Sequence record: NC_070990.1
Length of the DNA stretch: 64,000 bases
Strand: one strand, 5' to 3'
From: Escherichia phage MN03
Translations under genes and position numbers: made by a program
In this document: one piece after another, positions 1 through 64,000 of the stretch
How the letters are laid out: every line of letters begins with the position of its first letter
Position numbering within the stretch: position 1 is the first letter of the stretch
Notes under the pieces: model-generated
Told to the model about the DNA's origin: nothing
What the model saw: only the letters and a program-made list of their open reading frames with translations
The model's database searches: none

Positions 1-146
1 CCATCAATGCCATCTTTACCATCAATGCCATCTTTACCATCAATGCCATCTTTACCATCAATGCCATCTTTACCATCAATGCCATCTTTACCATCAATGC
101 CATCTTTACCATCAATGCCATCAATGCCATCTTTACCATCAATGCC
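1..146. repeat. Tandem 18-bp repeat array (unit atcaatgccatctttacc, about 7 copies plus partial units), running off the window start
   Basis: Directly visible periodicity of 18 nt from position 3; on the minus strand it encodes G-K-D-G-I-D hexapeptide repeats. Confidence 0.9.
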
Positions 147-338
147 ATTAGCGCCAGTGTCGCCTTTCTCTCCCTGATCACCTTTTTCACCTTTAAACCA
201 ATCTCCGATACCGCAACCATTGGCAGATTGACCTACACCACAACCTCCATTGCCATTGCCATTGTTTCCACTTTTAGCAAAAACAGGCGATGCCATTACG
301 GACAGAGCTAGGATTGAGGATAATACAATTGCTTTCAT
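1..338 (-). CDS. Secreted collagen-like (Gly-X-Y) repeat protein, N-terminal part only; gene continues past the window start
   Basis: Minus-strand ATG at 338 with AGGAA upstream; translation MKAIVLSSILALSVMASPVFA (signal-peptide-like) then GNGNGG... GEKGDQGEKGDTGANGIDGKDGID repeats with no stop to position 1; not in ORF track because truncated. Confidence 0.5.
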   Translation of the reverse strand, partial: MKAIVLSSILALSVMASPVFAKSGNNGNGNGGCGVGQSANGCGIGDWFKGEKGDQGEKGDTGANGIDGKDGIDGIDGKDGIDGKDGIDGKDGIDGKDGIDGKDGIDGKDGID

Positions 339-360
339 TTCATAGATTCCTATACAGTAG

Positions 361-390
361 ACATAAAAAAGCCCCAGCCGTAGCCGGGGC
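361..390 (-). terminator. Hairpin plus T-run (rho-independent terminator-like) on minus strand
   Basis: gccccagccgtagccggggc stem-loop flanked by a run of A on the plus strand (T-run on minus). Confidence 0.4.
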
Positions 391-449
391 AAACCTGAAA
401 GCAACACATGACCGTTGCTATAAATACACTCGCAAATGCACTTACAGCA

Positions 450-478
450 ACGCAAAAAGCCGCTCAAAGGCGGCTATG
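450..478 (-). terminator. Hairpin plus T-run downstream of the 556..999 gene
   Basis: agccgc-tcaaag-gcggct inverted repeat preceded by aaaaa on the plus strand. Confidence 0.45.
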
Positions 479-555
479 CGGAAGCTTCAAATGGGGAGAG
501 GGCACGACGCTACAGAAAGAGCGTCACAGTACTAAAAGAGGGGGCTATATTCCTA

Positions 556-999
556 CTACTTAACCCTTGCCTCTTTGATGGGGTCGATGTATTTCTCAAC
601 GCCCCACTTGTGTTTACTGTCTGCGTAGAAAACATCAGGTGCACACTGGCTTGTCTTAGGGAAAGCCTGCGGGTCTTTCGTGCTACCTTTAAACTTCTGT
701 TTACCACGGGTGCGACCATTACAGAAGATTTCTAACTTCTTCTCCTCTTCTGTTTTAGCTCCCCCGCTCTGTAACAAAGAACGTTTATGATCAGCTAACA
801 ACAACGCATCAGCCCGATGGACACGATGGCCTACACGTTTTGCCACACTTGAAGGAACATGGGATTCAGCCTCAGCCTTTGCAGCACGACGTTTTAAACT
901 ACGCTTACTGACATGATTAGTTGCCTTCGGTTTCTCTTTCTCCAGTTCAGAGATAGCAAAACAACGCCCACCCTTCATGCTGATTTTAGATTTAGCCAC
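556..999 (-). CDS. Hypothetical basic protein (147 aa)
   Basis: ORF track; Lys/Arg-rich; no recognisable motif. Confidence 0.45.
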   Translation of the reverse strand: MAKSKISMKGGRCFAISELEKEKPKATNHVSKRSLKRRAAKAEAESHVPSSVAKRVGHRVHRADALLLADHKRSLLQSGGAKTEEEKKLEIFCNGRTRGKQKFKGSTKDPQAFPKTSQCAPDVFYADSKHKWGVEKYIDPIKEARVK

Positions 1000-1068
1000 A
1001 ATCTCATTCCTTTCAGTGATAAGTTATATCGGGCAAGCCCATCAAGTCGATAGGCTTGAACAAACAAC

Positions 1069-1278
1069 TTAATCAAGTAAACTAAACGACTTCCAACTGC
1101 GTAGCAGGATTGTACCATCGTCCATAGCTACACATAATTTCAATAATCCTTTGGTGACACTACTCACTGTTGTAATTCGTCCGGTTGTACATTTACCTTT
1201 ATTGCTATAAAGATATATTACACGACGGCCTAACAAGCGGGAAGGTGATTTCTTAAATTCTGAAATGTTAGTGATCAT
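1069..1278 (-). CDS. Hypothetical protein (69 aa)
   Basis: ORF track; tight end-to-start packing with neighbours on the same strand. Confidence 0.3.
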   Translation of the reverse strand: MITNISEFKKSPSRLLGRRVIYLYSNKGKCTTGRITTVSSVTKGLLKLCVAMDDGTILLRSWKSFSLLD

Positions 1279-1499
1279 AATGCTTGATACCTTTGAATGT
1301 GTTCAATACGGGTGGATTGAGCAAATGACGCTTTAACAGCCATTTTCCTAACTTCTTCTTTACGCTGGTTAGTGTGTACAGTATCCCAATGTTTGTTATC
1401 ACGTTGGCGCTGTAATATCTTACTACATTTGCGATGGTTTCCCGTGCTGCGATGTTTCTCACAAATAGGACACTTGCCAAAATTACTACTGAATATCAT
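1275..1499 (-). CDS. Hypothetical Cys/His-rich small protein (74 aa)
   Basis: ORF track; CPIC...HRKC pattern suggests a zinc-binding element; overlaps neighbour by 4 nt. Confidence 0.4.
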   Translation of the reverse strand: MIFSSNFGKCPICEKHRSTGNHRKCSKILQRQRDNKHWDTVHTNQRKEEVRKMAVKASFAQSTRIEHIQRYQAL

Positions 1500-1723
1500 T
1501 TTCTCAATCCCAGCTTTCTTAAGATACGGCCTAACGTTGTTTCTTGCGTGATAATATAACTGATCGCTTCACGTTCCAGCGTTTCAATCTTCATTGGCGA
1601 CGGATACCATTCACCGGTAATAACACATTTACATTCAACGCCATACTTTTTAGATAGGCGGTAATGTTGACCATTGACAAGATTCCTATAAATCGTGGTA
1701 TGTGTAATTAACATGATCGTCAC
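1496..1723 (-). CDS. Hypothetical protein (75 aa)
   Basis: ORF track; 4-nt overlap with downstream gene. Confidence 0.4.
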   Translation of the reverse strand: MTIMLITHTTIYRNLVNGQHYRLSKKYGVECKCVITGEWYPSPMKIETLEREAISYIITQETTLGRILRKLGLRK

Positions 1724-1764
1724 CTTTGATTAGATTCTTTGATTAATGCACTGAATCAATGCAC

Positions 1765-1803
1765 TGATAAAAGAAAAGGCGCTACCCGTTAAGATAGCGC
1801 CTT
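1765..1803 (-). terminator. Rho-independent terminator-like hairpin downstream of the 1826..2725 gene
   Basis: aaggcgcta / tagcgcctt 9-bp inverted repeat with 10-nt loop, followed on the minus strand by tttcttttat. Confidence 0.55.
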
Positions 1804-1825
1804 ATGTTTATTCAAATTGTCTTAC

Positions 1826-2725
1826 TTATGCCGCCTGACGTGCCGCCATAATTTCAGCCGCTTTACGCAATACTTCTTCCTCTTCTGCTTTCGCCGCTTG
1901 TTCGGTACGGGTAGCAACCGTTGAAGAGATACGACCGCGCAGACTTTCTAACTTCTCCTGCATAGCTGCAACAGTCTTTTCCATTTCATCAGCGTATGAA
2001 TCGAGTGATTCTAATTCCTTGCTTGATGCGTTCATCAGATAATCATCCGAGATCGCTACCGTTGAGGCCGTGACTTTCTTGATGAGTGAATCAAAGGACT
2101 TTTTAACCTTCCCAACTTCTTCACTCAGGGCGATAGTGTTATCGCTGGTTGCGCCGTTGCGCTCATCAGCCAGTAATTTGGCTTCAATACGGATTGCATT
2201 CAAGCGTTCAACCAAAGCGTAAATATCCTGATTAAAATCTTCCTTGTTTTTCGCCGGAATTTGCAGGTGTGCCGCCACGTTGTCATTGCAACCTTTGTAG
2301 AAGTTAGGATTATCCACTTCAATTGCACGACCTAATGCAAAGTTTTCGAAAGCGTTTGACCAGCGAGCGCGGTTTTGTTCCATTTTGGCCTTAATTTGCG
2401 CTTCTTTCGCATCTTCTTTAGCTTTCGCCTCACCTTCCAGATTAATCCACTTTTTACGACCATTTGCCGCATCGGTGTTAAACTTGATAGGAGTTAAGAA
2501 AGTAATTGCGGTAGCGATAACATCCATATCACGGAAACGTTCAGTTAACAGAAAATCAACCGCCGTCTGCAATACTTCCAGCTTTTTACCGTTACTGCGG
2601 AAGTGCTGCAAGTGCCCTAACAGAAAATTAGAAACATCTTGTTTGATCGCCGCGTTATTGCTACGAATGTTGTTAGCCAGTGCATTAAAACCGGATTCGT
2701 TAACCAGAGTAAAGATTTTAGCCAT
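1826..2725 (-). CDS. Hypothetical protein (~299 aa), coiled-coil-rich C-terminus
   Basis: ORF track ORF 1826..2734; start moved to ATG at 2725, which has AAGGTGA 6-7 nt upstream; no family recognised. Confidence 0.55.
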   Translation of the reverse strand: MAKIFTLVNESGFNALANNIRSNNAAIKQDVSNFLLGHLQHFRSNGKKLEVLQTAVDFLLTERFRDMDVIATAITFLTPIKFNTDAANGRKKWINLEGEAKAKEDAKEAQIKAKMEQNRARWSNAFENFALGRAIEVDNPNFYKGCNDNVAAHLQIPAKNKEDFNQDIYALVERLNAIRIEAKLLADERNGATSDNTIALSEEVGKVKKSFDSLIKKVTASTVAISDDYLMNASSKELESLDSYADEMEKTVAAMQEKLESLRGRISSTVATRTEQAAKAEEEEVLRKAAEIMAARQAA

Positions 2726-4096
2726 GATATTCACCTTTCAATTGTAAGGGCGCTATTGCCCCGCTCTCTATGAGCTTGTTTAAGTCACTATTAACTTAAC
2801 TATAACCACTCGTTGTTAAGTAGTTATAGGTAAGCGGGGCGGTCTTATCAGGAGTTAACCTTGCCGCCCCCTTATCCGTGATGTTTCATCTGGTATCTTT
2901 AATTAGTCGCTATAAACGAAGCCGACCTGATAGCGATGATCAATCATCACAATAAGGCTATGCGTCCGACTCTATTTAATTACATTGCTGTAACCGTCGG
3001 CAATATCGTCTACTTTGTTTTCGCTCCCGCTTATCCTTTTGTATCAGCTCTCTATCGCTAGTCATCGCCCACTACGGGATACTATTGCGAAAGAGTCACT
3101 AACCGCCTAATATTCCGGCGTTTTATATCTTTCAGCAGGTTTACTACATAACCCGGCTATGTACTTTCATCCTATGATGAATCTCAAGCCGTTCACATCG
3201 TAAACGTTCGCATTAAACCTTATTGTTAAATAGCAATTTGCCACTTTTTAACCACTCCCCGCCGCTCTCAATTGAGCGTTAATTCGTCGGACTTGCCTAC
3301 CCTGATTAACTTCTTTCACTGTAGCACCGTGTTAGCAATGACCTCCGCTACCCTTAACCGTGGGCGATTAGCTCAAGTCTTTGCGTGTACTCAATGAATC
3401 CGTTTATCAATGGTGACGTTTCCAGTAAGGGAATGTAAAACTGTTTACCCTGATAATTTAGGGAGTTTTACGCCGTTTTATCTGGTATGCTTTCCGATGG
3501 TTATTATCATCAAGCATATTCAACCGATATAGGAGAATGTTTAAATTATTAAAGAGCGGTAAATCTATCAGTGTGCTTTCTCACACTATGCAACTGTTAG
3601 CCGTTGTTACGCTTTTCACTGAAGCGATGATTTGCTTAGTGAGTGCTCATTATGAATCATGTTGTTTTCGCTGTCAACCGCTTTTTAATCTTTTTTCGTC
3701 GTTCCCGCTATTGGGAGGATATATCAATCAGCTTTATTTGATTGAAGATTAAGCGGTGAGGCTTAACTTATGACTCATATTGTTAAAGAGCGTTTAGCCT
3801 TTTAAAGTGTCTGCTAATCACTGTCACATTGAAGGCTTACTGATTCATTAACAGGCCGCCTACACCTGAACTAATCGCTGCACTATGTGCCACCTTTCCC
3901 GCGATACGTTGATTTGGGAACTAGTTAGCGATGTTTTGCTAACTTGTGGTTAGTATGGACTACTTTAACCACGTTTGCAACTCTTTTTATCATCTTCTTT
4001 TAATTCCTTTCCCTTATCTCGCGTGAATCTATGCGAAAGGGCAAGATGATAAGTTTTTAAAGAGCGGGATTTTTTAAGTCATCGCTGACTATGCTC

Positions 4097-4125
4097 ACTA
4101 TATATCAGGCTTTTTCCGGTGTCAA
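4097..4125 (-). promoter_or_regulatory. Candidate sigma70-type promoter (minus strand): TTGACA, 17-nt spacer, TATAGT
   Basis: Minus-strand reading of 4125..4097 is TTGACAccggaaaaagcctgataTATAGT; perfect -35 and 5/6 -10 with canonical spacing. Confidence 0.4.
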
Positions 4126-4509
4126 TACTCTTTTTTGAGAATATTTTCACTTTCTAGCCTGATTTTTAAAGAGCGGGGCAATTTCTTGCCTTGTATGTTT
4201 TACATCGTACCCGATGAAATGAAGTATACGCTAATCAGATGAGGTTGCAATAGGGTAAAGCAAATTATTTTAAACTTTTTCACTATAGGAAGGTAAAAGA
4301 GCAGGCGCACGCGATACATCATAGAAAACGGCTTGTAAAGCGATATTTAGCGGCCTAAAACGCATCACAACGGGCTAAAAGGGAGTAAGGCATACAATCA
4401 CCTCATAAAAGAGAAAAGCCTCACTAGGAGGCTTACAGGAAGGATTAGAGAATCAGATAAATTATGACCATAGGCATGACTACGGCACAATACAGGAGAA
4501 AGATTAAGC

Positions 4510-4887
4510 CTATGGATTTACACATTGACCATTACCGGACTCAATTTCATTCATGGACTCATCAAAGAGCGTCAACGATGAGCGCATCAAGTGATCTATC
4601 GTGATTTGTTTACCGGTAGTTTCATTTACCAGCAGAATAGCTTTGTTATCTGATTGCACATGATCAAAATCATTTACATGCAAAATAATAACTTTAGGTG
4701 ACTGTTTACCAGTTTCATAGTTTTCTATCAAATAGGTGCACTGTAAACCGTCAACCGTAGCAGGGGAGAACATTGCAGCCTTAACACTACCCATAGACGA
4801 TAGGAGAACGCCCAGCAGGAGAACGACAAGGAAGAAGCCCACGAATACTTTTACTACAAATTTGATAATACCCATGATAATAATCAC
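4510..4887 (-). CDS. Hypothetical membrane-anchored or secreted protein (125 aa)
   Basis: ORF track; N-terminal hydrophobic stretch IIKFVVKVFVGFFLVVLLLGVLL. Confidence 0.4.
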   Translation of the reverse strand: MIIIMGIIKFVVKVFVGFFLVVLLLGVLLSSMGSVKAAMFSPATVDGLQCTYLIENYETGKQSPKVIILHVNDFDHVQSDNKAILLVNETTGKQITIDHLMRSSLTLFDESMNEIESGNGQCVNP

Positions 4888-4972
4888 CTATAGTTAGAGA
4901 ATATAAGAATAAAGCATATCAGCGACGAATAACGCCACTGTAACGACGAACAAGCAACGCCAAAAATAATCA

Positions 4973-5248
4973 CTATTCATCGTTGCTATTCTCGCCAAAA
5001 AATGCTACGCTAATCTGTTCCACTTCTTCCAGCGACAGGAGAATCCCGCGTTGGGCTAAATACTTCCCAACAGTTAGATAATCTTGCACTAAACAGACAA
5101 TAGGAAAGCGTATATTTTGAATCTCACCTTTGGAAAGAAAAGACAAATATCCAACGTCGATTGATTCATCAAAGGACAATGTAACGCCACCGTAATTATG
5201 CGTATCAATTAACGCAATAGTTTCATTTCCCATTGGTATCATCCCCAA
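4973..5248 (-). CDS. Hypothetical protein (91 aa)
   Basis: ORF track; overlaps upstream ORF by 26 nt. Confidence 0.3.
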   Translation of the reverse strand: MGMIPMGNETIALIDTHNYGGVTLSFDESIDVGYLSFLSKGEIQNIRFPIVCLVQDYLTVGKYLAQRGILLSLEEVEQISVAFFGENSNDE

Positions 5249-5489
5249 TCAGACCATGATTAAGCAGGTTAGCCAGCGACAAATCACCGTCAATATAGAT
5301 TGATCTGAAATCATCGCGGGTAATTTCGAAATCAGCAAAGGCTAGCCAATCTTTAAGAGGCTGATATTCCATCCTGCAAAAAGTGATAACAGGCAAGATT
5401 ATCTGACCATCAAGTGTATTAAACTCGATAGATTGCCCACCAACAAAACAAGAAAAGCCGTTTGATAACTTAACTTCTTTGATAGCCAT
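5223..5489 (-). CDS. Hypothetical protein (88 aa)
   Basis: ORF track. Confidence 0.3.
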   Translation of the reverse strand: MAIKEVKLSNGFSCFVGGQSIEFNTLDGQIILPVITFCRMEYQPLKDWLAFADFEITRDDFRSIYIDGDLSLANLLNHGLIGDDTNGK

Positions 5490-5514
5490 TTTTACACTCC
5501 TGAAAATAGGTTAT

Positions 5515-6006
5515 TTACTTACTAGCCTTAATACAGTTGGCTAAACTAACGTGAACGGTATAAACAGCGTTATTAGCGTTATTATAAACAGTTGTAGCAA
5601 TCATCGACTCATTGATCGGGCCATAACTCACCAGATTGGTTACAGCTTTAACGTCTTCGTAACGTTGTACAGTGCCAAATGTAACCATATCCGAGTCACT
5701 ATCGGTGCGCTTGAGAACTAGATCATTGTTAGGCTGATTGTCTAGTGTCTTAGACTGAAAGAGAACGCCATCATTAGTTACGTTACTAAATTTCATCTTT
5801 AGCACAATGGTAGTGCCGTCACTATCCGCACCGTTGCAAATCATCCAACCTTTGTTGATGGAACTAACGAAAACACTAGCCGCATCAGTTGCAGGAGCAG
5901 GACTAGCAACAGCCTTGTCAGAAAGAGATGTGACCAGTGCACTAACACCAATCGCTGCAACCAGTGCATAACTTGCCAGATTAACTACCTGCATTGATTT
6001 AGCCAT
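5515..6006 (-). CDS. Secreted protein with predicted signal peptide (163 aa)
   Basis: N-terminus MAKSMQVVNLASYALVAAIGVSALVTSLSDKAVA then SPAP; Sec-signal-like. Confidence 0.5.
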   Translation of the reverse strand: MAKSMQVVNLASYALVAAIGVSALVTSLSDKAVASPAPATDAASVFVSSINKGWMICNGADSDGTTIVLKMKFSNVTNDGVLFQSKTLDNQPNNDLVLKRTDSDSDMVTFGTVQRYEDVKAVTNLVSYGPINESMIATTVYNNANNAVYTVHVSLANCIKASK

Positions 6007-6871
6007 TTGTGAATCCTCGTTGATATGTATTTGGTTTCATGTTTCACAAGATAGCACGTGTTTCTGATTCACACGTAGGGCCATTGCTCAGTTGACCACT
6101 TCACTGACTCGATAGTGTTCCAGCTTTCACCAGTCAATCGCAGAGTCCTTATCTTTAAACATTCTCCACTACTTAGACTGATCAGTCTTCATGGAGCTTA
6201 CTACTATCTAGCTACTTTGCATCACTGCTTCGCTTCGATGAATACAATTTACTACTACTTAATAAGGAAAGCAAGTGCTACGGGTAAACTATTTCTACTA
6301 TCTATATAGGACGGGGAACATACAACCGCAGAGCAGACCACGGGGAAACATAGCAAGATAGTGCGGTAGTAATATACCACTTAAATAATTGTATAACTCA
6401 AACATCAAAGACGTTCGCTACGCTCACAAAGGCACGCTGAAAAAGGAAAGTAATAAAAGAATAATAACATACATCAACCATTATCCACTTAATTAATACA
6501 TATATCATTATTGCACTCATAATAACAACTATTGAAACTATTTACACTCAAACTATGGGGAGCTGTGACCATCATTAATGGCATTATTAGTATGCTAATT
6601 AGTTGGCCTGTACAGTGCTGGCCTTTCTCTCACTCTCTAAAGGGGAACTAAATAAACGGGTAGCTAATGAATAGGATGGTATACACGGGGAAAGAATAAC
6701 GGGGAGTAGGCACGGGGAAAGGTGGAACGTTGAAAGGGAAGGTAAAGGCATTGCCAATAACCCTTTTTTAAATGAGGACTCCCCCTTTTTAGGAAACGCG
6801 CGGCGAGCGGCTAGCCCCATTCGGTCAAATCAGAATTTTAAACTCTTATATATAAGGTTGAAAGAGAACTT

Positions 6872-7036
6872 ATGTGGAAAATTAAGTTAATCATTAAGCA
6901 ATTCAAATGTGATCATGAGTACTATCGGATACGCAAAGCTTACGGGGATGAAAGAGTTCACACCCTTTATAAGTCCACTTGGAGATGTAGTAAATGTGGT
7001 AAGCTTAAACACAGCACATGGATGGACAGACCTTAA
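6872..7036 (+). CDS. Small putative zinc-ribbon protein (54 aa)
   Basis: ATG at 6872, stop at 7034-7036; MWKIKLIIKQFKCDHEYY...WRCSKCGKLKH; below ORF-track size cut-off. Confidence 0.3.
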   Translation: MWKIKLIIKQFKCDHEYYRIRKAYGDERVHTLYKSTWRCSKCGKLKHSTWMDRP

Positions 7037-7270
7037 CGTGACATGGCCTTAACATGAGGGTGCCTTAACATGAAGTAGTCATCAAAGATGACGTCCCCTT
7101 TATGTCTTAACTTTATCAGAGGGATGTATGACAGAAGATGAATACGGTAGCTTCTCTGAAGAAGACTACGAAAATGAATACAGGTATTCTCACGGGTGTT
7201 AATGTGAGGTGGCCTTTACGGGTATGTCTTATGATGTGCCCTTTATACTCTTATTCAGAGGAGAAGAATT

Positions 7271-7525
7271 ATGAATTTAGTACTAGACTTTTTATCAGAG
7301 ATGGTGCCTCGGTTCAGAACGGAGACATACGCTTTCGTGGTCAACAGTGACTCTGAAGAAGGGATGGAAGCTACTTGCTTAGGCCGTCTTGTTGATTTAG
7401 ATGATGAAACAGATTTCGATATTACAATTGATGTGAGTAGCTTAGGTTGGCTCTTCTTCAGAGCATTCCGCACTTACAGAAAAGAAACATACAAAGATTA
7501 CAGCAAGGGAGAGACAGATGAATAA
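7271..7525 (+). CDS. Hypothetical acidic protein (84 aa)
   Basis: ORF track; GAGGAG Shine-Dalgarno 8 nt upstream. Confidence 0.45.
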   Translation: MNLVLDFLSEMVPRFRTETYAFVVNSDSEEGMEATCLGRLVDLDDETDFDITIDVSSLGWLFFRAFRTYRKETYKDYSKGETDE

Positions 7526-8150
7526 TTTAATCAAAGCGATGGACCTTAACGAGTATAATTCACAGCTGTGTCGTTCTGGTTGTAGCTTACAGCATTTAGA
7601 AACTATGGGAAATGTCTCAGGACTGGCTGTACAAGATTTATATAGTGGAAGTATTCTTAAACCAACTATTACGGAGAAGAAAGATATGATGAGTTTAGTA
7701 GAACAATACCGTGGACTTCAAGTCGGTACTATTGGTGATAAATATGAGAACTACTACAAAGATCGCTCAAAAGTACTTGAAGAAGTTGCACGGGCTAAGC
7801 CTTCTACTCTGGAGGTAGTTGAATATGAATCTACTAAACATGAACACCTCCCTGACTATGCTCGTGCAATGATTGAGATGATTGAAGAAGCTGAATACGA
7901 AATGCTCCATGATTACATTACCTCCAAAGATGAATGGCATCGTGATGTTCGAATCGAAGAGGATGGTACAGAAACAATTACGTGGATTCACAAGAGTGAG
8001 CTAGTAGACGACGCACTGCGAGACTACGAAAAATTTTTGGTCGACGGCTCTATTCTTTTAGAGGAAGAGAAGGGTGCAGAACTTCCGTGGGAAGGTGAGA
8101 CGATTGCTCTAGGTAAGATGTTTAACCTGTCCGTTGGTGATTGTAAGTAA
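7518..8150 (+). CDS. Hypothetical protein (210 aa)
   Basis: ORF track; AAGGGAGAG upstream; 8-nt overlap with preceding gene. Confidence 0.5.
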   Translation: MNNLIKAMDLNEYNSQLCRSGCSLQHLETMGNVSGLAVQDLYSGSILKPTITEKKDMMSLVEQYRGLQVGTIGDKYENYYKDRSKVLEEVARAKPSTLEVVEYESTKHEHLPDYARAMIEMIEEAEYEMLHDYITSKDEWHRDVRIEEDGTETITWIHKSELVDDALRDYEKFLVDGSILLEEEKGAELPWEGETIALGKMFNLSVGDCK

Positions 8151-8155
8151 TATTT

Positions 8156-8178
8156 GCCTCCATTGGGAGGCTTTTTGT
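8156..8178 (+). terminator. Rho-independent terminator
   Basis: gcctcc-attg-ggaggc hairpin followed by ttttt. Confidence 0.75.
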
Positions 8179-8206
8179 GTTGTTGATAATGTAGAAGGAG
8201 TATAAA

Positions 8207-8680
8207 ATGTTTGGAGAAAACGGAGAACTCACGCCTGCACAGGTAGCTGAGATTACAGGAAGATTACCCGGAGTAACGGAAGAACTTGAAGGCCGTGGTA
8301 TGAACCCAAGCAATGGGAAGTTTCAAAAGGGAAATAAATTCGGACGACCCAGAGGTAGTAGAGGTAAACTGACACAATTAATGTTGGACCGTGTTGCTGC
8401 AAGTCATTTGTCTCCTGATGAAGTGTTAATTCAAATTTACGAAGATCCTAATATTCCACCTGATCTTAGATTCAAGGCTGCATCAAAAGTTGCAGATCTG
8501 GTATATCCTAAGGCGGCCTCTGTTGAAGTTAAGATTGAGGAAGAGAATGTAATCAACGAAGAATCATTGAATGCACAAATCAAGGACTTCTTGACTGGAG
8601 CACTTGGTATCGACGTTATGCCTCCAGAAGAAGACAACTCTGAGGACGCTGAAAAGGGGGAGGAAGCGGACGAGAGTTAA
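8207..8680 (+). CDS. Putative terminase small subunit (157 aa)
   Basis: Position immediately upstream of the large terminase; basic N-terminal half and acidic C-terminus; GAAGGAG SD; no diagnostic motif, call by synteny. Confidence 0.35.
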   Translation: MFGENGELTPAQVAEITGRLPGVTEELEGRGMNPSNGKFQKGNKFGRPRGSRGKLTQLMLDRVAASHLSPDEVLIQIYEDPNIPPDLRFKAASKVADLVYPKAASVEVKIEEENVINEESLNAQIKDFLTGALGIDVMPPEEDNSEDAEKGEEADES

Positions 8681-8841
8681 TTAAAGGAAACAGGGAGCTG
8701 TCGAAGATCATCTGATTAGCAATCTGAGGGTTGTTATAGTTTTATTGCCACGATGTTCTTTTGCAGTGTACCCTTGTAGTGGAGAGGGGAGGTTCTTTGA
8801 CGAAGGGACTTTCCCTTTTCTATTTTTAAACTGGAGGAAGT

Positions 8842-10383
8842 ATGTCATTAGATAAACAAATTTATGAAGCTCTAACTGGTAACAATCTTAGTGTAGACGA
8901 AAAGAAAGCACTATTGAATATGTTGAAAGAGCGTGACCAATGGAGGAAGTATAATAGGATTTTGTCTTTCAAGGCGTATGACTTCCAAAAGAAATTTTAT
9001 GCAGCAGGATTGAAGCATCGCTTTAGATTCTTGTGTGCAGCGAACCGTGTTGGTAAATCTTACAGTGAGGCATACGAGTTTGCTTGTCATGTCACAGGTC
9101 GCTACCCAACTTGGTGGACAGGATATAAATTTAAAAGACCTATCTTAGCATGGGCAGTTGGTATTACAGGGGATTCCACAAGGAAAGTATTGCAAAAGGA
9201 ATTGTTTGGTACACCTATCGGAAAGGATACAAATTTATTGGGGACAGGTGTCATTCCTCGTGATGCTATCGTCATTGACACGATAGAACGAGATGGTAAC
9301 AAACTTCAAATCGTACAAATCAAACATCAAAACGAAAGAGGAGAGTTTGACGGTTTAAGTACATTAGAATTCCGTTCAACCCAACAGGGTGAACACACAT
9401 TGATGGGTGCAACAGTTGACTACATTTGGTTAGACGAAGAAGATCCATACGAGTCTATGGCTATATTCGCACAGTGCGTCACACGTACACTCACAACTAA
9501 AGGTCTAGTTACAATTACAGCTACACCAGAGAACGGTTTAACTGAACTGGTAGATAAATTTATGAAAGGTGAAGGGGATGAGAACACAGGTTCTCTATAT
9601 TTCCAGAATGCTTCTTGGTGGGATGCTCATGCAGACCTAGGTGGACATATCACTGACCAAGATATAAAAGATATGACTGAAGGTATTCCAGCGTGGCAGT
9701 TAGAGATGCGTTCGAAAGGTATGCCATTGTTAGGAAGTGGTTTGATTTATGATGTATCGGATGACACAATTAAATGTGAACCATTCGAAATTCCTGATAC
9801 GTGGAAACGTGTCTGTGCAATTGATATTGGTATTGATCACCCAACTGCTGCTGTTTGGACAGCTTACGATGCAAACACGGATACTATCTATGTTTACGAC
9901 TCATATAAAGAAGGTGGCTTTACTCCAGTGTATCATGCTCCAGCTATTAATGGTCGTGGTCAGTGGATTCCTGTCATCCTACCGCACGATGCGGACAATA
10001 TTGAGAAAGGTAGTGGCTCATCTGTTGCTCAATTCTATAAGAATGCAGGAGTTAACGTACAGAGTGAGACCTTCTACAACAAAATTGGAATGGATGGTAA
10101 AAAGAACTTCTTTGTAGAACCGGGAATCACAGATATCCGAGAAAGAATGATGAGTGGACGCTTTAAAATCTTTAACACAGCCGCTAATGCTAAGCTATTC
10201 GAAGAGAAAGCTAGATATCACCGTAAGGTTGGTAAGATTATTAAAGAACATGATGACTTAATGGATGCAATGCGCTATTCAGCGTGCTCTGTTACACATC
10301 GTGGTCGCTCTAAGCATGACGTTAGCTACGGAAGTGCTTCTCTGTATGAGGCAAACGTAAGCAGATGGAATCAGAGTTACTAA
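8842..10383 (+). CDS. Terminase large subunit (513 aa)
   Basis: Walker A-like CAANRVGKS, Walker B-like IWLDEED, size and position before portal; GGAGG SD. Confidence 0.85.
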   Translation: MSLDKQIYEALTGNNLSVDEKKALLNMLKERDQWRKYNRILSFKAYDFQKKFYAAGLKHRFRFLCAANRVGKSYSEAYEFACHVTGRYPTWWTGYKFKRPILAWAVGITGDSTRKVLQKELFGTPIGKDTNLLGTGVIPRDAIVIDTIERDGNKLQIVQIKHQNERGEFDGLSTLEFRSTQQGEHTLMGATVDYIWLDEEDPYESMAIFAQCVTRTLTTKGLVTITATPENGLTELVDKFMKGEGDENTGSLYFQNASWWDAHADLGGHITDQDIKDMTEGIPAWQLEMRSKGMPLLGSGLIYDVSDDTIKCEPFEIPDTWKRVCAIDIGIDHPTAAVWTAYDANTDTIYVYDSYKEGGFTPVYHAPAINGRGQWIPVILPHDADNIEKGSGSSVAQFYKNAGVNVQSETFYNKIGMDGKKNFFVEPGITDIRERMMSGRFKIFNTAANAKLFEEKARYHRKVGKIIKEHDDLMDAMRYSACSVTHRGRSKHDVSYGSASLYEANVSRWNQSY

Positions 10384-10390
10384 AGTAAGG

Positions 10391-10418
10391 GGGAGGTTTG
10401 TCCTCCCTTCTTTTATTT
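10391..10418 (+). terminator. Rho-independent terminator after terminase gene
   Basis: gggagg-tttgt-cctccc hairpin followed by ttcttttattt. Confidence 0.7.
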
Positions 10419-10444
10419 AAGCTATCAACCGAGGGAGAGAATCG

Positions 10445-12688
10445 ATGGCTAAGCAAAAATATAGTGAAGAGGTGTTGGACGAGTTACGTGTTGACCTTCA
10501 ACGTCGTTTTAATTACGCTCAAGGCTACGTGGACATGGCTGTTAAGGGCTATGCTCGTGAAGCTTGGGAATATTTCTATGGTAACTTACCTGCACCAGTA
10601 ACTGCTGGCAGCTCTAGTTGGGTAGATCGTACTGTTTGGGAATCTGTTAACGGTACATTGCAAGATATTATTAACGTATTCTGCTCTGGTGATGAAGCAG
10701 TTACTTTCGTAGCTGACAACCAACAGGATTCTGATGCTGCTGATGTAGCAACTAAATTAGTCAACCAAATTCTTCTGCGTGATAATCCGGGATACAATAT
10801 TATCTCTTCTGCTGCACAAGAATGTCTGGTTACTCGTAACTCTTTTATCAAGTATTATTGGGATGAACAAACTTCTACTCAAACTGAAGAAGCTGAAGGT
10901 GTACCACCGGAAGCATTGGCTGCATATGTTCAGGGATTAGAAGCTGGTGGACTCAAGAATCTGGAAGTCTTCACTGAAGAAAATGAAGACGGTACAGTCG
11001 ATGTTAAAGTTACTTACGAACAAACTGTTAAACGTGTGAAAGTTGAATATGTTCCTTCAGAGCAAATCTTTGTTGATGAACATGCTACCTCTTTTGCAGA
11101 TGCACAATACTTCTGTCATCGTGTACGTCGTTCTAAAGAAGATCTGGTTGCTATGGGCTTCCCTAAAGATGAGATTGAAGCATTCAACGACTGGACAGAT
11201 ACGATGGATACCACTCAATCTACAGTTGCTTGGTCTCGTACTGACTGGCGTCAGGATATTGATGCTGATATTGGTACAGATACCGAAGATATCGCTTCTA
11301 TGGTTTGGGTTTATGAGCACTACATCCGTACTGGTGTTCTAGATAAGAATAAAGAGTCTAAACTCTATCAGGTTATCCAAGCTGGCGAGCATATCCTTCA
11401 CACTGAAGAAGTAACTCACATTCCGTTTGTAACCTTCTGCCCGTATCCGATTCCGGGTTCCTTCTACGGTCAATCAGTCTATGACATTACGAAAGATATT
11501 CAAGATTTACGTACCGCGTTAGTTCGTGGTTATATTGATAACGTCAACAATGCTAACTATGGTCGATACAAAGCCCTTGTTGGTGCATACGATCGTCGCT
11601 CTCTGCTTGATAACCGTCCCGGTGGAGTGGTTGAAATGGAACGTCAGGACGCTATTGACCTGTTCCCATACCATAACCTACCTCAAGGTATTGACGGCCT
11701 CCTAGGCATGTCTGAGGAGCTTAAAGAGACACGTACAGGTGTAACCAAACTAGGCATGGGCATCAACCCTGATGTGTTTAAGAATGATAACGCTTATGCA
11801 ACCGTCGGCTTGATGATGAATGCTGCACAGAACCGCCTCCGTATGGTATGTCGTAACATTGCTCACAATGGTATGGTTGAATTGATGCGTGGTATTTACA
11901 ACCTTATCAGAGAAAATGGTGAAGTTCCTATCGAGGTACAAACCCCTCGTGGTATGATTCAGGTAAACCCAAAACAATTACCAGCTCGTCACAACCTTCA
12001 AGTTGTTGTAGCCATCTCCCCTAACGAGAAAGCAGAACGTGCACAGAAACTGATTAGCTTGAAACAGCTGATTGCAGCAGATGCACAGTTAGCACCTCTC
12101 TTTGGTTTGGAGCAAGACCGTTACATGACTGCACAGATCTTTGAGTTGATGGGTATTAAAGATACTCATAAATACCTTCTGCCTCTGGAACAGTATCAAC
12201 CTCCAGAACCTTCTCCGATGGAAATCCTCCAGCTCGAGATGACTAAAGCTCAGGTTGAGAACGTACAGGCTTCTTCTCAGAAGATGATTGCTGATGCATT
12301 CGACCAACGTGAACGTACTACATTCGAACAGCAGAAAGCTGCGGATGAATTAAGTCTGCGTCAGGAAGAGTTGCAGTTCAAGCAAGAAAATGCAGCAGAT
12401 GCAATGACTCTGGAAAACCGTAAAGAAGATAACAATGCTACTCTGGAACAAGCTAAGCACAAGTTAGCTCTTATGCAACAGCAGGTCCGTCAGTATGAAT
12501 CTGTACTGAAAGAATTGCAGATGGTTATGTCTCATCAGGTAGACCAAGAGAAGATTGTTCAGCAAGCTCGTGTTCAGGACAAAACTTTGGAACTCCAAAA
12601 GAAAGAAGCTAATGTAACTAAGAAAGAGCAACAAGCTTCTCTCAAAGATTCACGGATTCCAGGCAAACGTCTTGGAAGTAAAAAGTAA
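10445..12688 (+). CDS. Portal protein (747 aa) with long coiled-coil C-terminal tail
   Basis: Large gene directly after the large terminase and before scaffold/capsid; call by synteny and size. Confidence 0.7.
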   Translation: MAKQKYSEEVLDELRVDLQRRFNYAQGYVDMAVKGYAREAWEYFYGNLPAPVTAGSSSWVDRTVWESVNGTLQDIINVFCSGDEAVTFVADNQQDSDAADVATKLVNQILLRDNPGYNIISSAAQECLVTRNSFIKYYWDEQTSTQTEEAEGVPPEALAAYVQGLEAGGLKNLEVFTEENEDGTVDVKVTYEQTVKRVKVEYVPSEQIFVDEHATSFADAQYFCHRVRRSKEDLVAMGFPKDEIEAFNDWTDTMDTTQSTVAWSRTDWRQDIDADIGTDTEDIASMVWVYEHYIRTGVLDKNKESKLYQVIQAGEHILHTEEVTHIPFVTFCPYPIPGSFYGQSVYDITKDIQDLRTALVRGYIDNVNNANYGRYKALVGAYDRRSLLDNRPGGVVEMERQDAIDLFPYHNLPQGIDGLLGMSEELKETRTGVTKLGMGINPDVFKNDNAYATVGLMMNAAQNRLRMVCRNIAHNGMVELMRGIYNLIRENGEVPIEVQTPRGMIQVNPKQLPARHNLQVVVAISPNEKAERAQKLISLKQLIAADAQLAPLFGLEQDRYMTAQIFELMGIKDTHKYLLPLEQYQPPEPSPMEILQLEMTKAQVENVQASSQKMIADAFDQRERTTFEQQKAADELSLRQEELQFKQENAADAMTLENRKEDNNATLEQAKHKLALMQQQVRQYESVLKELQMVMSHQVDQEKIVQQARVQDKTLELQKKEANVTKKEQQASLKDSRIPGKRLGSKK

Positions 12689-12697
12689 GGACGTCGA

Positions 12698-12934
12698 ATG
12701 AACATTAGGCATCAATTCAATAAAGAGCACGCCGCCGCTTTGGCGGCTCTCAATCTTAACGGCAGTCTTGACGCAGCATTAGAGGCATTGAAAGAAAGAC
12801 TCATGACAGAGATAGTTCAAACTGAACCTCATGAGAATAAGAAACGCGAAGATTGTTATCAAAAGTATAAAATGGTGGGTAGCTTAAAAGAGGTCATAAA
12901 AGCTGCTATCAATAGTGCAGGAGATGTTTCATAA
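12698..12934 (+). CDS. Hypothetical protein (78 aa)
   Basis: ORF track; AAGGA SD; TAATG stop-start overlap with next gene. Confidence 0.4.
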   Translation: MNIRHQFNKEHAAALAALNLNGSLDAALEALKERLMTEIVQTEPHENKKREDCYQKYKMVGSLKEVIKAAINSAGDVS

Positions 12935-14010
12935 TGCCACAAGATAATTATATTGACCCGAACGATTTTAAATCTTTCCTCCAACTGGATGACCTGAAAG
13001 GTTCTTTCAAAGAAGAACTCGGTCGATTAGAATCTGAACAAGAACCAGAAGTGGACATTGACGATGAGTTCCCGGAAAAAGACGGTGACGATTTCGACTT
13101 TGATACCGACCTTCTCGGTGAAAGCGATGAGCTTAAGTTCGAAGATGAAGATGGTTGGGAAGATCGTGAAGAGGAAGGCGAAGTCGAAGAAGATGAAGAT
13201 GAATCCTCTGAAGCAGAAGAACAAGAGGAAGAAGATTCAAGCGATGCAGAGTATGAAGATGATTCTGCTGACGGTGAAGGTGAAGTCTTTGATGTAGACT
13301 ACGAGACCGTTATCACCCTTCCTGATGGACGTGAGATGACTATTGAAGAACTTTCTAATGGCTATCTTACTGGTGCTGATATGACAGAACGAGAATCAAC
13401 TCTTCAGCGTCATATGGAAGCATTCGAGGAACGTGTAGTAGGTTTGAAGGATGTATTAGAACTAGCGTCTTTAGAAGCAGACCGAGTAATTGAAGATTAT
13501 AACGGTTTTGATTGGGACAAGCTTGCAGTAGAAGATCCTCAAGCATATGTTGAAAACAAACGTTTCCTAGAGAAGTACACAGCTCGCCGTCAACAGCTTG
13601 AACAGGCTCAGGTCCGTATTAAGCAGGAAGCAGCAGCTAAAGAGCAGGAAGCTTTCCAAGCCAAGAGTATTGAATGTGTTAATATTCTGAAACGTGAGAT
13701 TCCAAATTGGGATGAAAACTTATATCAAAACTTAATGCAATACGCAATTGACTTAGGTGCTACTGAAGAAGAAGTATTGAAGGAAAACCGTCCGTCTATT
13801 TTCCTAGCTCTCCACAAAGCATACCAATTTGATAAAGGTAAGCAACAGGTGATGGCTAAGATTAAACGTCCCGGTGCTCCACGCAAGGTTGTGAAGTCTG
13901 ATGCTGCAAAGTCTCGCACTTCCAATAAGCCCGACAACGCTAAGGTTGCCAAGGCATTCGCAGAGGGTCGCGTTAGTCACGAAGACGCATTCAAATTCCT
14001 CGTAGATTAA
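12934..14010 (+). CDS. Putative scaffolding protein (358 aa), highly acidic N-terminal region
   Basis: Asp/Glu-rich low-complexity N-terminus, helical C-terminal part, located between portal and major capsid. Confidence 0.5.
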   Translation: MPQDNYIDPNDFKSFLQLDDLKGSFKEELGRLESEQEPEVDIDDEFPEKDGDDFDFDTDLLGESDELKFEDEDGWEDREEEGEVEEDEDESSEAEEQEEEDSSDAEYEDDSADGEGEVFDVDYETVITLPDGREMTIEELSNGYLTGADMTERESTLQRHMEAFEERVVGLKDVLELASLEADRVIEDYNGFDWDKLAVEDPQAYVENKRFLEKYTARRQQLEQAQVRIKQEAAAKEQEAFQAKSIECVNILKREIPNWDENLYQNLMQYAIDLGATEEEVLKENRPSIFLALHKAYQFDKGKQQVMAKIKRPGAPRKVVKSDAAKSRTSNKPDNAKVAKAFAEGRVSHEDAFKFLVD

Positions 14011-14051
14011 TCGACAAATTAAATTATTAATAGTATAGGAGCTAACATAAC

Positions 14052-15110
14052 ATGGCTAATCCAACTTTATTTGTATCGTATGACCAGAATGGTAAAAAAC
14101 TTTCTTTTGCTAACTGGATTTCTGTTCTGTCCCCTCAGGATACCCCGTTCGTATCTATGACCGGTAAAGAGTCTATCAACCAGACTATCTTTAGCTGGCA
14201 GACCGATGCACTGGCAAGCGTTGACGGTAATAACGCACACGTCGAAGGCTCTCGTGCTGAAGACGGCGAAATGAAACCGACTGTTATCAAATCTAACGTT
14301 ACTCAGATTCTGCGTAAGGTTGTTCGTGTTTCTGATACTGCTAACACCACCGCTAACTACGGTCGTGGTCGTGAACTGATGTATCAGCTGGAGAAGAAAG
14401 GTAAAGAGATCAAGCGTGACCTCGAGAAAATCCTTCTGTCCGGTCAGGCTCGTACCGACGTTCTGGCTGATCAGTACCTGACTAACTCTGCAACTGATCC
14501 TGCAACTGTTGGTCTGAACGACACTCATGCAGCTCGTAAGACTGGTGCATTCCAGTTCCTGTGTGCTCACGGTGGTCTTGCTGGTGGCGTTGTTGACAAG
14601 ACCAAGAATGGTCCTGCTGACCCGGATACTGGTGCAGTAACTGTTAAAGTTGCACAGAATGCTTCTAACCCGACCACTAACATTGGTTTTGACGAAGCTG
14701 ATATCTTTGATATGACTCTGCAACTGTATACCGCTGGTTCTGAAGCAGATATCATCATGATTAACCCGGCTCATGCTAAGATCTTCGCTGGTCTGCAAGA
14801 AAATACTCAGGGTTCACGTAAGCGTATCTTTGAGAACACCAAGCAGTTCATCTACGAAGTTAACAGCATCACTGACCCGCTGGGCCAGAGCTACAAAATC
14901 ATCGTTAACCGTTGGATGCCTACCGATGCAGTTTACTTCTTCCGTAGCGCTGACTGGACTCAGATGGTTCTGCGTGCTCCGAAACGCACTGAACTGGCTA
15001 AAGACGGTTCTTACGAGAAGTGGATGATTGAAATGGAAGTTGGTCTGCGTCACCGCAACCCGTACGCTTCCGGCGTTCTGTTCACTGCCGCGGGAAAGGT
15101 GGTGGCGTAA
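14052..15110 (+). CDS. Major capsid protein (352 aa, short form)
   Basis: Position after scaffold, strong SD, followed by frameshift extension and a strong terminator; typical size. Confidence 0.8.
   Translation: MANPTLFVSYDQNGKKLSFANWISVLSPQDTPFVSMTGKESINQTIFSWQTDALASVDGNNAHVEGSRAEDGEMKPTVIKSNVTQILRKVVRVSDTANTTANYGRGRELMYQLEKKGKEIKRDLEKILLSGQARTDVLADQYLTNSATDPATVGLNDTHAARKTGAFQFLCAHGGLAGGVVDKTKNGPADPDTGAVTVKVAQNASNPTTNIGFDEADIFDMTLQLYTAGSEADIIMINPAHAKIFAGLQENTQGSRKRIFENTKQFIYEVNSITDPLGQSYKIIVNRWMPTDAVYFFRSADWTQMVLRAPKRTELAKDGSYEKWMIEMEVGLRHRNPYASGVLFTAAGKVVA
15092..15098 (+). promoter_or_regulatory. Candidate -1 programmed ribosomal frameshift slippery heptamer G GGA AAG
   Basis: GGGAAAG lies in the capsid frame as GGA-AAG, 10 nt before the capsid stop; the -1 frame is open from here into the Ig-like ORF. 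Confidence 0.5.
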
Positions 15111-15634
15111 CAGTAGACAGTGTGACTGTTAGCCCTGCGTCTTTAGCAAGTCTAGAGACAGGGGCTACTCGGCAGTTCACTGCAAGCGCGGAGAAAAGTG
15201 ATGGTTCTACCGAAACAACTGGCTTTACTTGGTCAGTGACAGGAGGTGGTTCTATCACTCAGTCTGGTTTGTATACTGCTCCGAGTGCGTCTCAATCCAC
15301 TGATGTATCCATTACTGCAACTTTAGAAGGTGTTTCTGGTACAGCAACCATTTCTGAAATTGTTGCTCCTGCTCCTACTATTGTAGCTAAGGGTCCAATT
15401 ACGGGTAAAACTGGTGGTTCTTCCACTAACTTCACTACCATGTTTACTGTAACTAGTTCTACTGCTGCGGATTACACGTTTGTTGTAACCCCTACAGAAG
15501 CTGGTACAGTAAGCGCCGCTGGTGCGTTAACCTTAGATGCTGCTGCAAGTGGCGAAGTTACTGTTCAAGCAAGTTTGACAGCTGACCCATCCATCAATGC
15601 AACATGCACTTTTACTGGTGTAACACCTGCTTAA
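15092..15634 (+). CDS. Ig-like (Big_2-type) C-terminal extension of the major capsid protein, reached by -1 frameshift
   Basis: ORF 15122..15634 has no SD and is in the -1 frame relative to the capsid gene; sequence TVSPASLASLETGATRQFTASAEK...TWSV...ITATLEGVSGTATISE resembles bacterial Ig-like group 2 domains. Confidence 0.55.
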   Translation, partial: GKGGGVTVDSVTVSPASLASLETGATRQFTASAEKSDGSTETTGFTWSVTGGGSITQSGLYTAPSASQSTDVSITATLEGVSGTATISEIVAPAPTIVAKGPITGKTGGSSTNFTTMFTVTSSTAADYTFVVTPTEAGTVSAAGALTLDAAASGEVTVQASLTADPSINATCTFTGVTPA

Positions 15635-15641
15635 AATTAGA

Positions 15642-15670
15642 CCCTGCCTTCGGGCGGGGTTTTTTCGTTT
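15642..15670 (+). terminator. Strong rho-independent terminator after the capsid gene
   Basis: ccctgcc-ttcg-ggcgggg hairpin followed by ttttttcgtttt. Confidence 0.8.
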
Positions 15671-15693
15671 TAAGACCTATACAAGCCAGTGTG

Positions 15694-15702
15694 TAATGTA
15701 TA
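15694..15702 (+). promoter_or_regulatory. Phage-type promoter element TAATGTATA, 34 nt upstream of the 15736 start codon
   Basis: One of six near-identical AATGTATA-core motifs, all in intergenic DNA and mostly 34-60 nt before a start codon. Confidence 0.45.
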
Positions 15703-15735
15703 TTCTTTGTCTACATATAACAAGGAGGACAACCT

Positions 15736-16488
15736 ATGGCAATGCCAGATGTTCAATACCCCATCAATACCTATGGGTGGCTAAAGAAGGCCGTGGCCCT
15801 CTGGGCAGATAGGGACGATGACGAATTTGTTAATCAAATTCCAAACTTTATTAACTTTGCAGAGAAAGAGATTTATCGTAACTTACGTATTCCTCCTCTG
15901 GAAAAAGAAGTATATTTAGATATTAAAGATGGAGTAGCTTACATTCCTCCTGATTACTTAGAAGCTCAATGGATGATGAGAGCCAAAGATGGCACAATCT
16001 TCCAAGTAACCTCTCCTGAAGAGATTAGCTATCGTAGACAGCATGGAACAATTAACCCATCTCACTGGAATAACCAACCTGTCAACTTTGCTCGTTTCGG
16101 TAGTCGTTTCATTTTCTACCCTAGCATCGAAGCAGATACTCCGTACTACCCTGATGATGGAAGCCCTTTGATTCCAGCAGAAAACTCAGTGATTCTTAGC
16201 TATTATGCAGACCCACCGGAATTCCATGAAGATACAGATACTAGTACTATTCTTACTATAGCACCAGAACTTCTTCTGTATTTCACCCTACGTCATGCTT
16301 GTCTCTTTGTTCAAGATGATAATGGTGTTCAGAAATGGTCAGCATTAGGAAAAGCTATCCTTGATGAAATGGTAGAACAGAATAAGAAACAAGAGTACTC
16401 AGGTTCACCTATCGCAATTCCGAATAACATGACTCGACTTCAGAGCAGCTTGCCTGATATTTATGGTATTCGTACTTCTCGTGTATAA
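15736..16488 (+). CDS. Virion structural protein (250 aa), function unknown
   Basis: ORF track; AAGGAGG SD; within structural module. Confidence 0.5.
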   Translation: MAMPDVQYPINTYGWLKKAVALWADRDDDEFVNQIPNFINFAEKEIYRNLRIPPLEKEVYLDIKDGVAYIPPDYLEAQWMMRAKDGTIFQVTSPEEISYRRQHGTINPSHWNNQPVNFARFGSRFIFYPSIEADTPYYPDDGSPLIPAENSVILSYYADPPEFHEDTDTSTILTIAPELLLYFTLRHACLFVQDDNGVQKWSALGKAILDEMVEQNKKQEYSGSPIAIPNNMTRLQSSLPDIYGIRTSRV

Positions 16489-16497
16489 GGAGATAAT

Positions 16498-19056
16498 ATG
16501 ATCGTTTATAATAACCAAGCACCTGATGCAGTGAATAACGTTGGGCAGTTTGGTGCTACTGAAGGCTCTATCGGAGCTTACAAGCAAGCAGCAGAATATG
16601 CAGCTGACTCCAAATATTGGGCACTGCTAGCAGAATCTAAGTTTGGTACAATTGATGATTTAATCGCTGAAGTAGAACGTCTATATCAACAGGGTGTTCT
16701 GATGAAGCAGGATATTGAAGATCTTAAGCAGGATTTTAAGGATCAAGATGCTCGTTTGATGACTCTGATTGCCCAAACCAACGCAGCAGTATCGGATGCT
16801 AATAATGCCGTTGCTCTCATTAACCAAAAACTTATTGAAGTCCAGAATCAGCTTGATGTTCTGTTAGGAATGTCTGTTGATGTAACAACTCTCCCTCCGG
16901 GAACTCCGGCTACTGGCTCTTTTAATCCTAACACTGGTGTAATCTCTTTAGGTATTCCAGAAGGTGATCCCGGAAAAGATGGTTCTGTTAAGGATTTGGA
17001 TACAGCACCTACAGGTGTTCCAGAGCTAGGTGATTTAGGTTTCTATGTTGACAAAGATGACAATACCGTCCACAAAACTACTCTAGATAACATTGCTAAT
17101 TTAATCCCATCTGTTCGTTCTGTCTCTATTAACGGCGGTCCAGCTCTTGATGGAGAGGTTGCTCTAACACTTAACAAAGAGACGGTAGGTTTAGGGAATG
17201 TTCTGAACGTTGCTCAGTACAGTCGTCAAGAGATTAATGACAAGTTTGATAAAACCACCAAGACATATCAATCTAAAGCAGAAGCTGATGCTGACGCTCA
17301 GTATCGCCAAGTTGGTGAGAAGGTCTTAGTTTGGGAAGCTACTAAGTATGAATTTTATACTGTTGCTGCTAACAAAACATTAACTCCTGTTAAAACTGAA
17401 GGTAGAATTCTTACTGTTAATTCCCGTTCTCCAGACTCCAGTGGTAATATTGACATTACCATTCCAACAGGAAACCCTTCTCTATATCTTGGTGAGATGG
17501 TAATGTTCCCTTATGACCCAACGAAGAATATCTCCTATCCGGGCGTTCTTCCAGCCGATGGTCGTCTAGTGTCTAAAGAGTCTGCTTCAGATTTAGGCCC
17601 ATCCCTTGTCAGCGGACAGCTCCCTGTTGTTTCAGAAACTGAATGGCAATCGGGGGCTAAACAGTACTTCTCTTGGGGTAAATTGGCAGATGGTATTACC
17701 GATGCAGATTCTACTAATTTTATCAACATTCGACTTCCTGATTGGACTGGAGGGGAGGCAATAAGAGCACCAGATTCTGATAAAGACTCTCAGTACAATG
17801 GGTCTGTACAGGCTCAGAAACCTTATGTTGTTACTGTAAATAACCAAGCTCCTGATGAGATTACTGGTAATGTGAACATCTCCAGATCAATTTTAGGTGC
17901 TGCCGCTTCTGGTACAAACTCTGATATAACATCCCTCACGGGACTCACTACAGCACTGTCTGTCACACAAGGAGGCACTGGAGCTAAAGACGCTGCTAGT
18001 GCTCGTTCTAATCTAGGTCTAAGCTCCATAGCTACACTCAACACAATTCCTATAGCTAATGGTGGTACAGGGGCAACTACTGTTGATGCTGCTCGTTCCA
18101 ATTTATCTATAGATAGAGTTGATCAAGCCTCTGGGGAGAGTAGATTACTATCTCCTAACAAAGAAACCTACCTCTTTGTGGATAATAATGGGTGGGGATG
18201 TTATAGTACCTCGCCTGGAAGAGTTGGCGATTTGGCTCTAGGTGTTGAAAGAGGAGGCACTGGAGCTAAAAATGCTGCTAGTGCTCGTTCTAATCTAGGG
18301 TTGGGAAGTGTTTCTACTCTGGATAATGTACCTATTGCTAATGGTGGGACAGGGGCTGGAGATGCTGCTGGTGCAAGGTTCAATATTGGAGCGCTAAGTA
18401 ACACCCCAGCAAATTCAGGCGTAGGTGGTACTGGGGATCGTGTCCAACATGCCTCCGGGAACGGCCTGTTTACTTTAGACTTGTTTAACTGCTACTGGTA
18501 TATGCAGCCAGAGGATACTAACTTCTGGATTGCCCACGGTGTGTCATATGCAGGGTCTGGTGGCGAAGCCTCACAATACGGTCGCATATCTTACGCAATA
18601 AAGATTGCAGACGGAACAATAAAATATGTCCATTGTCTTACAAACAAAAACACCACTGTTGATGTAAACGGATTTATCAAAGCGGCATCTCCGGTAGTTC
18701 ATATTTACTCCGACGGTAGATATGAGACGAACGAGGAATCTGAGGGGGTTAATGTCATTCGGCAAGGTGTTGGTGAGTACTTGATTACCGGTTGCCTTGG
18801 CTTAAACGCAGATGCAAAATGGGGAGGCATTGACGGCGGCTTTGAAATCCCTACTGACCGCAACAAACAACCTAGGGTTTGGCTGGACTATGAGATTAAA
18901 GAAGATGGTTCTATTTTAGTTAAAACCTATCACAGAACCCATCCAACCTCTCCGGTTTTTGCTAGAAATGAGATAGAAGGTTTTTCTGACGGTGATCCTA
19001 TTGATATCCCGAGTGATGCTTTTATTTCAGTTCGTGTTGAAATGCCTTCTGAGTAA
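16498..19056 (+). CDS. Tail fibre protein (852 aa) with internal GGTGA...SARSNLGL repeats
   Basis: Two to three copies of a ~45-aa motif (GGTGAKDAASARSNLGLSSIATL...PIANGGTGA); position in tail module. Confidence 0.65.
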   Translation: MIVYNNQAPDAVNNVGQFGATEGSIGAYKQAAEYAADSKYWALLAESKFGTIDDLIAEVERLYQQGVLMKQDIEDLKQDFKDQDARLMTLIAQTNAAVSDANNAVALINQKLIEVQNQLDVLLGMSVDVTTLPPGTPATGSFNPNTGVISLGIPEGDPGKDGSVKDLDTAPTGVPELGDLGFYVDKDDNTVHKTTLDNIANLIPSVRSVSINGGPALDGEVALTLNKETVGLGNVLNVAQYSRQEINDKFDKTTKTYQSKAEADADAQYRQVGEKVLVWEATKYEFYTVAANKTLTPVKTEGRILTVNSRSPDSSGNIDITIPTGNPSLYLGEMVMFPYDPTKNISYPGVLPADGRLVSKESASDLGPSLVSGQLPVVSETEWQSGAKQYFSWGKLADGITDADSTNFINIRLPDWTGGEAIRAPDSDKDSQYNGSVQAQKPYVVTVNNQAPDEITGNVNISRSILGAAASGTNSDITSLTGLTTALSVTQGGTGAKDAASARSNLGLSSIATLNTIPIANGGTGATTVDAARSNLSIDRVDQASGESRLLSPNKETYLFVDNNGWGCYSTSPGRVGDLALGVERGGTGAKNAASARSNLGLGSVSTLDNVPIANGGTGAGDAAGARFNIGALSNTPANSGVGGTGDRVQHASGNGLFTLDLFNCYWYMQPEDTNFWIAHGVSYAGSGGEASQYGRISYAIKIADGTIKYVHCLTNKNTTVDVNGFIKAASPVVHIYSDGRYETNEESEGVNVIRQGVGEYLITGCLGLNADAKWGGIDGGFEIPTDRNKQPRVWLDYEIKEDGSILVKTYHRTHPTSPVFARNEIEGFSDGDPIDIPSDAFISVRVEMPSE

Positions 19057-19065
19057 TTTAACAAT

Positions 19066-19084
19066 GCTCCCTTCGGGGGGCTTT
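19066..19084 (+). terminator. Hairpin with UUCG-type loop after the tail fibre gene (weak T-run)
   Basis: gctccc-ttcg-gggggc followed by ttt. Confidence 0.4.
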
Positions 19085-19096
19085 AAGGAGATTTAA

Positions 19097-21295
19097 ATGT
19101 CTAGAGAATTAATGCCCAAATCTGGTATAATGATGCCTCATGTGGTTGTAACCAGAGACGCGGCTGTTGTTGGGGTTTCTACTGTAGATGGACAGGCTGG
19201 AGCTATTAACCTCACCGGAAAATATTTACAGAAAACCGACGCAGCTGCTACCTATCAAACTAAAACAGAGGGTGCATCTAAAGATTTTGTGCTGGATTCG
19301 ATTCAACCTATTATGTCTGGTGCGCTGTTCCGAGAAGACCCTTGGGTTGTTAATGATACCCCATTCCGTTCTACTGGAGCTAATGGTGTAGAATCAGTTG
19401 ATATGATGAAAGTTACTACTGATAACTCAATCAAGATTGGTAGTTATGCCTCTTCAGTTCAAGGTGTAGAGATTCATTCTGCTGGTCGTCTTCAGGTTGT
19501 TGACCAGAATGACTCTGGGGTAGAAACTAAGTATCCAGTTTATTCTAAACGTTACCGTCCTGAGATTGAGGATTTGCCTTTTGCTGCAATTGGTTCTTAT
19601 GTTAAAGACTCTAAAGGTCGTACGGTAGGTGTTACTCGTACAGGGATTAACTCTGATATCAAACAGCTCACACAGAAAGTTACTTTCACTCAACCAGTAA
19701 CTGTCCCTGATGCAGTTGGTGATTATGATGCGGTGACTTTGAGACAGCTTCGAAACAGTGGTGGTGGCTCTGGTGGTCCTACGATGAGCGGTATCTCTAA
19801 CTTTGGTATTGGTGATTTCCATTTACGTGACAGTCGAGCTTTTATTCCAGCTTTTGAGGTAACGTCAGACGGTCAGCTTCTTAATCGTTCAGAGTACCCA
19901 GATCTCTGGGCTTATGCACAGCTGTTATCCCCTATCTCAGATTCTGAATGGCTTAGTGATGCCCAAAAACGTGGACAGTACTCTACTGGTGATGGTTCTA
20001 CTACTTTCCGCGTTCCAGACCGCAACGGGGTTCAGGTCGGTTCTATTAGGGAGCTATTTGGTCGCGGTGATGGTGGTACATCATCCAACGATGGTGTTAT
20101 CTATGATTCTGCTGCACCTAATATCAAAGGTAAGGTCGCTGGTGTATCAGCCGGGACTTATGCAGGGATATTCGGGACGTCTGTGCAAGATTCATTCTAT
20201 ACGGATAACAGTTTGTATCCGGCTGGTGGAGGGGACACTATACCTCCGGGGTCCGGTGCAGTTGATGGACGTAATAATACTCTAGTCTTCGACGCAAGCC
20301 AGTCCAACCCAGTTTATGGTCGTTATAGTATCTCTGACAACATTATACCGAGAAACTTTGTGGGGGTTTGGACTATTCGTGCTCATGGTGGATTTGTTGC
20401 TGCTAATACTTCTTGGTCTGTTATTAATAGTGACACCACACGACCTTCCAACGGAACGAAAGTTTCTAGTGGGTCAGTTGTCTCTGAGTATAAAATCGGT
20501 TCAGAAGTAGAAGCTTCTACTACTCTCAAAACTGATGCCTACATCAACGGAGCTTACTATGGAATCATTGACGTCTACAATAAAACTAAAGGAGTTACCA
20601 AGCAGTTAGCTTTCGACGATTCTGGTACACTGAATTCTGATAGGTATGTTTCTAGATTTGGCACTTTGATGTCTTGGAGTGAAACAGGAGCTAGGAAAGG
20701 AACATTCTCCATGGACAACCAAGGGCTAGGGTCTAACTTCTCCTTCAATTCCATACTAAGTGCTTCTCAATCATCTAGTGGGGGATACAAGACCACCACT
20801 CATGTTGGCATGATTCACAACGACGCCGGAACTTTTGCCGATTCTTGCTGGCACGTTGCAGGTGATGAAGACAACAAATACGGTTGCCGTCTAACACTTC
20901 GACCAAACAGGAATGAGATTTTATATTATACTTGGCAACCCGGCTCTACTGGAACATACACTCTTGCTCTGAATCCCGTGTCAGATGAAAGATTAAAACA
21001 TGATATCCAAGATATTTCCCCTGAGAAAGCTATCAAAGCTATTAAAGGTTTGGATTTCAAATCATTTGTGTATAACAATGATGAGCAAGGAAGAACTCGT
21101 CGTGGTATTATTGCACAGCAAGCAGAAAAGGTAGAACCTCTTTATGTTAAGACTCGTAGGTTCCACGACAATGATGGTGTAGAGCAAGAACAGAAAGAGC
21201 TAGACTCAGCTCCTATGCTCCTTGATACTATGCAGGTTGTTCAAGACCTTCTGAAGCGTATTGAAGTTCTAGAAGCAAAACTAGCAGAGAGGTAA
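19097..21295 (+). CDS. Tail fibre/tailspike protein with C-terminal intramolecular chaperone (peptidase S74-like) domain (732 aa)
   Basis: C-terminal SDERLKHDIQDI...GIIAQQAEKVEPLYV...LEAKLAER matches the auto-cleaving chaperone-of-endosialidase signature. Confidence 0.8.
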   Translation: MSRELMPKSGIMMPHVVVTRDAAVVGVSTVDGQAGAINLTGKYLQKTDAAATYQTKTEGASKDFVLDSIQPIMSGALFREDPWVVNDTPFRSTGANGVESVDMMKVTTDNSIKIGSYASSVQGVEIHSAGRLQVVDQNDSGVETKYPVYSKRYRPEIEDLPFAAIGSYVKDSKGRTVGVTRTGINSDIKQLTQKVTFTQPVTVPDAVGDYDAVTLRQLRNSGGGSGGPTMSGISNFGIGDFHLRDSRAFIPAFEVTSDGQLLNRSEYPDLWAYAQLLSPISDSEWLSDAQKRGQYSTGDGSTTFRVPDRNGVQVGSIRELFGRGDGGTSSNDGVIYDSAAPNIKGKVAGVSAGTYAGIFGTSVQDSFYTDNSLYPAGGGDTIPPGSGAVDGRNNTLVFDASQSNPVYGRYSISDNIIPRNFVGVWTIRAHGGFVAANTSWSVINSDTTRPSNGTKVSSGSVVSEYKIGSEVEASTTLKTDAYINGAYYGIIDVYNKTKGVTKQLAFDDSGTLNSDRYVSRFGTLMSWSETGARKGTFSMDNQGLGSNFSFNSILSASQSSSGGYKTTTHVGMIHNDAGTFADSCWHVAGDEDNKYGCRLTLRPNRNEILYYTWQPGSTGTYTLALNPVSDERLKHDIQDISPEKAIKAIKGLDFKSFVYNNDEQGRTRRGIIAQQAEKVEPLYVKTRRFHDNDGVEQEQKELDSAPMLLDTMQVVQDLLKRIEVLEAKLAER

Positions 21296-21299
21296 TATA

Positions 21300-21320
21300 A
21301 GCCCCTTCGGGGGCTTTAGT
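21300..21320 (+). terminator. Hairpin terminator-like element after the tailspike gene
   Basis: agcccc-ttcg-ggggct followed by ttagt. Confidence 0.45.
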
Positions 21321-21387
21321 AGTGAGTACCCTTAGTAAGTAATGAAACTAATATATCCCAAGAGGTTAATATATAGGAGACACTCAA

Positions 21388-21606
21388 ATGAAAATGATGA
21401 AACAAGCTGCATATGGTTTAATATGTTTAGGCGCAGGTGTTGTGGTATCCACCGCAGTTCCTGTAGGCGCAGTTCATCCATTAGTAACTGTCCCTGCTCC
21501 AGTAGAGAAGCTTAGCTCTCAATGCAAGCAGAGAACAATTCAAAATAACTTAGTTGTTATTTGCCCTGATGCTGAATCTAACGCTCTGAGAAAGATACTA
21601 CCTTAA
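21388..21606 (+). CDS. Small membrane protein (72 aa), possible holin-like or lysis-associated
   Basis: N-terminal MKMMKQ plus hydrophobic AAYGLICLGAGVVVSTAV; immediately upstream of the lysozyme gene. Confidence 0.4.
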   Translation: MKMMKQAAYGLICLGAGVVVSTAVPVGAVHPLVTVPAPVEKLSSQCKQRTIQNNLVVICPDAESNALRKILP

Positions 21607-21635
21607 TTTAAAGGGACTACAAAAGGAGGTTAGAA

Positions 21636-22127
21636 ATGGATAACGTCGCATTGCCACCTGTACAACTAAACTTAAGCCCAGCTGGAATGGAATTCATCAT
21701 GAAGCATGAGGGTATGAGAACAAAGGCTTATAAAGATTCCGCAGGTATCTGGACTATATGTGTAGGGGCTACGCGCGATATGAATGGTTATCCGGTTAGA
21801 CAAGGATTAACGTATTCTATAGAGGATTGTCTAGCTCTGCTAGATAGAGACACACAAGACTCTGTTCGTGCTACTCAGAAGAACATAAAGGTTCCTTTAC
21901 TAGTTCATGAGTTTGATGCACTCACTTCTTTCAACTTCAATGTTGGCAGTGGGGCTTTGAGCACATCTAAGTTAAGGAAGGTAATCAATGGAGATGTTAA
22001 GGGGGATGTTTATTCCGAATTTCTTCGTTGGGATAAAATAACGGTCAAGGGAGAGAAGCAGAGAAGTCAGGGTCTTCATAATAGAAGAGTTGCAGAAGCT
22101 AATCTTTACACCGAAGGTAAATATTAA
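21636..22127 (+). CDS. Lysozyme, glycoside hydrolase family 24 (T4-lysozyme-like) (163 aa)
   Basis: MKHEGMRTKAYKDSAGIWTICVGAT matches the GH24 catalytic Glu/Asp/Thr region; AAGGAGG SD. Confidence 0.85.
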   Translation: MDNVALPPVQLNLSPAGMEFIMKHEGMRTKAYKDSAGIWTICVGATRDMNGYPVRQGLTYSIEDCLALLDRDTQDSVRATQKNIKVPLLVHEFDALTSFNFNVGSGALSTSKLRKVINGDVKGDVYSEFLRWDKITVKGEKQRSQGLHNRRVAEANLYTEGKY

Positions 22128-22139
22128 TGGAGGTGCCTT

Positions 22140-22943
22140 TTGGCTATCGAAACTAATGCGGTAGTTATTACCGACTTAAACCCACTCTATCCTAGAGACA
22201 GGGATTACATCTACGAAGGGGCGGCTCAAATCCGCCTCATTAAACAAACGTTACAGAACACATTCCCCAATGTTACAGAACCGGTTGATATAGATTCTGA
22301 CACCTTTAAGATTATGTCAGAGAAGCTCAAGTTTACTGGTGATGCAATGGATGTTGGTGGTCTTATGATCAAGAACGTTACTCCGGGAACTGGTGACAAG
22401 GATGTTGTTACTAAAGGTCAGATGGAAGCGTTCATGAAGAACTGGATGGAGAATAAGCTCTATCGAATTGGTTCTTACTACATCACTGAAGAAGATATTA
22501 ACCCCGGTGATTCTATCTCCTTAGGGTTTGGTTCTTGGGCTAAAGTGACTGGTGTCATTATGGGTACTGGTGTAGTAAACCCTGATGGTTCTGTCCCTAA
22601 TGCTCAGAGAGTTGAGTTCCAAGCAGGTGGTACTGGTGGTCGTGTCTTCAATACCATTCGAACTGAGAACGTACCTCTGATGACAGTTAATGGCTCCAGC
22701 TTCTCTCTATCCAGTAACACTCACAGTCACAATATGGTGTTTGGTCGTGGAGATGCTAGTGGTCATAACAGCTCACCAAACTGGTATAGTCCGGGTGGTG
22801 GTTACAGTCAGAGAACTGATAGCGACACTCACACTCATACAATCTCTGGTAGTGTAAGTCTTGGTCGTGATGATATCTCTCGTCAACCTATTAACACTTT
22901 GCCACCATTCAGAGCAGCTCACATTTGGAGACGTATTAGCTAA
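22140..22943 (+). CDS. Virion structural protein (267 aa), TTG start
   Basis: ORF track; GGAGGTG 5 nt upstream of TTG; Gly/Ser/Thr-rich. Confidence 0.5.
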   Translation: MAIETNAVVITDLNPLYPRDRDYIYEGAAQIRLIKQTLQNTFPNVTEPVDIDSDTFKIMSEKLKFTGDAMDVGGLMIKNVTPGTGDKDVVTKGQMEAFMKNWMENKLYRIGSYYITEEDINPGDSISLGFGSWAKVTGVIMGTGVVNPDGSVPNAQRVEFQAGGTGGRVFNTIRTENVPLMTVNGSSFSLSSNTHSHNMVFGRGDASGHNSSPNWYSPGGGYSQRTDSDTHTHTISGSVSLGRDDISRQPINTLPPFRAAHIWRRIS

Positions 22944-22952
22944 GGAGGAATT

Positions 22953-25900
22953 ATGGCGCTGTATCCAATAAAGTCACTAGGTGCTGTAGGCGTTATCGCT
23001 GATCAGGCTCCGACAGACTTAGCTCCTAATGCTTTCACTAATGCTATAAATGCTCGATTTGTTGAGCAGAGAGTATTTAAGACGGGGGGCAATGCCCCTC
23101 TTTCTTATGTAGATGAAGATAAGGATTTAACCCCTCTGTCTTTCGTTTCTATGCCTTTCGATTATTATAGCGCAGGTAATAGCTTTCTTGTTGTAGGTAC
23201 GGATAAGAAGTTATATAAACTGACAGATGAAAGCTTGACTGATATTAGCCGTAAGGTTGCTACAGTCACTAAGAAGGCTTCTGCCTCAATTAAGATTTAT
23301 CCAGTTGTTTCTCAGATCGTTCCTAAAGAATCAACTATCTCAATGAACTTCAATCAGACCAAGAATCTAGAGGTTTCTCTTCTCCCTGCTGATGCTAACA
23401 ATACTGATCTTATTTGGGAGGTTAGTAACTCATCCTATGGAAGTATTGCGGTAGACCCTAGTGACTCTAAACTTGCTACTCTAACATCTTTTGAGAAAGA
23501 GGGTAATCTTGTAGTAACTATCTCTACTGCCAATGAATCCGTAGTGGCTCAGATTGCTGTTAATATTATCGACGGTGATTCAGGCATCTTCTTGAGTCAA
23601 GACACTGTTACAATTCGTAAAGGGGGGACTACTACTCTCACGGCTGTTACTGGCAAAACTCCTGTAACTTGGTCCAGCAATAACGCTTCTATTGTATCCG
23701 TAACCCCTAACGCCAACTCTTTAACTGCTGTCATTACAGCGAATGGAGAAGGTAATGTAACAATCACTGCTGATAACGGAACGAAGATTGCTTCTTGTGA
23801 GGTTGTTTCCATCCCTCAGATTGATAGTATCTCTTTAAGCCAGTCAGATGTTACTGTTAGTAGAGGTTCTCAGTATATCTTAACTGCTACCCTTTCTCCT
23901 GCTAACGCCCCTAATCAAAATATTACTTGGACCTCTTCTAATCCAAATATTGCAACAGTATCAGGGACTAGCACACAAGGGACGATCAACGCTCTACTTG
24001 CTGGTTTTACTGAGATTACAGCTACCACTGAAGAAGGTAACAGAGTTGCTGTCTGTACTGTACGTGTGGATTTAGCTGGAAGGACAATGAGAACAAGTGC
24101 TATGGCATTTGCCGCTCCTGTGTCAGAGTCAGTAGAAACTCAAGAGGAAGAAGTAGTAACTCCTCCTGAAAGTGAAGAGACGGTTTATTTTGCTGAGCCT
24201 ACATCCGGTATTGATACGTCAGGGATGTACGAAGGTAATAACTTCTATGACTACTCTAACGTGAATGACATTGAAGGTTTTGCAAGAGCTTCTTTACTGG
24301 CAACCCCTTTGTCATCTGTAACCTTAGATATTGTCAGTGCTTCTCTTGATGTTGGTGAAGAGATTGTCATTACAGCCACAGCTTCTCCAGAAGGTGAGTA
24401 CTCTTATCAGTGGTCTGTTGATAAAACTGGTTATGTTTCTACAACCTCAGTTACTGGTAAATCTATCAAACTGGTTGCTCTTCGTAAAGGGGAGATTAAT
24501 GTAACATGTACTGTCAGTCAGATGACTCAGAAAGATTACGATGCTTTTGATGACTATCCTTGGTATCACGCTGTTATCTCTAACTGTGCAGTTGCTACAA
24601 CTCACTATGAAACTCCTCAGGTAAAAGAATTCGAATCAGAATACTTTGTAGACCTTCCGGGATGGGGTGAGCAAACAGTTGTGGATAATGATGGAAACCC
24701 TTCAGTCAAGAAGTTTAACTGGAAATGTGAGAGAGTAAGATCTTTTAACAACCGTCTTTTTGCTCTGAATATGAGAGAGGCTAATGCTTCTGGTGTTACC
24801 ACTAACTATCCGCTTCGTCTTCGTTGGTCTAACTTTGCCAATGAGAACAAGGCTCCTACACTGTGGGATGACTTTGCCTATGATCGAGTTGTGTCTTCGG
24901 ACTTAGCTTCTAACATCGTAGGGCAGACTCAGGCTCTAGAGAATGGGTATGCTGGTTACATTGACTTAGCTGACTCTAATGGTAGCTTGATTGATATCCT
25001 GCCTCTTAAAGATTACTTGTTTGTTTATACAGAGTTTGAAACGTATATTGGTTCTCCAACTAATAACACGTACCAACCTCTAATGTTCAAGAAGCTTTTT
25101 AACGACTCTGGTATCCTTGCTCCTGAGTGTGTGGTTGAAGTAGAAGGTAGTCACTTCGTAGTTACTCAGAACGATGTAATCTTACACAACGGTGCAACTA
25201 AGAAATCAATTGCATCTAACCGTGTCAAGAACATGCTGATTAACGAGGTGTGTCTGGTTAATCCTTTAGCAACTCGAGTACACTTGCATCAGGATAAGAA
25301 AGAGGTTTGGGTTCTGTATGTAGGTCCGGGGGAGCCAAAAGAAAGCTTCGCTTGTACTAAAGCTGCTGTATGGAACTACGAGTTTGATACTTGGTCCTTC
25401 CGTACTATCCCATATGCTCAGTGTATTGGTCTGGTTGATCCTCCTGTTTTAGAAAGAGGTCCAATCTGGTCCGACTTCCAAGAAATCACTTGGGATGATC
25501 CATCTATTAAAGAACTCGTTTGGAGAAAGGATGCAACAAACTTTAGACAGAGGGTTACGATAGTAGGTTCATTCTTGAAGGGATTCTATCAAGTGGATGT
25601 GGGTGCTCTTGATTACTTCTATGACAGGCTAAATGATGTTGTTATAGAGAAGCCTCTGGAAATGAGGTTGGAGAGGACTGGTATAGATTTTGATAATGTG
25701 ACGAATGAGTGGAATCAGAAGCATATTAACAGGTTCCGACCTCAGACAACTGGTTCAGGTACTTACATATTTGAAGCTGGTGGTAGTCAATTCTCAAATG
25801 AATATGGACACCCACACACATCTAAGACATATACGATCGGTGTTGACAGGCATGTCTCGGTGAGACTGAACCATCCATACCTTTTCTATAATGTTATAGA

Positions 25901-25970
25901 TAATGATGTTAATAGTAATGCTGCTATCAATGGTTTAACGATAGAGTTTGCTGTTGGCGGGCGGAGATAA
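22953..25970 (+). CDS. Large structural protein with three tandem Ig-like (Big_2-type) domains (1005 aa)
   Basis: Three ~80-aa segments with V..S..TV/ITA...T...A.VTV pattern around residues 110-370; AAGGAGG SD. Confidence 0.6.
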   Translation: MALYPIKSLGAVGVIADQAPTDLAPNAFTNAINARFVEQRVFKTGGNAPLSYVDEDKDLTPLSFVSMPFDYYSAGNSFLVVGTDKKLYKLTDESLTDISRKVATVTKKASASIKIYPVVSQIVPKESTISMNFNQTKNLEVSLLPADANNTDLIWEVSNSSYGSIAVDPSDSKLATLTSFEKEGNLVVTISTANESVVAQIAVNIIDGDSGIFLSQDTVTIRKGGTTTLTAVTGKTPVTWSSNNASIVSVTPNANSLTAVITANGEGNVTITADNGTKIASCEVVSIPQIDSISLSQSDVTVSRGSQYILTATLSPANAPNQNITWTSSNPNIATVSGTSTQGTINALLAGFTEITATTEEGNRVAVCTVRVDLAGRTMRTSAMAFAAPVSESVETQEEEVVTPPESEETVYFAEPTSGIDTSGMYEGNNFYDYSNVNDIEGFARASLLATPLSSVTLDIVSASLDVGEEIVITATASPEGEYSYQWSVDKTGYVSTTSVTGKSIKLVALRKGEINVTCTVSQMTQKDYDAFDDYPWYHAVISNCAVATTHYETPQVKEFESEYFVDLPGWGEQTVVDNDGNPSVKKFNWKCERVRSFNNRLFALNMREANASGVTTNYPLRLRWSNFANENKAPTLWDDFAYDRVVSSDLASNIVGQTQALENGYAGYIDLADSNGSLIDILPLKDYLFVYTEFETYIGSPTNNTYQPLMFKKLFNDSGILAPECVVEVEGSHFVVTQNDVILHNGATKKSIASNRVKNMLINEVCLVNPLATRVHLHQDKKEVWVLYVGPGEPKESFACTKAAVWNYEFDTWSFRTIPYAQCIGLVDPPVLERGPIWSDFQEITWDDPSIKELVWRKDATNFRQRVTIVGSFLKGFYQVDVGALDYFYDRLNDVVIEKPLEMRLERTGIDFDNVTNEWNQKHINRFRPQTTGSGTYIFEAGGSQFSNEYGHPHTSKTYTIGVDRHVSVRLNHPYLFYNVIDNDVNSNAAINGLTIEFAVGGRR

Positions 25971-25974
25971 CAAC

Positions 25975-26000
25975 AAGGGGCTTCGTGCCCCTTTTATTGT
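25975..26000 (+). terminator. Rho-independent terminator
   Basis: aaggggc-ttcgt-gcccctt followed by ttattgtttt. Confidence 0.7.
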
Positions 26001-26013
26001 TTTGGAGGAACTT

Positions 26014-26982
26014 ATGGGTGCAGGTGGTTTTCGTAAGAATACTGGTCGCAACAACACCACACTCCCGTACAACGTTGGGTTTCTCAATAATGTACAGGAC
26101 ACAGAAACATATAACGTAGCCGTGTATGATGAATTACAAAAAGTTAGCACAGCTACTAACCAAATGTTCCAAGCTATAGATGAAATTCACGAAGAGATTG
26201 ATGTTCGTATTAAAGCTCTTAATGCAATGAATCTACAATTTGATGAGCTTGAGAATAGAATTACTACAGAGATAGAAACAGCTATTGCAGATATCCAAAC
26301 CCAGATGGGGAACCTGTCCACTGAGGACATTTGGGATAATTCTGTTCAACCTCCTGTGAAGCTAGAAAGCACTGTATCTGGTTTTAAGACCAGCATCGAA
26401 GATAACACAACTAAAATTCAGACAGTAGAAGGTATTGTTAACGATCAAGGTCAAGAGATTGCTCTTGTTCAGACAGAACTGCAAAATATCAACGGAAGCC
26501 TTTCTCAGTATATGAAACTCTCTGAGTATGAAGCTACGTGGGGTGTTAACTCTACAGTCAACGGAAGATATGCTGGAGTCAAGTTAACTAACAACGGAAC
26601 AAACAGTCAATTCCAAGTAACAGCTAACAAATTTATTGTTGGTGATGGCAGCTCTGGGAATACCCCCTTCGTATTTGAGGGTGGGCGAGCTAGGATGGAA
26701 TTCGCTGACATAAAGAACGTCAACATCACAACTGCTCAGATTGCCAACGCTAGGATCCAATGGGCACAGATTGATAACGTATCTATCTCCAATGCTCAGA
26801 TTCAGAACTTATCAGCGGATAAAATCACTGCTGGTTCTATGTGGGGTTCTAACTGGAGACTTACTGTTGGTGGTGATTTTGTTATGGGTGGTACAGGTGG
26901 TTCTCAGTTGTGGATGAATGGTAATAGAATAGATTTTTATGATGGGAGTGGAACTCTTCGAATAAGAATAGGGAGTTGGTAA
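26014..26982 (+). CDS. Virion structural protein (~322 aa)
   Basis: ORF track ORF 25948..26982; start moved to ATG at 26014 (GGAGG SD) because the earlier start lies inside the terminator hairpin. Confidence 0.5.
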   Translation: MGAGGFRKNTGRNNTTLPYNVGFLNNVQDTETYNVAVYDELQKVSTATNQMFQAIDEIHEEIDVRIKALNAMNLQFDELENRITTEIETAIADIQTQMGNLSTEDIWDNSVQPPVKLESTVSGFKTSIEDNTTKIQTVEGIVNDQGQEIALVQTELQNINGSLSQYMKLSEYEATWGVNSTVNGRYAGVKLTNNGTNSQFQVTANKFIVGDGSSGNTPFVFEGGRARMEFADIKNVNITTAQIANARIQWAQIDNVSISNAQIQNLSADKITAGSMWGSNWRLTVGGDFVMGGTGGSQLWMNGNRIDFYDGSGTLRIRIGSW

Positions 26983-26983
26983 C

Positions 26984-28018
26984 ATGGCATATGGAATATG
27001 GACACGCCCGGTTGGTCCGGGTCCAGCGGCACCTGCTGATATTTACATCGATAGTGGTAGCACATTCCCTCAACTCAGAAATAGAGTCAGTGGGAATTTC
27101 TCTTTTAGTGGAAATACCTGTGACTTGCCTATAAGTGGTTGGGATGGTAGTGGTCAGATAGTTGTAGTTCCAACAGGGTCTGTTGTTTGGGAGAGATACA
27201 TACCTCCTAACGTAACGTCTGATGTGTATTGGATAACGGATATATCTGTTATTAATAACTCAACCTTCAGAGTTACTATGGACTATAATGTAAACGGTTG
27301 GGTATTTGATATGGCTTTTAATGTGTATCAAATATGGCCTAGAGCTAACAGGAATTATGGAATCACATTCTCCAACTCTGCTGACTATTTCTCAATATCC
27401 GATTCTGGGGTTGTTGGTCAATGTATTTGGGCTTGGGAGGGTGACATAAATGGTTCTCTTCAAATACCAGATATTGGTGGTTTTGATATGAGCCGAGCAA
27501 CTGTCTACGCGAATTGGAGTAACGGTGGAGCAGGGCTGCTATACAATCCATCCAATAGGGTTGTTTATGTGTACCAGAACAGGTCTCATGATAATGGTAA
27601 CACAAACCAAACAGGATACATTGGTGGTGTTAGAATTGCCGTCTTCTGTGATGGTTCTGGAGTACCAACCCACAATGGTGGTTTAAATATCTTCTCTCCA
27701 AATGGGTCTCAGTGTGTATTTTCTACATATAGAACCCCTTTTAGTGTTGAGGGATTTATGCCTATGAGTGGCGGTAACACATCTCTGGCCTATCCAATGA
27801 TACCACTATCTTACGGAGCAGGAGCAATAAGAGGCAAGGCTAGTGGTTGGTATTTTCAACACACAAGATCTCACATGATGAATGGCTCTTCTTTCGGTAC
27901 AGGTTTCGGAAGGATGATTTACTCTTGGAGTAGTCAATATGATTTAGGAGGGGGTGGTGCCCTCGGGTTAAGTATTCCAATATTAGATGCTAGAAAGATA
28001 TTCAGGAGTATACAATAA
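26984..28018 (+). CDS. Virion structural protein (344 aa)
   Basis: ORF track; Gly/Ser/Asn-rich. Confidence 0.5.
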   Translation: MAYGIWTRPVGPGPAAPADIYIDSGSTFPQLRNRVSGNFSFSGNTCDLPISGWDGSGQIVVVPTGSVVWERYIPPNVTSDVYWITDISVINNSTFRVTMDYNVNGWVFDMAFNVYQIWPRANRNYGITFSNSADYFSISDSGVVGQCIWAWEGDINGSLQIPDIGGFDMSRATVYANWSNGGAGLLYNPSNRVVYVYQNRSHDNGNTNQTGYIGGVRIAVFCDGSGVPTHNGGLNIFSPNGSQCVFSTYRTPFSVEGFMPMSGGNTSLAYPMIPLSYGAGAIRGKASGWYFQHTRSHMMNGSSFGTGFGRMIYSWSSQYDLGGGGALGLSIPILDARKIFRSIQ

Positions 28019-28027
28019 GGAGATATT

Positions 28028-28810
28028 ATGGCAATCAGAATGGGTATCGAAGAACTAGACCCAATGGTACAGCAAGCTTCAAAGAAGTATGGGATTCCTG
28101 CTGCTTTGATTCATGCTGTCATCCAAAGAGAGTCCAGTGGTCGTCCTACAGTGGCCTCTGGAACTGGTCCTGTAGGTTTAATGCAGATCAGTAAAGGGTT
28201 GGCTAAAGATTACGGTTACAAACTAGAAGATAGACTTGACCCAGCAAAGAATATTGATATGGGCGCTCGTTACATAAGAGATAACTTAAAAGCTTTTAAT
28301 GGTGATGTTAAGAAAGCAATGGTTGGTTATTCAGAAGGTATCGGTGGAGCTAAGCAAATGTTCGCTGGTAAAAAGGGGTTTACTCCACAAGCTCTTGACT
28401 CCATGAACAATAAACACTTTCTTCCTTTCTATGGTGATGCAGCTTCTCAGATTGCTAACCCTGTTGGAGCTTTGCAAGCTGTTCAACCAGTCAATCAGTT
28501 TAGTCCTGACTTGTTAGATAGAGAGAAGGCCGCACAAGCTCCAACTCAGGCAGAGATTGCTGCTTCTAAGACAGGTGCTTTAGGCGGAAATCCAGTAGAG
28601 TTTTACTCTGATGAAGTGCAGGAAGGCGAAAATCAGAAACCTCAACAGAACTTTGGTAATGCAGTATTAGGGGTAGCTGCTATGCTTGCTGGTAAACCTC
28701 CCACTTCTCAAACAGTTCAGAGGGCAAGTGCACCACATGCAGCAGGTTCTCAGTACAGTCCACAAACACAAGCAGTGCTCAGACGTCTGGCTAGCATTGG
28801 TGTAAAGTAA
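28028..28810 (+). CDS. Virion-associated lytic transglycosylase (SLT domain) protein (260 aa)
   Basis: IQRESSG ... GLMQ ... GYSEG matches the SLT catalytic-Glu region; AAGGAG SD. Confidence 0.7.
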   Translation: MAIRMGIEELDPMVQQASKKYGIPAALIHAVIQRESSGRPTVASGTGPVGLMQISKGLAKDYGYKLEDRLDPAKNIDMGARYIRDNLKAFNGDVKKAMVGYSEGIGGAKQMFAGKKGFTPQALDSMNNKHFLPFYGDAASQIANPVGALQAVQPVNQFSPDLLDREKAAQAPTQAEIAASKTGALGGNPVEFYSDEVQEGENQKPQQNFGNAVLGVAAMLAGKPPTSQTVQRASAPHAAGSQYSPQTQAVLRRLASIGVK

Positions 28811-28829
28811 TAATCTTTAAGGAGGACTT

Positions 28830-29882
28830 ATGTCTTTATTTGGAAAATCAGCTTCTAGCAAAACCACAGTGGCCCCTTCCTCTCAGGTTGATGCCCTGCT
28901 GAAGCAGATTGTTGCTAATGCTCAGAATATGCAGAACAACGATCCGGGATTCATCTCCCAACAACTGGCTGGGTTTAATGGCAACCAACAGGGTGCTCTG
29001 AACAACTTAGCAGCTTCTACTACTCAGAAGCAATTGGCTGATATGTACACGCCTCGTACACAGCAAGGGTTGGACCAATTAAACTCTCTTGCACAGCAGT
29101 ATCAGAATATTGTCAATGGTGGTGGTCTAACTGCTGATGGTGTTAATAACTTTAGTAAAGGATTGAATAACTCAGCTCTTGCTCAAGCGACTAGTAAGGC
29201 AGCTTCCAATGTATCCCTCGGAAATGGTTCTGATTCAGGCTCTCTCCGTAGAGCTGCTGCTCAAGGTGCTGCTCTGAACAGTGCTAATACAAACTTAGCT
29301 CGTACTATCAGTGGCAAGAATATGGGAATCAGTGCTCTTCAACAAGACCAAAACTTCCAGAGGGGCTTACTTGGTGCTCAGTCAGGATTGGCTGGACAGA
29401 ATCTCAATCTTGGTGCTCAAGGTGTTCAGGCAACTCAACAAGCTATCCAGAATCAACTCATGGCTGGTAATCTACAACAGCAACAAGCCCAAGCTCAAGC
29501 TGATATTAATTGGCAGAACGCTATTGGCTCTCAACAGTATGGGTGGAATCAGCTTAACAACCAACTTAATGTATTAAATAGTGTAAGCCCAATGGCTGGG
29601 TACACGATTAAGAATGCTGCTCCGGGGGTTAATACTGGACAACAGCTCCTAGGTGCTGGTATCACTGGATTAGGTATTGCAGGTCGTATGGGTGCTTTCT
29701 CTCCTAATCAACAGACTCAGAATGCTTGGAGTTCCTATAACAACTCAGGTGGGCAATCTGGAATGGCTGGTCCTATGATTGGTGGTTCTAATCTTTCTCA
29801 ACAGAAAGGTCAGTCTAACTGGTTATCCACAGCAGGTAGTAATATCTTAGGTGGTGTCTTAGGGGCATTTGGAGCAAACTAA
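28830..29882 (+). CDS. Gln/Asn/Gly-rich internal virion protein (350 aa)
   Basis: Low-complexity Q/N/G composition; paralogous to the next gene; AAGGAGG SD. Confidence 0.5.
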   Translation: MSLFGKSASSKTTVAPSSQVDALLKQIVANAQNMQNNDPGFISQQLAGFNGNQQGALNNLAASTTQKQLADMYTPRTQQGLDQLNSLAQQYQNIVNGGGLTADGVNNFSKGLNNSALAQATSKAASNVSLGNGSDSGSLRRAAAQGAALNSANTNLARTISGKNMGISALQQDQNFQRGLLGAQSGLAGQNLNLGAQGVQATQQAIQNQLMAGNLQQQQAQAQADINWQNAIGSQQYGWNQLNNQLNVLNSVSPMAGYTIKNAAPGVNTGQQLLGAGITGLGIAGRMGAFSPNQQTQNAWSSYNNSGGQSGMAGPMIGGSNLSQQKGQSNWLSTAGSNILGGVLGAFGAN

Positions 29883-29894
29883 AGGAGATTTGAT

Positions 29895-30863
29895 ATGGGA
29901 CTTTTCGGAGGCGGGGGTAGTAAAACTACTTCCCAAATGATTCGCCCTGAATACATTCAACAGTATATTGACCAGCTTAACCAACAGATTGGTAATACTA
30001 GTTCAGGGGATTATGTTTATCGTGACAATGTAGGGTTTAATAACAATCAGACAGAGGCACTTAACAACCTAGCACAATCTGGCGCTCTAGGTACTCTCTC
30101 ACAGCAGTATATGGATGCAGCAGGTCAAGGCTTGGGTTATCTAGATAATGCCTATAAAGGTTATCAGAGCCTCTCTGGACAAGGTGGGATTACTGGAGAG
30201 CAGATTGGTGCTCTCGCTGGTCAACTGTATGATGATGACGCTGTGCAAGCAGCCATTACAGCTAATAATGAACAGGTTCAACAGAACTTGGCACGTAATG
30301 CTCTTCCTCAGTTAGCTCAACAGTTTGCTGGTCAACAAGGTTCAGGTGCTCGTATGGCTAAATCTTTTGCCCAAGGTGATGCTCTGAATCAGATGCAAGG
30401 GCAAGCAACAGATATTACCAACAGTGCCTATAACTCAGCTATCAGCCAAGCTGAAAGCATCCTCTCTGGTAATAGACAGAATCAGGCAGCTGCTCTCTCT
30501 GGTCTTTCTAATATTGGTTCTAACCTTTCTAACCTAGGTCAGCAGGGTGCTAATTTGTCTCAACAGCAAATAATGAATCAATGGAATGCAGGGTTGCAGC
30601 AACAACAGCAACAACAGAATGAATATGATAATGCCTACCAGAATGCTCAGAACGCAGCTAATTGGGGATGGCAAGATATCAATAACCAACTCGGTGCAGC
30701 AGGTGTACTTAACGGTGCTCTCGGACAAACTACAACTACTAAAACATCTGGTGGCAAAGGTGGTTTCCTTGGTGGAGCTATGAGTGGTGCAGCAGCTGGC
30801 TCTTCCTTTGGACCTTGGGGTGCATTAGCTGGGGGTGTAATCGGTGGGTTGGCTAGTACTTAA
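29895..30863 (+). CDS. Gln/Asn/Gly-rich internal virion protein, paralogue of 28830..29882 (322 aa)
   Basis: Shared motifs (NNQ..ALNNLA, Q-rich centre, Gly-rich hydrophobic C-terminus). Confidence 0.5.
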   Translation: MGLFGGGGSKTTSQMIRPEYIQQYIDQLNQQIGNTSSGDYVYRDNVGFNNNQTEALNNLAQSGALGTLSQQYMDAAGQGLGYLDNAYKGYQSLSGQGGITGEQIGALAGQLYDDDAVQAAITANNEQVQQNLARNALPQLAQQFAGQQGSGARMAKSFAQGDALNQMQGQATDITNSAYNSAISQAESILSGNRQNQAAALSGLSNIGSNLSNLGQQGANLSQQQIMNQWNAGLQQQQQQQNEYDNAYQNAQNAANWGWQDINNQLGAAGVLNGALGQTTTTKTSGGKGGFLGGAMSGAAAGSSFGPWGALAGGVIGGLAST

Positions 30864-30876
30864 TTAGGAGATAAAT

Positions 30877-32526
30877 ATGCAACAGACAACTTACGCTCAG
30901 GTCAGAAGTCGTGACCCGAGAAATACTTTCTATGGTGTTAATCCGGGAGCGGCTTCGGCCTCTCCTTATATGGCTAGACCAACTCAGACAGCAGATATTT
31001 CTATGTATCAACGTCCTGCTATACCTGCTGGGCTTTCCTCTCTTGTAGGTCAAACTTCAGTAGATTATCAGAATATGTTGAATCCTGTTCAGAGTAATGG
31101 TCTTCCTTCTGATATCCCAAATGATGTACAACCTCAAGCACAACAGGCTGTAACTCTTCCTGAGTTTGAGAATCAAGAAACCATGCAAGCTGCTGGACTT
31201 TCCCCTTCTTCTATTCCTCCAGAATCAGAACCTCTTCCGGTAACACCTCCTACTAAACCGTTAGAAGCTGGTCCTATGGAGTTTACTCCTTCTCAGGTGG
31301 AACAGGCACAAGGTGTGATTAATACTCTTGCTCAAGGACAAGACGCTGGTGATGGAATGACTGCTGCTACTCGTGCTAAAGATCAGGAACGTGTTAACAA
31401 CGATATCTTGCAAGTTGCGAAAGCTAAAGACCCTTCGGAAGCTTGGAACAAACTACAGAAAGAACCATTCTATCAGAACTCTAGTTTCTACACAGGTTTG
31501 ATGGGTGTAGGTCTTTCCATTATGTCAGGTAAGTCTCCTATTGAAGCTTTCCAGATTGGTCAGGGAATGGCTAATCAAGATGAGACTAAGAAGCAACTGG
31601 AAGCTAACCGTGATGCTCTGATTGAACAAGGCTTCTCTCAAGACTCGATTGCAGCTGCTATTGCTAACGGAGACCCATCTCTACTGAAGATGAGATCTGT
31701 AGACCCTGCTCAGAAAGAAGCGTTGTATGCTGCTCGTGAAGAACGACAAAATGCTGAATGGGATAGACGTCAACAGATTCAAGAGCAAACTATGCGTGAG
31801 CGTGCTGATGAAACTCGTCGTGCCGCTGAAGAAAGAGCTAACATGAACTTTGAACGTCAGAAAGAGTTGATTGGTTATCGTGATAAGGTTAAGGCTGAAC
31901 GTGCTGAACAAGCTGCTCAGAGTTTTAACTTTAACCCGAAAGAAGTTCGTCTTGCTCAGAATACAGCTGAAGGTACGGTTGCTAAGCAGTGGGCAGAGAA
32001 AGGTGGCCTGTTTAACCAGTCTAACAAAGACTTGGATTTGGCTGATAAGGCTGTTAAGGATAAAGACTATCAGACAGCTCGTTCTGCTTACATGCAGGCT
32101 ATCATGAACTCCGCAAGGGCTGAAATCGGTGCTACTCGTTCTCTTACCGAAGAAGACTTGGGGCACTTTGCAGAAGACCCATCAATCTTCGTTCGTGTTG
32201 GCAACAAGTTTGCACTGAAGTCTGGATGGCGTCCTACTGATTCTGCTCTTGCTTATGCTCGTAAGCAAGCTAACGTTGGTCACACCTCTGCAATGAAAGG
32301 TGTTGCTGATGCTAAGAGAGCTACGATTGAAGCTTACATCGGTTCTGGTATGGATAAGAAGAGAGCTACTGCATTGGTTAACCGTGCAATCCCTTCTGGT
32401 GGTTTCTATGACCCTCTAGGTGTTTTCTCTGAACAAGCAGAAGAAGCAGTTGGTGGTGCAGCAACCAATCCTAAGCTTAATGGTGCTTTATCAGCTGTCG
32501 AAGACACTAGCTGGTTTACTCAATAA
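30877..32526 (+). CDS. Internal virion protein (549 aa)
   Basis: ORF track; AGGAG SD; position among internal/ejection proteins. Confidence 0.5.
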   Translation: MQQTTYAQVRSRDPRNTFYGVNPGAASASPYMARPTQTADISMYQRPAIPAGLSSLVGQTSVDYQNMLNPVQSNGLPSDIPNDVQPQAQQAVTLPEFENQETMQAAGLSPSSIPPESEPLPVTPPTKPLEAGPMEFTPSQVEQAQGVINTLAQGQDAGDGMTAATRAKDQERVNNDILQVAKAKDPSEAWNKLQKEPFYQNSSFYTGLMGVGLSIMSGKSPIEAFQIGQGMANQDETKKQLEANRDALIEQGFSQDSIAAAIANGDPSLLKMRSVDPAQKEALYAAREERQNAEWDRRQQIQEQTMRERADETRRAAEERANMNFERQKELIGYRDKVKAERAEQAAQSFNFNPKEVRLAQNTAEGTVAKQWAEKGGLFNQSNKDLDLADKAVKDKDYQTARSAYMQAIMNSARAEIGATRSLTEEDLGHFAEDPSIFVRVGNKFALKSGWRPTDSALAYARKQANVGHTSAMKGVADAKRATIEAYIGSGMDKKRATALVNRAIPSGGFYDPLGVFSEQAEEAVGGAATNPKLNGALSAVEDTSWFTQ

Positions 32527-32546
32527 GACCTAAGTCCTGCCTTCTA

Positions 32547-32555
32547 TAATGTATA
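32547..32555 (+). promoter_or_regulatory. Phage-type promoter element TAATGTATA, 39 nt upstream of the 32594 start codon
   Basis: Motif tcTATAATGTATATAGG; the ORF-track start at 32549 lies inside this motif. Confidence 0.45.
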
Positions 32556-32593
32556 TAGGGGGTAGGACATTTTTATTTATAAAAGGAGACGTT

Positions 32594-35500
32594 ATGGCTA
32601 ACATTAAACCGTGGGAAGAAGCTTCCAAAGCTCCTGCGTATCTGAATGCCTCTCCGGAGCAACAAGCTCAAATGAGAGAACAATATAAGGCAGCAGGTGG
32701 CTCTATTCCTGAGGAACAACCAGTAGCACAACCACAACAAGAAGAACGTGGTGCTATAGGTGAGTTTGCTCAAGGTGTGTCAAATGCTCTTCAATCTGGT
32801 GGTGCAAATATTGCAGCTAGTGCTGCTAAAGGTATTGGTGGTTTAGTTGAGATTGGTGAGAATCTAGCTGGAGCACAAACTAGTTATGGTAAGCGTATCC
32901 AAGAGAACTCTCAGAACCTTCTGAAAGAACGTATGGATAAGATTGAGGATGGGATTGGTAAAACTGTCGGTCAGTATGCTGGCGTTGCTGGTGATATCGG
33001 TTTGACAGTTGCTAACCCATTGGCTGCTGCTGCTATCATCGCAGGTCGTGAGACAGGTCGTGCATATGCAGACCAAACCCCTGAAGAGGGAGAGGATAAG
33101 TCTATTCTAGATGCAGCCTTAGTTGGTGGTGCTAACTATGCAGCTCAGAGAATCCTTCCGGGTGCTGTTGGTACAGCTGAGTCCACACTTGGACGTATTG
33201 GTCAGAACGTTGCTAGTAACGCAGTGGCTGGTGCTAAAGGTGGTGCTCTTGTGGGTGCTGCTGAAGTTCAGAACAAGTATGGCGACGACAACGATCTAGC
33301 TAAGACATTGGAAGGTGTTATCGAAGAAGGGGCTATGGGTGCTGCATTTGGTGGCGCAGTTGGTGGGGTTCATGGTTTGATTAGCCGTCCAGATTCTGCT
33401 GTCTTCAAGAACACTCCAGAGTATGCGAAGACTGATATTGCTGCTGATGATGAACTGATTCGTAGTGCTAAGAATATTGATGAACTGAAAGAAGCTTATT
33501 CTAAAGCTGAAACTGCTAATGCTGCTTCTGCTCTGAACCTTCTGGATGAGAATGGATTCCGTATTACAGATGCTGTTGCTGTAGACTTCCCTGCTGCTCA
33601 GCGTATTCTTAATACTGACCAAGCTCGTGCTGAGAAAGCTGCTTCCGTTCAGAAAGAACATTCCAACATTCCGGGCCTCAACCCTTTAGCTTCTCCTGCT
33701 AAGACTCGTGGTAAAGCATTCGCTGACAACGAGCACAACCAGAAGCAGGCTGTTGCTATGAAGGATGCAATGGCTGATTACACCAAAGACAATACGAAAG
33801 CTCTTACAGATGTTCTAGATAACCTAGACCGTGAATTAACTTCTCTCCGAGCTTCTGGTGATTTTACTGGTAGTCCGATTGATATTAAGAACCGTACACA
33901 AGCCGACCGTGATTTCATTGATGCTTACAAGACTTTCTACAATGAAGCAAATCGATTCAAAGCTCGTGATGGTGAAGACTTTAATAACTTTGTAGAGAAA
34001 GCTGCTGAACTACAGAAGATGGCTGATAATGTTTCTCCAGAGATGAAGAAAGCTATCGGTGGGTTGAAGAAACTGAAAGGTATGCCTGAAGGTTTTAATC
34101 CTATCCAAGATGCTTACACTCTGAACAATACAGCTAAGTTCATGAGCAATCAAGATCGTGGTTGGACTTCCCTGACTGATGATGGATTCCGTGAGACTTC
34201 TTCACCTAGTCTGGTAATGAACACTCTCGGTGCTGCTAAGTATGCTCTGAATCGCTTCTCTTCTCAGCGTGCTCGCTCTCAACGTGTTAAGCAACAAGAA
34301 TCTAACAGTGAAGCTATCCGCTCTCTGGCTCGTGGTGATTTGGAAGTTGCTCGTGCTAAATCTACTGCTGATGAAGCTCGTGCTAAGATGGAAGAAGAAC
34401 CAGTTGTTGATGACATTAAATTTAAGACGCAAAATGACGTGGAAACCGAACCGGTTCTGGAGCCTTCTTCTAGTACTGTGACGGAAGAAAATCTTCCTTC
34501 TTCTACTCCTCAAGAAACCCCTCTCACAGCTCGTGATTTAGTTGCGCAAAGACGCGCTATCCGTCAGGCTGAACAGCGTCGCGCTGAAGAAGAGGCGGCG
34601 GCGGCTCAAGAAGCTCCGGTCGAACAAGCTCCACAGGCTGAACCTCTCCCTGCTCGTAACCCTCTAGAGGAGCGTCGTGCAATGGAACAGCAACGTGCTC
34701 AAGAAGAGGCCGCACAGGCTCCAGAACCAACCGTAGAGGAACCAACAGTCAAAGCTGAGCCATTACCTGCTCGTGCTCCTAAAGCTCCTAAGGAAGCTGT
34801 ACAGGACGTTAAACCGGCAAGTGGTGTAGAACGTTTAGCTGCTATGTCTAGTGCTGCTCGTCAGGCTACTAAAGATCGTGCAGAACGCTTTGCTCGTTCT
34901 CTGTACTCTAAGGCTGCTAAAGCTAAAGCTACTGCTGAAAACTTCTTGGCTTATAAAGGCGATCCTAAGGAACTGATGCGTCGTATTCGTCAGGAAGACA
35001 ATGCTATCAACACTGAACGTCATGAAGAAATGGCTCGTAACCAGCTGGCTTCTCAGCAAGGTATTGCTACTGCTAAGAACAACACTGTACGAACTAATTT
35101 TGCTGAATGGGTTAAGGAACGTGGTCTGCCAGAAGACATTGCTACTAAGGCATTACGTGCTGAAGAGAAAGGTTTAGGTGGGAACGTAACTAACTTGGAT
35201 AGTCTGAAACGTCGTGCTGAAAGGTTGTATCAGAAGCAGCGTGAGGATGAGTTTGATAGACTGTATCAACAAGCTCTAGAAGAGAACAAAGCTTTCGATA
35301 AGAAAGATGCTCCTAAACTGGTTGACCAGAAGAAAGAGCTTCAGTCTGAGATTGATGCTTTGATTGATTCAGAACCTTTACGTCCTGCTCAGAAAGATGC
35401 TATGCGTAAGCTGATGAATGACTTTGTAGATGGGAAGTTTAAATCTTCAGAGAAGGCTGGTAGGGAAGAGGCTTTGGAAGTTGGTCAGATGAAGGATATT

Positions 35501-37015
35501 TGGGATGGGTTTATTAACACCTACAACAGAGAAGTGAATGCCTTCAACAAAGCTAACAAGAACTCTCAGTACGAAGCTGCTGCTAAGCACTTACAGGCTC
35601 GTGAAGAACGTCTTGCTACCCTCAGGAAAAAGGCTCAGGCTCGTTCAGATGCTAAGGCTGCTGTTGAGAATGAACGTAAAACTTTAGAGGCTATTGCAGC
35701 TCAGAAGAGTGAGATTGAGAAGATGATGGAAGGTTTACCTAAACCTGTTCGTGAGGCTCAGGAATCTCGTACATTGAAACAGTTGGCTGCTCACCATGAC
35801 AAGAACTCTCCAGTTCCTCCAGAGAAGTTCCGTAGTTACATTGAACGTATCCACAACGCCGAGTCAGATTACCTTGATCGTCAGCGTCGTTTAACTGATG
35901 CAGAGGAAGATGCTCGTCAGGCCAAGTGGAACAAGATGTACGAGCAAGCGGAAGAGATGAACCGTAAGTTTGATGTGGACAAGAGAGTTAAGCGCAGTGA
36001 AGAGCTTAAAGCGGCCCAAGAGCGTGAGAATGATCTTATGGCAGTACAACGTCAACGTGATGACATTCATCGCCGCCTGATGCGTACTATGGAAGATAAG
36101 GGCATATCTAGAGAGGATGCTGAAGCGTTTGCTGGTTCCTATATGGACAACCGTTATGCACTTCTTGAGAAACCTATGACTCCTACTGAACATCAGAATG
36201 CTCGTTCTCGTATCGAAGCTGATGTTGAGAAGTTTGCTAAGAAGTACGAATCAATGACTCCTATCGAGAAAGAGATTGTTAAGGTTACTGGAGATACTGA
36301 AGGTAAGCTTGATAACTTGGATGCGGATACTAGGAAGGCTATTGAGGAGGCTCAGAAGGTTGACTCTGATATTAAGAAACTGCAAGAGGAAGAGTTGGAG
36401 ATGGAGAAGATTCGTTCTGCTCTGCCTGATGATGAAAGATCTCAAGCAAATTCTGATATCTTGGAAAGCATTAAACAACAGGAAGAGGTCTTTGCTGATA
36501 AAGTAGAGAAAGCTTTCTTGAGTGGGAAGAGCTTGGATGAGTTGGCTAGTGTGGCTGAAGTTTTAGACAGGGTTCATGGTGCAGATAAGGCTGGTAACAA
36601 CCGTCGCTTTGTACGTGCATTGCAGACTGCTGCTGAAAACAAGAAGAAGTATGGTGATAATCCAGTAGCTTGGTTTAGTGCTGATGATTACTCTGCCATT
36701 GCTAAACTTGGTGCTTCTTCCGCAGGTGGTAACAAATCCAGAGCACTGGAGAAGATCTTTGGTTCTACAGCTGAACAGGCTAAGAGTAAGTTGCTTGGTA
36801 GGGATGATGTAGCGAAGATGAGACGTGTGATTGAAGAGAACCCTGATATCAAGATTCCTTCTTACAAGACAACAAATCGTACTGAGTACTTGCAGTTCTT
36901 GGAGAAGTTTAATGACGAAGGGAAGCCTAAGATTAAACGTGGCTCATTGTCAGAGAAGCTTGAACGCAGTAAGCGTCAATCGAGACTCCGTGTAAGAGTT
37001 CGACCTAAGGAGTGA
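32594..37015 (+). CDS. Giant internal virion / ejection protein (~1473 aa), coiled-coil-rich
   Basis: Start moved from 32549 to ATG 32594 (AAAGGAGA SD); size and position typical of podovirus internal core proteins. Confidence 0.6.
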   Translation: MANIKPWEEASKAPAYLNASPEQQAQMREQYKAAGGSIPEEQPVAQPQQEERGAIGEFAQGVSNALQSGGANIAASAAKGIGGLVEIGENLAGAQTSYGKRIQENSQNLLKERMDKIEDGIGKTVGQYAGVAGDIGLTVANPLAAAAIIAGRETGRAYADQTPEEGEDKSILDAALVGGANYAAQRILPGAVGTAESTLGRIGQNVASNAVAGAKGGALVGAAEVQNKYGDDNDLAKTLEGVIEEGAMGAAFGGAVGGVHGLISRPDSAVFKNTPEYAKTDIAADDELIRSAKNIDELKEAYSKAETANAASALNLLDENGFRITDAVAVDFPAAQRILNTDQARAEKAASVQKEHSNIPGLNPLASPAKTRGKAFADNEHNQKQAVAMKDAMADYTKDNTKALTDVLDNLDRELTSLRASGDFTGSPIDIKNRTQADRDFIDAYKTFYNEANRFKARDGEDFNNFVEKAAELQKMADNVSPEMKKAIGGLKKLKGMPEGFNPIQDAYTLNNTAKFMSNQDRGWTSLTDDGFRETSSPSLVMNTLGAAKYALNRFSSQRARSQRVKQQESNSEAIRSLARGDLEVARAKSTADEARAKMEEEPVVDDIKFKTQNDVETEPVLEPSSSTVTEENLPSSTPQETPLTARDLVAQRRAIRQAEQRRAEEEAAAAQEAPVEQAPQAEPLPARNPLEERRAMEQQRAQEEAAQAPEPTVEEPTVKAEPLPARAPKAPKEAVQDVKPASGVERLAAMSSAARQATKDRAERFARSLYSKAAKAKATAENFLAYKGDPKELMRRIRQEDNAINTERHEEMARNQLASQQGIATAKNNTVRTNFAEWVKERGLPEDIATKALRAEEKGLGGNVTNLDSLKRRAERLYQKQREDEFDRLYQQALEENKAFDKKDAPKLVDQKKELQSEIDALIDSEPLRPAQKDAMRKLMNDFVDGKFKSSEKAGREEALEVGQMKDIWDGFINTYNREVNAFNKANKNSQYEAAAKHLQAREERLATLRKKAQARSDAKAAVENERKTLEAIAAQKSEIEKMMEGLPKPVREAQESRTLKQLAAHHDKNSPVPPEKFRSYIERIHNAESDYLDRQRRLTDAEEDARQAKWNKMYEQAEEMNRKFDVDKRVKRSEELKAAQERENDLMAVQRQRDDIHRRLMRTMEDKGISREDAEAFAGSYMDNRYALLEKPMTPTEHQNARSRIEADVEKFAKKYESMTPIEKEIVKVTGDTEGKLDNLDADTRKAIEEAQKVDSDIKKLQEEELEMEKIRSALPDDERSQANSDILESIKQQEEVFADKVEKAFLSGKSLDELASVAEVLDRVHGADKAGNNRRFVRALQTAAENKKKYGDNPVAWFSADDYSAIAKLGASSAGGNKSRALEKIFGSTAEQAKSKLLGRDDVAKMRRVIEENPDIKIPSYKTTNRTEYLQFLEKFNDEGKPKIKRGSLSEKLERSKRQSRLRVRVRPKE

Positions 37016-37022
37016 TAAAAGA

Positions 37023-37055
37023 AAAGCCCCAACCGAAAGGAAGGGGCTTTATTTG
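37023..37055 (+). terminator. Terminator hairpin at the convergence of plus- and minus-strand modules
   Basis: aagcccc-(12-nt loop)-ggggctt followed by tatttgtttc. Confidence 0.6.
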
Positions 37056-37204
37056 TTTCTAAGTTTTAAAAACCATCAAATTCGTCATACATCCCAATTC
37101 TCTTCAGAAGTCTGGATGTTCATCTTCAAAGCATCCTGAGATGCCTCCATAGAACCAATCCGATTTACTTCCAAGGATAACAACTTCTTCATTCATATAC
37201 CCTC

Positions 37205-37366
37205 CTAGATTGTGTTTATAAAATTAATAAGCTTCTCTTCGCTTTCATCAAAAGCTTTTCCAGCTGCTTCCATCTCCCAAGTATGGGCGTTGTTGATAAA
37301 GCTCTGAGCTTCTAATAGGTCGTGGATTAAGTCGAAGAGTTTATTTTTATCTGCTTGTGTGATCAT
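37205..37366 (-). CDS. Small hypothetical protein (53 aa)
   Basis: ATG at 37366 with AGGAA SD; MITQADKNKLFDLIHDLLEAQSF...; below ORF-track cut-off. Confidence 0.25.
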   Translation of the reverse strand: MITQADKNKLFDLIHDLLEAQSFINNAHTWEMEAAGKAFDESEEKLINFINTI

Positions 37367-37374
37367 GTCAGTTC

Positions 37375-37602
37375 CTAGATTAAATCGTAATACTGAATAA
37401 TGTCAGAGAGTTTGAACTCTCGAATCTCATCTTTCTCTACATCTATCGCTGTCATAATCCAACAAGGTTTGCCACCGTTATGAAAACGGGAGCTAGCAAC
37501 GGAGGTTCGGAGTGGAATAACGGACCGGTCAGCAACCTCGCCTCTCCAATTGCGATAGCGAAAGCGAAGCACTTGTTGCGTAGATTTTTGATCATCACTC
37601 AT
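37375..37602 (-). CDS. Hypothetical protein (~75 aa)
   Basis: ORF track ORF 37375..37737 trimmed to internal ATG at 37602, which overlaps the HNH stop by 8 nt. Confidence 0.4.
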   Translation of the reverse strand: MSDDQKSTQQVLRFRYRNWRGEVADRSVIPLRTSVASSRFHNGGKPCWIMTAIDVEKDEIREFKLSDIIQYYDLI

Positions 37603-37996
37603 TTCCTTTTTTGAATTGTTTTCTTGCATCATTCTCTTCTTTTGTTTTAATCTTATGACAAGGGTCTTTACACAGAACCTGAAAACCTTCTTTCTCACAT
37701 AGAGCACGAGAGATGATTTCATCCCAAGTTGCTTCATGATCTAAGGGAACTATAGGCTCTATGTGGTCAATAGCCATATCCTTTACAGGGTGGTCAGAAC
37801 CACACATGGCACACTTAAAGTGCATTGCCAGTCTTCCTGTCTTTGGATTAATCTTCTGCTCTGTCTTGGCGTCTGCTAGTGCATCGAACATGGGCTTCCA
37901 CTTTCTAGTCAGAGAACGAATCCCTGACTTGATGAAAGAGTTGTAACGAGCTTCAGTCCACATTCCACTACAGCGAGTCTTCTCAGACTTCGCCAT
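37595..37996 (-). CDS. HNH endonuclease (133 aa)
   Basis: CAMCGSDHPVKDMAIDHIEPI ... LCKDPCHKIKT: Cys pairs plus DH and terminal His of the HNH motif. Confidence 0.7.
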   Translation of the reverse strand: MAKSEKTRCSGMWTEARYNSFIKSGIRSLTRKWKPMFDALADAKTEQKINPKTGRLAMHFKCAMCGSDHPVKDMAIDHIEPIVPLDHEATWDEIISRALCEKEGFQVLCKDPCHKIKTKEENDARKQFKKGNE

Positions 37997-38175
37997 AATC
38001 AGCTTCTTCCCAAACTCGTTTGTTTACACGATGACTCACCTTACCCTCACGAGGAATACGACCAGTTCTCTGATCAAACAGTTGATGTTTAATCTTTTGG
38101 TCTTTACGAGATTCACGGTTGGAGGAGTTTTCATCATATGAACGATAATCAAATTTACCCATTATAATATCCTTA

Positions 38176-38994
38176 TTACCAAGATTTATCTAACCATGTC
38201 CAGTCGAACAGGTCTTCCGGAGTCTGACCAACAAAGAGCAGCCGAGCATTCTCAAGCATCTTCTCTTCATCTTCAGTATCGAACTTCTTATAATATTCCA
38301 TTCGTACTATATGATACATGGTCCACTTATCCGTAACACCAGCCAATAGTTTAGCTGCTGCTTTCTTCCCTATTCCTTGACGTCGAAGCTGGAGCTTACC
38401 ACCCCACATAACTTCTTTACGTTCTCCACATCCGGGGATATTATCTGTACCATCTCCAACCAGCATCTGATAGAAGAAATTTTGCCATGAAACTAAATCA
38501 GATACGTAGTGAGGAGGAACCTCTTTCTGTCTTTCTCCACAAGCCCAACGATAATGCCATCCGGGAGTTATCAACAAATCCTTGTCTCTAGTACAGATGA
38601 TAGTATTCTTATCTCTACGTTGCCTTTCAGCTAGTGCATCATCAGCCTCTCTCCCAAATACATCTATGTATTCATACTTACCTTTAATATAATCACCAAC
38701 GTTTTGCCAGTGAAAAGGTCTTTCTCCGGGAGGTCTATTTGCTTTGTAATCTTGCTGCTTAGCAACATCGAAACGGAAATTACCACCTTCGCTGAAGTAG
38801 AACACAACCTTGCTGCAACCTGAGCGAGCAATGATTGTATCTATCTTGTACTGAAGTCGTTCAATCATGAAATTGTAATCAACTGGAACACGTCCTGTGT
38901 CAAGAAAGGGATGCTCCTGAGTAAGAGCACCCACTTCATATCGAAGAACGTCAGCATCCACTATAGCAACTTCAGGGAGCTTAACTTCTTCCAT
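38176..38994 (-). CDS. 5'-3' exonuclease / flap endonuclease (FEN-like, RNase H-type)
   Basis: AIVDADVLRY, GREADDALAE, TRDKDLLI, GDGTDNIPG and GIGKKAAAKLL match 5'-3' exonuclease family motifs; start uncertain (ORF track gives 39018). Confidence 0.75.
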   Translation of the reverse strand: MEEVKLPEVAIVDADVLRYEVGALTQEHPFLDTGRVPVDYNFMIERLQYKIDTIIARSGCSKVVFYFSEGGNFRFDVAKQQDYKANRPPGERPFHWQNVGDYIKGKYEYIDVFGREADDALAERQRRDKNTIICTRDKDLLITPGWHYRWACGERQKEVPPHYVSDLVSWQNFFYQMLVGDGTDNIPGCGERKEVMWGGKLQLRRQGIGKKAAAKLLAGVTDKWTMYHIVRMEYYKKFDTEDEEKMLENARLLFVGQTPEDLFDWTWLDKSW

Positions 38995-39870
38995 AAATAT
39001 CATCCTGAGCTTGTGCAATAATCCAATCTAGATCTGATACTGCTGATTCAATAGTTGAGTCATTAAACAGTAGATATGTTTTTCTCTGTTCGCCTTCAAT
39101 ATATGAGCGAGAGTCTCCATCAAAAGAGCAACCATCTCTAAGAACTTGGACAACTTGGACATGGAAATTCTTTTCTAGTTCTCGTACCTCTGCATCAAAA
39201 CCTCCGTCAGTAAACACGACAATATCATCCTGACCTAGCCCTTCTTGTTTGATGCTTTTTACAGCAAGATCCCCCATATGATTGTTGCCAAACATAGGTT
39301 TTAAGAAGTCTTCACTTGTAGAAATCATCAAATCTCTTACAGACTTCCCTCCCCATTCTGGTCTAGGTTTTTCTTTCCATTCACGGTCTTCATAGCGTGC
39401 TAGAAAGTTTTCTAGAGGTATGCCTAGTGCAGCAGCAGCTACCTTGTACATTGGCTCCTTGAAGGATTTGGTTGAATAATTGTGATGGTATGAATGGGCA
39501 TTAACCCAAGCATTGGCTATCGTATCTTTACCACAACCCGGAGGCCCATTAAGAATTACTACTAAAGGCTTATAGTGGGAATCTCCCACCATATTGGTCA
39601 GTGCTGGATTGCCTTGAGATTCCATTTCTAATTGCTCCGTGTGGTCATGTGAGTAATCTACTGGAGAAGTTTTGTTACCAGTAACTTTAGGTAAAATCGC
39701 TCTAGTTGTTTCTACGTACCTACCGCCATCAACATTGATTTGAAACTCTACAAGTTCATTCTGTAATTCATACCCTGATAAGTTGGATAGCTCCTCCAAC
39801 TCATCTCTGACGAAATTTAAATGTTTGATTTTAATTGCAAGAGCTTTCTTTAAAGCTTTTACCTCTTCAT

Positions 39871-39880
<10 letters not shown>
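38981..39880 (-). CDS. P-loop kinase, dNMP-kinase-like, with ~100-aa N-terminal extension (299 aa)
   Basis: LNGPPGCGKDT P-loop; GKDT resembles phage deoxynucleotide monophosphate kinases; rest unassigned. Confidence 0.5.
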
Positions 39881-41366
<1,486 letters not shown>

Positions 41367-41367
<1 letters not shown>

Positions 41368-41627
41368 TATTCTATTCCACGCTCTTTCAGAGCTTCTAAC
41401 AATCCATTGTGATTGGCAGCACATTCTGTGTACTGGTCCTGATACCACTCCAACGTAGTGGCTAATGCTTTTCCTTGAGCACTTTCTAAAAGAGGCAGGT
41501 CAACCCTACATTCAGCTTTTAGGTTTGTTGGTAAGGGCATTGATTGCCTGCTGTTGTCGCTCGTTGAACAAGCTGACATACTCATCACTAGCGCAGACAT
41601 TATAAAAAACTGGTTTAGTTTTCTCAT
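41367..41627 (-). CDS. Putative o-spanin (outer-membrane lipoprotein), overlapped out-of-frame with the i-spanin (~86 aa)
   Basis: MRKLNQFFIMSALVMSMSAC then STSDNS: lipoprotein-type signal with Cys, Ser at +2; starts inside the i-spanin gene in another frame. Confidence 0.45.
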
Positions 41628-41862
41628 AATGCATCTCTTTATAAACGGTTTCCGTGTTCTTCTTCCAGTTAGATAAACCGGTAAGAACCCTCTGAGCAAC
41701 TTCATCAGCTGCTCTATTTCTTTCAATCTCTAACTCTTGTTGATGTTTCTCTTTGTCCAGATTACTGCTGTCTGTTTGATATTCGTTAAACTTCATACCA
41801 CCAAAGAATACAAGAGCTGAGAAAACGATAAACCCTAAGTTATCACTTAATGTGTTTTGCAT
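41512..41862 (-). CDS. Putative i-spanin (N-terminal transmembrane helix plus coiled coil) (~116 aa)
   Basis: MQNTLSDNLGFIVFSALVFFGG TM segment then QQELEIERNRAADEVAQRV coiled coil; start moved to ATG 41862 (GGAG SD) because the track start sits in the terminator. Confidence 0.5.
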   Translation of the reverse strand: MQNTLSDNLGFIVFSALVFFGGMKFNEYQTDSSNLDKEKHQQELEIERNRAADEVAQRVLTGLSNWKKNTETVYKEMHYEKTKPVFYNVCASDEYVSLFNERQQQAINALTNKPKS

Positions 41863-41875
41863 GTTGTCTCCAACG

Positions 41876-41899
41876 AAAAAAGCCACCCGGAGGTGGCTA
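41876..41899 (-). terminator. Rho-independent terminator between SSB and spanin genes
   Basis: Minus-strand agccacc-tccg-ggtggct followed by tttttcgtt. Confidence 0.7.
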
Positions 41900-41919
41900 A
41901 GCTATAACAAGGAGAGTTA

Positions 41920-42666
41920 TTAGAATGGGCTATCGTTGTCGTCTTCGTAAGTAGAAGCAGGCTCTTTATCAATCGTAGGGATTGAAGGAGTAGCTTCTTT
42001 CTGCTCTGTTTCAGAAGCACGAGTAATTTCACGACCAGCCAGAGGCATATTCTTAGCGTCATTAGCTTGAGTAAGCAGGTTGCGCTGGAACGGGAACATC
42101 AGTTGATAGGATGCTACGTTCTCATCGGTTTCAGCATACGGTTCGAAGAATACCAGAGGACTACGAGCTTCACCAACTGCTGCACGATATTTGGTTGGGA
42201 TTGGAGAAATGGTCTTGATGGAGTTTTTAACTTCACCAGCTTTGTTAGTGTAAGAGTTAACCAGAATGTTAACAGGCTGACCTAACAGAACATCTTTGAA
42301 CCAAGACAGATCACCTTTCAGTGCTTGAATACTTGGGTCAATCATCTTGCAAAGATCAAGAATACCAGAGTTCTTAGCTCGTGGGTTTACATCATAACTC
42401 TTGAACTGGCAAGCTGGACGTGGTTCTAATGCCTTACCATCGGAATCTTTACCAGTAGCATCAACACCAATCAGCTCGAAAGCTAAATCCATACGGAAAG
42501 CCGGATTCTTAGGAGTTACTGCTTTGGTCTTCGGGTCAATCCAAGGGTCACGATTGTGAACACCCAAACCTACTACACGAACGATACGTGCTTCGTATTC
42601 ACCATCAGGGATTACATCGTAGTTGGATTTACGGGAAGAAGTTGCGATAGTTGGAATCATAGACAT
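41920..42666 (-). CDS. ssb: Single-stranded DNA-binding protein (248 aa)
   Basis: Acidic C-terminal tail ending EDDNDSPF, resembling the SSB C-terminal D-D-D-I-P-F tip; next to replication genes; phage promoter motif upstream. Confidence 0.55.
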   Translation of the reverse strand: MSMIPTIATSSRKSNYDVIPDGEYEARIVRVVGLGVHNRDPWIDPKTKAVTPKNPAFRMDLAFELIGVDATGKDSDGKALEPRPACQFKSYDVNPRAKNSGILDLCKMIDPSIQALKGDLSWFKDVLLGQPVNILVNSYTNKAGEVKNSIKTISPIPTKYRAAVGEARSPLVFFEPYAETDENVASYQLMFPFQRNLLTQANDAKNMPLAGREITRASETEQKEATPSIPTIDKEPASTYEDDNDSPF

Positions 42667-42725
42667 AGTGTAATTTCCTTATTTAATTTGAAAGATTGTT
42701 GCTCTCTTTGAGCGGTTATGTATAG

Positions 42726-42734
42726 TATACATTA
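42726..42734 (-). promoter_or_regulatory. Phage-type promoter element TAATGTATA (minus strand), ~60 nt upstream of the SSB start
   Basis: Plus-strand tatacatta at 42726-42734. Confidence 0.45.
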
Positions 42735-42797
42735 CGCTTATACCGATAAGAGTACTATATAATATAAGAACCTTTGGTAGTAGATATAACACACTAG

Positions 42798-42806
42798 TAA
42801 TGTATA
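42798..42806 (+). promoter_or_regulatory. Phage-type promoter element TAATGTATA (plus strand), pointing into an ORF-free AT-rich region
   Basis: ctagTAATGTATAtattg; divergent from the SSB promoter about 60 bp away. Confidence 0.35.
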
Positions 42807-42902
42807 TATTGTATAGCTGATAAAGTTATTGCAGGCTTGTATATTGGGCAATTCACAGAATCCCTTGCAAGTACCGAAGGGCAGGAGCCACCTGCGAGAT
42901 AA

Positions 42903-42968
42903 AAATAGAGAATTAAGGAATCCTTGATTTAGGTTGTAGGGACTCCTAGGGACTTTGATTCTCTATTT
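42903..42968. repeat. 11-bp inverted repeat (aaatagagaat / attctctattt) flanking a 44-bp spacer with tagggact direct repeats
   Basis: Directly visible: 42903-42913 is the reverse complement of 42958-42968. Confidence 0.6.
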
Positions 42969-43082
42969 AAAAGAATATTAATTACTTATTACCTAAATAA
43001 TTAACTAACTTACTTAAACCAAATTCAAGAATAATAGATAAAAAGATTATTCCTAAGAAAGCTAAAAAGTAAAGGATATAAG

Positions 43083-43247
43083 TTACCATTCAAGTAAACC
43101 TTTAAAGTTAGACTGTTCTAATATCCTCTGATAACGGAGATTAGAATCAGCTTGTTTCTTTAACATCTCATTATATTGATCTCTGATAGAGTCTTTATGT
43201 ACTACAGGTTCTTTAAATAATGAGATCTTGTTCTTTTCTTCTTTCAT
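43083..43247 (-). CDS. Hypothetical small protein (~54 aa)
   Basis: ORF track ORF 43083..43331 trimmed to internal ATG with GGAAGG SD; overlaps the phosphoesterase 3' end. Confidence 0.3.
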   Translation of the reverse strand: MKEEKNKISLFKEPVVHKDSIRDQYNEMLKKQADSNLRYQRILEQSNFKGLLEW

Positions 43248-43716
43248 CAAAAACCTTCCTAATCTCTTGCAGAGAAACAGCTTTATAATCAATTTGCTCC
43301 ATTGATGTACAGAAATATCTCCAATCATCAATTACATGATTATGTGTATGAGCATAAATATTAAACTTTCCTCTCATCTCATCAGTGTGAATAGGAATAT
43401 GAGTTACCCAAAACTCTTTGTACTTATAATCACCAGAGATTCTACGGAAGACTTTCATCATATCAGGGAGAAGTTCTAACCTGTCATGGTTTCCTAAGAC
43501 TAGATGCTTCTCTCCTTTTACTTCAGCGATGATATCAAGGGCATACTTTTCAAACACCCAGTCACCAGTAAAGAAGATTTTATCTCGCTTAGTTACATGA
43601 TCAAATGCAGCTAGAATTGCTTTGTCATGTTCTTCGATGGTTTTAAATTGCTTACGAAAACTACAGATGTTGCGATGACCTAAGTGACCATCCCCTGCAA
43701 AATAAACTTCAGCCAT
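43213..43716 (-). CDS. Calcineurin-like metallophosphoesterase (167 aa)
   Basis: GDGHLGH, GDWV, GNHD and HTH motifs in canonical order. Confidence 0.8.
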   Translation of the reverse strand: MAEVYFAGDGHLGHRNICSFRKQFKTIEEHDKAILAAFDHVTKRDKIFFTGDWVFEKYALDIIAEVKGEKHLVLGNHDRLELLPDMMKVFRRISGDYKYKEFWVTHIPIHTDEMRGKFNIYAHTHNHVIDDWRYFCTSMEQIDYKAVSLQEIRKVFDERRKEQDLII

Positions 43717-43725
43717 AAAGACCTC

Positions 43726-43941
43726 TTAGATAGTGCACCCGTCGCAAGTTAAATCACCTAGAAGGGATAGAGAAAGTAATCTGGATTGCTCATCACTGTA
43801 TAGTTGATCTATCTCTTCTTTAAGTTTTGCCAACTCAATGAAATTGATAAGTTGACCATGTTCAAGACAGTCAGCTTTTAGTATGAACAAAACTTCAGCG
43901 TCTGTTGAATCTTCACTTGAGTATTTATCAATGTATTCCAT
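43726..43941 (-). CDS. Hypothetical protein (71 aa)
   Basis: ORF track. Confidence 0.4.
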   Translation of the reverse strand: MEYIDKYSSEDSTDAEVLFILKADCLEHGQLINFIELAKLKEEIDQLYSDEQSRLLSLSLLGDLTCDGCTI

Positions 43942-43943
43942 TT

Positions 43944-44165
43944 TTATGCCACATCTCCTTGTTTATTGTTAATAACATCCAGTGCTGTATAAGCTTTACC
44001 TGTTCCTAAGTATTCCAGAACAGGAGGACTCTTCTTTTCTTCAGCGACTATATAAGGTGTGATTTTTCCTTTCAGTACAGCCTGAGATGCTTTAGCACTA
44101 TCTTCAGATGTGTGAATAGTAGTAAGCCCTTTCTTCCCAATTCTATAAGTGTGAACCCAAATCAT
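43944..44165 (-). CDS. Hypothetical protein (73 aa)
   Basis: ORF track. Confidence 0.4.
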   Translation of the reverse strand: MIWVHTYRIGKKGLTTIHTSEDSAKASQAVLKGKITPYIVAEEKKSPPVLEYLGTGKAYTALDVINNKQGDVA

Positions 44166-44167
44166 TC

Positions 44168-44329
44168 TTATTCCTCATATTCCCAATTTCTTTCATAATA
44201 TCCAGAGTTATAGTTTAGGGCGCACTTCTCGGCCTCTTCTATATCGTCAGTGTTTAGGATATTTACCCATCCTCCAACTTCATCAAAACCTTCTTCTACT
44301 TCGTTAAACCATACACTATACTTTTTCAT
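44168..44329 (-). CDS. Hypothetical protein (~53 aa)
   Basis: ORF track ORF 44168..44362 trimmed to internal ATG that forms an ATGA overlap with the upstream small ORF. Confidence 0.35.
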   Translation of the reverse strand: MKKYSVWFNEVEEGFDEVGGWVNILNTDDIEEAEKCALNYNSGYYERNWEYEE

Positions 44330-44502
44330 CGAGAAGTTCTTCCCCAATCTTTTACATAGCATCGACCGTTAACCCACTTTGTCTCTGACTTAAATTCCTG
44401 AGACAATCTCACTTCACAGTCTTCTCTACTAGCATCTCCTCCAATATCAATCAGATATAAGAATAGAGCTATACCTAAAGCCCAAAGAATTATCTTCTTC
44501 AT
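44326..44502 (-). CDS. Small membrane/secreted protein (58 aa), not in ORF track
   Basis: MKKIILWALGIALFLYLIDIGG...; ATGA overlap with the upstream gene stop at 44499-44502. Confidence 0.35.
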   Translation of the reverse strand: MKKIILWALGIALFLYLIDIGGDASREDCEVRLSQEFKSETKWVNGRCYVKDWGRTSR

Positions 44503-44909
44503 CGAATCACCAAAGGCTCTTCAGAGTACACAGGAGCGGCTATTTCTACAGGAGGTGCTGCCCTAAGGTCATTAAGTCTTACGCCCTTCAGCATACCGTC
44601 TAGGTGGTCCTTTTTAGGGATTCCAACAGGGAAGTCATCAATCCAGATATCGACGAAGAAACCTAACTGTCGACACACCTCATCCTTCTGTACACCATTA
44701 CAAAAGATGACAGGGATTTGCAGGGTCTCTGCATCATAGAGGATATCCACGTTATCATAACCGTTAGGCTCTGAGAAACGGAAAGTCACGAATCTTACAT
44801 CATGTCCATACCCTTTCATCAAGCCTATCACATCTCTCCACAGTCGTCTGTCTGCTGTGTAAGTGTCATCATAATCTAAACCAATATTCATGTCAAATCC
44901 TTTAGACAA
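44499..44909 (-). CDS. Putative HAD-like hydrolase (136 aa)
   Basis: NIGLDYDDT resembles HAD motif I and WIDDFP a C-terminal Asp motif; weak. Confidence 0.35.
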   Translation of the reverse strand: MSKGFDMNIGLDYDDTYTADRRLWRDVIGLMKGYGHDVRFVTFRFSEPNGYDNVDILYDAETLQIPVIFCNGVQKDEVCRQLGFFVDIWIDDFPVGIPKKDHLDGMLKGVRLNDLRAAPPVEIAAPVYSEEPLVIR

Positions 44910-44911
44910 GA

Positions 44912-44937
44912 AAAGCCGCCCGAAGGCAGCTTCTTAT
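44912..44937 (-). terminator. Hairpin plus T-run on minus strand
   Basis: Minus-strand agctgcc-ttcg-ggcggct followed by tttcttg. Confidence 0.4.
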
Positions 44938-45113
44938 TTAACTGTTCACTTTAGCTTCAAGTGTTTCGTTTTCAATACTCAAGTCAATCACTACACCAGT
45001 AAGCTCAACGACTGCTTGGCGAAGGGCATCTTTACCCATAGAGTGTACTTGAGATAAGAAGAAAGCTTTACCTTCTTCAGTGGATAGGGTTTCTTTTAAT
45101 TCAGAAGCAGTCA
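44938..45113 (-). CDS. Small hypothetical protein (58 aa), not in ORF track
   Basis: ATG at 45113 with AAGGAA SD; MTASELKETLSTEEGKAFFLSQ... Confidence 0.35.
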
Positions 45114-45123
45114 TTGATATTCC

Positions 45124-45291
45124 TTATGTTATGTTATAAATTCGCATGATTGTACCACCATTGGCTTCAATAGCAGCAACCATTTGGTTTCGTTCTTCAT
45201 CCGTGTAAACTAACACACTTCTAAACTCACCTGTTGCATCAGTATAAAGGATGTTATATTTCGGAGGTGGCTTACGGTAAATACCTTCCAT
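45124..45291 (-). CDS. Small hypothetical protein (~55 aa)
   Basis: ORF track ORF trimmed to ATG preceded by GAGGAG. Confidence 0.35.
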   Translation of the reverse strand: MEGIYRKPPPKYNILYTDATGEFRSVLVYTDEERNQMVAAIEANGGTIMRIYNIT

Positions 45292-45474
45292 CACTCTTTC
45301 TCCTCTCGCTCTTTCCACAGTTCGGCTAGCTCTAGATAGAACTCAGCCTCATCAGGACGACCTTGTTCATTACAGATGGCGCTCTGACGATAACACCAAT
45401 CCGATGGCATCTCTTCCACTTCAATCTCCTTGTTATGAACCAATCAATAAGAATAGTTCATTCGTCTTATTTAT

Positions 45475-45669
45475 TCACTCTACCAATGCAGGTACTTCTA
45501 TCCGTTTAACTGTGAATGTCTTGTTTGGAAACTTTCGAACTAGCTCTGCTGCTTTGGTTATTGCTAAGTTCTCTGTCTCAAAGATACACAGTTGACCATT
45601 TAATGCTACGAGAGTGGAGCCACCGCTGAAGACGGCCCAAGATTCATAATAACCACGAACACTCATCAC
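45475..45669 (-). CDS. Hypothetical protein (64 aa)
   Basis: ORF track; 4-nt overlap with upstream gene. Confidence 0.4.
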   Translation of the reverse strand: MMSVRGYYESWAVFSGGSTLVALNGQLCIFETENLAITKAAELVRKFPNKTFTVKRIEVPALVE

Positions 45670-46034
45670 TCAACCTCAATATTATATAGAGTTTTCAGTG
45701 TATCTTTAATCCAAGTAATTCGTTTTTGGTTCTTGTGGTGTGATCTGTTATCTCTATCTCTGAAATATTGGTCACAGCCAAAAGGGTATGTATGGTCCGA
45801 GAATTTATCTTGGTTAAACATATTCTTCATGTCATCCACGTCTAGATGTTTTGTGAAATAATAATACTTCTTATAACAGCGGAAGTTGAAGCATAGTCCG
45901 TGATCTTCATTAAACCAAGGAGGACACTCTTCTGTTTGAGTTATATGATAATACTGGAGGAGGAAATCTTCCATCCCTCTCTCCTTGAATAAACACCTAA
46001 GTGTTCTATAGATTATATTAGTTTCTTTCATCAC
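45666..46034 (-). CDS. Hypothetical Cys-rich protein (122 aa)
   Basis: ORF track. Confidence 0.45.
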   Translation of the reverse strand: MMKETNIIYRTLRCLFKERGMEDFLLQYYHITQTEECPPWFNEDHGLCFNFRCYKKYYYFTKHLDVDDMKNMFNQDKFSDHTYPFGCDQYFRDRDNRSHHKNQKRITWIKDTLKTLYNIEVE

Positions 46035-46039
46035 TCACC

Positions 46040-47884
46040 TTAGTGTGTGTGCATCCAGTTAAGTCCAATCTGACAATCAGAAGCCAGAGGGCATTCCATG
46101 TTCAAATACTCACCAGCCTTCTTAACACAAAGCTCGGTGTGCTCTTTGAGTTTCTGTACATCATTACGGTTCACTGAGAATTGACCTTCATCGTGCATAT
46201 CAATTACCTTAGCACAACGAACCTTATCTTTCTCAATCCACTTGTTAAGGAACATCATAGCATATTTCATAACAACAGCACCAGCACATTGCAGGAGTGT
46301 GTTAAGGGCTTTATGAACCATAACCTTACCAGTGGCATCCCGTCTCATTGTAATCTTACGACCATCAACTCCAATCAAGTATCCTTGAGCAGCTTTCTCT
46401 GTCATACGATCAATGAGGATTGCAATACATGGGTTCTCTGCTAAGAAACGTGCTCGCATCACTGAACCTTCGTCAGCCCCACCACCTACAATTGAACCAA
46501 GCTTAGCGTCACCAGCACCATAGTTGAATGCGTAGATAAACGTCTTAGCGTTGTCACGAGTAGGAAGACCAGCAAGTTTCTGGTTGTGGGAGTGGATATC
46601 ACCTTCAAGGAGAATATCACGATACATAATAGCAGAAGCTAAACCACGTTCTGCCAGAGCTTTCTTAGCTGGATTGTTCTCTTCGATTGCCTCAGCAAGC
46701 ATATCCCTACACTCTTTAATGAGGTAGTGAGCGAGCATACGAAGTTCAAGCCCAGAACCATCATACCCTAAGAATACTTCTTTACCAGCGGGTATGTAAT
46801 ATTTGTAAGCACCTACAGGTTTGTCTTTCTTCCCCGGTTTACCTTTCTCATAAATTACGTTAGTACCTTTTCGTATATAACAACCATCAGGAACAACGTT
46901 AGTAATAACGAAAGGACGAGAATGATCACTGTCTGAGTTATAGTCAGACTCAAACAAACTGCGACACTCGTGACCAAACAAACCACGGGAGGGAATATTA
47001 ACCACGATACGATGTTTGAATCGAAAAGTCGGCGTAGCGCAGCTGTTAGCTTCTGCCGAAAGTTTACCATCTTCTCGCTCCTTTGCTATGAGTCCACTGA
47101 TAAGACCTAGCCTGTGAGCCGCCACAACGCGTCTCTTAAGCAAACTTCCGACACTCCCTAGCTCACCCCCTAACCCTTCTTCAAGAGTCTCCTCGAGGTT
47201 TGTAGGAGCTGTAGGCCACTTGTTTGATGTGGCTAGTGCTTTCTTAATCTCATCAAACGTTACAGGATTACGGCGATTAGGGTTTAATCCCAAACCAAAC
47301 ACGTAAGCCTTCATGTAATTCTTAGTCTTAAACCTGAAATGCTTTTCTAAGAACTTCTTAATATCAGCGTCAACCATCTCAGCTGTCTGCTTCTGCTTAG
47401 CATTGCCTCGCATCCAAGCAGTATACCATGCTTGGTATGTTCCATACTTTCTCATATCTTTCTTAATTTCGAAAGTATTCCAAGGCTTCTTAGATACGTT
47501 AAACTCTGGAGGAAGAAAGCCCTCATCCATAAGAGCTTCTTTAACTCGTGCATCTTTCGATGGGTCAAAGTCTACGTATTCGACACAGGTGAATGCTCCA
47601 CCAATATCTTCTCTCTTCAGCCCAACCCTATCACAATAGGCTTGAGGCCACTTCTGTAAAGCTCCAGACTTCTTAAATGGCTTCATGTAAGTAGAGCCAT
47701 CTAATCTCATCTTAGGTAAGAGAGGAATCAACTCTCTGTCAATATTAACAATAATCTCTTTAAGGAGGTGAACATACCACCGAGCATTTCTTCGGTTGAA
47801 ACTCACTCCGTGCTTTGCTTGCTTAGAGATTATATCAGCGACAGTCATCTCTGTCAAAAATGGAAGAGCGTCCGGGTTGCTCAC
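46040..47884 (-). CDS. DNA polymerase, family A, polymerase domain; no exonuclease motifs in its N-terminal region (614 aa, GTG start)
   Basis: Motif A GYDGSGLELRMLAHY, motif B RDNAKTFIYAFNYGAG, motif C VIDMHDEG; AAGGAG SD before GTG. Confidence 0.8.
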   Translation of the reverse strand: MSNPDALPFLTEMTVADIISKQAKHGVSFNRRNARWYVHLLKEIIVNIDRELIPLLPKMRLDGSTYMKPFKKSGALQKWPQAYCDRVGLKREDIGGAFTCVEYVDFDPSKDARVKEALMDEGFLPPEFNVSKKPWNTFEIKKDMRKYGTYQAWYTAWMRGNAKQKQTAEMVDADIKKFLEKHFRFKTKNYMKAYVFGLGLNPNRRNPVTFDEIKKALATSNKWPTAPTNLEETLEEGLGGELGSVGSLLKRRVVAAHRLGLISGLIAKEREDGKLSAEANSCATPTFRFKHRIVVNIPSRGLFGHECRSLFESDYNSDSDHSRPFVITNVVPDGCYIRKGTNVIYEKGKPGKKDKPVGAYKYYIPAGKEVFLGYDGSGLELRMLAHYLIKECRDMLAEAIEENNPAKKALAERGLASAIMYRDILLEGDIHSHNQKLAGLPTRDNAKTFIYAFNYGAGDAKLGSIVGGGADEGSVMRARFLAENPCIAILIDRMTEKAAQGYLIGVDGRKITMRRDATGKVMVHKALNTLLQCAGAVVMKYAMMFLNKWIEKDKVRCAKVIDMHDEGQFSVNRNDVQKLKEHTELCVKKAGEYLNMECPLASDCQIGLNWMHTH

Positions 47885-47900
47885 TTTATACTCCTTTAAA

Positions 47901-48323
47901 TTATTGGTAAAGTAAATCTGTAAATGCTTGGTTATCTTCTACTACATTCAACATGGTAGCTTCATCACTATAAGCCCTAACCGTCCCGTTGACAACTGTC
48001 CAAGGAGGAGGTGGAGGTGGTGCATGGTTAGCCCTAGCTTCACGAGGTTGCTCTCGTACTAAATGAGCCACAACCCTCTGATTAGCAACTTCTTCTCTTT
48101 CTCTGATAGCTCTCTGAATGTAGGCCAGCTTCATGCCCCAAGCTTCTTCAAACTCTTGAGGGTGTTTATCACTGATAACCACATACTGACGTTCAGGAAT
48201 ACCAGAGCGAATTTCTGATAATAATTCATGGAACAAATCCAGTTCATGTTCAGTGAGATTCATTTCGATATCATCCCACTTGAGAACTAAGAAACGGTTT
48301 GGATATCTAGCTGGTAATGGCAT
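47901..48323 (-). CDS. Hypothetical protein with poly-Pro tract (140 aa)
   Basis: ORF track. Confidence 0.45.
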   Translation of the reverse strand: MPLPARYPNRFLVLKWDDIEMNLTEHELDLFHELLSEIRSGIPERQYVVISDKHPQEFEEAWGMKLAYIQRAIREREEVANQRVVAHLVREQPREARANHAPPPPPPWTVVNGTVRAYSDEATMLNVVEDNQAFTDLLYQ

Positions 48324-48325
48324 CC

Positions 48326-48483
48326 TACTCCACCTCTACTTCAATGTAAGTTCTCTCGCCAACATCGTCTTTTAAGACCCATGACTTGGCATCTTCTTCC
48401 GACTTAAAAGCTTTCACAACGCTGTATCCGCCTTCCCATTCATCGCCGAACCAGCGCTGTCCTACGTAAATGTATTCTTTCAT
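48326..48483 (-). CDS. Small hypothetical protein (52 aa), not in ORF track
   Basis: ATG at 48483 with AGAGG SD; MKEYIYVGQRWFGDEWEGGY... Confidence 0.3.
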
Positions 48484-48486
48484 CAC

Positions 48487-48771
48487 TCAACCTCTTGGGA
48501 ATGGCATCAAAAATTCCATAGCAGATTTAATCTCATTATTGATTCGTGAATCACGATAAGAGATAAACTTACCTTTGCTATCACGTAACATCACATGGGT
48601 TCTGGCTGTTTTGTGAGGGAGCAATGTGATACTAGTTGGAATAGCATCAATCCCTACAGCGTATTTGTCAATAGTCTTACTTTCAGCCAACAGATAAGAC
48701 CAAGTACGCGGTTTCTGCTCCGGGCGGTTAGGGTATGTGTCCCGAATTTGAACCATAGCTAACTTATTCAT
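48487..48771 (-). CDS. Hypothetical protein (94 aa), paralogue of 48773..49027
   Basis: Shared C-terminal pattern TART.V.LR...GKFISY...PFP.G. Confidence 0.45.
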   Translation of the reverse strand: MNKLAMVQIRDTYPNRPEQKPRTWSYLLAESKTIDKYAVGIDAIPTSITLLPHKTARTHVMLRDSKGKFISYRDSRINNEIKSAMEFLMPFPRG

Positions 48772-48772
48772 A

Positions 48773-49027
48773 TTAAACTCCTTTAGGGAATGGGATGAGA
48801 TTTTCTACTGCAACACGGAAAGATTTTTCTACGTTCTTATTCTTATAAGAGATAAATTTTCCATCAGCTCCTCGAAGGAGTACGTTAGTGCGAGCTGTAT
48901 TTGGGTTTTGTTGAATCATAGAACGAATGATGTTCTCTGAACCTCTATGCTTATTGGTGAATTTCCAACTGATAGTTTTACCGGTACGAGTTACATCAAT
49001 GATGTTTACGATTTTTACAATAGACAT
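48773..49027 (-). CDS. Hypothetical protein (84 aa), paralogue of 48487..48771
   Basis: See paralogue; tandem arrangement. Confidence 0.45.
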   Translation of the reverse strand: MSIVKIVNIIDVTRTGKTISWKFTNKHRGSENIIRSMIQQNPNTARTNVLLRGADGKFISYKNKNVEKSFRVAVENLIPFPKGV

Positions 49028-49096
49028 ATTTATTACCTAAGAAGTTTAATTTGGTTTATATAAAAGAAAAGGCCACCTGATTAGGCAGCCTTTGTT

Positions 49097-49390
49097 CTAG
49101 AGACGAAGCCAAGTTTGATAGTCAGCTTCAGTGTAATGGTTGTTTCTAGAGTTATTTTTCATTTCCTTGAGAGTAGCTCTCAGGTCAATGTTATGCTCTC
49201 TCCTTGTTCTATTCGGGTCTGTATCTTCTAATAGATGGGAGTGATCACTACAAGAGTAGTGCTTATAGTGGTCCCTGTATCCTCTACTTGGAGAATACTT
49301 GGTCATTAAAGTTGCAACTCTTTTTACACCCTCTGCTTTACAGAATTTACAATAAGTGTGAATTGTACATCTTTTTGTTTCTGCTGACAC
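49097..49390 (-). CDS. Hypothetical Cys/His-rich protein (97 aa)
   Basis: ORF track. Confidence 0.4.
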   Translation of the reverse strand: MSAETKRCTIHTYCKFCKAEGVKRVATLMTKYSPSRGYRDHYKHYSCSDHSHLLEDTDPNRTRREHNIDLRATLKEMKNNSRNNHYTEADYQTWLRL

Positions 49391-49400
49391 TATAACCTCT

Positions 49401-49715
49401 TTATGAGCTTAAAGCTCCTTTGCGTGCTCCAGCTGCTTTTCCAGCTCGATCACCACTTTTGCCGCCGTTTGAACGGTTTGAGCTGACTGATTCAACACGT
49501 AAGTTGCTTGACGCATTAGAGCCTCCAGACTTGACAGCTCGTTTGTGTCCAACGTCTTTACCTCTGACAGCAGCTTTTCCATCGCGCTTTTCAACGATGC
49601 GACGTGCACGGTGGCGCTGAGCATCTCCGCTCTTGCTCCCAACGCCTGTTTCACCACGGGCAATTGCGGTACGTCTTTCTTGTGCATAATCTCTCTTTCC
49701 TACATGATCTGCCAT
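49401..49715 (-). CDS. Basic Gly/Arg/Lys-rich small protein (104 aa)
   Basis: AAGGAG SD 6 nt before ATG 49715; A/T-rich third codon positions; promoter motif upstream. Confidence 0.4.
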   Translation of the reverse strand: MADHVGKRDYAQERRTAIARGETGVGSKSGDAQRHRARRIVEKRDGKAAVRGKDVGHKRAVKSGGSNASSNLRVESVSSNRSNGGKSGDRAGKAAGARKGALSS

Positions 49716-49751
49716 TTAGAACTCCTTAATATATCAGTGTACACTAAGGAG

Positions 49752-49760
49752 TATACATTA
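49752..49760 (-). promoter_or_regulatory. Phage-type promoter element TAATGTATA (minus strand), 37 nt upstream of the 49715 start
   Basis: Plus-strand tatacatta at 49752-49760. Confidence 0.45.
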
Positions 49761-49771
49761 TAAGTTACTGT

Positions 49772-50509
49772 TTAAGCTTTCTTTTCCATTGCTTTAACAA
49801 TCGCCTTACAGAAACCAGAACGAACAATATCATCTGATTCACCATCTACAATCTCAGCAAACTCATACAGATCGTGTTCATCAATAAAGTTAGTAGCCCA
49901 AGTTAGACCACTCTCGCGACCACGCATATCATGCTGGTTTGTATCACCCATACAGAACAATTGAGAGGTTTCTCCCAATCGAGTCATGATGGAGAAGGCT
50001 TCATCCTTAGTTGTGTTCTGGAACTCATCAACAATAACAATAGCATCATTGAAAGAACGACCACGGAGATATTCCAGAGGTACAAACTCAATGTTACCAT
50101 TTCCGATTTGGCATTCATAGAATCCCTTACCATATCGCTGAGTAATAACATCAATGATAGGCATCAGGTATGGTTCAAACTTCTCACGCATTCCTCCCGG
50201 AAGTAACCCAAGAGAGTTGCCCATGCCAACCGAAGGGCGACTCAGAATGATCTTCTGAATCTTACCGCTCTTCAGTGCATCAATAACTGTGGAAGTGATT
50301 ACAAAGGTCTTACCACAGCCCGCAGGAGCGTCTGTGAACACAACTTGTTTAGTCTTAATAGCATTGAGTAGCTCAGACTGAAACTGGTTCTGAGGGACTA
50401 CAGGCTTTGCTAAAACCACCTCTTCATACTCTCGCTTACCCTTACGAGTAACAAGTGCTTCTCGACGAAGGTCTTTCCGTGATTCTTTCCGTGATTGACG
50501 ACGACTCAT
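49772..50509 (-). CDS. phoH: PhoH-like ATPase (245 aa)
   Basis: DAPAGCGKTF Walker A, ILSRP and GLLPGGMREKFEPYLMPIID match the PhoH family. Confidence 0.8.
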   Translation of the reverse strand: MSRRQSRKESRKDLRREALVTRKGKREYEEVVLAKPVVPQNQFQSELLNAIKTKQVVFTDAPAGCGKTFVITSTVIDALKSGKIQKIILSRPSVGMGNSLGLLPGGMREKFEPYLMPIIDVITQRYGKGFYECQIGNGNIEFVPLEYLRGRSFNDAIVIVDEFQNTTKDEAFSIMTRLGETSQLFCMGDTNQHDMRGRESGLTWATNFIDEHDLYEFAEIVDGESDDIVRSGFCKAIVKAMEKKA

Positions 50510-50703
50510 TTACGCTCTCCAATTTCTTCGTAATGACATTCAGTAGTTAAGCAGTCTTTACAGATTGCTGTATAAACCCTGACGTTAGTAAATCGTTTGT
50601 TCTTCCCTTTGGTTGGAGAGCCTTTGGCAAGCTCTCTGATAACCTTGTTACTTAAGTGAAGGTTTGTTCCTTCACATTTAGAGCACTTCACCACAATGTC
50701 CAT
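50506..50703 (-). CDS. Small zinc-ribbon protein (65 aa)
   Basis: CSKCEG ... CKDC Cys pairs. Confidence 0.45.
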   Translation of the reverse strand: MDIVVKCSKCEGTNLHLSNKVIRELAKGSPTKGKNKRFTNVRVYTAICKDCLTTECHYEEIGERK

Positions 50704-50888
50704 TCAGTAAGAGACCACAGAGAGTCACCTATGTGGGCATTGTCATTCCTGATGAGGTCTTTGATTTTATCAACATCAGTTAAGTGAGTCACATTCAAAA
50801 TGTCCTCAACATCCGGGGCATATTTAAATATGGCAACAATACTGTTGTGATCTTCAGCGTATCTTTCTAGAACATAAACTACGCTCAT
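50688..50888 (-). CDS. Hypothetical protein (66 aa)
   Basis: ORF track. Confidence 0.4.
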   Translation of the reverse strand: MSVVYVLERYAEDHNSIVAIFKYAPDVEDILNVTHLTDVDKIKDLIRNDNAHIGDSLWSLTEWTLW

Positions 50889-51208
50889 GCGACGTTAACC
50901 TCTTTATGAAGTCTGTAAACAGCTGTCGCCATACAAGCAACAGCTTCGTTATGTGGGAGATGCATACCTGTAGAACCATCCCAATCTTTAAACTCGTTGT
51001 CAAAGACTCCAGTAGGTTCTGGATACAGAGCTTGCAGCTCCACTAGATCATTAGCAACTTGTTGCCATTTATCATCAGACCAGATAGGGTCATCCAACCA
51101 GTAATACAAATAGGAATGGATGATCAATTGCCTTCTATGCCGATTGATTACTTCAGCGGGACTTATTTCACTTCCATTTGAAGTCCTAAATGTATTACTG
51201 TCAATCAT
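50885..51208 (-). CDS. Hypothetical protein (107 aa)
   Basis: ORF track. Confidence 0.45.
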   Translation of the reverse strand: MIDSNTFRTSNGSEISPAEVINRHRRQLIIHSYLYYWLDDPIWSDDKWQQVANDLVELQALYPEPTGVFDNEFKDWDGSTGMHLPHNEAVACMATAVYRLHKEVNVA

Positions 51209-60112: not shown

Positions 60113-61309
60113 TTAGTAGTTTACAACAGTGCCATCATTCAGGGTAAGACTGTTAATCTGCAACACACGACCAAGCTGGCGATCACCAATCGGTGCATTC
60201 CACCCAGAGCGGTAGAAGTTACGACCACAGAAGAACAAGATCACATTACTTGCTACAGTTGAACCATTCTCAGGATGCTTGATGTTAGCGATATAATAAC
60301 CACGACGCAGATTACGACGGGTTACCGGGTTGATCTCTAACCCTTGTTCTTCAACTTGCATTGTTTCAGGAACAGGTTCCGAAGACTCTTCAGCAACTGG
60401 CTCAGCTGCCAATGCAGAGTTTTCGTCATCTGCCGATTCAGCAAATTCTTCTTCCACTTCTTCAACAGGCAGTTCGTAAGCAACGCGGTAGTCAGGATCA
60501 ACACCAGAGAAGCTCTTAACAAACTCAACAATATTGTGAGTGTAAGTTTCCAGAGTTGTTCCAGTCAGTCCCGGAGCTGTGTTAACTTCCAGAACCCAAG
60601 CGTTAGTATTTTTACTAATCAGGTCAACAGCACCGAAGTTCAAACCCAGAGCAGATACAGCTTTGTGGGCTTGAATCAGAACCTGATCAGGCGGCGCATC
60701 TTGGAAGTTTGAGGAATAAACCCAACCAGTATGATGGTTTCGAACGTCTTCACGATAGGAAGGATCTTCACGATAACCATTACGGCGAATCTTTTTCTGA
60801 ACATAGGTGATAACACCTTCAAACACATGAACACGCCATTCACGACGTGGGCCTAGAATGCCACGGGTATAGAGAGGGGCGGGAGCTACACCTTCACCCT
60901 GAAGACGAACAGTGATGCCTTCTCCAGAATGACCATTCAGAATAGCACGTTCATAAACAACACTATCCAGAGTCCACTCTGAAGCCTGAGCAGCACTGTT
61001 TGTGTATTCTACAGTATGTACCCCAGCAGCTTCCAAAGTTTGAAATGCTGTCATTTTGTTAGCGGCTCGGTTCAAGGCAACCACAGAGTTCAATACAGTT
61101 GCACCGCCAAAGAAAGAATCATTATATCGACGGTTTCCGTAGTTGACAACAATATCACCAACTCGAGAACGATAACGAGAACCCTCTGATACCAGAGACA
61201 TTACGTTAGCATTTAGTCGAAGTTCCTGAATCTTAGTGTTAATTGCAGAAGTAAGTTCACGAACTGAATCAGAAGGGCCATAAGGAAGAACACGGATACG
61301 AGTAGTCAT
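60113..61309 (-). CDS. ATP-grasp-fold ligase with acidic linker and extra C-terminal domain (398 aa)
   Basis: EWRVHVFEGVITYVQKK and GLNFGAVDLISKNTNAWVLEVNTAPGL match ATP-grasp core motifs. Confidence 0.7.
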   Translation of the reverse strand: MTTRIRVLPYGPSDSVRELTSAINTKIQELRLNANVMSLVSEGSRYRSRVGDIVVNYGNRRYNDSFFGGATVLNSVVALNRAANKMTAFQTLEAAGVHTVEYTNSAAQASEWTLDSVVYERAILNGHSGEGITVRLQGEGVAPAPLYTRGILGPRREWRVHVFEGVITYVQKKIRRNGYREDPSYREDVRNHHTGWVYSSNFQDAPPDQVLIQAHKAVSALGLNFGAVDLISKNTNAWVLEVNTAPGLTGTTLETYTHNIVEFVKSFSGVDPDYRVAYELPVEEVEEEFAESADDENSALAAEPVAEESSEPVPETMQVEEQGLEINPVTRRNLRRGYYIANIKHPENGSTVASNVILFFCGRNFYRSGWNAPIGDRQLGRVLQINSLTLNDGTVVNY

Positions 61310-61311
61310 TG

Positions 61312-61536
61312 TTAGATACCTTTAAGTTTAAGAATTTCGTTACGAGTTTTTTGAATCTGAGCTTCAATTTCGAAGTAGTCATTGAACGCATCGTTCTCTA
61401 CTTCATCGGATGGTGCATCAATCAGACCGAAAGCGAACGGATACAGCTTTCGCTGCTCCGTTACTAATTCGATATGAACTCCTATGTAATACTGTAGGAG
61501 AGTAATCTTCGGTTTCTTAGGAACCAGATTTGACAT
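61312..61536 (-). CDS. Hypothetical small protein (74 aa)
   Basis: ORF track; between ATP-grasp and amidotransferase genes. Confidence 0.4.
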   Translation of the reverse strand: MSNLVPKKPKITLLQYYIGVHIELVTEQRKLYPFAFGLIDAPSDEVENDAFNDYFEIEAQIQKTRNEILKLKGI

Positions 61537-61750
61537 GAGGTTCTACCTTAATGCCTTTGATTTTTACATAATCAGCAAGCACGTTGTTGATCACCGTTGG
61601 GAAAGGAACCTCAACCTGTGTTTCAAGTACTTGACCAATACCAGCTTGCATCCACTTTTGGATTGCACGAAGGTTATCACATCCTGTGCTCGTCATCGGG
61701 ATACGTCGAGTAGTTACAACGTTATCCAGCATCATCTTACGAATTTCCAT
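61517..61750 (-). CDS. Hypothetical small protein (77 aa)
   Basis: ORF track; between ATP-grasp and amidotransferase genes. Confidence 0.4.
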   Translation of the reverse strand: MEIRKMMLDNVVTTRRIPMTSTGCDNLRAIQKWMQAGIGQVLETQVEVPFPTVINNVLADYVKIKGIKVEPHVKSGS

Positions 61751-61752
61751 AC

Positions 61753-63783
61753 TTAACCTCTATTCAATGAACATTTAGGAGAATTACAATAAACTTGATT
61801 CATAGAACCAAGCGTACAACTTTCAGCATCGCGCCACGGAATCTGCTTAAAACACTCTGAGCAGTAGCCGAGGGTTGACCACATTGCTTTGGTGAAGTCA
61901 GTGCTTCGGTTTCCGTCGAAGCTGACGACAGTTTTGCGGAGAGCTGTTCGTGATTCAGGAAACACACCTGCTTTCTCAGCAGGTTCCTCCTTTTTTGGCT
62001 TAGTTGAGATTGCAAAAATACTGTTGCTACGTTTCTCAACATAAGCATCAACAACATCCTCCAGAGTGATGCCTGTCTGTTTCGCTGAGGAAGGTAATAC
62101 AGTCATACGACCGATCATATCTTCAGTTACACGTAAAGCGAATTCAGGACGACGGGCGTTTGTTGTATCTGTTGCTTTAATCCAGACATAACCATCTTTG
62201 ATCGTAGCATTAGACACTTTCTTCTTTACTTCTACAGCGCAGACTTTACAGATATCTTCACCACGAAGACGACTAAGTTCATCATCGAACTCATTCTCTG
62301 TTTTAACTTCACCGCAGATTTCACAAACACCAATAGGAGTTTCCTCCTCTTCTTCCTCTTTAGGTTTAGTCAAACCTTCCAGACATTCAGGATGCCAATA
62401 GCACTGATATGCGAAGACTGCTTTAGGTGCATCCTTCCAATCAATGTGCTTATCACAACCACCACAATCACCATGAGAGTGCGCTTCCCAGAATTTACGA
62501 GTGATAGTAACACCATTCTTGTTGACGAAACTATCATTCATATCAAAAGGGATATCATCATCGAAGTCAGCAGTAGTTGACTCAGGCTCCTTTTTCTCCA
62601 GAGATGGGTCAACAAAACGACCTGCTGTGATCACTAAACGGACCATAGCATTGACTTCGGAGATGCAGGATACTGTCCCACGGTAAACAATTTTAGGGTC
62701 TTTCAGGGCATCCTGATAAGCCTTAATGTCTACGTTATGAACATCACCTTCGATATACTCTTGAGATTTCTCATCGTAGATATAACCAATCATCTTACCA
62801 CGAGAAGGAACAGCACCGGCAGTTGCATAAGGAACAAACTCATGCGGAGTGATTTCCACAGTCATATCGCGGCGAATATCAATGTTTCGATCGCTTGCGA
62901 TTTTGTTTTGACTTACCACTGCGTTTCTTCGACGAACGTCTGCCGCTGTCACACCCGGCTTCGTGTCGTAAGGATTGCTTGTACTGCTTTTTGAGGAACT
63001 TTGATAGTTGCTTTGGCTGTAATTGTTCGAGTAGTAATTGCCCCAACGATTGACTACCGTAAAAACCGGAAGCTCGTGGGCGACCTCTTCAACCAGTGTC
63101 ATGCTGTTATTAGACATGTCAAAGATATACTCTGTACCAACTTTACACTCAAAATGCTCATCAATACGGTTCTTGTGAGACTTCGAACGCTTCAGAATCC
63201 ACATCAGCATATCTTCTTCAGAAGCGCCAAACCAATCTCTGTTACAACGTGCGAGATGGAAAGGACGTTCTTCGTTACGAATGATATGAAGGCGGTTATC
63301 AGAAGCATCATGCCAGATTAAGGTGAAAGCACCATCCAGCTTTTGAATAGTCTCTGCTGCACCAATAGTGTTAATAGAGTGGCAGATGTTCTCACTATCT
63401 ACCTCGAAGTTTTTACTGTCAGGTAACAGGTCTTGGTCCATCAAGGTTCCATTATGAACCAGAGTGATGTTACCATGTTGGAAAGGATGGGCGTTCTTGG
63501 CGTTAACTGCACCTTTCGTTGCATGACGGCTGTGACCAACAATCCATGAAGGCGCTACAGTGTACGCTGTTTCACCAGTGGTATGCTTCTTGTACTCATC
63601 TTGTAGGATGAATGCGAAAGAAGGAAGAGCTTCTTTATAAGTGAAGACTTCCTTAGTGCTTTTACGCTGACCAAAGATACCTGAGGAATGTTGTCCTCGG
63701 AATACTCCAGCATAAAAGAGTTGGTTGAATACGTCTAAATCAGTGCTTGACAGATTACCGCCAGCTAATACGATGCCACAAAT
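61753..63783 (-). CDS. Class-II (Ntn-type) glutamine amidotransferase domain protein with ~450-aa Cys-rich C-terminal region; probable ATT start (~676 aa)
   Basis: ORF track ORF 61753..63444 stays open upstream to a TAG at 63787-63789; N-terminus (I/M)CGIVLAGG...RGQHSSGI...GHSRHATKG...AHPF...HNGTL...DSENI matches PurF/GlmS-type GATase II with Cys directly after the start; AGGTGG SD 8 nt upstream of ATT. Confidence 0.6.
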   Translation of the reverse strand: MCGIVLAGGNLSSTDLDVFNQLFYAGVFRGQHSSGIFGQRKSTKEVFTYKEALPSFAFILQDEYKKHTTGETAYTVAPSWIVGHSRHATKGAVNAKNAHPFQHGNITLVHNGTLMDQDLLPDSKNFEVDSENICHSINTIGAAETIQKLDGAFTLIWHDASDNRLHIIRNEERPFHLARCNRDWFGASEEDMLMWILKRSKSHKNRIDEHFECKVGTEYIFDMSNNSMTLVEEVAHELPVFTVVNRWGNYYSNNYSQSNYQSSSKSSTSNPYDTKPGVTAADVRRRNAVVSQNKIASDRNIDIRRDMTVEITPHEFVPYATAGAVPSRGKMIGYIYDEKSQEYIEGDVHNVDIKAYQDALKDPKIVYRGTVSCISEVNAMVRLVITAGRFVDPSLEKKEPESTTADFDDDIPFDMNDSFVNKNGVTITRKFWEAHSHGDCGGCDKHIDWKDAPKAVFAYQCYWHPECLEGLTKPKEEEEEETPIGVCEICGEVKTENEFDDELSRLRGEDICKVCAVEVKKKVSNATIKDGYVWIKATDTTNARRPEFALRVTEDMIGRMTVLPSSAKQTGITLEDVVDAYVEKRSNSIFAISTKPKKEEPAEKAGVFPESRTALRKTVVSFDGNRSTDFTKAMWSTLGYCSECFKQIPWRDAESCTLGSMNQVYCNSPKCSLNRG

Positions 63784-63862
63784 TTTCTAATCCACCTGAA
63801 GGGTAAACCCTTTCATCTAATTAACCTTTAAATTGTGCCCCTTTGTCAGAGGCACCCATTGA

Positions 63863-64000
63863 TTACAGCGCTTGCTCTAACTGATTTTCCAGATGGTCTG
63901 GAATGTACCCTGTGATATTGCTATCACTGTGACCAGACTCACGTAGTAAGTCAAAAATAGCACGGATACGTTGTTCTGGAGCGTGTCTTACTTGAGATAG
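63863..64000 (-). CDS. C-terminal end of an upstream gene (partial, start beyond window end)
   Basis: Open minus-strand frame ending ...PDHLENQLEQAL with stop at 63863-63865. Confidence 0.3.
   Translation of the reverse strand, partial: LSQVRHAPEQRIRAIFDLLRESGHSDSNITGYIPDHLENQLEQAL

Follow-up and report, generated by a model that had tools for sequence, protein, structure and literature searches.

A minus-strand gene that runs off the edge of the 64,000-nucleotide stretch of Escherichia phage MN03 analysed here (NC_070990.1; hereinafter the window) encodes a signal-peptide-like N-terminus followed by a series of Gly-X-Y triplets, raising the question of whether its product is a fibre of the virion or a protein exported into the envelope of the infected cell. 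The window derives from a virulent podophage of E. coli, a Kuravirus of the phiEco32-like kind.

Reading frame and N-terminal architecture

The gene and its immediate upstream region comprise the following features:

1..338, minus strand: 5′ part of the probable trimeric-autotransporter gene, 112 codons (translation and DNA identity to orthologues)
276..338, minus strand: predicted Sec-type signal peptide, residues 1-21 (MKAIVLSSILALSVMASPVFA), predicted cleavage after VFA (direct reading)
192..275, minus strand: Gly/Asn-rich cap at the N-terminus of the mature chain, residues 22-49 (28 residues) (translation)
247..264, no strand assigned: 6-bp repeat CCATTG in three copies, encoding GNGNGN in the cap (Tandem Repeats Finder)
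1..191, minus strand: collagen-like (Gly-X-Y)n, 21 triplets visible, proline-free, with many charged residues (Pfam PF01391)
1..122, no strand assigned: tandem array of perfect 18-bp units, each encoding GKDGID and reading CCATCAATGCCATCTTTA on the plus strand (Tandem Repeats Finder and a second repeat search)
348..351, minus strand: Shine-Dalgarno-like AGGA, 9-nt spacing to the ATG at 338
365..390, minus strand: terminator-like hairpin directly before the gene, GCCCCGGCTACGGCTGGGGC at 390..371 with a T6 run after it (hairpin scan)
458..475, minus strand: first terminator-like hairpin, which follows the upstream gene and does not vary among the aligned Kuraviruses
556..999, minus strand: upstream early gene, phi32_120 homologue, PHROG 11641, function unassigned (context)

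Translation of the window yields a stop-free minus-strand frame of 112 codons from 338 to 1, beginning, as the initial annotation had proposed, at the ATG at 338 and reading MKAIVLSSILALSVMASPVFA followed by KSGNNGNGNGGCGVGQSANGCGIGDWFK, with GXY triplets thereafter up to the window edge. The DNA is 96.9% identical to that of phage SkaterBoy_Bas90 across window positions 1-3000 and 95.5% identical to that of phiEco32 across 109-3000, and the named orthologues of the gene in these phages are Bas90_0117 and phi32_119, respectively. The AGGA sequence sits in a block, (A/G)T(G/A)TCTAyTrTATAGGAA, that is common to the class to which the MN03 allele belongs, to a second, divergent allele class (class 2) and to the cassette of phage SGF2. 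The phiEco32 and SkaterBoy records place the start at an upstream TTG, which we rejected because that frame reads across the terminator-like hairpin at 390..371; class-2 alleles carry a different hairpin and T-run at this site, indicating that the structure is conserved there and the upstream reading frame is not. A plus-strand ORF at 7..177 (MPSLPS...) is a mirror image of the repeat and was not taken as a gene.

The predicted signal peptide, called by direct reading and a crude hydrophobicity test, has a lysine at position 2, a hydrophobic core of 13-14 residues, a proline at −4, and V-F-A at −3 to −1. The divergent class-2 allele retains the same n/h/c layout (MKAFALSAILVLSAISAPSFA, then HS after the cleavage site), and a comparable layout was detected by a crude heuristic in 51 of 63 viral ORFs with a YadA anchor. 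The cap that follows has two cysteines eight residues apart (GGCGVGQSANGCG); the class-2 allele and FSL SP-058-like phages likewise have two-cysteine caps, KCSHSKQCE in the former and QCASTWNCN in the latter. In the assembled protein, this cap would sit at the distal end of the fibre as its tip.

Beyond the cap, an uninterrupted GXY run spans residues 50-112, that is, 21 triplets in the window fragment, and matches the Pfam Collagen profile PF01391 with 34.2 bits, rising to 61.4 bits for a full-length orthologue (cut-off 27.2). As the initial annotation had recognized, much of it is specified by the 18-bp repeat, which Tandem Repeats Finder scored as 6.8 copies with 100% matches (score 244) and which runs off the window edge. 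Seven GKDGID units are seen in the window, six of them contiguous, followed by a GID half-unit (9 bp, 123-131) and one more copy ending at about position 148. Complete orthologues have 12-34 uninterrupted triplets. The GXY region of the SkaterBoy orthologue is devoid of proline, and 59% of its X and Y positions are charged. Charge pairs can stabilize bacterial collagens; nevertheless, the stability of such a proline-free run may be marginal.

A predicted C-terminal outer-membrane anchor and the probable molecular identity of the protein

The coiled-coil neck and YadA anchor of the MN03 gene lie beyond the window edge and were read from full-length orthologues, which are 97-100% identical to one another in this part and from which the MN03 anchor is deduced. 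A full-length orthologue aligned with the Pfam YadA_anchor profile PF03895 over all its positions (1-60 of 60; 68.7 bits, cut-off 22.7), its C-terminus aligned with the NCBIfam models of the YadA and BimA autotransporters, and its sequence matches in the PDB included the YadA anchor 2lme (E-value 1.9e-8) and Hia. In an AlphaFold model of the 196-aa allele, residues 89-134 form a helix and residues 145-194 contain four strands (pLDDT 70-81), and Foldseek searches with this model returned, at E≤1e-3, only the anchors of Hia, AtaA and YadA (TM-score to target 0.63-0.81). The neck helix directly precedes the strands, and it is with this region that the YadA and BimA models align at the ends of their stalks. 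The C-terminus in all alleles reads ...GAGVSYEW, an aromatic β-signal for BAM, and a terminal tryptophan was found in 138 of 147 related representatives drawn from the 150 best-scoring 50%-identity cluster representatives.

Collagen-like trimers require a nucleating trimerization domain, and the orthologues have a candidate for it in the neck helix and YadA anchor directly after the GXY run; from the family, this neck and anchor are expected to trimerize. We are confident that the gene encodes a small trimeric autotransporter (TAA; type Vc) whose whole passenger is collagen-like and which is exported to the outer membrane, a confidence that covers the molecular identity and the export route and does not extend to the biological role. 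By analogy with the family, the precursor would cross the inner membrane via Sec, and in the infected E. coli cell BAM would assemble three chains, through their anchors, into one 12-stranded barrel of the outer membrane; the helices would fill the pore while the passenger is threaded outward C-terminus first. Starting at the trimeric neck, the passenger would then zip outward to give a triple helix, about 10 to more than 30 nm long, with the Cys-loop tip on its end.

The triple helix itself could be questioned, inasmuch as a period-6 array with an aliphatic residue at each sixth position and no prolines might adopt a non-collagen fold, such as a β-helix, and AF2 monomer models left the collagen part unstructured and gave no triple helix for the array. 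We regard such a fold as very improbable. The Gly-X-Y periodicity does not stop with the hexapeptide units but carries on unbroken where the sequence is no longer repetitive (SkaterBoy has 34 triplets), and it is kept in phage KM01, which has no GKDGID units at all; the Pfam Collagen match is significant; and the presumed trimeric neck right after the GXY run is the arrangement that a triple helix needs. AF2 built no β structure in the array, although its model of the mature fragment from the window, with no secondary structure and a pLDDT of 49, is uninformative about an alternative fold.

With the passenger taken as a collagen-like rod on a trimeric anchor, the initial description of the protein as secreted needs qualification: it is predicted to be exported, but the orthologues point to a protein anchored in the outer membrane as a TAA and not to a free one. 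To be sure, the window displays only the signal peptide, cap and repeats, from which a soluble collagen-like protein, free or periplasmic, could be read if the anchor were missing or non-functional in MN03. We give this very little credence, in that the anchor is in frame and under purifying selection in nine of nine complete orthologous alleles, Sec export by itself would deliver the protein to the periplasm, and the nucleating trimerization domain is here the neck and anchor.

A component of the virion, namely a collagen-like tail fibre or other tail protein, is what several public labels imply: the best PHROG match is a "tail protein" (PHROG 26246), the SkaterBoy and RefSeq phiEco32 records use the same term, and collagen-like repeats are frequent in phage fibres, with many collagen PHROGs being tail fibres. 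However, a cleavable signal peptide and an outer-membrane β-barrel anchor cannot be reconciled with the assembly of virions in the cytoplasm. The gene is also situated in an early block, neither lying in the late structural module nor being conserved across the genus: the tail-fibre module (16498-26982) is on the opposite strand and more than 16 kb away, and the gene is missing from most Kuraviruses, including SU10, the reference for the published virion structure of the group. Receptor binding is attributed, from the SU10 virion structure, to separate long and short tail fibres (BASEL paper, PMC11990801), and the yadA homologues of phages FSL SP-058 and FSL SP-076 were likewise noted to lie away from the tail genes (Moreno Switt 2013; PMC3728262). 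Moreover, a 44-aa leftover ORF that crosses the terminator in gene-negative genomes is also labelled "tail protein" or "recognition of host receptor", which shows annotation propagation. A virion role is, in our estimation, very improbable, and the protein would instead be displayed on the outer membrane of the infected cell, with no part in a virion fibre. This agrees with the export to the host envelope proposed initially, for which the complete YadA-type anchor at the end of the full-length orthologues now provides a basis. The novelty of the assignment is modest and less than had been assumed, as orthologues have been annotated since 2008, when phiEco32 gp119 was labelled "agglutinating adhesin"; others are called "YadA-like" in GenBank.

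Genomic setting, expression and length variation

The gene belongs to the leftward block of early genes, where it is an optional cassette. It is present in approximately 13 of 95 Kuravirus records, its slot being empty in most, among them ES17, SU10, Bas91 and CHD5UKE1, and occupied in SGF2 by an HTH_37 gene. As most Kuraviruses do without it, any benefit that it confers must be conditional. Its early placement follows from the early assignment of CDS 69-125 in SU10 (PMC4281155) together with two minus-strand σ70 promoter matches (11/12 each) at 4125..4097 and 3677..3649. Two terminator-like hairpins lie between these promoters and the gene, and a σ70 scan recovered no minus-strand match near it. 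A candidate gp36 (phage-sigma) promoter at 359..351, TACTGTATA, is one mismatch from the published tAATGTATAtA; we did not accept it as evidence because such one-mismatch matches number 23 in the window against 19.5±4.4 expected, and a start 6-8 nt downstream would drop the Shine-Dalgarno sequence. We found no convincing dedicated promoter for the gene, and an Rfam search of the whole window gave no matches.

Repeat number varies among phages whose flanks are 95-97% identical, from zero to at least 8-10 GKDGID units, giving 12 to at least 35 triplets across alleles (about 10 to 30 nm); the variability in length anticipated from the array is thus borne out by comparison. The length changes are in frame without exception: the nine complete Kuravirus alleles are all intact, with sizes of 196, 226, 244, 250, 258 and 262 aa reported as multiples-of-6 differences. 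Gain or loss of perfect 18-bp units through slippage or recombination would shift fibre length by 6 residues (about 1.7 nm) at a time, and as the frame is never altered, the outcome is a length polymorphism rather than an on/off switch. An early stop, which would have undone the original interpretation, occurs in none of the nine complete alleles, and conservation extends to the part that encodes the signal peptide. With seven synonymous and four conservative non-synonymous variants (pN/pS ~0.18), the neck and anchor are, by this sequence measure, under purifying selection. Several public Kuravirus assemblies are broken or gapped at the 18-bp array, inside which the window, too, begins; a search of IMG/VR for further Kuravirus alleles returned phiEco32 itself only.

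These observations bear on whether the gene might be a poorly expressed or silent passenger, a moron relic with no role in infection and with repeat variation as neutral slippage. The two hairpins directly upstream, the chance-level gp36 motif and the dispensability of the gene for most Kuraviruses are compatible with this. Against it, the slippage-prone array has accumulated no frameshifts or stops in complete alleles, pN/pS is low in the neck and anchor, two divergent allele classes have both kept the signal peptide, the Shine-Dalgarno/ATG block is conserved, and other virulent phage lineages have acquired the architecture independently. We therefore consider a silent relic improbable.

Phage records with YadA anchors number 108 and come from Kuravirus, N4-like, T4-like and jumbo phages, among others. 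The combination of signal peptide, Cys cap, collagen and anchor recurs in unrelated N4-like Salmonella podophages, there with 33-46 triplets, and in 26 of the 147 proteins that were new among the 150 best-scoring representatives of clusters at 50% identity. A recent origin by capture from E. coli was rejected, as blastn against 5,426 complete E. coli genomes returned no DNA match; the nearest bacterial and plasmid anchors share only 52-59% identity, and their passengers are coiled coils rather than collagen. Lysogenic conversion or a carrier state was likewise set aside, with persistent members numbering zero of 39 in the Gordonclarkvirinae.

Relationship to known surface proteins and possible roles

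The phage protein shares with YadA of Yersinia, Hia of Haemophilus and AtaA of Acinetobacter the signal peptide, fibrous passenger, coiled-coil neck, four-strand anchor and aromatic terminus, the PF03895 match and the predicted fold being in accord. Unlike these, it is a very small protein of 196-262 aa or more and lacks YadA-like head, neck and Trp-ring modules, its passenger consisting only of the proline-free collagen-like run and the tiny Cys-loop cap; and its carrier is a strictly virulent phage rather than a bacterial chromosome or virulence plasmid. Phage-borne TAA genes are otherwise known in E. coli from the eib genes, which are carried by temperate prophages as lysogenic-conversion factors and encode coiled-coil passengers. 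The Eib proteins are prophage-encoded immunoglobulin-binding TAAs of E. coli (PMC13534694). MN03-type genes differ from these in having a virulent Kuravirus as carrier and a collagen-like passenger, and no Eib chain was among the PDB sequence matches of the orthologue.

In its rod, the protein resembles Lcl of Legionella pneumophila and the streptococcal Scl1 and Scl2, surface collagen-like proteins whose tandem-repeat number varies among strains, as it does here. The orthologue gave partial matches to the NCBIfam models SclA, SclB and Lcl with 38-56 bits against cut-offs of 325-500, scores so far below the cut-offs that the likeness is confined to the collagen repeats. Their anchoring is also different, Scl proteins being attached by an LPXTG sortase signal and Lcl having a different C-terminal domain. 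Collagen-like tail fibres of phages and prophages have the Gly-X-Y repeats in common with the MN03-type protein but come without a signal peptide or membrane anchor and are encoded in late structural modules. A parallel in concept is offered by Llp of T5, Cor of φ80 and N15, and Lom and Bor of λ, phage-made envelope proteins that alter the surface of the infected cell: these too are Sec-exported, non-virion and dispensable for plaques, and Llp is an early product of a virulent phage. However, they are lipoproteins or 8-stranded barrels with receptor-blocking or serum-resistance roles and bear no sequence or structural relation to the protein considered here.

As to its function, the protein would remodel the exterior of the infected cell. 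Adhesion or auto-aggregation, binding infected cells to neighbours or surfaces, is plausible, though we advance it tentatively and at less than an even chance; it draws on the likeness to most TAAs and to collagen-like adhesins such as Legionella Lcl, polymorphisms of which are reported to be linked to adhesion and biofilm formation (PMC6460258). Were it correct, length variation would keep the tip beyond the O-antigen or capsule layer. A second possibility, though a doubtful one, is that the fibre shields the cell sterically or excludes superinfecting phages, which would include guarding progeny from adsorbing to debris; the rest of the probability falls to some other role or none. Our searches of the accessible literature recovered no experiments on a TAA of any virulent phage.

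A more general and speculative proposition, which we think rather unlikely, is that virulent phages of many lineages deliberately coat the doomed cell with a length-tuned TAA fibre, serving as glue or fence. The Kuravirus/SP-058 fibre would in that case be a minimal proline-free collagen rod whose length is set by an in-frame 18-bp VNTR and whose Cys-loop tip clears the O-antigen or capsule; it would glue the infected cell to fresh hosts or surfaces and thereby favour local spread, or alternatively fence off the surface against competing phages.

Independently of which role holds, the annotation calls for correction, in that the family is widely mislabelled as "tail protein" or "recognition of host receptor" and some of its annotated starts cross a terminator. 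Trimeric autotransporters are classic bacterial virulence adhesins, and such mislabels can mislead both host-range prediction and phage-therapy safety screens for adhesin or virulence genes. Kuraviruses such as ES17 and SU10-like phages are therapeutic candidates, for which stickier infected E. coli or the exclusion of other phages in a cocktail would matter. Pared down to collagen and an anchor, the design might also be of use as a compact scaffold on which triple helices are displayed at a surface. The question that these genes raise is why obligately lytic phages carry TAAs in their early region under purifying selection; if the coating proposition were true, they would represent a general and so far unstudied class of early phage genes for "surface-remodelling".

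A collagen-like passenger on a YadA-type anchor

The window, which encodes the terminase and portal at 8.8-12.7 kb, is 95-97 % identical over positions 1-3000 to the phiEco32-like Kuraviruses (Gordonclarkvirinae), prolate E. coli podophages of about 77 kb. At its edge, a minus-strand ORF opens with ATG 338 and runs for 112 codons without a stop up to position 1, translating as MKAIVLSSILALSVMASPVFA, then KSGNNGNGNGGCGVGQSANGCGIGDWFK, then (Gly-X-Y)21. The N-terminal residues are arranged like a classical Sec signal peptide: Lys2 precedes a hydrophobic core, Pro stands at -4, and V-F-A leads up to the putative cleavage site. The first Cys of the ORF has no lipobox context. The triplets include seven GKDGID hexapeptides encoded by an 18-bp unit (6.8 copies at 1..122, 100 % identity, score 244 in Tandem Repeats Finder), the series being broken once by a 9-bp half-unit (GID) at 123-131; this fragment alone exceeds the Pfam Collagen threshold (34.2 bits against 27.2). 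These features bear out the initial annotation of a gene starting at 338 with a predicted Sec-type signal peptide and at least seven GKDGID repeats continuing past the window edge. A 56-aa plus-strand ORF at 7-177 (MPSLPSMPSLPS...) was rejected as a gene, being an antisense reading of the array.

Orthologues include phiEco32 phi32_119 ('agglutinating adhesin' in GenBank, 'tail protein' in RefSeq), SkaterBoy Bas90_0117 ('tail protein') and a gene of EcP-vB ('YadA-like protein'). Beyond the repeat, the full-length versions have 14 further, non-repetitive triplets, followed by DADMSAVNANAKSIKALEQSTNKRFASLQKQ(V/I)DRNRDHASAGISGVAAMANIPQ..., and end in ...GAGVSYEW. A full-length orthologue matches, besides Pfam Collagen, the Pfam YadA_anchor model over its entire length (1-60/60; 68.7 bits, cut-off 22.7); in NCBIfam the C-terminus aligns with the terminal parts of the models for the autotransporters YadA and BimA, and PDB sequence searches recover the YadA anchor (2lme) and Hia. 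The AlphaFold model of the 196-aa allele places a single long helix at 89-134, ahead of four strands at 145-194 (pLDDT 70-81), and Foldseek searches with it at E<=1e-3 returned only the Hia, AtaA and YadA membrane anchors (TM-score to target 0.63-0.81). On these matches, which cover all testable features of the family, we identify the protein as a predicted trimeric autotransporter adhesin (TAA; type Vc secretion), whose passenger would comprise only the collagen-like run and a small cap between it and the signal peptide. Proline is absent from the collagen part, in which charged residues occupy 59 % of the X/Y positions.

Three sequence-unrelated caps occur in collagen-type phage TAAs:

192-275 of the window, minus strand: cap with exactly two cysteines, GGCGVGQSANGCG
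L005 (a relative's locus), about 1130-1160: cap KCSHSKQCE
L021 (a further relative's locus), about 2010-2040: cap QCASTWNCN

Each has exactly two cysteines, 5-8 residues apart, pointing to a conserved disulfide loop at the tip of the fibre. A ...GSVQISQCAS... motif is common to the metagenomic relatives.

An in-frame length polymorphism in an optional cassette

Complete Kuravirus alleles of the TAA gene (9 of 9 intact)
KM01: 196 aa; no GKDGID unit, 12 triplets
phiEco32: 226 aa
EK5: 226 aa
phiEc_1: 244 aa
Ec3-ASingh: 250 aa
Class 2, a divergent allele class (EcK-vB, EcP-vB, EcM-vB1): 258 aa
SkaterBoy: 262 aa; 34 triplets

PGN6866 has at least 35 triplets, so that triplet number ranges from 12 to at least 35 among Kuravirus alleles, which supports the hypervariable array that had been anticipated. 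Every length difference is a multiple of six residues and the anchor is therefore always in frame. The predicted rod would span about 10 to 30 nm across alleles, taking 0.286 nm for each residue. The variation thus reads as length polymorphism rather than phase variation. Variants in the anchor and in the neck, the helix preceding it, comprise seven synonymous and four conservative non-synonymous changes (pN/pS about 0.18, from small counts), consistent with purifying selection; this pattern, together with the intact frames of the complete alleles, makes it less likely that the gene is a silent relic.

The array also breaks or gaps public assemblies: FS2B falls into two contigs at this point, both ends of the PGN6866 record lie within the array, and ShigP1 has an N-run there. 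Since the window's own first base falls within the array, the MN03 source record probably starts where an assembly broke.

Upstream of the gene lie the following features:

999..556, minus strand: upstream gene, 5' of both hairpins
475..458, minus strand: terminator-like hairpin between the upstream gene and ATG 338
390..371, minus strand: second terminator-like hairpin in the same interval

The anchor is found in only about 13 of the 95 Kuravirus records that match the flanks. ES17 (flanks 97.0 % identical), SU10, Bas91 and CHD5UKE1 lack the TAA gene, and in these the next small gene comes straight after the second hairpin's T-run. In SGF2 the place of window 1-338 is taken by an unrelated, unannotated 99-aa HTH_37/XRE-type gene (L017 about 2190-2490, minus strand) behind the same CTAyTGTATAGGAAT sequence; the site thus behaves as a moron slot whose content can be exchanged. 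Beyond the window, two genes further downstream than the TAA gene, lies the conserved early-region gene phi32_117 (129 aa; 5041-5430, minus strand, in the relative's locus L001), which is present both with and without the TAA gene; its product scores 32.2 bits against Pfam Hydrolase_2 (SleB-type cell wall hydrolases).

The labels in the RefSeq phiEco32 record and the SkaterBoy record would make the product a tail protein, a reading that fails, as the gene departs from the tail fibre class in where it lies, how widely it is conserved and the export signals it encodes. On the opposite strand, at 16.5-27 kb, lies the window's tail-fibre module; moreover, host recognition has been assigned to separate long and short tail fibres from the virion structure of SU10 (BASEL study, PMC11990801), a phage without the TAA gene. 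In gene-negative genomes a 44-aa leftover frame across the terminator (2472-2606 in both L015 and L016, equivalent to window about 362-455) is itself labelled 'tail protein' or 'recognition of host receptor', which shows that these labels are propagated rather than findings; on the 44-aa ORF they are an annotation-propagation artefact of the over-extended phiEco32 gp119 start.

Start codon and expression

In the phiEco32 and SkaterBoy records the CDS starts at an upstream TTG, entailing translation across the second hairpin. An alignment of seven genomes revealed a different hairpin at the same place in class 2 (GCCTCC-TTAATT-GGAGGC + T6) and a block common to both allele classes (TATAGGAA...ATGAAATGAAAGCA); thus, the hairpin is conserved as a structure and the TTG extension is not conserved as a reading frame, and we rejected the TTG start. 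We place the start at ATG 338, with AGGA 9 nt upstream, the equivalent of which is used in four other records. A two-codon mini-ORF (ATG AAA TGA, 335-343, minus strand) overlaps this start codon (ATGAAATGAAAG), and the sequence ATGAAATGAAAGCA is conserved in both classes.

The gene belongs to the leftward early block (SU10 paper, PMC4281155) and lies downstream of two sigma70 consensus promoters (11/12) on the minus strand, at 4125..4097 and 3677..3649. These are located between two leftward genes in a spacer of about 1.8 kb (2735-4509) with no convincing ORFs, which probably corresponds to the early-promoter region known from phiEco32 and SU10; expression of the TAA gene via terminator read-through is the simplest assumption. 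The spacer also has four copies of an 18-nt motif around TTAAAGAGCGG (3542, 3776, 4050 and 4159); one copy pairs with 2755-2770 as a 94 % inverted repeat. The sequence at 359..351 comes close to the promoter motif of the phage's gp36, but was discarded as evidence because one-mismatch matches occur at chance frequency. The published gp36 core, TAATGTATA, has five exact copies in the window (15694, 32547 and 42798, plus strand; 42726 and 49752, minus strand), and the two facing cores at about 42.7-42.8 kb may mark a divergent promoter region.

Distribution, proposed export and role

YadA-anchor ORFs were found in 108 phage records, including N4-like Salmonella phages, the T4-like SKML-39, Erwinia and Aeromonas phages, and the jumbo phages GAP32, fHe-Yen9-04 and Munch. 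By a crude test, a signal-peptide-like N-terminus is present in 51 anchor-containing ORFs (63 IMG/VR contigs), exceptions being mostly truncated ORFs or obvious heuristic misses. The same design of signal peptide, two-Cys cap, collagen run (33-46 triplets) and anchor recurs in the unrelated FSL SP-058/076-like podophages, where the gene adjoins those for a dUTPase and small membrane proteins, not tail genes; the position of these yadA homologues away from tail genes was remarked on by Moreno Switt 2013 (PMC3728262). An exhaustive search of 1.84 billion cluster representatives yielded 147 newly returned proteins within the 150 best matches, 26 of them with at least eight triplets in almost always proline-free runs. 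At least one of these 26 comes from a bacterium, Pseudescherichia, where it is named 'YadA-like family protein', others being on phage-sized contigs. The closest named bacterial anchors (Enterobacter, Kluyvera and Morganella, 52-59 % identity) belong to proteins with coiled-coil passengers, unlike the collagen-like run of the phage TAA, and 5,426 complete E. coli genomes gave no DNA match to the TAA gene.

The domain architecture and its conservation are observed; the rest of the model follows type Vc secretion by analogy. The precursor would be exported by Sec, three chains would form a 12-stranded barrel inserted in a BAM-dependent manner, and the passenger would pass the pore C-terminal part first. 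Such an order would suit a collagen helix, which must zip outward from a trimeric nucleus at its C-terminal end, here the neck. The infected cell would thereby display a rigid surface fibre tipped by the Cys-loop cap.

As the Gordonclarkvirinae are strictly virulent, lysogenic conversion is ruled out as its role; we found no tests of any TAA from a virulent phage in the literature searched. By analogy, two roles seem about equally likely. In one, infected cells would adhere or auto-aggregate, as is the default for TAAs; the other is steric shielding or superinfection exclusion, for which early envelope proteins of virulent phages such as T5 Llp offer a parallel. Polymorphisms of the Legionella collagen-like adhesin Lcl are reported to be linked to adhesion and biofilm formation (PMC6460258). 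Under an adhesion role, length variation would hold the tip clear of the O-antigen layer that these phages depend on (BASEL study, PMC11990801).

The initial interpretation of an exported collagen-like protein was thus largely right, with orthologues supplying the anchored export architecture. Since annotators have called the family a YadA-like agglutinating adhesin from the phiEco32 genome of 2008 onward and it was remarked on in 2013, the window's copy is a new allele of a known gene. No earlier description appears to exist of the collagen-only passenger and its in-frame VNTR, of two allele classes that differ in signal peptide and cap, or of the locus as a cassette. Beyond its practical consequences for assembly and for annotation of this family, the gene raises the question of why obligately lytic phages place an adhesin-type fibre on a host that is about to be lysed.

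Follow-up and report, generated by a model that had tools for sequence, protein, structure and literature searches.

Evidence for a large structured RNA and rRNA-leader-like boxA elements in a conserved gap of phiEco32-like phages

A conserved non-coding gap in the early region

Escherichia phage MN03 is a Kuravirus (phiEco32-like) coliphage. In the stretch of its genome analysed here (64,000 nt of record NC_070990.1, hereafter the window), a gap of 1.8 kb separates the homologues of gp124 and gp125 within a leftward early region that is transcribed from sigma70 promoters (Table 1), and the early region of phiEco32-like phages is known to be sigma70-dependent (PMC8948821). The gap is present in 96 of 96 related phage records, and its position in the sigma70 early region is compatible with the role in host takeover that an earlier note on this DNA had suggested. 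The taxonomy of the matches (Gordonclarkvirinae) ruled out an N4-like phage with hairpin vRNAP promoters. No match that would point to a host or prophage origin of the gap was found among 5,426 E. coli genomes, and a conserved 22-nt segment of it had no match among 185,579 species genomes. The gp124 homologue downstream has no Pfam match above the cut-off and no sequence match in the PDB, its PHROG is listed as 'unknown', and its AlphaFold model is poor (pLDDT 65, pTM 0.41); a strong intrinsic terminator follows the gene at 1803..1776.

Table 1. Features of the gap and its borders, in the order of minus-strand transcription (numbers after 'noted at' are the motif positions given in the earlier note)
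Feature	Position	Strand	Details
Intrinsic terminator	4416..4434	-	AAGCCTCCTAGTGAGGCTT then TTCTCTTTTA; end of the upstream early operon (gp125 homologue) and upstream edge of the non-coding unit
Predicted promoter P0	4223..4250	-	weaker sigma70-like, TTGCAA-16-TATACT, consensus match 9/12; ~41 nt upstream of boxA-1
boxB-like hairpin	4177..4190	-	GGCAA-GAAA-UUGCC (GNRA loop), local fold; directly 5' of boxA-1
boxA-1	4164..4174	-	GCTCTTTAAAA, exact GYTCTTTAANA; noted at 4168
Predicted promoter P1	4097..4125	-	TTGACA-17-TATAGT, 11/12, A-tract upstream; predicted start ~4090; conserved across phages
boxB-like hairpin	4077..4090	-	AGUCA-GCGA-UGACU (GNRA loop), local fold; 11 nt 5' of boxA-2
boxA-2	4055..4065	-	GCTCTTTAAAA, exact consensus; noted at 4059; mosaic junction, ~185-nt extra domain in some phages
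Highly conserved block, long hairpin	3980..4054	-	92-98% column identity in 17 phages; z = -3.2
Replaceable/variable segment	3797..3978	-	in only ~7/17 panel phages
boxA-3	3781..3791	-	GCTCTTTAACA, flanks CGCTCTTTAACAAT; noted at 3785; ~+1046 from gp124 ATG in all phages
Predicted promoter P2	3649..3677	-	TTGACA-17-CATAAT, 11/12; predicted start ~3642; conserved in close and divergent relatives
boxB-like hairpin (helix 5)	3569..3588	-	UAGUGUG-AGAAAG-CACACUG, 10 nt 5' of boxA-4; complete covariation of the stem between lineages; loop similar to that of host rrn boxB
boxA-4	3547..3557	-	GCTCTTTAATA, invariant; noted at 3551; fixed ~+813 from gp124 ATG
Domain I	3247..3545	-	~299 nt, helices 6-19; long-range closing helix, 5' strand starting 3 nt after boxA-4
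Hairpin hp20	3228..3246	-	overlaps invariant boxA-like GCUAUUUAACAAU (1 mismatch); between Domains I and II
Domain II	2949..3226	-	~278 nt, helices 21-33, many covarying; closed by 10-bp long-range helix
3' hairpin series	2747..2948	-	hp34, 35, 37, 39, 40, 41, 42, up to gp124 RBS; 91% of pairs kept in divergent loci; includes the copy noted at 2758
gp124 homologue	1826..2738	-	299 aa; SD 2738..2731, ATG 2725, CDS; always co-inherited with the RNA

The gap had been described as poor in ORFs, with 60 aa as the limit. That description holds in substance, although the longest ORF in 2735-4509, at 71 aa, slightly exceeds the limit. This ORF (3537..3752, plus strand) has AGGAG upstream, and a few annotators have called small ORFs in the gap (seven in EK5, ten in CHD5UKE1, and others in MN05 and Paul), which would fit conserved small protein genes overlooked by gene callers. 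However, 2-nt indels break the frame of the 71-aa ORF in phiEco32, Bas91, LAMP and SU7, and most annotators, those of the BASEL records included, have left the gap empty. Variable columns are spread evenly over the three codon phases in the gap (159/159/168, p=0.85), in contrast to gp124 (48/77/230, p=8e-36), and a 3-nt periodicity of substitutions appears in none of the 150-nt windows of the gap but in every window of the flanking genes. The periodicity test ruled out hidden ORFs as a candidate, and we regard conserved small genes in the gap as highly improbable. Conservation of the gap nevertheless equals that of the neighbouring gene, codon periodicity being absent, and 46% of its columns vary as against 76% at third codon positions. 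The gap is non-coding yet under selection.

As a non-coding region close to an end of the linear genomes as deposited, the gap might also be thought to hold the physical genome ends, as had been proposed. This proposal does not hold up: the 193-nt terminal repeat of phiEco32 aligns at 6621-6812 with 96% identity, ~2.1 kb from the gap, the terminal repeat of phage 4E8 is annotated at the same homologous place, and the GC skew changes sign at ~6550. The genome ends are at ~6621-6812, and ends or packaging signals within the gap have practically no chance.

boxA elements and their cassettes

On the transcribed (minus) strand, TTAAAGAGCG reads CGCTCTTTAA, which is boxA; the gamma-proteobacterial consensus of this element is GYTCTTTAANA (PMC5725501). 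Exact TTAAAGAGCG occurs four times in the 64 kb (3549, 3783, 4057 and 4166), always on the plus strand and within 630 bp. The form AAAGAGCGG is found three times against 0.36 expected, the copy at 3785 being AAAGAGCGT, and exact GYTCTTTAANA six times in the window against 0.53 expected, with four of the six in the gap, all minus-sense. These copies are real and do not occur at random.

The motif family itself has to be redrawn. The copies that had been listed at 3551, 3785, 4059 and 4168 form the boxA family, but those at 2758, 3262 and 42705 are unrelated hairpin arms, so that one motif in two orientations gives way to a family of only four copies, all minus-sense. In the RNA sense the copies at 2758 and 3262 read GAGAGCGG and are 3' arms of small GCUC...GAGC hairpins (helices 41/42 and 19) that belong to the structured RNA described below. 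The copy at 42705 is GCTC-AAA-GAGAGC beside a gp36-type promoter (TAATGTATA, 42726-42734, minus strand) and does not match boxA. With one mismatch allowed, GAGCGGGGC is found 7 times where 3.7 are expected, which is no more than chance, and GCUC-N-GAGAGC hairpins, considered as a second motif family, were rejected as not significant. The gap contains no gp36-type promoter; all five exact TAATGTATA sites lie elsewhere.

The boxA elements recur throughout the relatives. All 24 close relatives carry three to five copies each in the same sense, with only three matches on the opposite strand over all loci. In eight divergent loci, whose gp124 shows 47-70% identity, 23 copies were counted, every one of them upstream and on the strand of the gene. 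These divergent copies read GCTCTTTAACAATTTA and agree with the leader of E. coli rrn operons over 16 nt. The arrangement of promoter, hairpin and boxA is the same in all 32 relatives examined, the divergent ones included.

The near-consensus minus-strand promoter that had been noticed at 4125..4097 was confirmed as a sequence match (P1), and a second promoter-like site with the same score lies at 3677..3649 (P2). Three of the four boxA copies in the gap follow a predicted promoter, those behind P1 and P2 at 11/12 each and that behind P0 at 9/12; boxA-3 lacks both a clear hairpin and a promoter within 130 nt. Promoter-like sites in 1500-7500 are fewer than expected overall (9 versus 15.7 in shuffles), although two of them score 11/12. 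In the relatives, many boxA copies lie 17-130 nt downstream of a predicted promoter (9-12/12), and some cassettes have no detectable promoter. On these matches P0, P1 and P2 are probably active as promoters. Hairpins stand 0-11 nt 5' of boxA-1, boxA-2 and boxA-4, giving the order boxB-boxA, and their sequences and loops vary among cassettes and lineages (GAAA, GCGA, AGAAAG, UUA and GUAGAAA). Three local MFE folds leave boxA free of pairing. When a longer stretch is folded, an AAAGAGU further downstream can pair with boxA-2 and could mask it.

This layout closely resembles the leader of E. coli rrn operons, in which a boxB hairpin, boxA and boxC follow just after the promoter (PMC10250234). Shared with it are tandem strong sigma70 promoters (predicted in the phage), a boxA preceded by a hairpin whose loop is of the UGAGAAA(A)AGC type, a boxA sequence that equals the host's over up to 16 nt (GCUCUUUAACAAUUUA), an untranslated RNA downstream that is long and highly structured, and a long-range closing helix whose 5' strand lies just 3' of boxA. 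In rrn operons a second boxA set stands upstream of the 23S rRNA, and in the phage the two large domains are separated by a boxA-like element. In contrast to rrn, the hairpin-boxA spacing is 8-11 nt (3 nt in rrnG), and the unit has three to five boxA copies, belongs to a virulent phage and has a protein gene downstream. Moreover, boxC (UCUGUGUGGG, expected 18-19 nt downstream of boxA) was found nowhere in 2735-4509 with up to two mismatches allowed, and the equivalent position is occupied by a strand of a long-range helix (helix 6). The rrn leader would thus have been copied incompletely.

Host-type boxA next to a stem-loop, downstream of early promoters, is also found in the nut sites of lambdoid phages (PMC10250234), where a phage N-like protein acts with boxA and Nus factors to carry early transcription through terminators. 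If the same were true here, early transcription would continue into early and middle genes further downstream and the RNA would be incidental. The combination of boxA with a neighbouring hairpin that has a GNRA-like loop recalls nut, a study of phage 7-11 proposed an antitermination strategy, left undefined, for phiEco32-like phages (PMC8948821), and a strong intrinsic terminator lies 3' of gp124. Nevertheless, the hairpin precedes boxA here, as in rrn, whereas the nut order is boxA, boxB, boxC (PMC10250234), and the phage is virulent and unrelated to lambdoids. Because hairpins and loops differ among cassettes and lineages, a single sequence-specific N protein is unlikely. Pfam scans of the neighbouring early proteins gave no match and no N-like candidate, and 880 nt of covarying structure, described below, would be left without explanation. 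We consider lambda-style nut sites improbable.

It is also conceivable that the motif acts on DNA, its copies being either the iterons of an origin of replication or operators to which a DNA-binding regulator of the phage would attach, and that the gap is conserved as DNA. Four direct repeats lie in one orientation within 630 bp, they are located at mosaic junctions (boxA copies coincide with insertion or replacement breakpoints at ~3796 and ~4054), and the literature searched gives no definition of the replication origin of phiEco32-like phages. However, more than 100 copies examined match the 11-nt RNA consensus exactly and always in transcript sense, the gap has a GC content of 0.36-0.44 with neither an AT-rich unwinding region nor a skew switch, and its body is explained by covariation and by a strand asymmetry of G-U pairs, as expected of RNA only and not of duplex DNA. 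A function at the DNA level is therefore very unlikely. The elements are best read as RNA signals that would load host Nus factors onto RNA polymerase, and the regulator-binding region that had been suspected survives in this form, but not as a stretch of DNA to which a phage protein binds.

A large structured RNA on the minus strand

Downstream of the last boxA lies a folded RNA of ~880-900 nt (3626..2747, minus strand), in which 99.1% of the 252 predicted pairs are canonical. Changes on both sides are seen in 82 pairs; shuffles gave 36.6+-3.3 (0/500) and slid registers 9-14. When the other strand is read, only 88.3% of the pairs in these helices are canonical and the consensus energy rises from -247 to -165 kcal/mol, and this asymmetry of G-U pairs assigns the RNA to the minus strand. 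Out-of-sample loci retain 77% of the pairs compared with 34-44% in slid registers, and a profile built for nhmmer matches these loci at E = 5e-109 to 1e-19. The most conserved core, GCUAAUC-CCCACGGUUAAGGG-AGCGG, is in Domain I. In the most divergent group only 46% of the Domain I pairs hold, near the slid-register background, which may reflect misalignment or real divergence; a covariance model of the Domain I core found nothing in the divergent loci with default filters and, with filters off, gave collinear marginal matches (E 0.06-0.11).

No Rfam 15 family, GOLLD, ROOL, OLE, introns, RNase P, 6S and tmRNA included, matched the window at its gathering score, and a search of 2500-4600 at E<=10 yielded nothing above noise (all E>1, no more than 20 bits). 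No tRNA or tmRNA was found, and neither rRNA nor any host sequence resembles the RNA. The suggestion that the region may encode non-coding RNA is thereby borne out: the evidence strongly supports that the gap encodes a previously undescribed large structured RNA, read on the minus strand.

This RNA could be nothing more than a very large cis-acting 5' leader of gene 124 that controls translation, stability or timing of the gene product and has no function of its own, with boxA letting the polymerase reach the gene. No intrinsic terminator was found between P1 and gp124, the 3' hairpins adjoin the gp124 SD, and the 96 phage records that contain the RNA are precisely those that contain gp124, the two being found together in divergent loci as well. 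Furthermore, boxA in an E. coli 5' UTR regulates downstream genes (suhB; PMC5725501). On the other hand, ~880 nt of covarying multi-domain structure far exceeds known bacterial leaders, the most conserved core is ~620 nt from the start codon, and helix 36, which pairs into the coding sequence, has no pair changed on both sides. A role confined to cis is, in our judgement, rather unlikely.

Proposed role and relation to known systems

We think it probable that leaders mimicking those of rrn operons protect, and perhaps help to fold, a long untranslated early RNA. The gap would be a non-coding unit, on the minus strand, of the early programme that depends on host RNA polymerase, and it would open with tandem cassettes in which a strong sigma70 promoter is followed by a small purine-loop hairpin and a consensus boxA. 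In the transcript this element would be bound by NusB/NusE(S10) of the host, and NusA, NusG and SuhB would join to turn RNA polymerase into a termination-resistant complex of the rrn type; boxA has been found necessary and sufficient to form the rrnTAC (PMC10250234). Protection would be needed because the following 0.9-1.35 kb are untranslated and would otherwise be a target of Rho, which ends untranslated RNA, and boxA is known to shield long untranslated CRISPR transcripts (PMC7665894). The product would be the ~880-nt RNA, with two domains of ~300 nt and the 3' hairpins, continuing without a terminator into gene 124. As the 5' strand of the closing helix of Domain I begins 3 nt after boxA, the boxA complex may aid long-range folding, as proposed for pre-rRNA. 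Binding of Nus factors, protection from Rho and assistance in folding are what we infer from the sequence and placement of these elements. Complexes of the rrn type act chiefly on Rho-dependent termination, and action of Rho on an RNA this structured is an assumption.

More tentatively, the RNA (~0.9 kb, two closed domains) might represent a new class of large ornate RNA in Kuravirus-like phages, produced, by mimicry of the rrn leader, with the machinery that the host uses specifically to transcribe and fold its rRNA, and acting in trans in host takeover. It could, for example, form an RNP with gp124, serve as a decoy for some RNA-binding or defence factor of the host, or act as a sponge that draws Nus factors and SuhB from host rrn operons by means of the three to five boxA copies per transcript. 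We hold this as a possibility of somewhat less than even chance.

Two known systems are close in part. CRISPR arrays likewise have a promoter-proximal GYTCTTTAANA boxA before a long untranslated, Rho-sensitive RNA (Stringer et al. 2017, PMC5725501), but they are host loci with a single boxA, whereas the phage unit has several copies and a large folded RNA. GOLLD, ROOL and OLE (PMC12286853) resemble the phage RNA in exceeding 500 nt, in their multiple domains and covariation and, for GOLLD and ROOL, in their association with phages or prophages. The phage RNA differs in its lack of any sequence or structure match in Rfam 15 (up to E<=10), in its confinement to Kuravirus-like podophages of E. 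coli, and in its linkage, which is with a boxA leader and gp124 instead of tRNA clusters.

Our literature search found no link between boxA and phiEco32 or virulent phages, and this would be the first case found of a virulent non-lambdoid phage with host-type rrn boxA leaders. It would offer a concrete answer to the question of antitermination in early transcription of phiEco32-like phages (PMC8948821), as well as a natural test of the idea that a complex anchored at boxA chaperones long-range RNA folding. Large, intricately folded non-coding RNAs are rare, and new classes have so far proved informative. Because the phage family is well known and easily grown (phiEco32, ES17, SU10 and Bas86-94 of BASEL, with several members in therapy work), the RNA is open at once to knockout, probing and imaging. 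Approximately 1.8-2 kb per genome is currently unannotated or is mis-annotated with spurious small ORFs.

The mosaic structure of the gap recalls the PeSL cassettes of T4-type phages, reportedly conserved stem-loops with early promoters that border swapped modules (Arbiol et al. 2010). The phage boxA copies share with these cassettes the border position, at the module breakpoints ~3796 and ~4054, and differ in that the conserved element would be an RNA signal for Nus factors and the modules are non-coding.

A conserved non-coding gap in the early region

The window belongs to a phiEco32-like podophage, and its segment 2400-4900 matches 96 phage records at 75-99% identity; the hosts of all 96 are Escherichia or Shigella, and those with assigned taxonomy are Gordonclarkvirinae (Kuravirus, Suseptimavirus or Nieuwekanaalvirus). 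The gap between the gp124 and gp125 homologues lies within the leftward early gene cluster, which in phiEco32 is transcribed by host sigma70 RNA polymerase (PMC8948821). Most depositors, including those of the BASEL records, left it unannotated; its equivalent in phiEco32 spans 1,944 bp from phi32_124 to phi32_125. The earlier note had considered physical genome ends within the gap, but the 193-nt terminal repeat of phiEco32 aligns at window 6621-6812, and the ends therefore lie ~2.1 kb away.

The description of the gap as ORF-poor holds, as the longest ORF in 2735-4509 has 71 aa. In an alignment of 17, later 25, phages (75-99% identity), the degree of conservation in window 2735-3800 and 3986-4050 matches that of the gp124 coding sequence. 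Variable columns fall by codon phase as 48/77/230 in gp124 (p=8e-36) and are also periodic in gp125 (p=4e-7), whereas the gap gives 159/159/168 (p=0.85), with 3-nt periodicity absent from every 150-nt window scanned. Variable columns make up 46% of the gap versus 76% of gp124 third positions; thus, the gap is under purifying selection without coding for protein. Hidden small protein genes are made very unlikely by the absent periodicity and by 2-nt indels that break the 71-aa ORF (at 3537) in several phages. The gap DNA has no counterpart in E. coli genomes, and a conserved 22-mer from it had no match among 185,579 species genomes.

As for the flanking genes, our analyses gave no functional clue to gp124. 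The gp125 homologue (4510-4875, minus, 121 aa) is labelled 'terminase' in many records via PHROG 13168; this is probably a propagated mis-annotation, because the protein is small, has an N-terminal hydrophobic helix and lacks a Pfam match. The true large terminase (Terminase_6N/6C) is encoded elsewhere.

boxA motifs and predicted promoters

The 64 kb contains exactly four occurrences of TTAAAGAGCG (3549, 3783, 4057 and 4166), all on the + strand. These copies sustain part of the oriented motif family proposed earlier; the supposed inverse copies at 2758 and 3262, like the one at 42705, have nothing but GAGCGG-like cores in common with the motif, and the inverse copies are 3' arms of RNA helices 19 and 41/42 of the model described below. 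The motif reads CGCTCTTTAA on the minus strand, which also carries the flanking early genes and the two strong promoters. The functional gamma-proteobacterial boxA consensus GYTCTTTAANA, derived from rrn and suhB (Baniulyte et al., PMC5725501), has six exact matches in the window versus 0.53 expected. Chance frequency, a possibility raised earlier, applies to GAGCGGGGC with one mismatch. Four matches, boxA-1 to boxA-4, lie in the gap; the other two (GTTCTTTAATA; 10239-10249 and 25505-25515, minus) are antisense within + strand late genes and are probably due to chance. They would occur in antisense transcripts, if such exist. In each of 24 other phages, the gap holds 3-5 exact matches, all oriented alike; two sites keep a constant distance from the gp124 ATG (~+813 and ~+1046 nt), and the remaining copies shift with exchanged modules.

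Features of the gap and gp36-type elements in the window
Feature	Position	Strand	Remark
Intrinsic terminator	4434..4416	minus	ends upstream gp125 operon
boxA-1	4164-4174	minus	exact consensus match
P1 (predicted sigma70 promoter)	4125..4097	minus	TTGACA-17-TATAGT, 11/12
boxA-2	4055-4065	minus	exact consensus match
boxA-3	3781-3791	minus	exact consensus match
P2 (predicted sigma70 promoter)	3677..3649	minus	TTGACA-17-CATAAT, 11/12
Predicted RNA start	~3642	minus	
Leader hairpins	3626..3591	minus	
boxB-like hairpin	3588..3569	minus	
boxA-4	3557..3547	minus	exact consensus match
Domain I	3545..3247	minus	long-range closing helix, 5' strand from 3 nt after boxA
Hairpin hp20	3246..3228	minus	overlaps invariant boxA-like GCUAUUUAACAAU
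Domain II	3226..2949	minus	closed by 10-bp helix
Seven further hairpins	down to 2747	minus	
gp124 Shine-Dalgarno	2738..2731	minus	ATG at 2725
gp36-type elements	15694, 32547, 42798	plus	
gp36-type elements	42726, 49752	minus	

The minus-strand promoter recognized earlier, P1, is confirmed as a consensus match, and P2 equals it in strength. Three of the four gap copies of boxA lie downstream of a promoter (P1, P2 or the weaker P0, 9/12); for boxA-3, no promoter lies within 130 nt. Many copies in relatives have a 9-12/12 sigma70 promoter 17-130 nt upstream, and about two-fifths of those scanned have no detectable promoter. No terminator-like site was found on the minus strand from 4090 to the gp124 start.

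A small hairpin with a GNRA-type loop precedes each of the three promoter-proximal copies (GGCAA-GAAA-UUGCC, AGUCA-GCGA-UGACU and UAGUGUG-AGAAAG-CACACUG). The order promoter, hairpin, boxA is that of the host rrn leader, boxB-boxA(-boxC), and differs from the boxA-boxB-boxC order of lambda nut (PMC10250234). In rrn, boxA alone is necessary and sufficient for the antitermination complex (PMC10250234). The phage leaders lack a boxC sequence. The host rrnG P2 leader comprises TTGACT-16-TATTAT, hairpin loop UGAGAAAAAGC, 3 nt and UGCUCUUUAACAAUUUA; that of phage P2 comprises TTGACA-17-CATAAT, hairpin loop UGAGAAAGC, 10 nt and CGCUCUUUAAUAAUUUA. All 5,426 complete E. coli genomes contain the host leader sequence CACTGCTCTTTAACAATTTATCAGACAATCTGTGTGGGCACTCG (median seven copies), ~93 nt upstream of 16S rRNA. 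From sequence, strand, position and hairpin context, we file the motif as boxA with predicted Nus binding, and hold with good confidence that it would work as a Nus-dependent boxA.

Breakpoints of replacements and insertions between phages recur at ~3796 and ~4054, adjoining boxA-3 and boxA-2, and NJ01 and LAMP carry an additional promoter-boxA cassette; boxA, being short and invariant, may be a point at which recombination shuffles non-coding modules. Directly 3' (RNA sense) of boxA-2, at window 4054, an optional ~185-nt insert occurs in Bas90 (L001:6655-6839), phiEco32, KBNP1711, ECBP2, Bas91, Paul and EK010. Its 11-bp perfect closing helix, UGAUUUGUCUU/AAGACAAAUCA, starts ~4 nt after boxA, and the insert looks like an extra RNA domain, with only three compensatory pairs among six sequences and a fold z-score of -0.9. 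Across all panel phages, the Suseptimavirus type among them, block 3980-4054 (minus) just downstream of boxA-2 shows 92-98% conservation. It folds as a long hairpin (z = -3.2), in which boxA-2 can pair with AAAGAGU at ~3985-3979, and varies too little for covariation. Only ~7 of the 17 panel phages have segment 3797-3978, the others showing a replacement or a deletion; within it, 3839-3878 is one arm of a 40-nt inverted repeat (70% complementary) whose other arm, 3364-3403, falls in Domain I.

The published gp36-holoenzyme promoter element TAATGTATA has five exact copies in the window versus 0.68 expected, none in the gap; those at 42726 and 42798 are divergent. Just downstream of the former, a GCTC-AAA-GAGAGC hairpin (~42700-42714) lies ~35-48 nt upstream of the start of the 41920..42666 gene, a placement resembling that of RNA hairpin hp41 ahead of gp124.

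A predicted large structured RNA on the minus strand

RNAalifold, applied to the minus sense of window 3660-2700 from 25 distinct phages, predicted 252 pairs (consensus energy -247 kcal/mol, covariation term -24), with standard pairs in 99.1% of alignment cells. Both sides have changed in 82 pairs, versus 36.6+-3.3 in column shuffles (0 of 500 reach 82); registers slid by 1-3 columns gave 9-14 such pairs, with 35-47% of cells pairing. At many pairs, three or four pair types occur, implying that changes arose independently more than once. On the + strand, the share of canonical pairs in these helices falls to 88.3%, since G-U makes up 11% of pairs, and that strand's own consensus energy is -165 kcal/mol; the modelled RNA is therefore the minus-strand transcript, which fits the promoters and boxA. 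The non-coding RNA envisaged in the earlier note is strongly supported by this covarying model, and we regard the existence of a large minus-strand structured RNA as very likely. Covariance-model and tRNA searches placed it in no known family: no Rfam 15 family matched at gathering thresholds, no meaningful hit came up at E<=10, and ARAGORN found nothing. We assign it to a new family of large structured RNA; candidate roles are a trans-acting RNA, an RNP formed with gp124, to which it is always linked, a sponge for Nus factors and an unusually elaborate cis-leader.

The best-conserved core (3343-3370, minus), GCUAAUCGCCCACGGUUAAGGGUAGCGG, a CCC/GGG hairpin with loop ACGGUUAA, stays almost unchanged in loci whose overall identity is ~55-60%; it may be a site of protein binding or tertiary contact. 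C4 is a critical position in E. coli boxA. An invariant boxA-like sequence, GCUAUUUAACAAU / GCTATTTAACAAT (3224-3236, minus), has one mismatch, C4 to A, and may for that reason be unable to bind Nus factors; partly within hp20 and exactly between Domains I and II, it is reminiscent of the second boxA set that rrn operons carry ahead of 23S rRNA.

Divergent relatives and a proposed antitermination role

A gp124 protein search found homologues at 47-70% identity on assembled contigs, from which eight loci were taken. Upstream of the gp124 homologue, all eight have 1.4-3 kb free of called genes; this stretch carries 2-3 exact boxA matches on the gene strand, 23 over all loci, and no others occur on either strand in the ~67 kb. 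The RNA-proximal copy is always GCTCTTTAACAAT; in the 70% group it is GCTCTTTAACAATTTA, which matches the host rrn leader over 16 nt. In six of the eight loci, an 11/12 sigma70 promoter stands 65-75 nt upstream of this copy, and a hairpin 8-11 nt 5' of it has wholly different stems between lineages (CAAAG/CUUUG, CAAGG/CCUUG, GUGAUAG/CUAUCAC, GCGGGC/GCCUGC, GCAAGU/GCUUGC).

The 25-phage alignment profile detects the RNA in these loci (E = 5e-109 to 1e-19). When the divergent sequences were added by sequence alignment alone, 77% of the helix pairs predicted from the close phages were canonical in the 70% group, with 85-91% for Domain II and the 3' hairpins, versus 34-44% in slid registers, and each added sequence brought 22-39 new fully compensatory pairs. 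The 47-49% group kept 56% versus 36-42% in slid registers; Domain I alone reached 46%, near that background. A Domain I core covariance model gave only marginal matches (E 0.06-0.11), three in all, each as far from the gp124 ATG as expected and retaining the core GCUAAUC-CCCACGGU-AAGGG-AGCG.

Rho terminates transcription of untranslated RNA, and long untranslated rRNA and CRISPR arrays resist it via a promoter-proximal boxA (PMC7665894). In the phage, untranslated RNA extends 0.9 kb from P2 and 1.35 kb from P1 before gp124, host Rho is active, and a host-identical boxA stands behind each promoter. The most economical reading, in which we infer all protein steps, is that nascent boxA would load NusB/NusE, which with NusA, NusG and SuhB would form an rrn-type termination-resistant complex that would take polymerase across the RNA into gp124. 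According to the rrn model, the leader strand can pair with a distant trailer strand because boxA stays fixed at the RNA exit channel (PMC10250234). Because the closing helices of Domain I and the insert start 3 nt and ~4 nt after boxA, respectively, the analogy suggests that the phage may also exploit such folding assistance. Antitermination by boxA and large structured RNAs are already known kinds; in the literature searched, which did not include the two original phiEco32 papers, neither was described for phiEco32-like phages, and no description of boxA in virulent phages was found. The combined account, a structured RNA behind Nus-dependent boxA leaders, seems to us reasonably likely.

Three divergent loci (L032:1955-5000, L033:1983-5000 and L035:1935-5000) have ~3 kb without called genes before the gp124 homologue, the other flank being a leftward late or terminase-side gene. 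The boxA cassettes and RNA account for only ~1.0-1.4 kb of this stretch, and the rest is probably genome ends and further non-coding sequence.

Follow-up and report, generated by a model that had tools for sequence, protein, structure and literature searches.

Short one-stranded repeat arrays at the joined genome ends of Escherichia phage MN03, a phiEco32-like podophage

Results

Genes and features of the region

The window analysed here is a whole stretch of 64,000 nucleotides of Escherichia phage MN03 (NC_070990.1), to which all positions refer. Its positions 6007-6871 form a non-coding region between a leftward gene (5515-6006), whose product corresponds to the C-terminal half of the gp128 family only, and a rightward gene (6872-7036, from here: gene 1), which encodes a conserved zinc-ribbon-like Cys/His protein of 54 aa. 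These bounds had been set correctly in the initial annotation, as had the presence of a packaging module to the right, where the genes of a candidate small terminase (TerS) and of the large terminase (TerL) follow (Table 1). The initial annotation had further pointed to five copies of the heptanucleotide ACGGGGA on both sides of an AT-rich core and had suggested that the region serves as a replication origin or carries operator sites for two divergent transcription units.

Table 1. Features in and around the non-coding region 6007-6871. Termini were placed by homology; a slash marks the putative cut.
Feature	Position	Strand	Sequence and remarks
Upstream box cluster	6280-6348	+	In right-end unique DNA; ACGGGTA at 6280, ACGGGGA at 6311, CACGGGGAAA at 6339
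AT-rich core	6400-6549	+	Conserved polypurine tract CTGAAAAAGGAAAGTAATAAAAGAATAATAA at 6437-6467; flanking CCACTTAAWTAAT words at 6377-6389 and 6485-6497 (repeat D12)
Inferred left terminus	6615-6627	+	GTGCT/GGCCTTTC, cut between 6619 and 6620; conserved terminus word RGCCTYTC
Direct terminal repeat (DTR), 193 bp	6620-6812		One collapsed copy; from alignment to the phiEco32 and YF01 ends
Box 0	6650-6662	+	AAATAAACGGGTA; most conserved box; ACGGG starts at DTR position 37
Box 1	6684-6693	+	CACGGGGAAA, includes ACGGGGA at 6685; TACAYGGG in 11 of 11 aligned DTRs
Box 2	6699-6705	+	ACGGGGA (AACGGGGAGT); CACGGGA in other lineages
Box 3	6711-6720	+	CACGGGGAAA
Degenerate box 4	6741-6749	+	GAAAGGGAA; aligns with CACGGGGAA of the 4E8/EP335/KBNP1711 lineage
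Invariant 20-mer	6771-6790	+	AATGAGGACTCCCCCTTTTT; identical in 11 Kuravirus-like DTRs
Inferred right terminus	6809-6816		GGCT/AGCC, 8-bp palindrome; cut between 6812 and 6813
Promoter-like block before gene 1	6822-6857	+	CGGTCAAATCAGAATTTTAAACTCTTATATATAAGG; conserved
Sixth ACGGGGA	6942-6948	+	Inside gene 1, codons Tyr-Gly-Asp; status as a box uncertain
Candidate TerS gene	8207-8680	+	phiEco32 gp6 homologue, directly before TerL; late-promoter word TAATGTAGA at 8187
TerL gene	8842-10383	+	Pfam Terminase_6N (3.7e-15) and Terminase_6C (4.2e-14)

The region contains the terminal repeat and joins the two genome ends

Judged by sequence homology, the window is a circularly permuted genome of a Kuravirus, a phiEco32-like podophage of E. 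coli. The phiEco32 genome is linear and carries 193-bp direct terminal repeats that were mapped experimentally (PMC9965538, PMC4281155). These experimentally mapped ends and the DTR of phage YF01, annotated from nanopore reads, were used as references. Alignment to both identified one collapsed copy of the repeat at 6620-6812, with 185 positions identical to the phiEco32 DTR and 185 identical to that of YF01. The left ends of the phiEco32, SU10 and YF01 records map to position 6620, and in BLAST comparisons all three records stop at query position 806, corresponding to window position 6812. The homology to the mapped 193-bp repeat extends over its full length and both boundaries coincide with ends of the reference genomes; the window DTR is the same element as that of phiEco32, SU10 and YF01. 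The repeat of phage 4E8, annotated with 206 bp, begins at the same terminus word. The termini at 6620 and 6812 are thus assigned by homology, as are those of the related sequences L022 to L025. The two boundaries of the DTR share the word GCT/RGSC, in the form GTGCT/RGCC on the left and GGCT/AGSC on the right. The termini of LUZ24 and PaP3 were too diverged to be aligned with the window.

To the left of the DTR lies the right end of the linear genome (6007-6619), of which the leftmost 300 bp (6007-6310) have no counterpart in phiEco32 in BLAST searches; to its right lies the left end of the genome (from 6813). Because the sequence is circularly permuted and the repeat collapsed, the presumed divergent intergenic region would correspond to the concatemer junction, in the order right-end unique DNA, DTR and left-end unique DNA. 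The initial annotation was right in singling out a special cis-acting, non-coding region with boxes resembling protein-binding sites, but its identity as the joined genome ends had been missed. As a consequence of this layout the box clusters on either side of the AT-rich core differ in kind, since one is located in right-end unique DNA and the other inside the DTR.

The DTR as such is already known for the genus, and published accounts cover the Kuravirus repeat, its length and its conserved right part. No reference to the ACGGG(G) boxes, to their fixed register or to the cluster upstream was found in the literature covered, a body of work that does not include the primary phiEco32 papers (Savalia 2008, Pavlova 2012).

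ACGGGGA is clustered on one strand at the genome termini

A motif search over both strands of the 64-kb window placed exact ACGGGGA copies on the + strand at 6311, 6340, 6685, 6699 and 6712, the five positions listed in the initial annotation, and at 6942, which had been overlooked. No copies were found beyond these six, all of which are on the + strand within 632 bp. The one at 6942 is kept where the gene 1 protein reads YGDER and is lost in SU7 (RGDER). Degenerate copies reading ACGGGTA occur at 6280 and 6656. In the unique DNA beside the DTR, copies are present at 6280, 6311 and 6340 on the right-end side; on the left-end side only the one at 6942, in gene 1, is found. For three copies the repeat unit is longer than 7 nt, as the 10-nt word CACGGGGAAA is found exactly at 6339, 6684 and 6711. 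In addition, GTAnnCACGGGGAAAG is present twice, at 6679 and 6706.

The total number of ACGGGGA copies in the window is unremarkable, with a mean of 2.85 in shuffled sequences and six copies reached in 9 of 100 shuffles. What stands out is their clustering. Approximately 0.06 copies are expected in 865 bp, and the Poisson probability of five or more, given a window of 865 bp, is 6.7e-9, or about 1e-6 once corrected for ~148 windows of that size. The probability that six random matches span at most 631 bp is about 6e-10, with the shared strand not yet counted. In the complete phiEco32 genome (77,554 bp) nine of the ten copies are terminal: three in each repeat, two before the right repeat and one in gene 1, leaving one elsewhere. 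Widespread occurrence in coding DNA, named in the initial annotation as the observation that would speak against a special role, was not seen, neither in the remainder of the window, which lacks the motif, nor in phiEco32 with its one non-terminal copy. Such confinement to the termini fits a packaging signal, which is expected to be unique in the genome in this way.

The strand bias extends to the relatives. Near the termini of 12 Kuravirus-like sequences the more general motif A[CT]GGG[GT] occurs 76 times on the + strand and four times on the - strand in sum, counts that are not independent because the sequences are related. A thirteenth sequence, that of Cronobacter phage GAP52, has none on the + strand and one on the - strand.

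A conserved box array with a fixed register inside the DTR

The ACGGGGA copies at 6685, 6699 and 6712 correspond to DTR positions 66, 80 and 93. We aligned 11 Kuravirus-like repeats from three genera and from unclassified phages and found conserved islands, namely the terminus word RGCCTYTC, box 0 (AAATAAACGGG), box 1 (TACAYGGG), the G-runs of boxes 2 and 3, the 20-mer AATGAGGACTCCCCCTTTTT and a terminal CT. Between these islands the repeats differ widely, so the exact heptanucleotide ACGGGGA is to be regarded as specific to the phiEco32 lineage, while the conserved core is ACGGG. In box 0 this core is invariant in the 11 repeats and the A-rich leader nearly so. The start of this core is at DTR position 37 for nine lineages, at 38 for L025 and at 24 for GAP52. 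A register of 36 bp from the inferred left cut (37 bp in the tenth lineage) is therefore held, although the 30 nt in between differ, and it is kept with TerS identities down to 62%. A location beside the cut in fixed register is what would be expected of a terminase site.

The invariant 20-mer matches a stretch noted as conserved at positions 130-170 of 30 DTRs (PMC9965538), and the window DTR also contains the internal repeat CCCTTTTTTA noted previously (PMC4281155). On its opposite strand the 20-mer carries an inverted box-like sequence, GGGGGAGT, which forms an inverted repeat (I5) with box 2. Its core GACTCCCCC persists even where the TerS of the relative shares no more than 62-75% identity. 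A scan of IMG/VR with the 20-mer yielded only four stretches on three contigs.

The upstream cluster and the AT-rich core

The upstream cluster is also present in phiEco32 and YF01, with two boxes, and in 4E8, EP335 and Bas89, with four boxes. The AT-rich core pointed out in the initial annotation is real: the GC content is 0.33 at 6400-6499 and 0.23 at 6450-6549, compared to ~0.42 in the window. Both its polypurine tract and the words on either side of it are found again in L022 and L023; L024, L025, GAP52, 7-11 and Privateer likewise have a polypurine tract of the CTGAAAR type. The + strand is purine-rich across 6250-6760.

The layout is conserved while the box words differ between lineages

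In approximately 15 related phages the core ACGGG/AYGGGT is kept on one strand while the spacers have diverged. Further contigs were selected by their encoded TerS homologues, with identities of 62-86% and metagenomic termini assigned by homology, and these share the same layout. In the Suseptimaviruses SU7 and ECBP2 the word AYGGGTA is used both in the DTR and in the upstream cluster, and the form AYGGGTA(GG) is also seen in L023. Comparison with the window indicates that in SU7 both clusters have been reworded together, which is a concerted change. The word is ATGGGTAGG(GTA) in L023, L024 and L032 and ATAGGGT in L025. In the Grimontviridae, which are more distant, the polypurine tract and a TTCCCCCTTTT element are retained, but the repeated words are others, ATTGAGG in GAP52, GTRTGGATA in 7-11 and ACTATGGRA in Privateer. 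Lineage-specific words within one layout are the pattern that would be expected of sites co-evolving with a phage protein as their reader. Being clustered, one-stranded, kept as islands in diverged relatives and reworded in distant genera, the boxes have the appearance of sites bound by a sequence-specific protein.

The terminase genes and the promoter-like block

A profile built from 40 homologues of the candidate TerS was compared with the PDB, and the top two hits were the small terminases of NV1 (7joq, E = 0.004) and PaP3 (6w7t, E = 0.078). A published HHpred statement agrees with this assignment (PMC9965538). The protein had no Pfam match; its AlphaFold2 model reached a mediocre pLDDT of 68, and a Foldseek search of the PDB with this model returned nothing significant. 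We therefore treat the product of 8207-8680 as a weakly to modestly assigned TerS. Its basic arm reads PSNGKF in lineages with ACGGGG boxes (the window, phiEco32, KBNP1711) and P(S/N/T/E)TG(K/R)F in those with GGGT boxes (SU7, ECBP2, L022-L025, L031, L032). Moreover, when the acidic C-terminal tail is left aside, the window TerS differs from that of SU7 by ~13 substitutions, 7 of them within residues 29-47. Such co-variation of arm and box word is weakly suggestive only, because it involves few residues and one or two evolutionary events and is given without correction for phylogeny. In the search summary for TerL the relatives were LUZ24-like and P22-like, and T7-group phages were not among the named organism groups. 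An ORF on the - strand at 4510-4887, labelled terminase in PHROG, was dismissed as the binder of the boxes since its product is membrane-anchored.

The promoter-like block before gene 1 is conserved in the five aligned sequences that reach past the DTR, and its core TATATAAGG is also found in L022-L025. This stretch was named as a potential sigma-70 promoter by the authors of the SU10 study. In our sigma-70 consensus scan the block was not flagged, and the scan returned two weak sites, compared with 3.2 expected by chance.

Other explanations for the region

Several further candidates were tried and rejected. Rfam gave no hit at gathering thresholds in the whole window and no tRNAs were found, which speaks against a non-coding RNA. 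A hairpin or cruciform in the DTR was rejected, as shuffled controls gave better folds than either single strand (z = +2.3 and +1.9). The small ORFs at 6115-6309 (+ strand) and at 6255-6380, 6398-6520 and 6599-6820 (- strand) were rejected as hidden protein genes, since relatives differ by frameshifting indels, and the 73-aa ORF would be split by the genome end. The boxes do not resemble promoters for the phage factor gp36, because the known late promoters of the window are preceded by AAGACCTA or GGTAGTAGATA instead of ACGGG. A single near-match occurs in the region, TAATGAATA at 6665, but without the critical G at -11. A G-quadruplex would need non-canonical loops of 9-10 and 41 nt, and the words of the distant genera are not G-runs.

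Discussion

Possible readers of the boxes

The best reading of the boxes, which we hold tentatively, is that of a terminase recognition array at the concatemer junction. It builds on features that are established: the identity of the repeat and its boundaries, by homology to mapped ends, the clustering, the confinement to the termini, the strand bias, the conservation, the fixed spacing and the parallel to phage T7 discussed below. From these we infer which protein would bind the boxes and what its binding would effect. The ACGGGGA boxes would be the form taken in the phiEco32 lineage by an old one-stranded ACGGG/AYGGGT array, which begins 36 bp from the putative left terminus and covers the first half of the DTR, with a second cluster ~280-340 bp leftward. 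The array on replicated concatemers would be bound by a DNA-binding protein of the phage, with the small terminase encoded 1.4 kb downstream as the most likely one, and the junction would thereby be marked as the unique packaging site. The bound array would then place the nuclease of the large subunit at the two GCT/RGSC words that bound the DTR, and the upstream cluster may have an accessory role similar to that of pacB in T3 and T7. We favour this reading because it would explain why the boxes are confined to the junction and unique in the genome, why they keep a fixed register relative to the cut and a single strand, and why their words are specific to lineages. Counting against it, TerS is 91-100% identical across lineages with differing boxes, and for PaP3, the homologue with a solved TerS structure, the only reported DNA contact is the terminal 20-mer and not a set of repeated boxes. 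Moreover, the location of the second cluster outside the DTR and beside the AT-rich tract fits an origin at least as well.

A replication origin, one of the two functions suggested in the initial annotation, is a competing reading to be taken seriously, although a less likely one. An initiator would bind at both clusters and melt the AT-rich polypurine core at 6400-6549, or, in a variant, transcription from a nearby promoter would prime replication as it does at T7 origins. In favour of this idea, an AT-rich segment with a GC content down to 23% lies next to the clusters, and its polypurine tract (CTGAAAAAG...) is kept as far as GAP52, 7-11 and Privateer, with the flanking CCACTTAA recurring at least in L022 and L023. 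In GAP52, five perfect DnaA boxes (TTATCCACA) are found within ~190 bp at the place of the upstream cluster. The lineages of 4E8, SU7, L022 and L023 carry the gp36-promoter word TATAATGTA right after the upstream cluster and aimed into the AT-rich tract, an arrangement that resembles the promoter-plus-AT-rich origins of T7; however, this word was not found in the lineage of the window. The window itself has only one imperfect DnaA box (TTATCCACT at 6481), which is not conserved in 4E8, and host DnaA was accordingly rejected as reader of the boxes. The cumulative GC skew has its minimum in the region, but this switch is uninformative because it coincides with the switch in gene strand. The boxes are too short and irregular for iterons, with a conserved core of 5-10 bp and spacings of 29, 14, 13 and ~31 bp instead of phased units of 17-22 bp. 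No initiator emerged from Pfam and PHROG scans of 17 neighbouring ORFs, most of which are functionally uncharacterised. Finally, an origin would leave the fixed 36-bp register of box 0 with the terminus unexplained. A role as operator sites, the other function proposed initially, is unlikely and the weakest of the initial suggestions. According to it, an early phage protein or a host factor bound to the boxes would activate or shut off outward early promoters at both genome ends, those of the leftward unit and of genes 1-3. Both clusters are indeed located upstream of promoters aimed into the genome, among them the block at 6822-6857; a possible TTGCTT-17-TAAATT promoter on the - strand at ~6245-6275 may place the upstream boxes at about -40 to -110, and the zinc-ribbon-like protein of gene 1 is encoded right beside the boxes. 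Against such a role, all copies are direct repeats on the + strand and lack the dyad symmetry of operators, and they are far from the promoter blocks: the boxes lie 105-190 bp upstream of the promoter-like block of gene 1, the early promoter published for phiEco32/SU10 is at least ~145 bp away from the upstream cluster, and no promoter from the sigma-70 consensus scan overlaps a box. The known transcriptional switch of phiEco32 acts through gp79 and gp36 on RNA polymerase and not through operators, and regulation would not explain the register relative to the terminus.

We consider it very unlikely that the boxes have no sequence-specific reader at all and that the G-runs arose by local duplication or slippage in a purine-rich strand, or serve a structural role such as stiffness or the avoidance of hairpins at the ends. 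This idea draws on the high purine content of the + strand over all of 6250-6760, on the depletion of self-complementarity in the single strands of the DTR, as judged from the folding z-scores of +2.3 and +1.9, and on variation of the slippage type that was described for the T-runs of the SU10 repeat by its authors. Nevertheless, composition fails to explain why AAATAAACGGG and TACAYGGG are invariant within diverged flanks, and position 37, the concerted change in SU7 and the equally repeated words of the distant genera would likewise be left without a cause. There is also a slim chance that both clusters and the AT-rich polypurine core constitute a single combined element of origin and packaging site. 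One phage protein, perhaps the small terminase, would bind at both clusters, loop out and open the core, and local synthesis starting beside the junction would copy the 193-bp repeat ahead of both cuts. If true, this would provide a concrete mechanism for the duplication of the terminal repeat in T7-type packaging, a process that has been described as not fully understood (PMC3350473).

Comparison with known systems

The closest known parallel to this arrangement of boxes is found in phage T7. In the T7 sequence the heptanucleotide CCTAAAG occurs three times inside the 160-bp terminal repeat, at positions 17, 41 and 60. Another eight exact copies follow next to the left repeat (175-332), with a usual distance of 13 bp, and the right repeat is directly preceded by two exact copies and some degenerate ones; all are on one strand. 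These arrays were reportedly named SRL and SRR by Dunn and Studier in 1983. We know of no established function for them, and for this reason the analogy carries no mechanism. As in T7, a short word on one strand is repeated inside the terminal repeat of the window (6656 in degenerate form, 6685, 6699 and 6712). The Kuravirus repeat contains three to four boxes, with spacings of 29, 14 and 13 bp, and two to four precede the right repeat; in both systems inward-facing early promoters lie beyond the arrays. In contrast, the word (ACGGGGA versus CCTAAAG), the terminase and the phage family are unrelated, which makes this an analogy and not homology. Furthermore, the Kuravirus arrays are shorter, and the unique side of the left end has only the copy at 6942, within coding sequence.

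The R sites of cosB in phage lambda and pacL/pacR of phage SPP1 are recognition arrays for small terminases. The boxes resemble them as short repeats near a terminase cut that are unique in the genome and close to the terminase genes, with binding being a prediction here. They differ in that the phages considered here have blunt ends and a duplicated 193-bp repeat in place of cohesive ends or headful packaging, and in that the boxes are located between two cuts. Iteron-type origins are represented by ori of lambda and oriV of plasmids. Direct repeats beside an AT-rich segment are a shared trait, but the Kuravirus units are much shorter and irregular, no adjacent initiator was found and one cluster is inside the terminal repeat.

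Conclusions

Kuraviruses are widely isolated as therapeutic phages against E. coli, and in most of their deposited genomes the sequence is circularly permuted and contains the repeat in collapsed form. The terminus word RGCCTYTC, ACGGG at position 37, the invariant 20-mer and the boundary word GCT/RGSC provide landmarks by which the true ends may be set from sequence alone. With these landmarks, our comparison suggests that the SU7 repeat, reported as 53 bp, is really ~249 bp long. To our knowledge, neither pac nor ori has been studied in this phage group, for which the box array now represents a defined candidate packaging signal. The arrays described here consist of short repeats on a single strand and belong with those at the ends of other phages whose terminal repeats are of the T7 type; the significance of the finding is modest. 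Short repeats on one strand, both within the terminal repeat and next to it, are common to T7 and a podophage family unrelated to it, and packaging of this type may therefore have a general need for them. The importance of the array would be greater if it proved to link replication and repeat duplication.

Sequence and folding of the terminal repeat

The single strands of the terminal repeat (window 6600-6830, both strands) folded markedly worse than their dinucleotide shuffles, with z = +2.3 and +1.9; 199/200 and 198/200 shuffles, respectively, folded at least as well as the native strands. Self-complementarity of the terminal repeat is depleted. Inside the repeat, the element TAATGAATA agrees with the gp36 promoter word at all positions but one. 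At the same alignment column the AATGTA core is kept in Bas92 and Bas94 (AAATGTATA) and in the IMG/VR contig L013 (TAATGTAAT). A rightward middle/late promoter may be located inside the repeat in some lineages.

In the SU7 record only 53 bp are repeated at the ends, and a 53-bp repeat was also given, with caution, in the SU7 paper. Judged by homology, the SU7 repeat should be ~249 bp long, extending from the terminus word RGCCTYTC to the GGCT|AGG boundary.

Features at the two genome ends of Escherichia phage MN03
Feature	Window position	Strand	Description
ORF labelled 'terminase'	4510-4887	-	PHROG 13168 (phiEco32 gp125)
Right-end gene	5515-6006	-	Matches gp128 family (290 aa) only over residues 129-290
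Non-coding segment, ~300 bp	6007-6310		Adjoins the right-end gene
Direct repeat family D4	6198-6210, 6249-6261, 6292-6304		TTACTACTATCTA-type, 3 copies
Element common with phage 7-11	6215-6231		CTTTGCATCACTGCTTC
Promoter-like word	6665-6673		TAATGAATA
Gene 1	6872-7036	+	Conserved zinc-ribbon-like protein of 54 aa with a C-x-H...C-x-x-C pattern; member of PHROG 7696 (no assigned function)
Direct repeat family D1	7033-7069, 7199-7219		21 nt, TTAACRTGAnnnGGCCTTAAC (GCCTTAAC words), 3 copies

The right genome end

The non-coding segment next to the right-end gene is common to XT18, XT73, FS2B and others, and no counterpart of it was found in phiEco32, SU10 and YF01. The module at the extreme right genome end is an exchanged one. 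The D4 repeats are situated in the left part of the intergenic region, which is lineage-specific; Proteus phage Privateer likewise has repeated TTACTAC words, with five copies in its corresponding region.

An exact identity of 17 nt, embedded in ~35 nt of similarity, connects the window with positions 68-84 of the Salmonella phage 7-11 sequence. In both phages, which belong to different families, this element is non-coding and lies upstream of leftward early genes. In 7-11 a leftward promoter is annotated, and the CTTTGCATCACTGCTTC stretch follows shortly downstream of it, so that this stretch may be part of a 5' leader that has been conserved.

In Cronobacter phage GAP52, a stretch of ~190 bp (positions 443-631) contains five perfect DnaA boxes (TTATCCACA), of which four are on the + and one is on the - strand, compared to a chance expectation of ~0.04 copies. 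This cluster suggests a DnaA-dependent function at the GAP52 genome end. The boxes adjoin the polypurine tract of that phage as well as its putative terminal repeat.

The 'terminase' label of the ORF assigned to PHROG 13168 looks wrong, since its product possesses a hydrophobic membrane anchor at the N-terminus and DNA-binding features were not found in it.

The left genome end

The D1 repeats constitute a second repeat family of the left genome end, with a first stretch directly 3' of gene 1 and a further occurrence 150 bp farther. At the equivalent place, SU7 contains GCCTTTATGGGT-type words. Gene 1 itself directly adjoins the terminal repeat, and its protein is a possible candidate for an alternative reader of the ACGGGGA-type boxes.

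Follow-up and report, generated by a model that had tools for sequence, protein, structure and literature searches.

A -1 frameshift of the type published for its phage group very probably appends Ig-like domains to the major capsid protein of Escherichia phage MN03

Introduction

The capsid frameshift described here is already published for the phage group of Escherichia phage MN03, and our result is a rediscovery, not a new feature. For phiEco32, both the frameshift, reported in 2008, and the long capsid form are on record as cited in PMC7881722 and in a note to phage Paul's RefSeq entry (PMID 18294652). The same frameshift has been reported for SU10, Privateer and YF01 (PMC7881722, PMC4281155, PMC9965538), and in Privateer two capsid bands were seen on SDS-PAGE and the long form was found by mass spectrometry (PMC7881722). 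The RefSeq record of Paul annotates the frameshift; most records, those of the nearest relatives included, list capsid and extension as two genes. In the mass spectrometry of SU10, an entry '9+10' (about 264 residues, 22 peptides) stands beside gp9 alone (about 275 residues, 23 peptides), and because its coverage is near gp9's own, the '9+10' entry may rest on gp9 peptides alone. The cryo-EM map of SU10 contains no extra density, and its genome differs from that of MN03 in that the -1 ORF is lost, the -1 frame reaching a stop after 7 codons, as read from the sequence.

In another phage family, T3 and T7 also shift to the -1 frame late in the major capsid gene (10A/10B) and thereby produce a minor long form, at a slippery sequence that differs from GGGAAAG. 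The rate of the T3/T7 gene 10 frameshift is about 10%, as cited in PMC9965538, and the extension is Ig-like in T3 but not in T7 10B (PMC5009743). An earlier note on this DNA had drawn the parallel with T7 10A/10B, which holds for the minor long capsid protein but not for the Ig-like domain. The lambda G/G-T system shares G GGA AAG and the host translation system with MN03 and works at a low-percent efficiency (about 3.5% at the GGGAAAG heptamer, as cited in PMC9965538), but it operates in tail chaperone genes, and its product is an assembly chaperone, not a virion surface domain.

Results and Discussion

Capsid gene and probable shift site

We analysed a window of 64,000 nucleotides from the MN03 record NC_070990.1, and all positions are those of this stretch. 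Across the region, MN03 is 98.4% identical in nucleotide sequence to phiEco32 and 99.8% identical to KM01, TH06 and phiEc_1. It resembles the capsid frameshifts of phiEco32 and other Kuravirus phages in the heptamer, the spacing, the order scaffold-capsid-Ig extension-terminator-adaptor and the presence of two Ig-like modules, here called D1 and D2. From gp11/gp12 of phiEco32, a phage of the same genus-level group, there is essentially no difference, with one D2 copy in both, whereas YF01 and Paul carry four D2 copies plus an extra C-terminal domain, in extensions of about 540 aa. The main features are the following.

14037..14041, plus strand: Shine-Dalgarno (SD) AGGAG of the capsid gene, read from the sequence, anti-SD pairing -6.5 kcal/mol
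14052..15110, plus strand: major capsid protein gene, short form, 352 aa, 38.7 kDa, HK97 fold, SU10_MCP family
15092..15098, plus strand: slippery heptamer G GGA AAG, zero-frame register X XXY YYZ
15098..15110, plus strand: overlap zone, zero frame (AA)G GTG GTG GCG TAA, -1 frame GGT GGT GGC GTA
15108..15110, plus strand: TAA that ends the short capsid form in the zero frame
15098..15634, plus strand: -1 frame extension, 178 codons, then TAA at 15632-15634
15639..15672, plus strand: intrinsic terminator closing the capsid/extension transcription unit, 10-bp stem with 6 GC pairs, then a T run

The capsid protein matches SU10_MCP in Pfam (PF17236, 6e-77) and the SU10 capsid chain 7z45_A (E 9e-235). 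Its gene ends with the codons GCC GCG GGA AAG GTG GTG GCG TAA, in which the heptamer that the earlier note had placed by the gene end is in frame and is separated from the TAA by a spacer of 9 nt, the stop beginning at the 10th. No stop interrupts the -1 frame between 15032 and the TAA at 15632-15634, and it is thus open, as had been claimed, from the heptamer into the 170-codon ORF 15122..15634; the first possible start codon within this open frame is GTG 15122. After the capsid TAA, the zero frame continues with CAG TAG, which rules out zero-frame read-through, and the +1 frame is ruled out by its length of only 7 codons; therefore only the -1 frame yields a long product. Read in this frame, the overlap zone gives a Gly-Gly-Gly-Val linker, and the translated junction of the long form is ...FTAAGK349 followed by GGGVTVDSVTVSP..., with GGGVTVDSVTVSPASLASLETGATR as the predicted tryptic peptide and GGGVTVDSV as a predicted junction peptide. 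Capsid residues 1-349 plus the extension add up to a predicted long form of 527 aa and 55.6 kDa, in line with the species of about 55 kDa that had been forecast.

The strong terminator said to follow only after the Ig ORF was recovered there (the hairpin itself spans 15639-15662 and precedes the T run), and a terminator is annotated in the SU10 record too. No plus-strand promoter-like site was found between the capsid gene and this terminator. Downstream of the extension lies an SU10_adaptor gene (Pfam), and the genes form the conserved portal-scaffold-capsid-extension-adaptor module.

Evidence for programmed slippage

On the comparative evidence set out below, it is very probable that a -1 slip at GGGAAAG produces a minor long capsid protein with two Ig-like domains. 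Most ribosomes would stop at TAA 15108 and release the 352-aa major capsid protein, while a minority, with tRNA-Gly on GGA and tRNA-Lys on AAG, would slip back by 1 nt, the tRNAs re-pairing with GGG and AAA, and translate on in the -1 frame. In the resulting 527-aa protein, capsid residues 1-349 would be joined by a Gly-Gly-Gly linker to a pair of presumably Big_2-type Ig-like modules. As a minor component it would co-assemble with the short form into the prolate head, the Ig modules being tethered to the capsid. From the likeness to lambda G-T, we infer a frameshift efficiency of a few percent, at which roughly 25-70 of the approximately 715 capsid subunits would be long forms if incorporation is proportional. 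The Ig domains would presumably be displayed on the surface, where they might play a weak adhesion role.

The motif GGGAAAG as such is not rare, with 10 occurrences in the 64-kb window against 7.1 expected, but its setting in the capsid gene is unusual. It is the sole in-frame X XXY YYZ sequence of the gene; of the gene's 26 Gly codons, only the one in the heptamer is GGA, and the GCG before it is a rare codon used for 2 of the 35 Ala codons. Among the 67 ORFs of at least 100 aa, only the capsid gene combines an in-frame X XXY YYZ close to the stop (no more than 45 nt away) with a long -1 extension (80 codons or more). G_GGA_AAG has been called highly shift-prone in E. coli (PMC5009743).

The same protein would result from transcriptional slippage, with RNA polymerase dropping one nucleotide in the GGGAAA run. 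Nothing specific favours this reading, and the homopolymer runs at the site are only 3 nt long, on which ground we reject it. Productive transcriptional slippage needs runs of about 7 or more (reviewed in PMC5009743). The pattern that is conserved is moreover the X XXY YYZ register and not run length, and the chance that polymerase slippage is responsible is practically negligible.

Conservation supports ribosomal slippage. All 26 Kuravirus-like junctions examined carry the heptamer unchanged. Made up of the rare synonymous codons GCG and GGA, it is conserved beyond what the protein sequence demands. From the heptamer, the -1 ORF is open over 180-547 codons in 25 of the 26, SU10 being the exception; read in the -1 frame, the extension shows purifying selection (dN/dS 0.20-0.46), and its two other frames contain 9-16 stops. 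Privateervirus, at 57% capsid identity, has the same capsid family, GGGAAAG and a -1 extension of Ig domains, with the differences that the stop follows directly on the heptamer (G GGA AAG TAA) and that the extension combines I-set and Big_2. The 7-11-like phages SE131 and GAP52, which belong to the same capsid family and likewise make both a short capsid protein and a longer one fused to Ig, do so without a frameshift: the two proteins are tandem paralogues, the second of which is fused in frame to Big_2, so that SU10_MCP and Big_2 are joined in one frame. The comparative predictions of the -1 programmed frameshift reading proposed in the earlier note, conservation of heptamer and open frame among them, were thus all borne out, for a feature that was already in the literature.

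It is conceivable that MN03 keeps the heptamer and an open -1 frame without meaningfully making or incorporating the long form, the extension being dispensable or decaying, as it appears to be in SU10. SU10, in which a 1-nt insertion closes the -1 frame after 7 codons, is still viable, which indicates that laboratory growth does not require the long form, and the long form was not seen in the SU10 virion. Against decay stand the intact -1 ORF of the other 25 junctions with its constraint (dN/dS 0.2-0.46), the expansion of D2 to four copies in some lineages, and the MN03 extension itself, which is free of lesions and 97.7% identical in nucleotides to that of phiEco32, where the long form is reported; we therefore give this reading a very small chance.

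The Ig-like extension

Both the domain architecture of the extension and its possible start codon bear on whether it is translated as part of the capsid protein. The relevant features are as follows.

15107..15367, plus strand: Ig-like module D1 (Big_2), limits from phmmer across relatives
15368..15631, plus strand: module D2, putatively a divergent Big_2-like Ig domain, single copy here and 1-4 tandem copies in relatives
15122..15124, plus strand: GTG taken in many records for the first codon of an independent 'Ig-like protein', probably a Val codon within the extension

The Big_2-type fold that had been proposed for this ORF is borne out, if marginally: the whole extension scores 24.5 bits against Big_2 (PF02368; E 2.6e-5), just above the gathering cut-off of 22.8, and mainly through D1, the match covering residues 8-85 of the translation starting at 15092. 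The YF01 orthologue of the extension reaches 36.9 bits. D2 of MN03, at 17.2 bits, falls below the cut-off; 8 of 18 homologous copies of D2 match Big_2 (best E 1.8e-5), and the D2 profile finds the T5 pb6 C-terminal domain (E 0.003), while hhalign gives D2 and D1 a probability of only 11.8%. A phmmer search of the extension against PDB sequences yielded nothing better than E 0.087, and an AlphaFold single-sequence model of it is all-beta at a pLDDT of 51.5, a quality too low for use.

In most records, including those of phiEco32, KM01, LAMP and ShigP1, the extension is annotated as a separate gene, and gp10 was treated as a separate protein in the SU10 cryo-EM paper. The 170-codon ORF would then be translated from GTG 15122 into a 16.6-kDa Ig-like decoration protein with the putative N-terminus fMet-TVSPASLASLETGATR (beginning TVSPASL) that is bound non-covalently to the capsid. 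Termination-reinitiation is one route: in phiEco32-type sequences, that of MN03 included, the GTG lies only 11 nt past the capsid TAA, which makes reinitiation mechanistically conceivable, and it could coexist with frameshifting. However, the view of the earlier note that the Ig ORF has no SD of its own agrees with our calculation, in which the best anti-SD pairing upstream of the GTG is only -1.5 kcal/mol and 14 nt away; only 1 of 19 likely genes in the 64-kb window is weaker, and the capsid and adaptor genes have -6.5 and -11.4 kcal/mol. Relatives likewise have no conserved start or SD for this ORF: the GTG is present in 8 of 26 and absent in 18, and in these 18 no start codon occurs until 44-215 nt past the heptamer, within D1. 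In MN03 the GTG lies 3 codons inside the Big_2 match. The first Ig domain of Privateervirus and PJNS034 begins 1-2 residues after the heptamer, with no start codon until at least 60 codons further on, so an independent start would halve it. Separate translation also leaves the invariant rare-codon heptamer unexplained, and a separate decoration density was not seen in the SU10 map. We regard the separate protein as improbable, and GTG 15122 is probably an internal Val codon of an extension reached by frameshifting.

The value of this reading is in annotation, since in most deposited Kuravirus genomes the extension figures as a protein of its own, 'Ig-like' or 'hypothetical', that begins at an unconserved GTG, and the 527-aa long capsid form is consequently missing from protein databases. 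To a specialist, a textbook-type recoding that has been published for the group since 2008 will be no surprise. No part of the head evolves faster or is more modular than the Ig extension, with its 1-4 D2 repeats and a synonymous divergence far above that of the capsid gene. These properties bear both on phage-surface interactions and on the use of the capsid C-terminus for display.

Candidate RNA structures near the shift site

Folding around the shift site revealed no significant structure (z = -0.42 and -1.37), and no strong stimulatory RNA structure was found by folding at the classical spacing of 5-9 nt. The lambda G-T frameshift is reported to need no stimulatory structure, and such an element is not obligatory for this heptamer. 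The stem-loop of the SU10 paper, CTGCTGC-GGGAAAG-GCGGCGG, which encloses the heptamer, was rejected: it has no covariation support, and its 3' arm, which is the Gly-linker coding sequence, would already be unwound with the ribosome on the heptamer. Further downstream, two candidate hairpins were recognised.

15108..15131, plus strand: candidate hairpin 1, UAACAGU / ACUGUUA with a 10-nt loop, includes the TAA, 9 nt after the heptamer
15132..15165, plus strand: candidate hairpin 2, outer stem GCCCU/GGGGC, inner stem GUCUU/GAGAC

Hairpin 1 is AU-rich and starts +9 to +12 nt from the heptamer across junctions; in 17 distinct junctions its stem is invariant and its loop variable, and because covariation is absent it is uninformative alone. 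Hairpin 2 has two covarying pairs (GC:7 UA:6 AU:4 and GC:12 UG:4), and its compensatory changes join a synonymous Ser position with a non-synonymous position 14 nt off. The two-hairpin model is 99.3% paired, compared with 26-52% when the partners are slid, and single-sequence folding of the region gives z-scores of only -1.4 to -2.1. The possibly conserved hairpin pair downstream of the site, which shows some covariation, is a modest addition to the known biology; it may have a regulatory role, and hairpin 1 may sequester the capsid stop codon.

The wider proposal, that a hitherto undescribed bipartite RNA element 3' of the site modulates the Kuravirus shift and that the SU10_MCP family has at least four routes of Ig-tagging, is speculative, and we consider it rather unlikely as a whole. 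As to the routes themselves, the family appears to arrive at an Ig-tagged capsid minority through G GGA AAG, C CCA AAA, G GUA AAG, and gene duplication with in-frame fusion. Shift sites differ among sister genera, also a modest addition to what is known, and the non-canonical G GUA AAG is followed by a strong hairpin at +6 nt.

Probable Slip Site and Reading Frames

The region under study belongs to a phiEco32/SU10-like podophage of the genus Kuravirus: over 14052-15700 its nucleotide identity is 99.8% to TH06, KM01 and phiEc_1, 98.4% to phiEco32 and 97.8% to SU10, and chain 7z45_A, the SU10 capsid, is a match to its capsid protein (E 9e-235).

Features around the capsid gene
10445-12688: portal gene, followed by a small ORF
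12934-14010: scaffold gene
14052-15110: major capsid protein gene (Pfam SU10_MCP, 6e-77)
15107-15367: D1, first Ig-like module of the -1 frame extension (Big_2)
15368-15631: D2, second module of the extension (~87 aa)
ending at 15634: -1 frame with the Ig ORF in question, terminator next
15736-16488: adaptor gene (SU10_adaptor)

The capsid frame ends ...GCC GCG GGA AAG GTG GTG GCG TAA, so that G GGA AAG (15092-15098) stands in X XXY YYZ register, with a 9-nt spacer before the TAA (15108-15110). In the -1 frame there is no stop from 15032 until the TAA at 15632-15634, and after a slip this frame would be read as GGG AAA GGT GGT GGC GTA ACA GTA GAC AGT GTG..., giving the junction ...FTAAGK followed by GGGVTVDSVTVSPASL... 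The computed short form (capsid protein without the extension) has 352 aa and 38.7 kDa, the fusion 527 aa and 55.6 kDa, and a free ORF from GTG 15122 would yield 16.6 kDa. Zero-frame read-through was ruled out by CAG TAG directly after the TAA, and a +1 product by closure within 7 codons. The extension is followed by a terminator-like hairpin and a T run (15639-15662), and no plus-strand promoter-like site was found between the capsid gene and the extension. The observation of heptamer, frames and extension is confirmed, and the earlier note was right that the capsid gene ends just past a heptamer of the lambda G-T type, that the -1 frame runs open from there through the Ig ORF, that a terminator follows only after it, and that a long capsid species would be of ~55 kDa.

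GGGAAAG alone is not unusual in the window (10 observed vs 7.1 expected). The capsid gene is the sole ORF among 67 (at least 100 aa) with an in-frame X XXY YYZ no more than 45 nt from its stop and 80 or more codons of -1 extension, and the heptamer is the only in-frame X XXY YYZ across the whole gene. Its codons are rare ones here: the Gly codons are GGT 20, GGC 5, GGA 1 and GGG 0, the single GGA sitting in the heptamer, and GCG accounts for 2 of 35 Ala codons, one supplying the heptamer's first G and the other lying in the overlap.

Conservation and Alternative Routes to the Extension

We compared 26 Kuravirus-like junctions from GenBank phages, IMG/VR and metagenomes. GGGAAAG occurs in the same register, 9-15 nt ahead of the stop, in all of them, and in 25 the -1 ORF from the heptamer spans 180-547 codons or continues beyond the stretch retrieved. 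In comparisons with five divergent relatives the extension shows a dN/dS of 0.20-0.46 in the -1 frame, and its other two frames hold 9-16 stops. That the ORF is silent or dispensable in this phage is very improbable, given the selection signal and the frame kept intact in 25/26 junctions. Transcriptional slippage as the source of the long form (the capsid protein with the extension) is implausible, the runs being only 3 nt, and its probability is close to negligible.

Independent initiation or reinitiation at GTG 15122 would deliver the Ig ORF as a separate product. The best upstream anti-SD pairing of this codon is -1.5 kcal/mol at 14 nt, compared with -6.5, -7.4 and -11.4 for the capsid, scaffold and adaptor genes, and only one of 19 likely genes in the window pairs more weakly. 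The GTG has a counterpart in 8/26 relatives; in the others the first ATG/GTG/TTG lies 44, 47, 98, 137 or 215 nt beyond the heptamer, within the first Ig domain. The I-set domain of Privateervirus opens with residue 2 past the heptamer, where the first start codon is 179 nt past the stop, and the Ig domain of Escherichia phage PJNS034 opens with residue 1. With the SD near-absent, the GTG so rarely shared and these domains opening so early, such a start is very unlikely as the main route, although it may be a minor extra one in phiEco32-type sequences. The proposal that the Ig ORF lacks an SD of its own thus holds, and no conserved start was found among the relatives. Conservation of heptamer and downstream frame, named in the note as a check, was found as well, also in Privateervirus. 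The frameshift interpretation is supported, and -1 programmed ribosomal frameshifting at G GGA AAG very probably joins the extension to the capsid protein.

Earlier Reports and the Case of SU10

The SU10 genome paper (2014) named GGGAAAG as a potential slippage site joining the major head protein to an Ig-like domain 'as in phage phiEco32' (PMC4281155). The Privateer paper (2021) described this signal too; SDS-PAGE showed two capsid bands, MS detected the long form, and both products are stated as observed in phiEco32 and SU10 (PMC7881722); the YF01 paper (2023) reported two capsid isoforms in YF01 'and other group phages' (PMC9965538). Among the records examined, a joined CDS is annotated only for YF01 and RefSeq Paul, the latter noting 'Frameshift at GGGAAAG; Frameshift in PhiEco32 major capsid protein product as well (PMID: 18294652)'. 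Two separate CDSs still stand in most of the Kuravirus records deposited, including phiEco32 (EU330206), KM01, LAMP, ShigP1 and four BASEL phages (L066, L069, L070, L073 among the sequences compared); their second CDS often starts at a non-conserved GTG or at an internal ATG that shortens the first Ig domain. The frameshift is therefore a correct rediscovery of a known feature, of low interest in itself, and the residual novelty lies in a candidate downstream RNA element and in the varied attachment of Ig domains within the SU10_MCP capsid family.

SU10 (KM044272, 2560-2582), the exception among the junctions, carries a 1-nt insertion plus substitutions 24 nt past the heptamer (AGTGT-GACTG to ACTGTCTACTG), which closes its -1 frame after GKGGGVTVDTVYC and a stop (7 codons) and shifts its Ig ORF to the capsid zero frame, behind two stops. 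A remark by the YF01 authors (PMC9965538) and the SU10 cryo-EM map, without extra density, agree with this closed frame. In the MS table for SU10 (PMC4281155), 23 peptides cover 78.1% of gp9 and 22 peptides cover 50.29% of '9+10'; by our arithmetic '9+10' covers ~264 of ~525 residues vs ~275 in gp9 alone, so its identification could rest on gp9 peptides only. Because the SU10 frame is broken and this identification doubtful, the strongest accessible protein evidence is that from Privateer, together with second-hand reports on phiEco32.

Candidate RNA Structure at the Slip Site

G_GGA_AAG has been called highly shift-prone in E. coli (PMC5009743), and for the lambda G-T site, likewise G GGA AAG, an efficiency of ~3.5% is cited (PMC9965538). 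No convincing classical stimulator was found, folds around the slip site having z = -0.4 to -2.1. The stem-loop of the SU10 paper was rejected as a stimulator: the heptamer lies inside it, and Gly-linker codons make up its 3' arm. Candidate hairpin 1 (15108-15131, UAACAGU/ACUGUUA) includes the capsid TAA; its stem is invariant, its loop variable. In candidate hairpin 2 (15132-15165) two pairs covary, and one of them (GC:7, UA:6, AU:4) joins a synonymous Ser third position to the non-synonymous second position of a Glu/Gln/Pro/Leu codon. Single-sequence z-scores of the two-hairpin model are only -1.4 to -2.1. The model is 99.3% paired, vs 26-52% in slid controls, with 0/500 shuffles as high. 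Related sequences are known to pass this control easily, and 33 nt separate the heptamer from the start of hairpin 2, so that we regard the element as a candidate, a lead and not a finding.

Anatomy and Evolution of the Extension

The extension consists of a Gly linker, D1 and D2. Its match to Big_2 (24.5 bits, E 2.6e-5) passes the Pfam cut-off of 22.8 narrowly and is in line with the Big_2-type fold that had been proposed. There is one D2 copy in the window and in phiEco32; NC-B has two, and YF01, mg43 and mg44 have four each. It is probably a divergent Big_2-type Ig domain, judging from profile comparisons: 8/18 copies match Big_2, the best of them at E 1.8e-5. Searched as a profile, D2 finds the C-terminal domain of T5 pb6, a tail tube protein (E 0.003), and gives a weaker match to intimin. 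The window's own copy falls under the Big_2 threshold, and hhalign of D2 vs D1 is weak. A single-sequence AlphaFold model is all-beta, with a pLDDT of 51.5, too poor for use.

Compared with L004, L005 and YF01, the extension (15098-15634) behaves like a cassette that evolves fast and is exchanged separately, with its boundary at the slip site. Its dS is 1.08 against L004 and 1.59 against YF01, far above the respective 0.17 and 0.14 of the adjoining capsid gene. Some phages add an extra C-terminal domain of ~105 aa.

Other Possible Ways of Joining Ig Domains to Capsids

Privateervirus (Proteus phages P59 and Privateer; Cronobacter phage 009), with a capsid identity of only 57%, has the same heptamer flush with the stop (G GGA AAG TAA), then a 168-codon -1 ORF. 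SE131 (Salmonella) and GAP52 (Cronobacter), in contrast, have no -1 extension and instead possess two tandem capsid paralogues, the second being SU10_MCP plus Big_2 in one frame (586 aa in SE131, 585-586 aa in 7-11-like phages, 366 aa in GAP52). Such in-frame fusions are independent evidence of a covalent link between Ig module and capsid protein.

Duplicated capsid genes
L018, SE131: 2485-5261
L020, GAP52: 3492-5629
also L034, L041 and L054

Five Lahexavirus-like sequences (L008-L011, L019; Aeromonas phage LAh_8; ~4410-4470) end their capsid gene in CTG AAG GTA AAG GCG/CCC TAA, with no canonical heptamer, and a -1 ORF of 88-169 codons with Big_2 or I-set follows, with no start for 44 nt. In L008, G GUA AAG and a 6-nt spacer precede a GC-rich hairpin and then a 12-bp hairpin (z = -3.75), an arrangement suggestive of a classical stimulator at a non-canonical -1 site. 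PJNS034 (4385-4789; capsid identity 42%) and L057 (3538-4180; 49%) carry C CCA AAA 3 nt before the capsid stop, and their -1 ORFs (130 and 211 codons) start immediately in an I-set/Ig_3 domain. A strong hairpin (z = -3.18) follows 15 nt downstream in PJNS034. In Vibrio phage Vp_R1 (4484-5584) the capsid gene is not followed by a -1 extension, and the 366-aa product of the next gene gave no Pfam match. One 125-kb viral contig, IMGVR_UViG_3300033688_000038 (L013/L040, L036), encodes two capsid paralogues: one ends GTA AAA AAG GCG TAA (heptamer A AAA AAG), and its -1 extension, just 40 codons long, is Pro/Lys/Val-rich and has no Ig domain; the other is extended in frame at its C-terminus.
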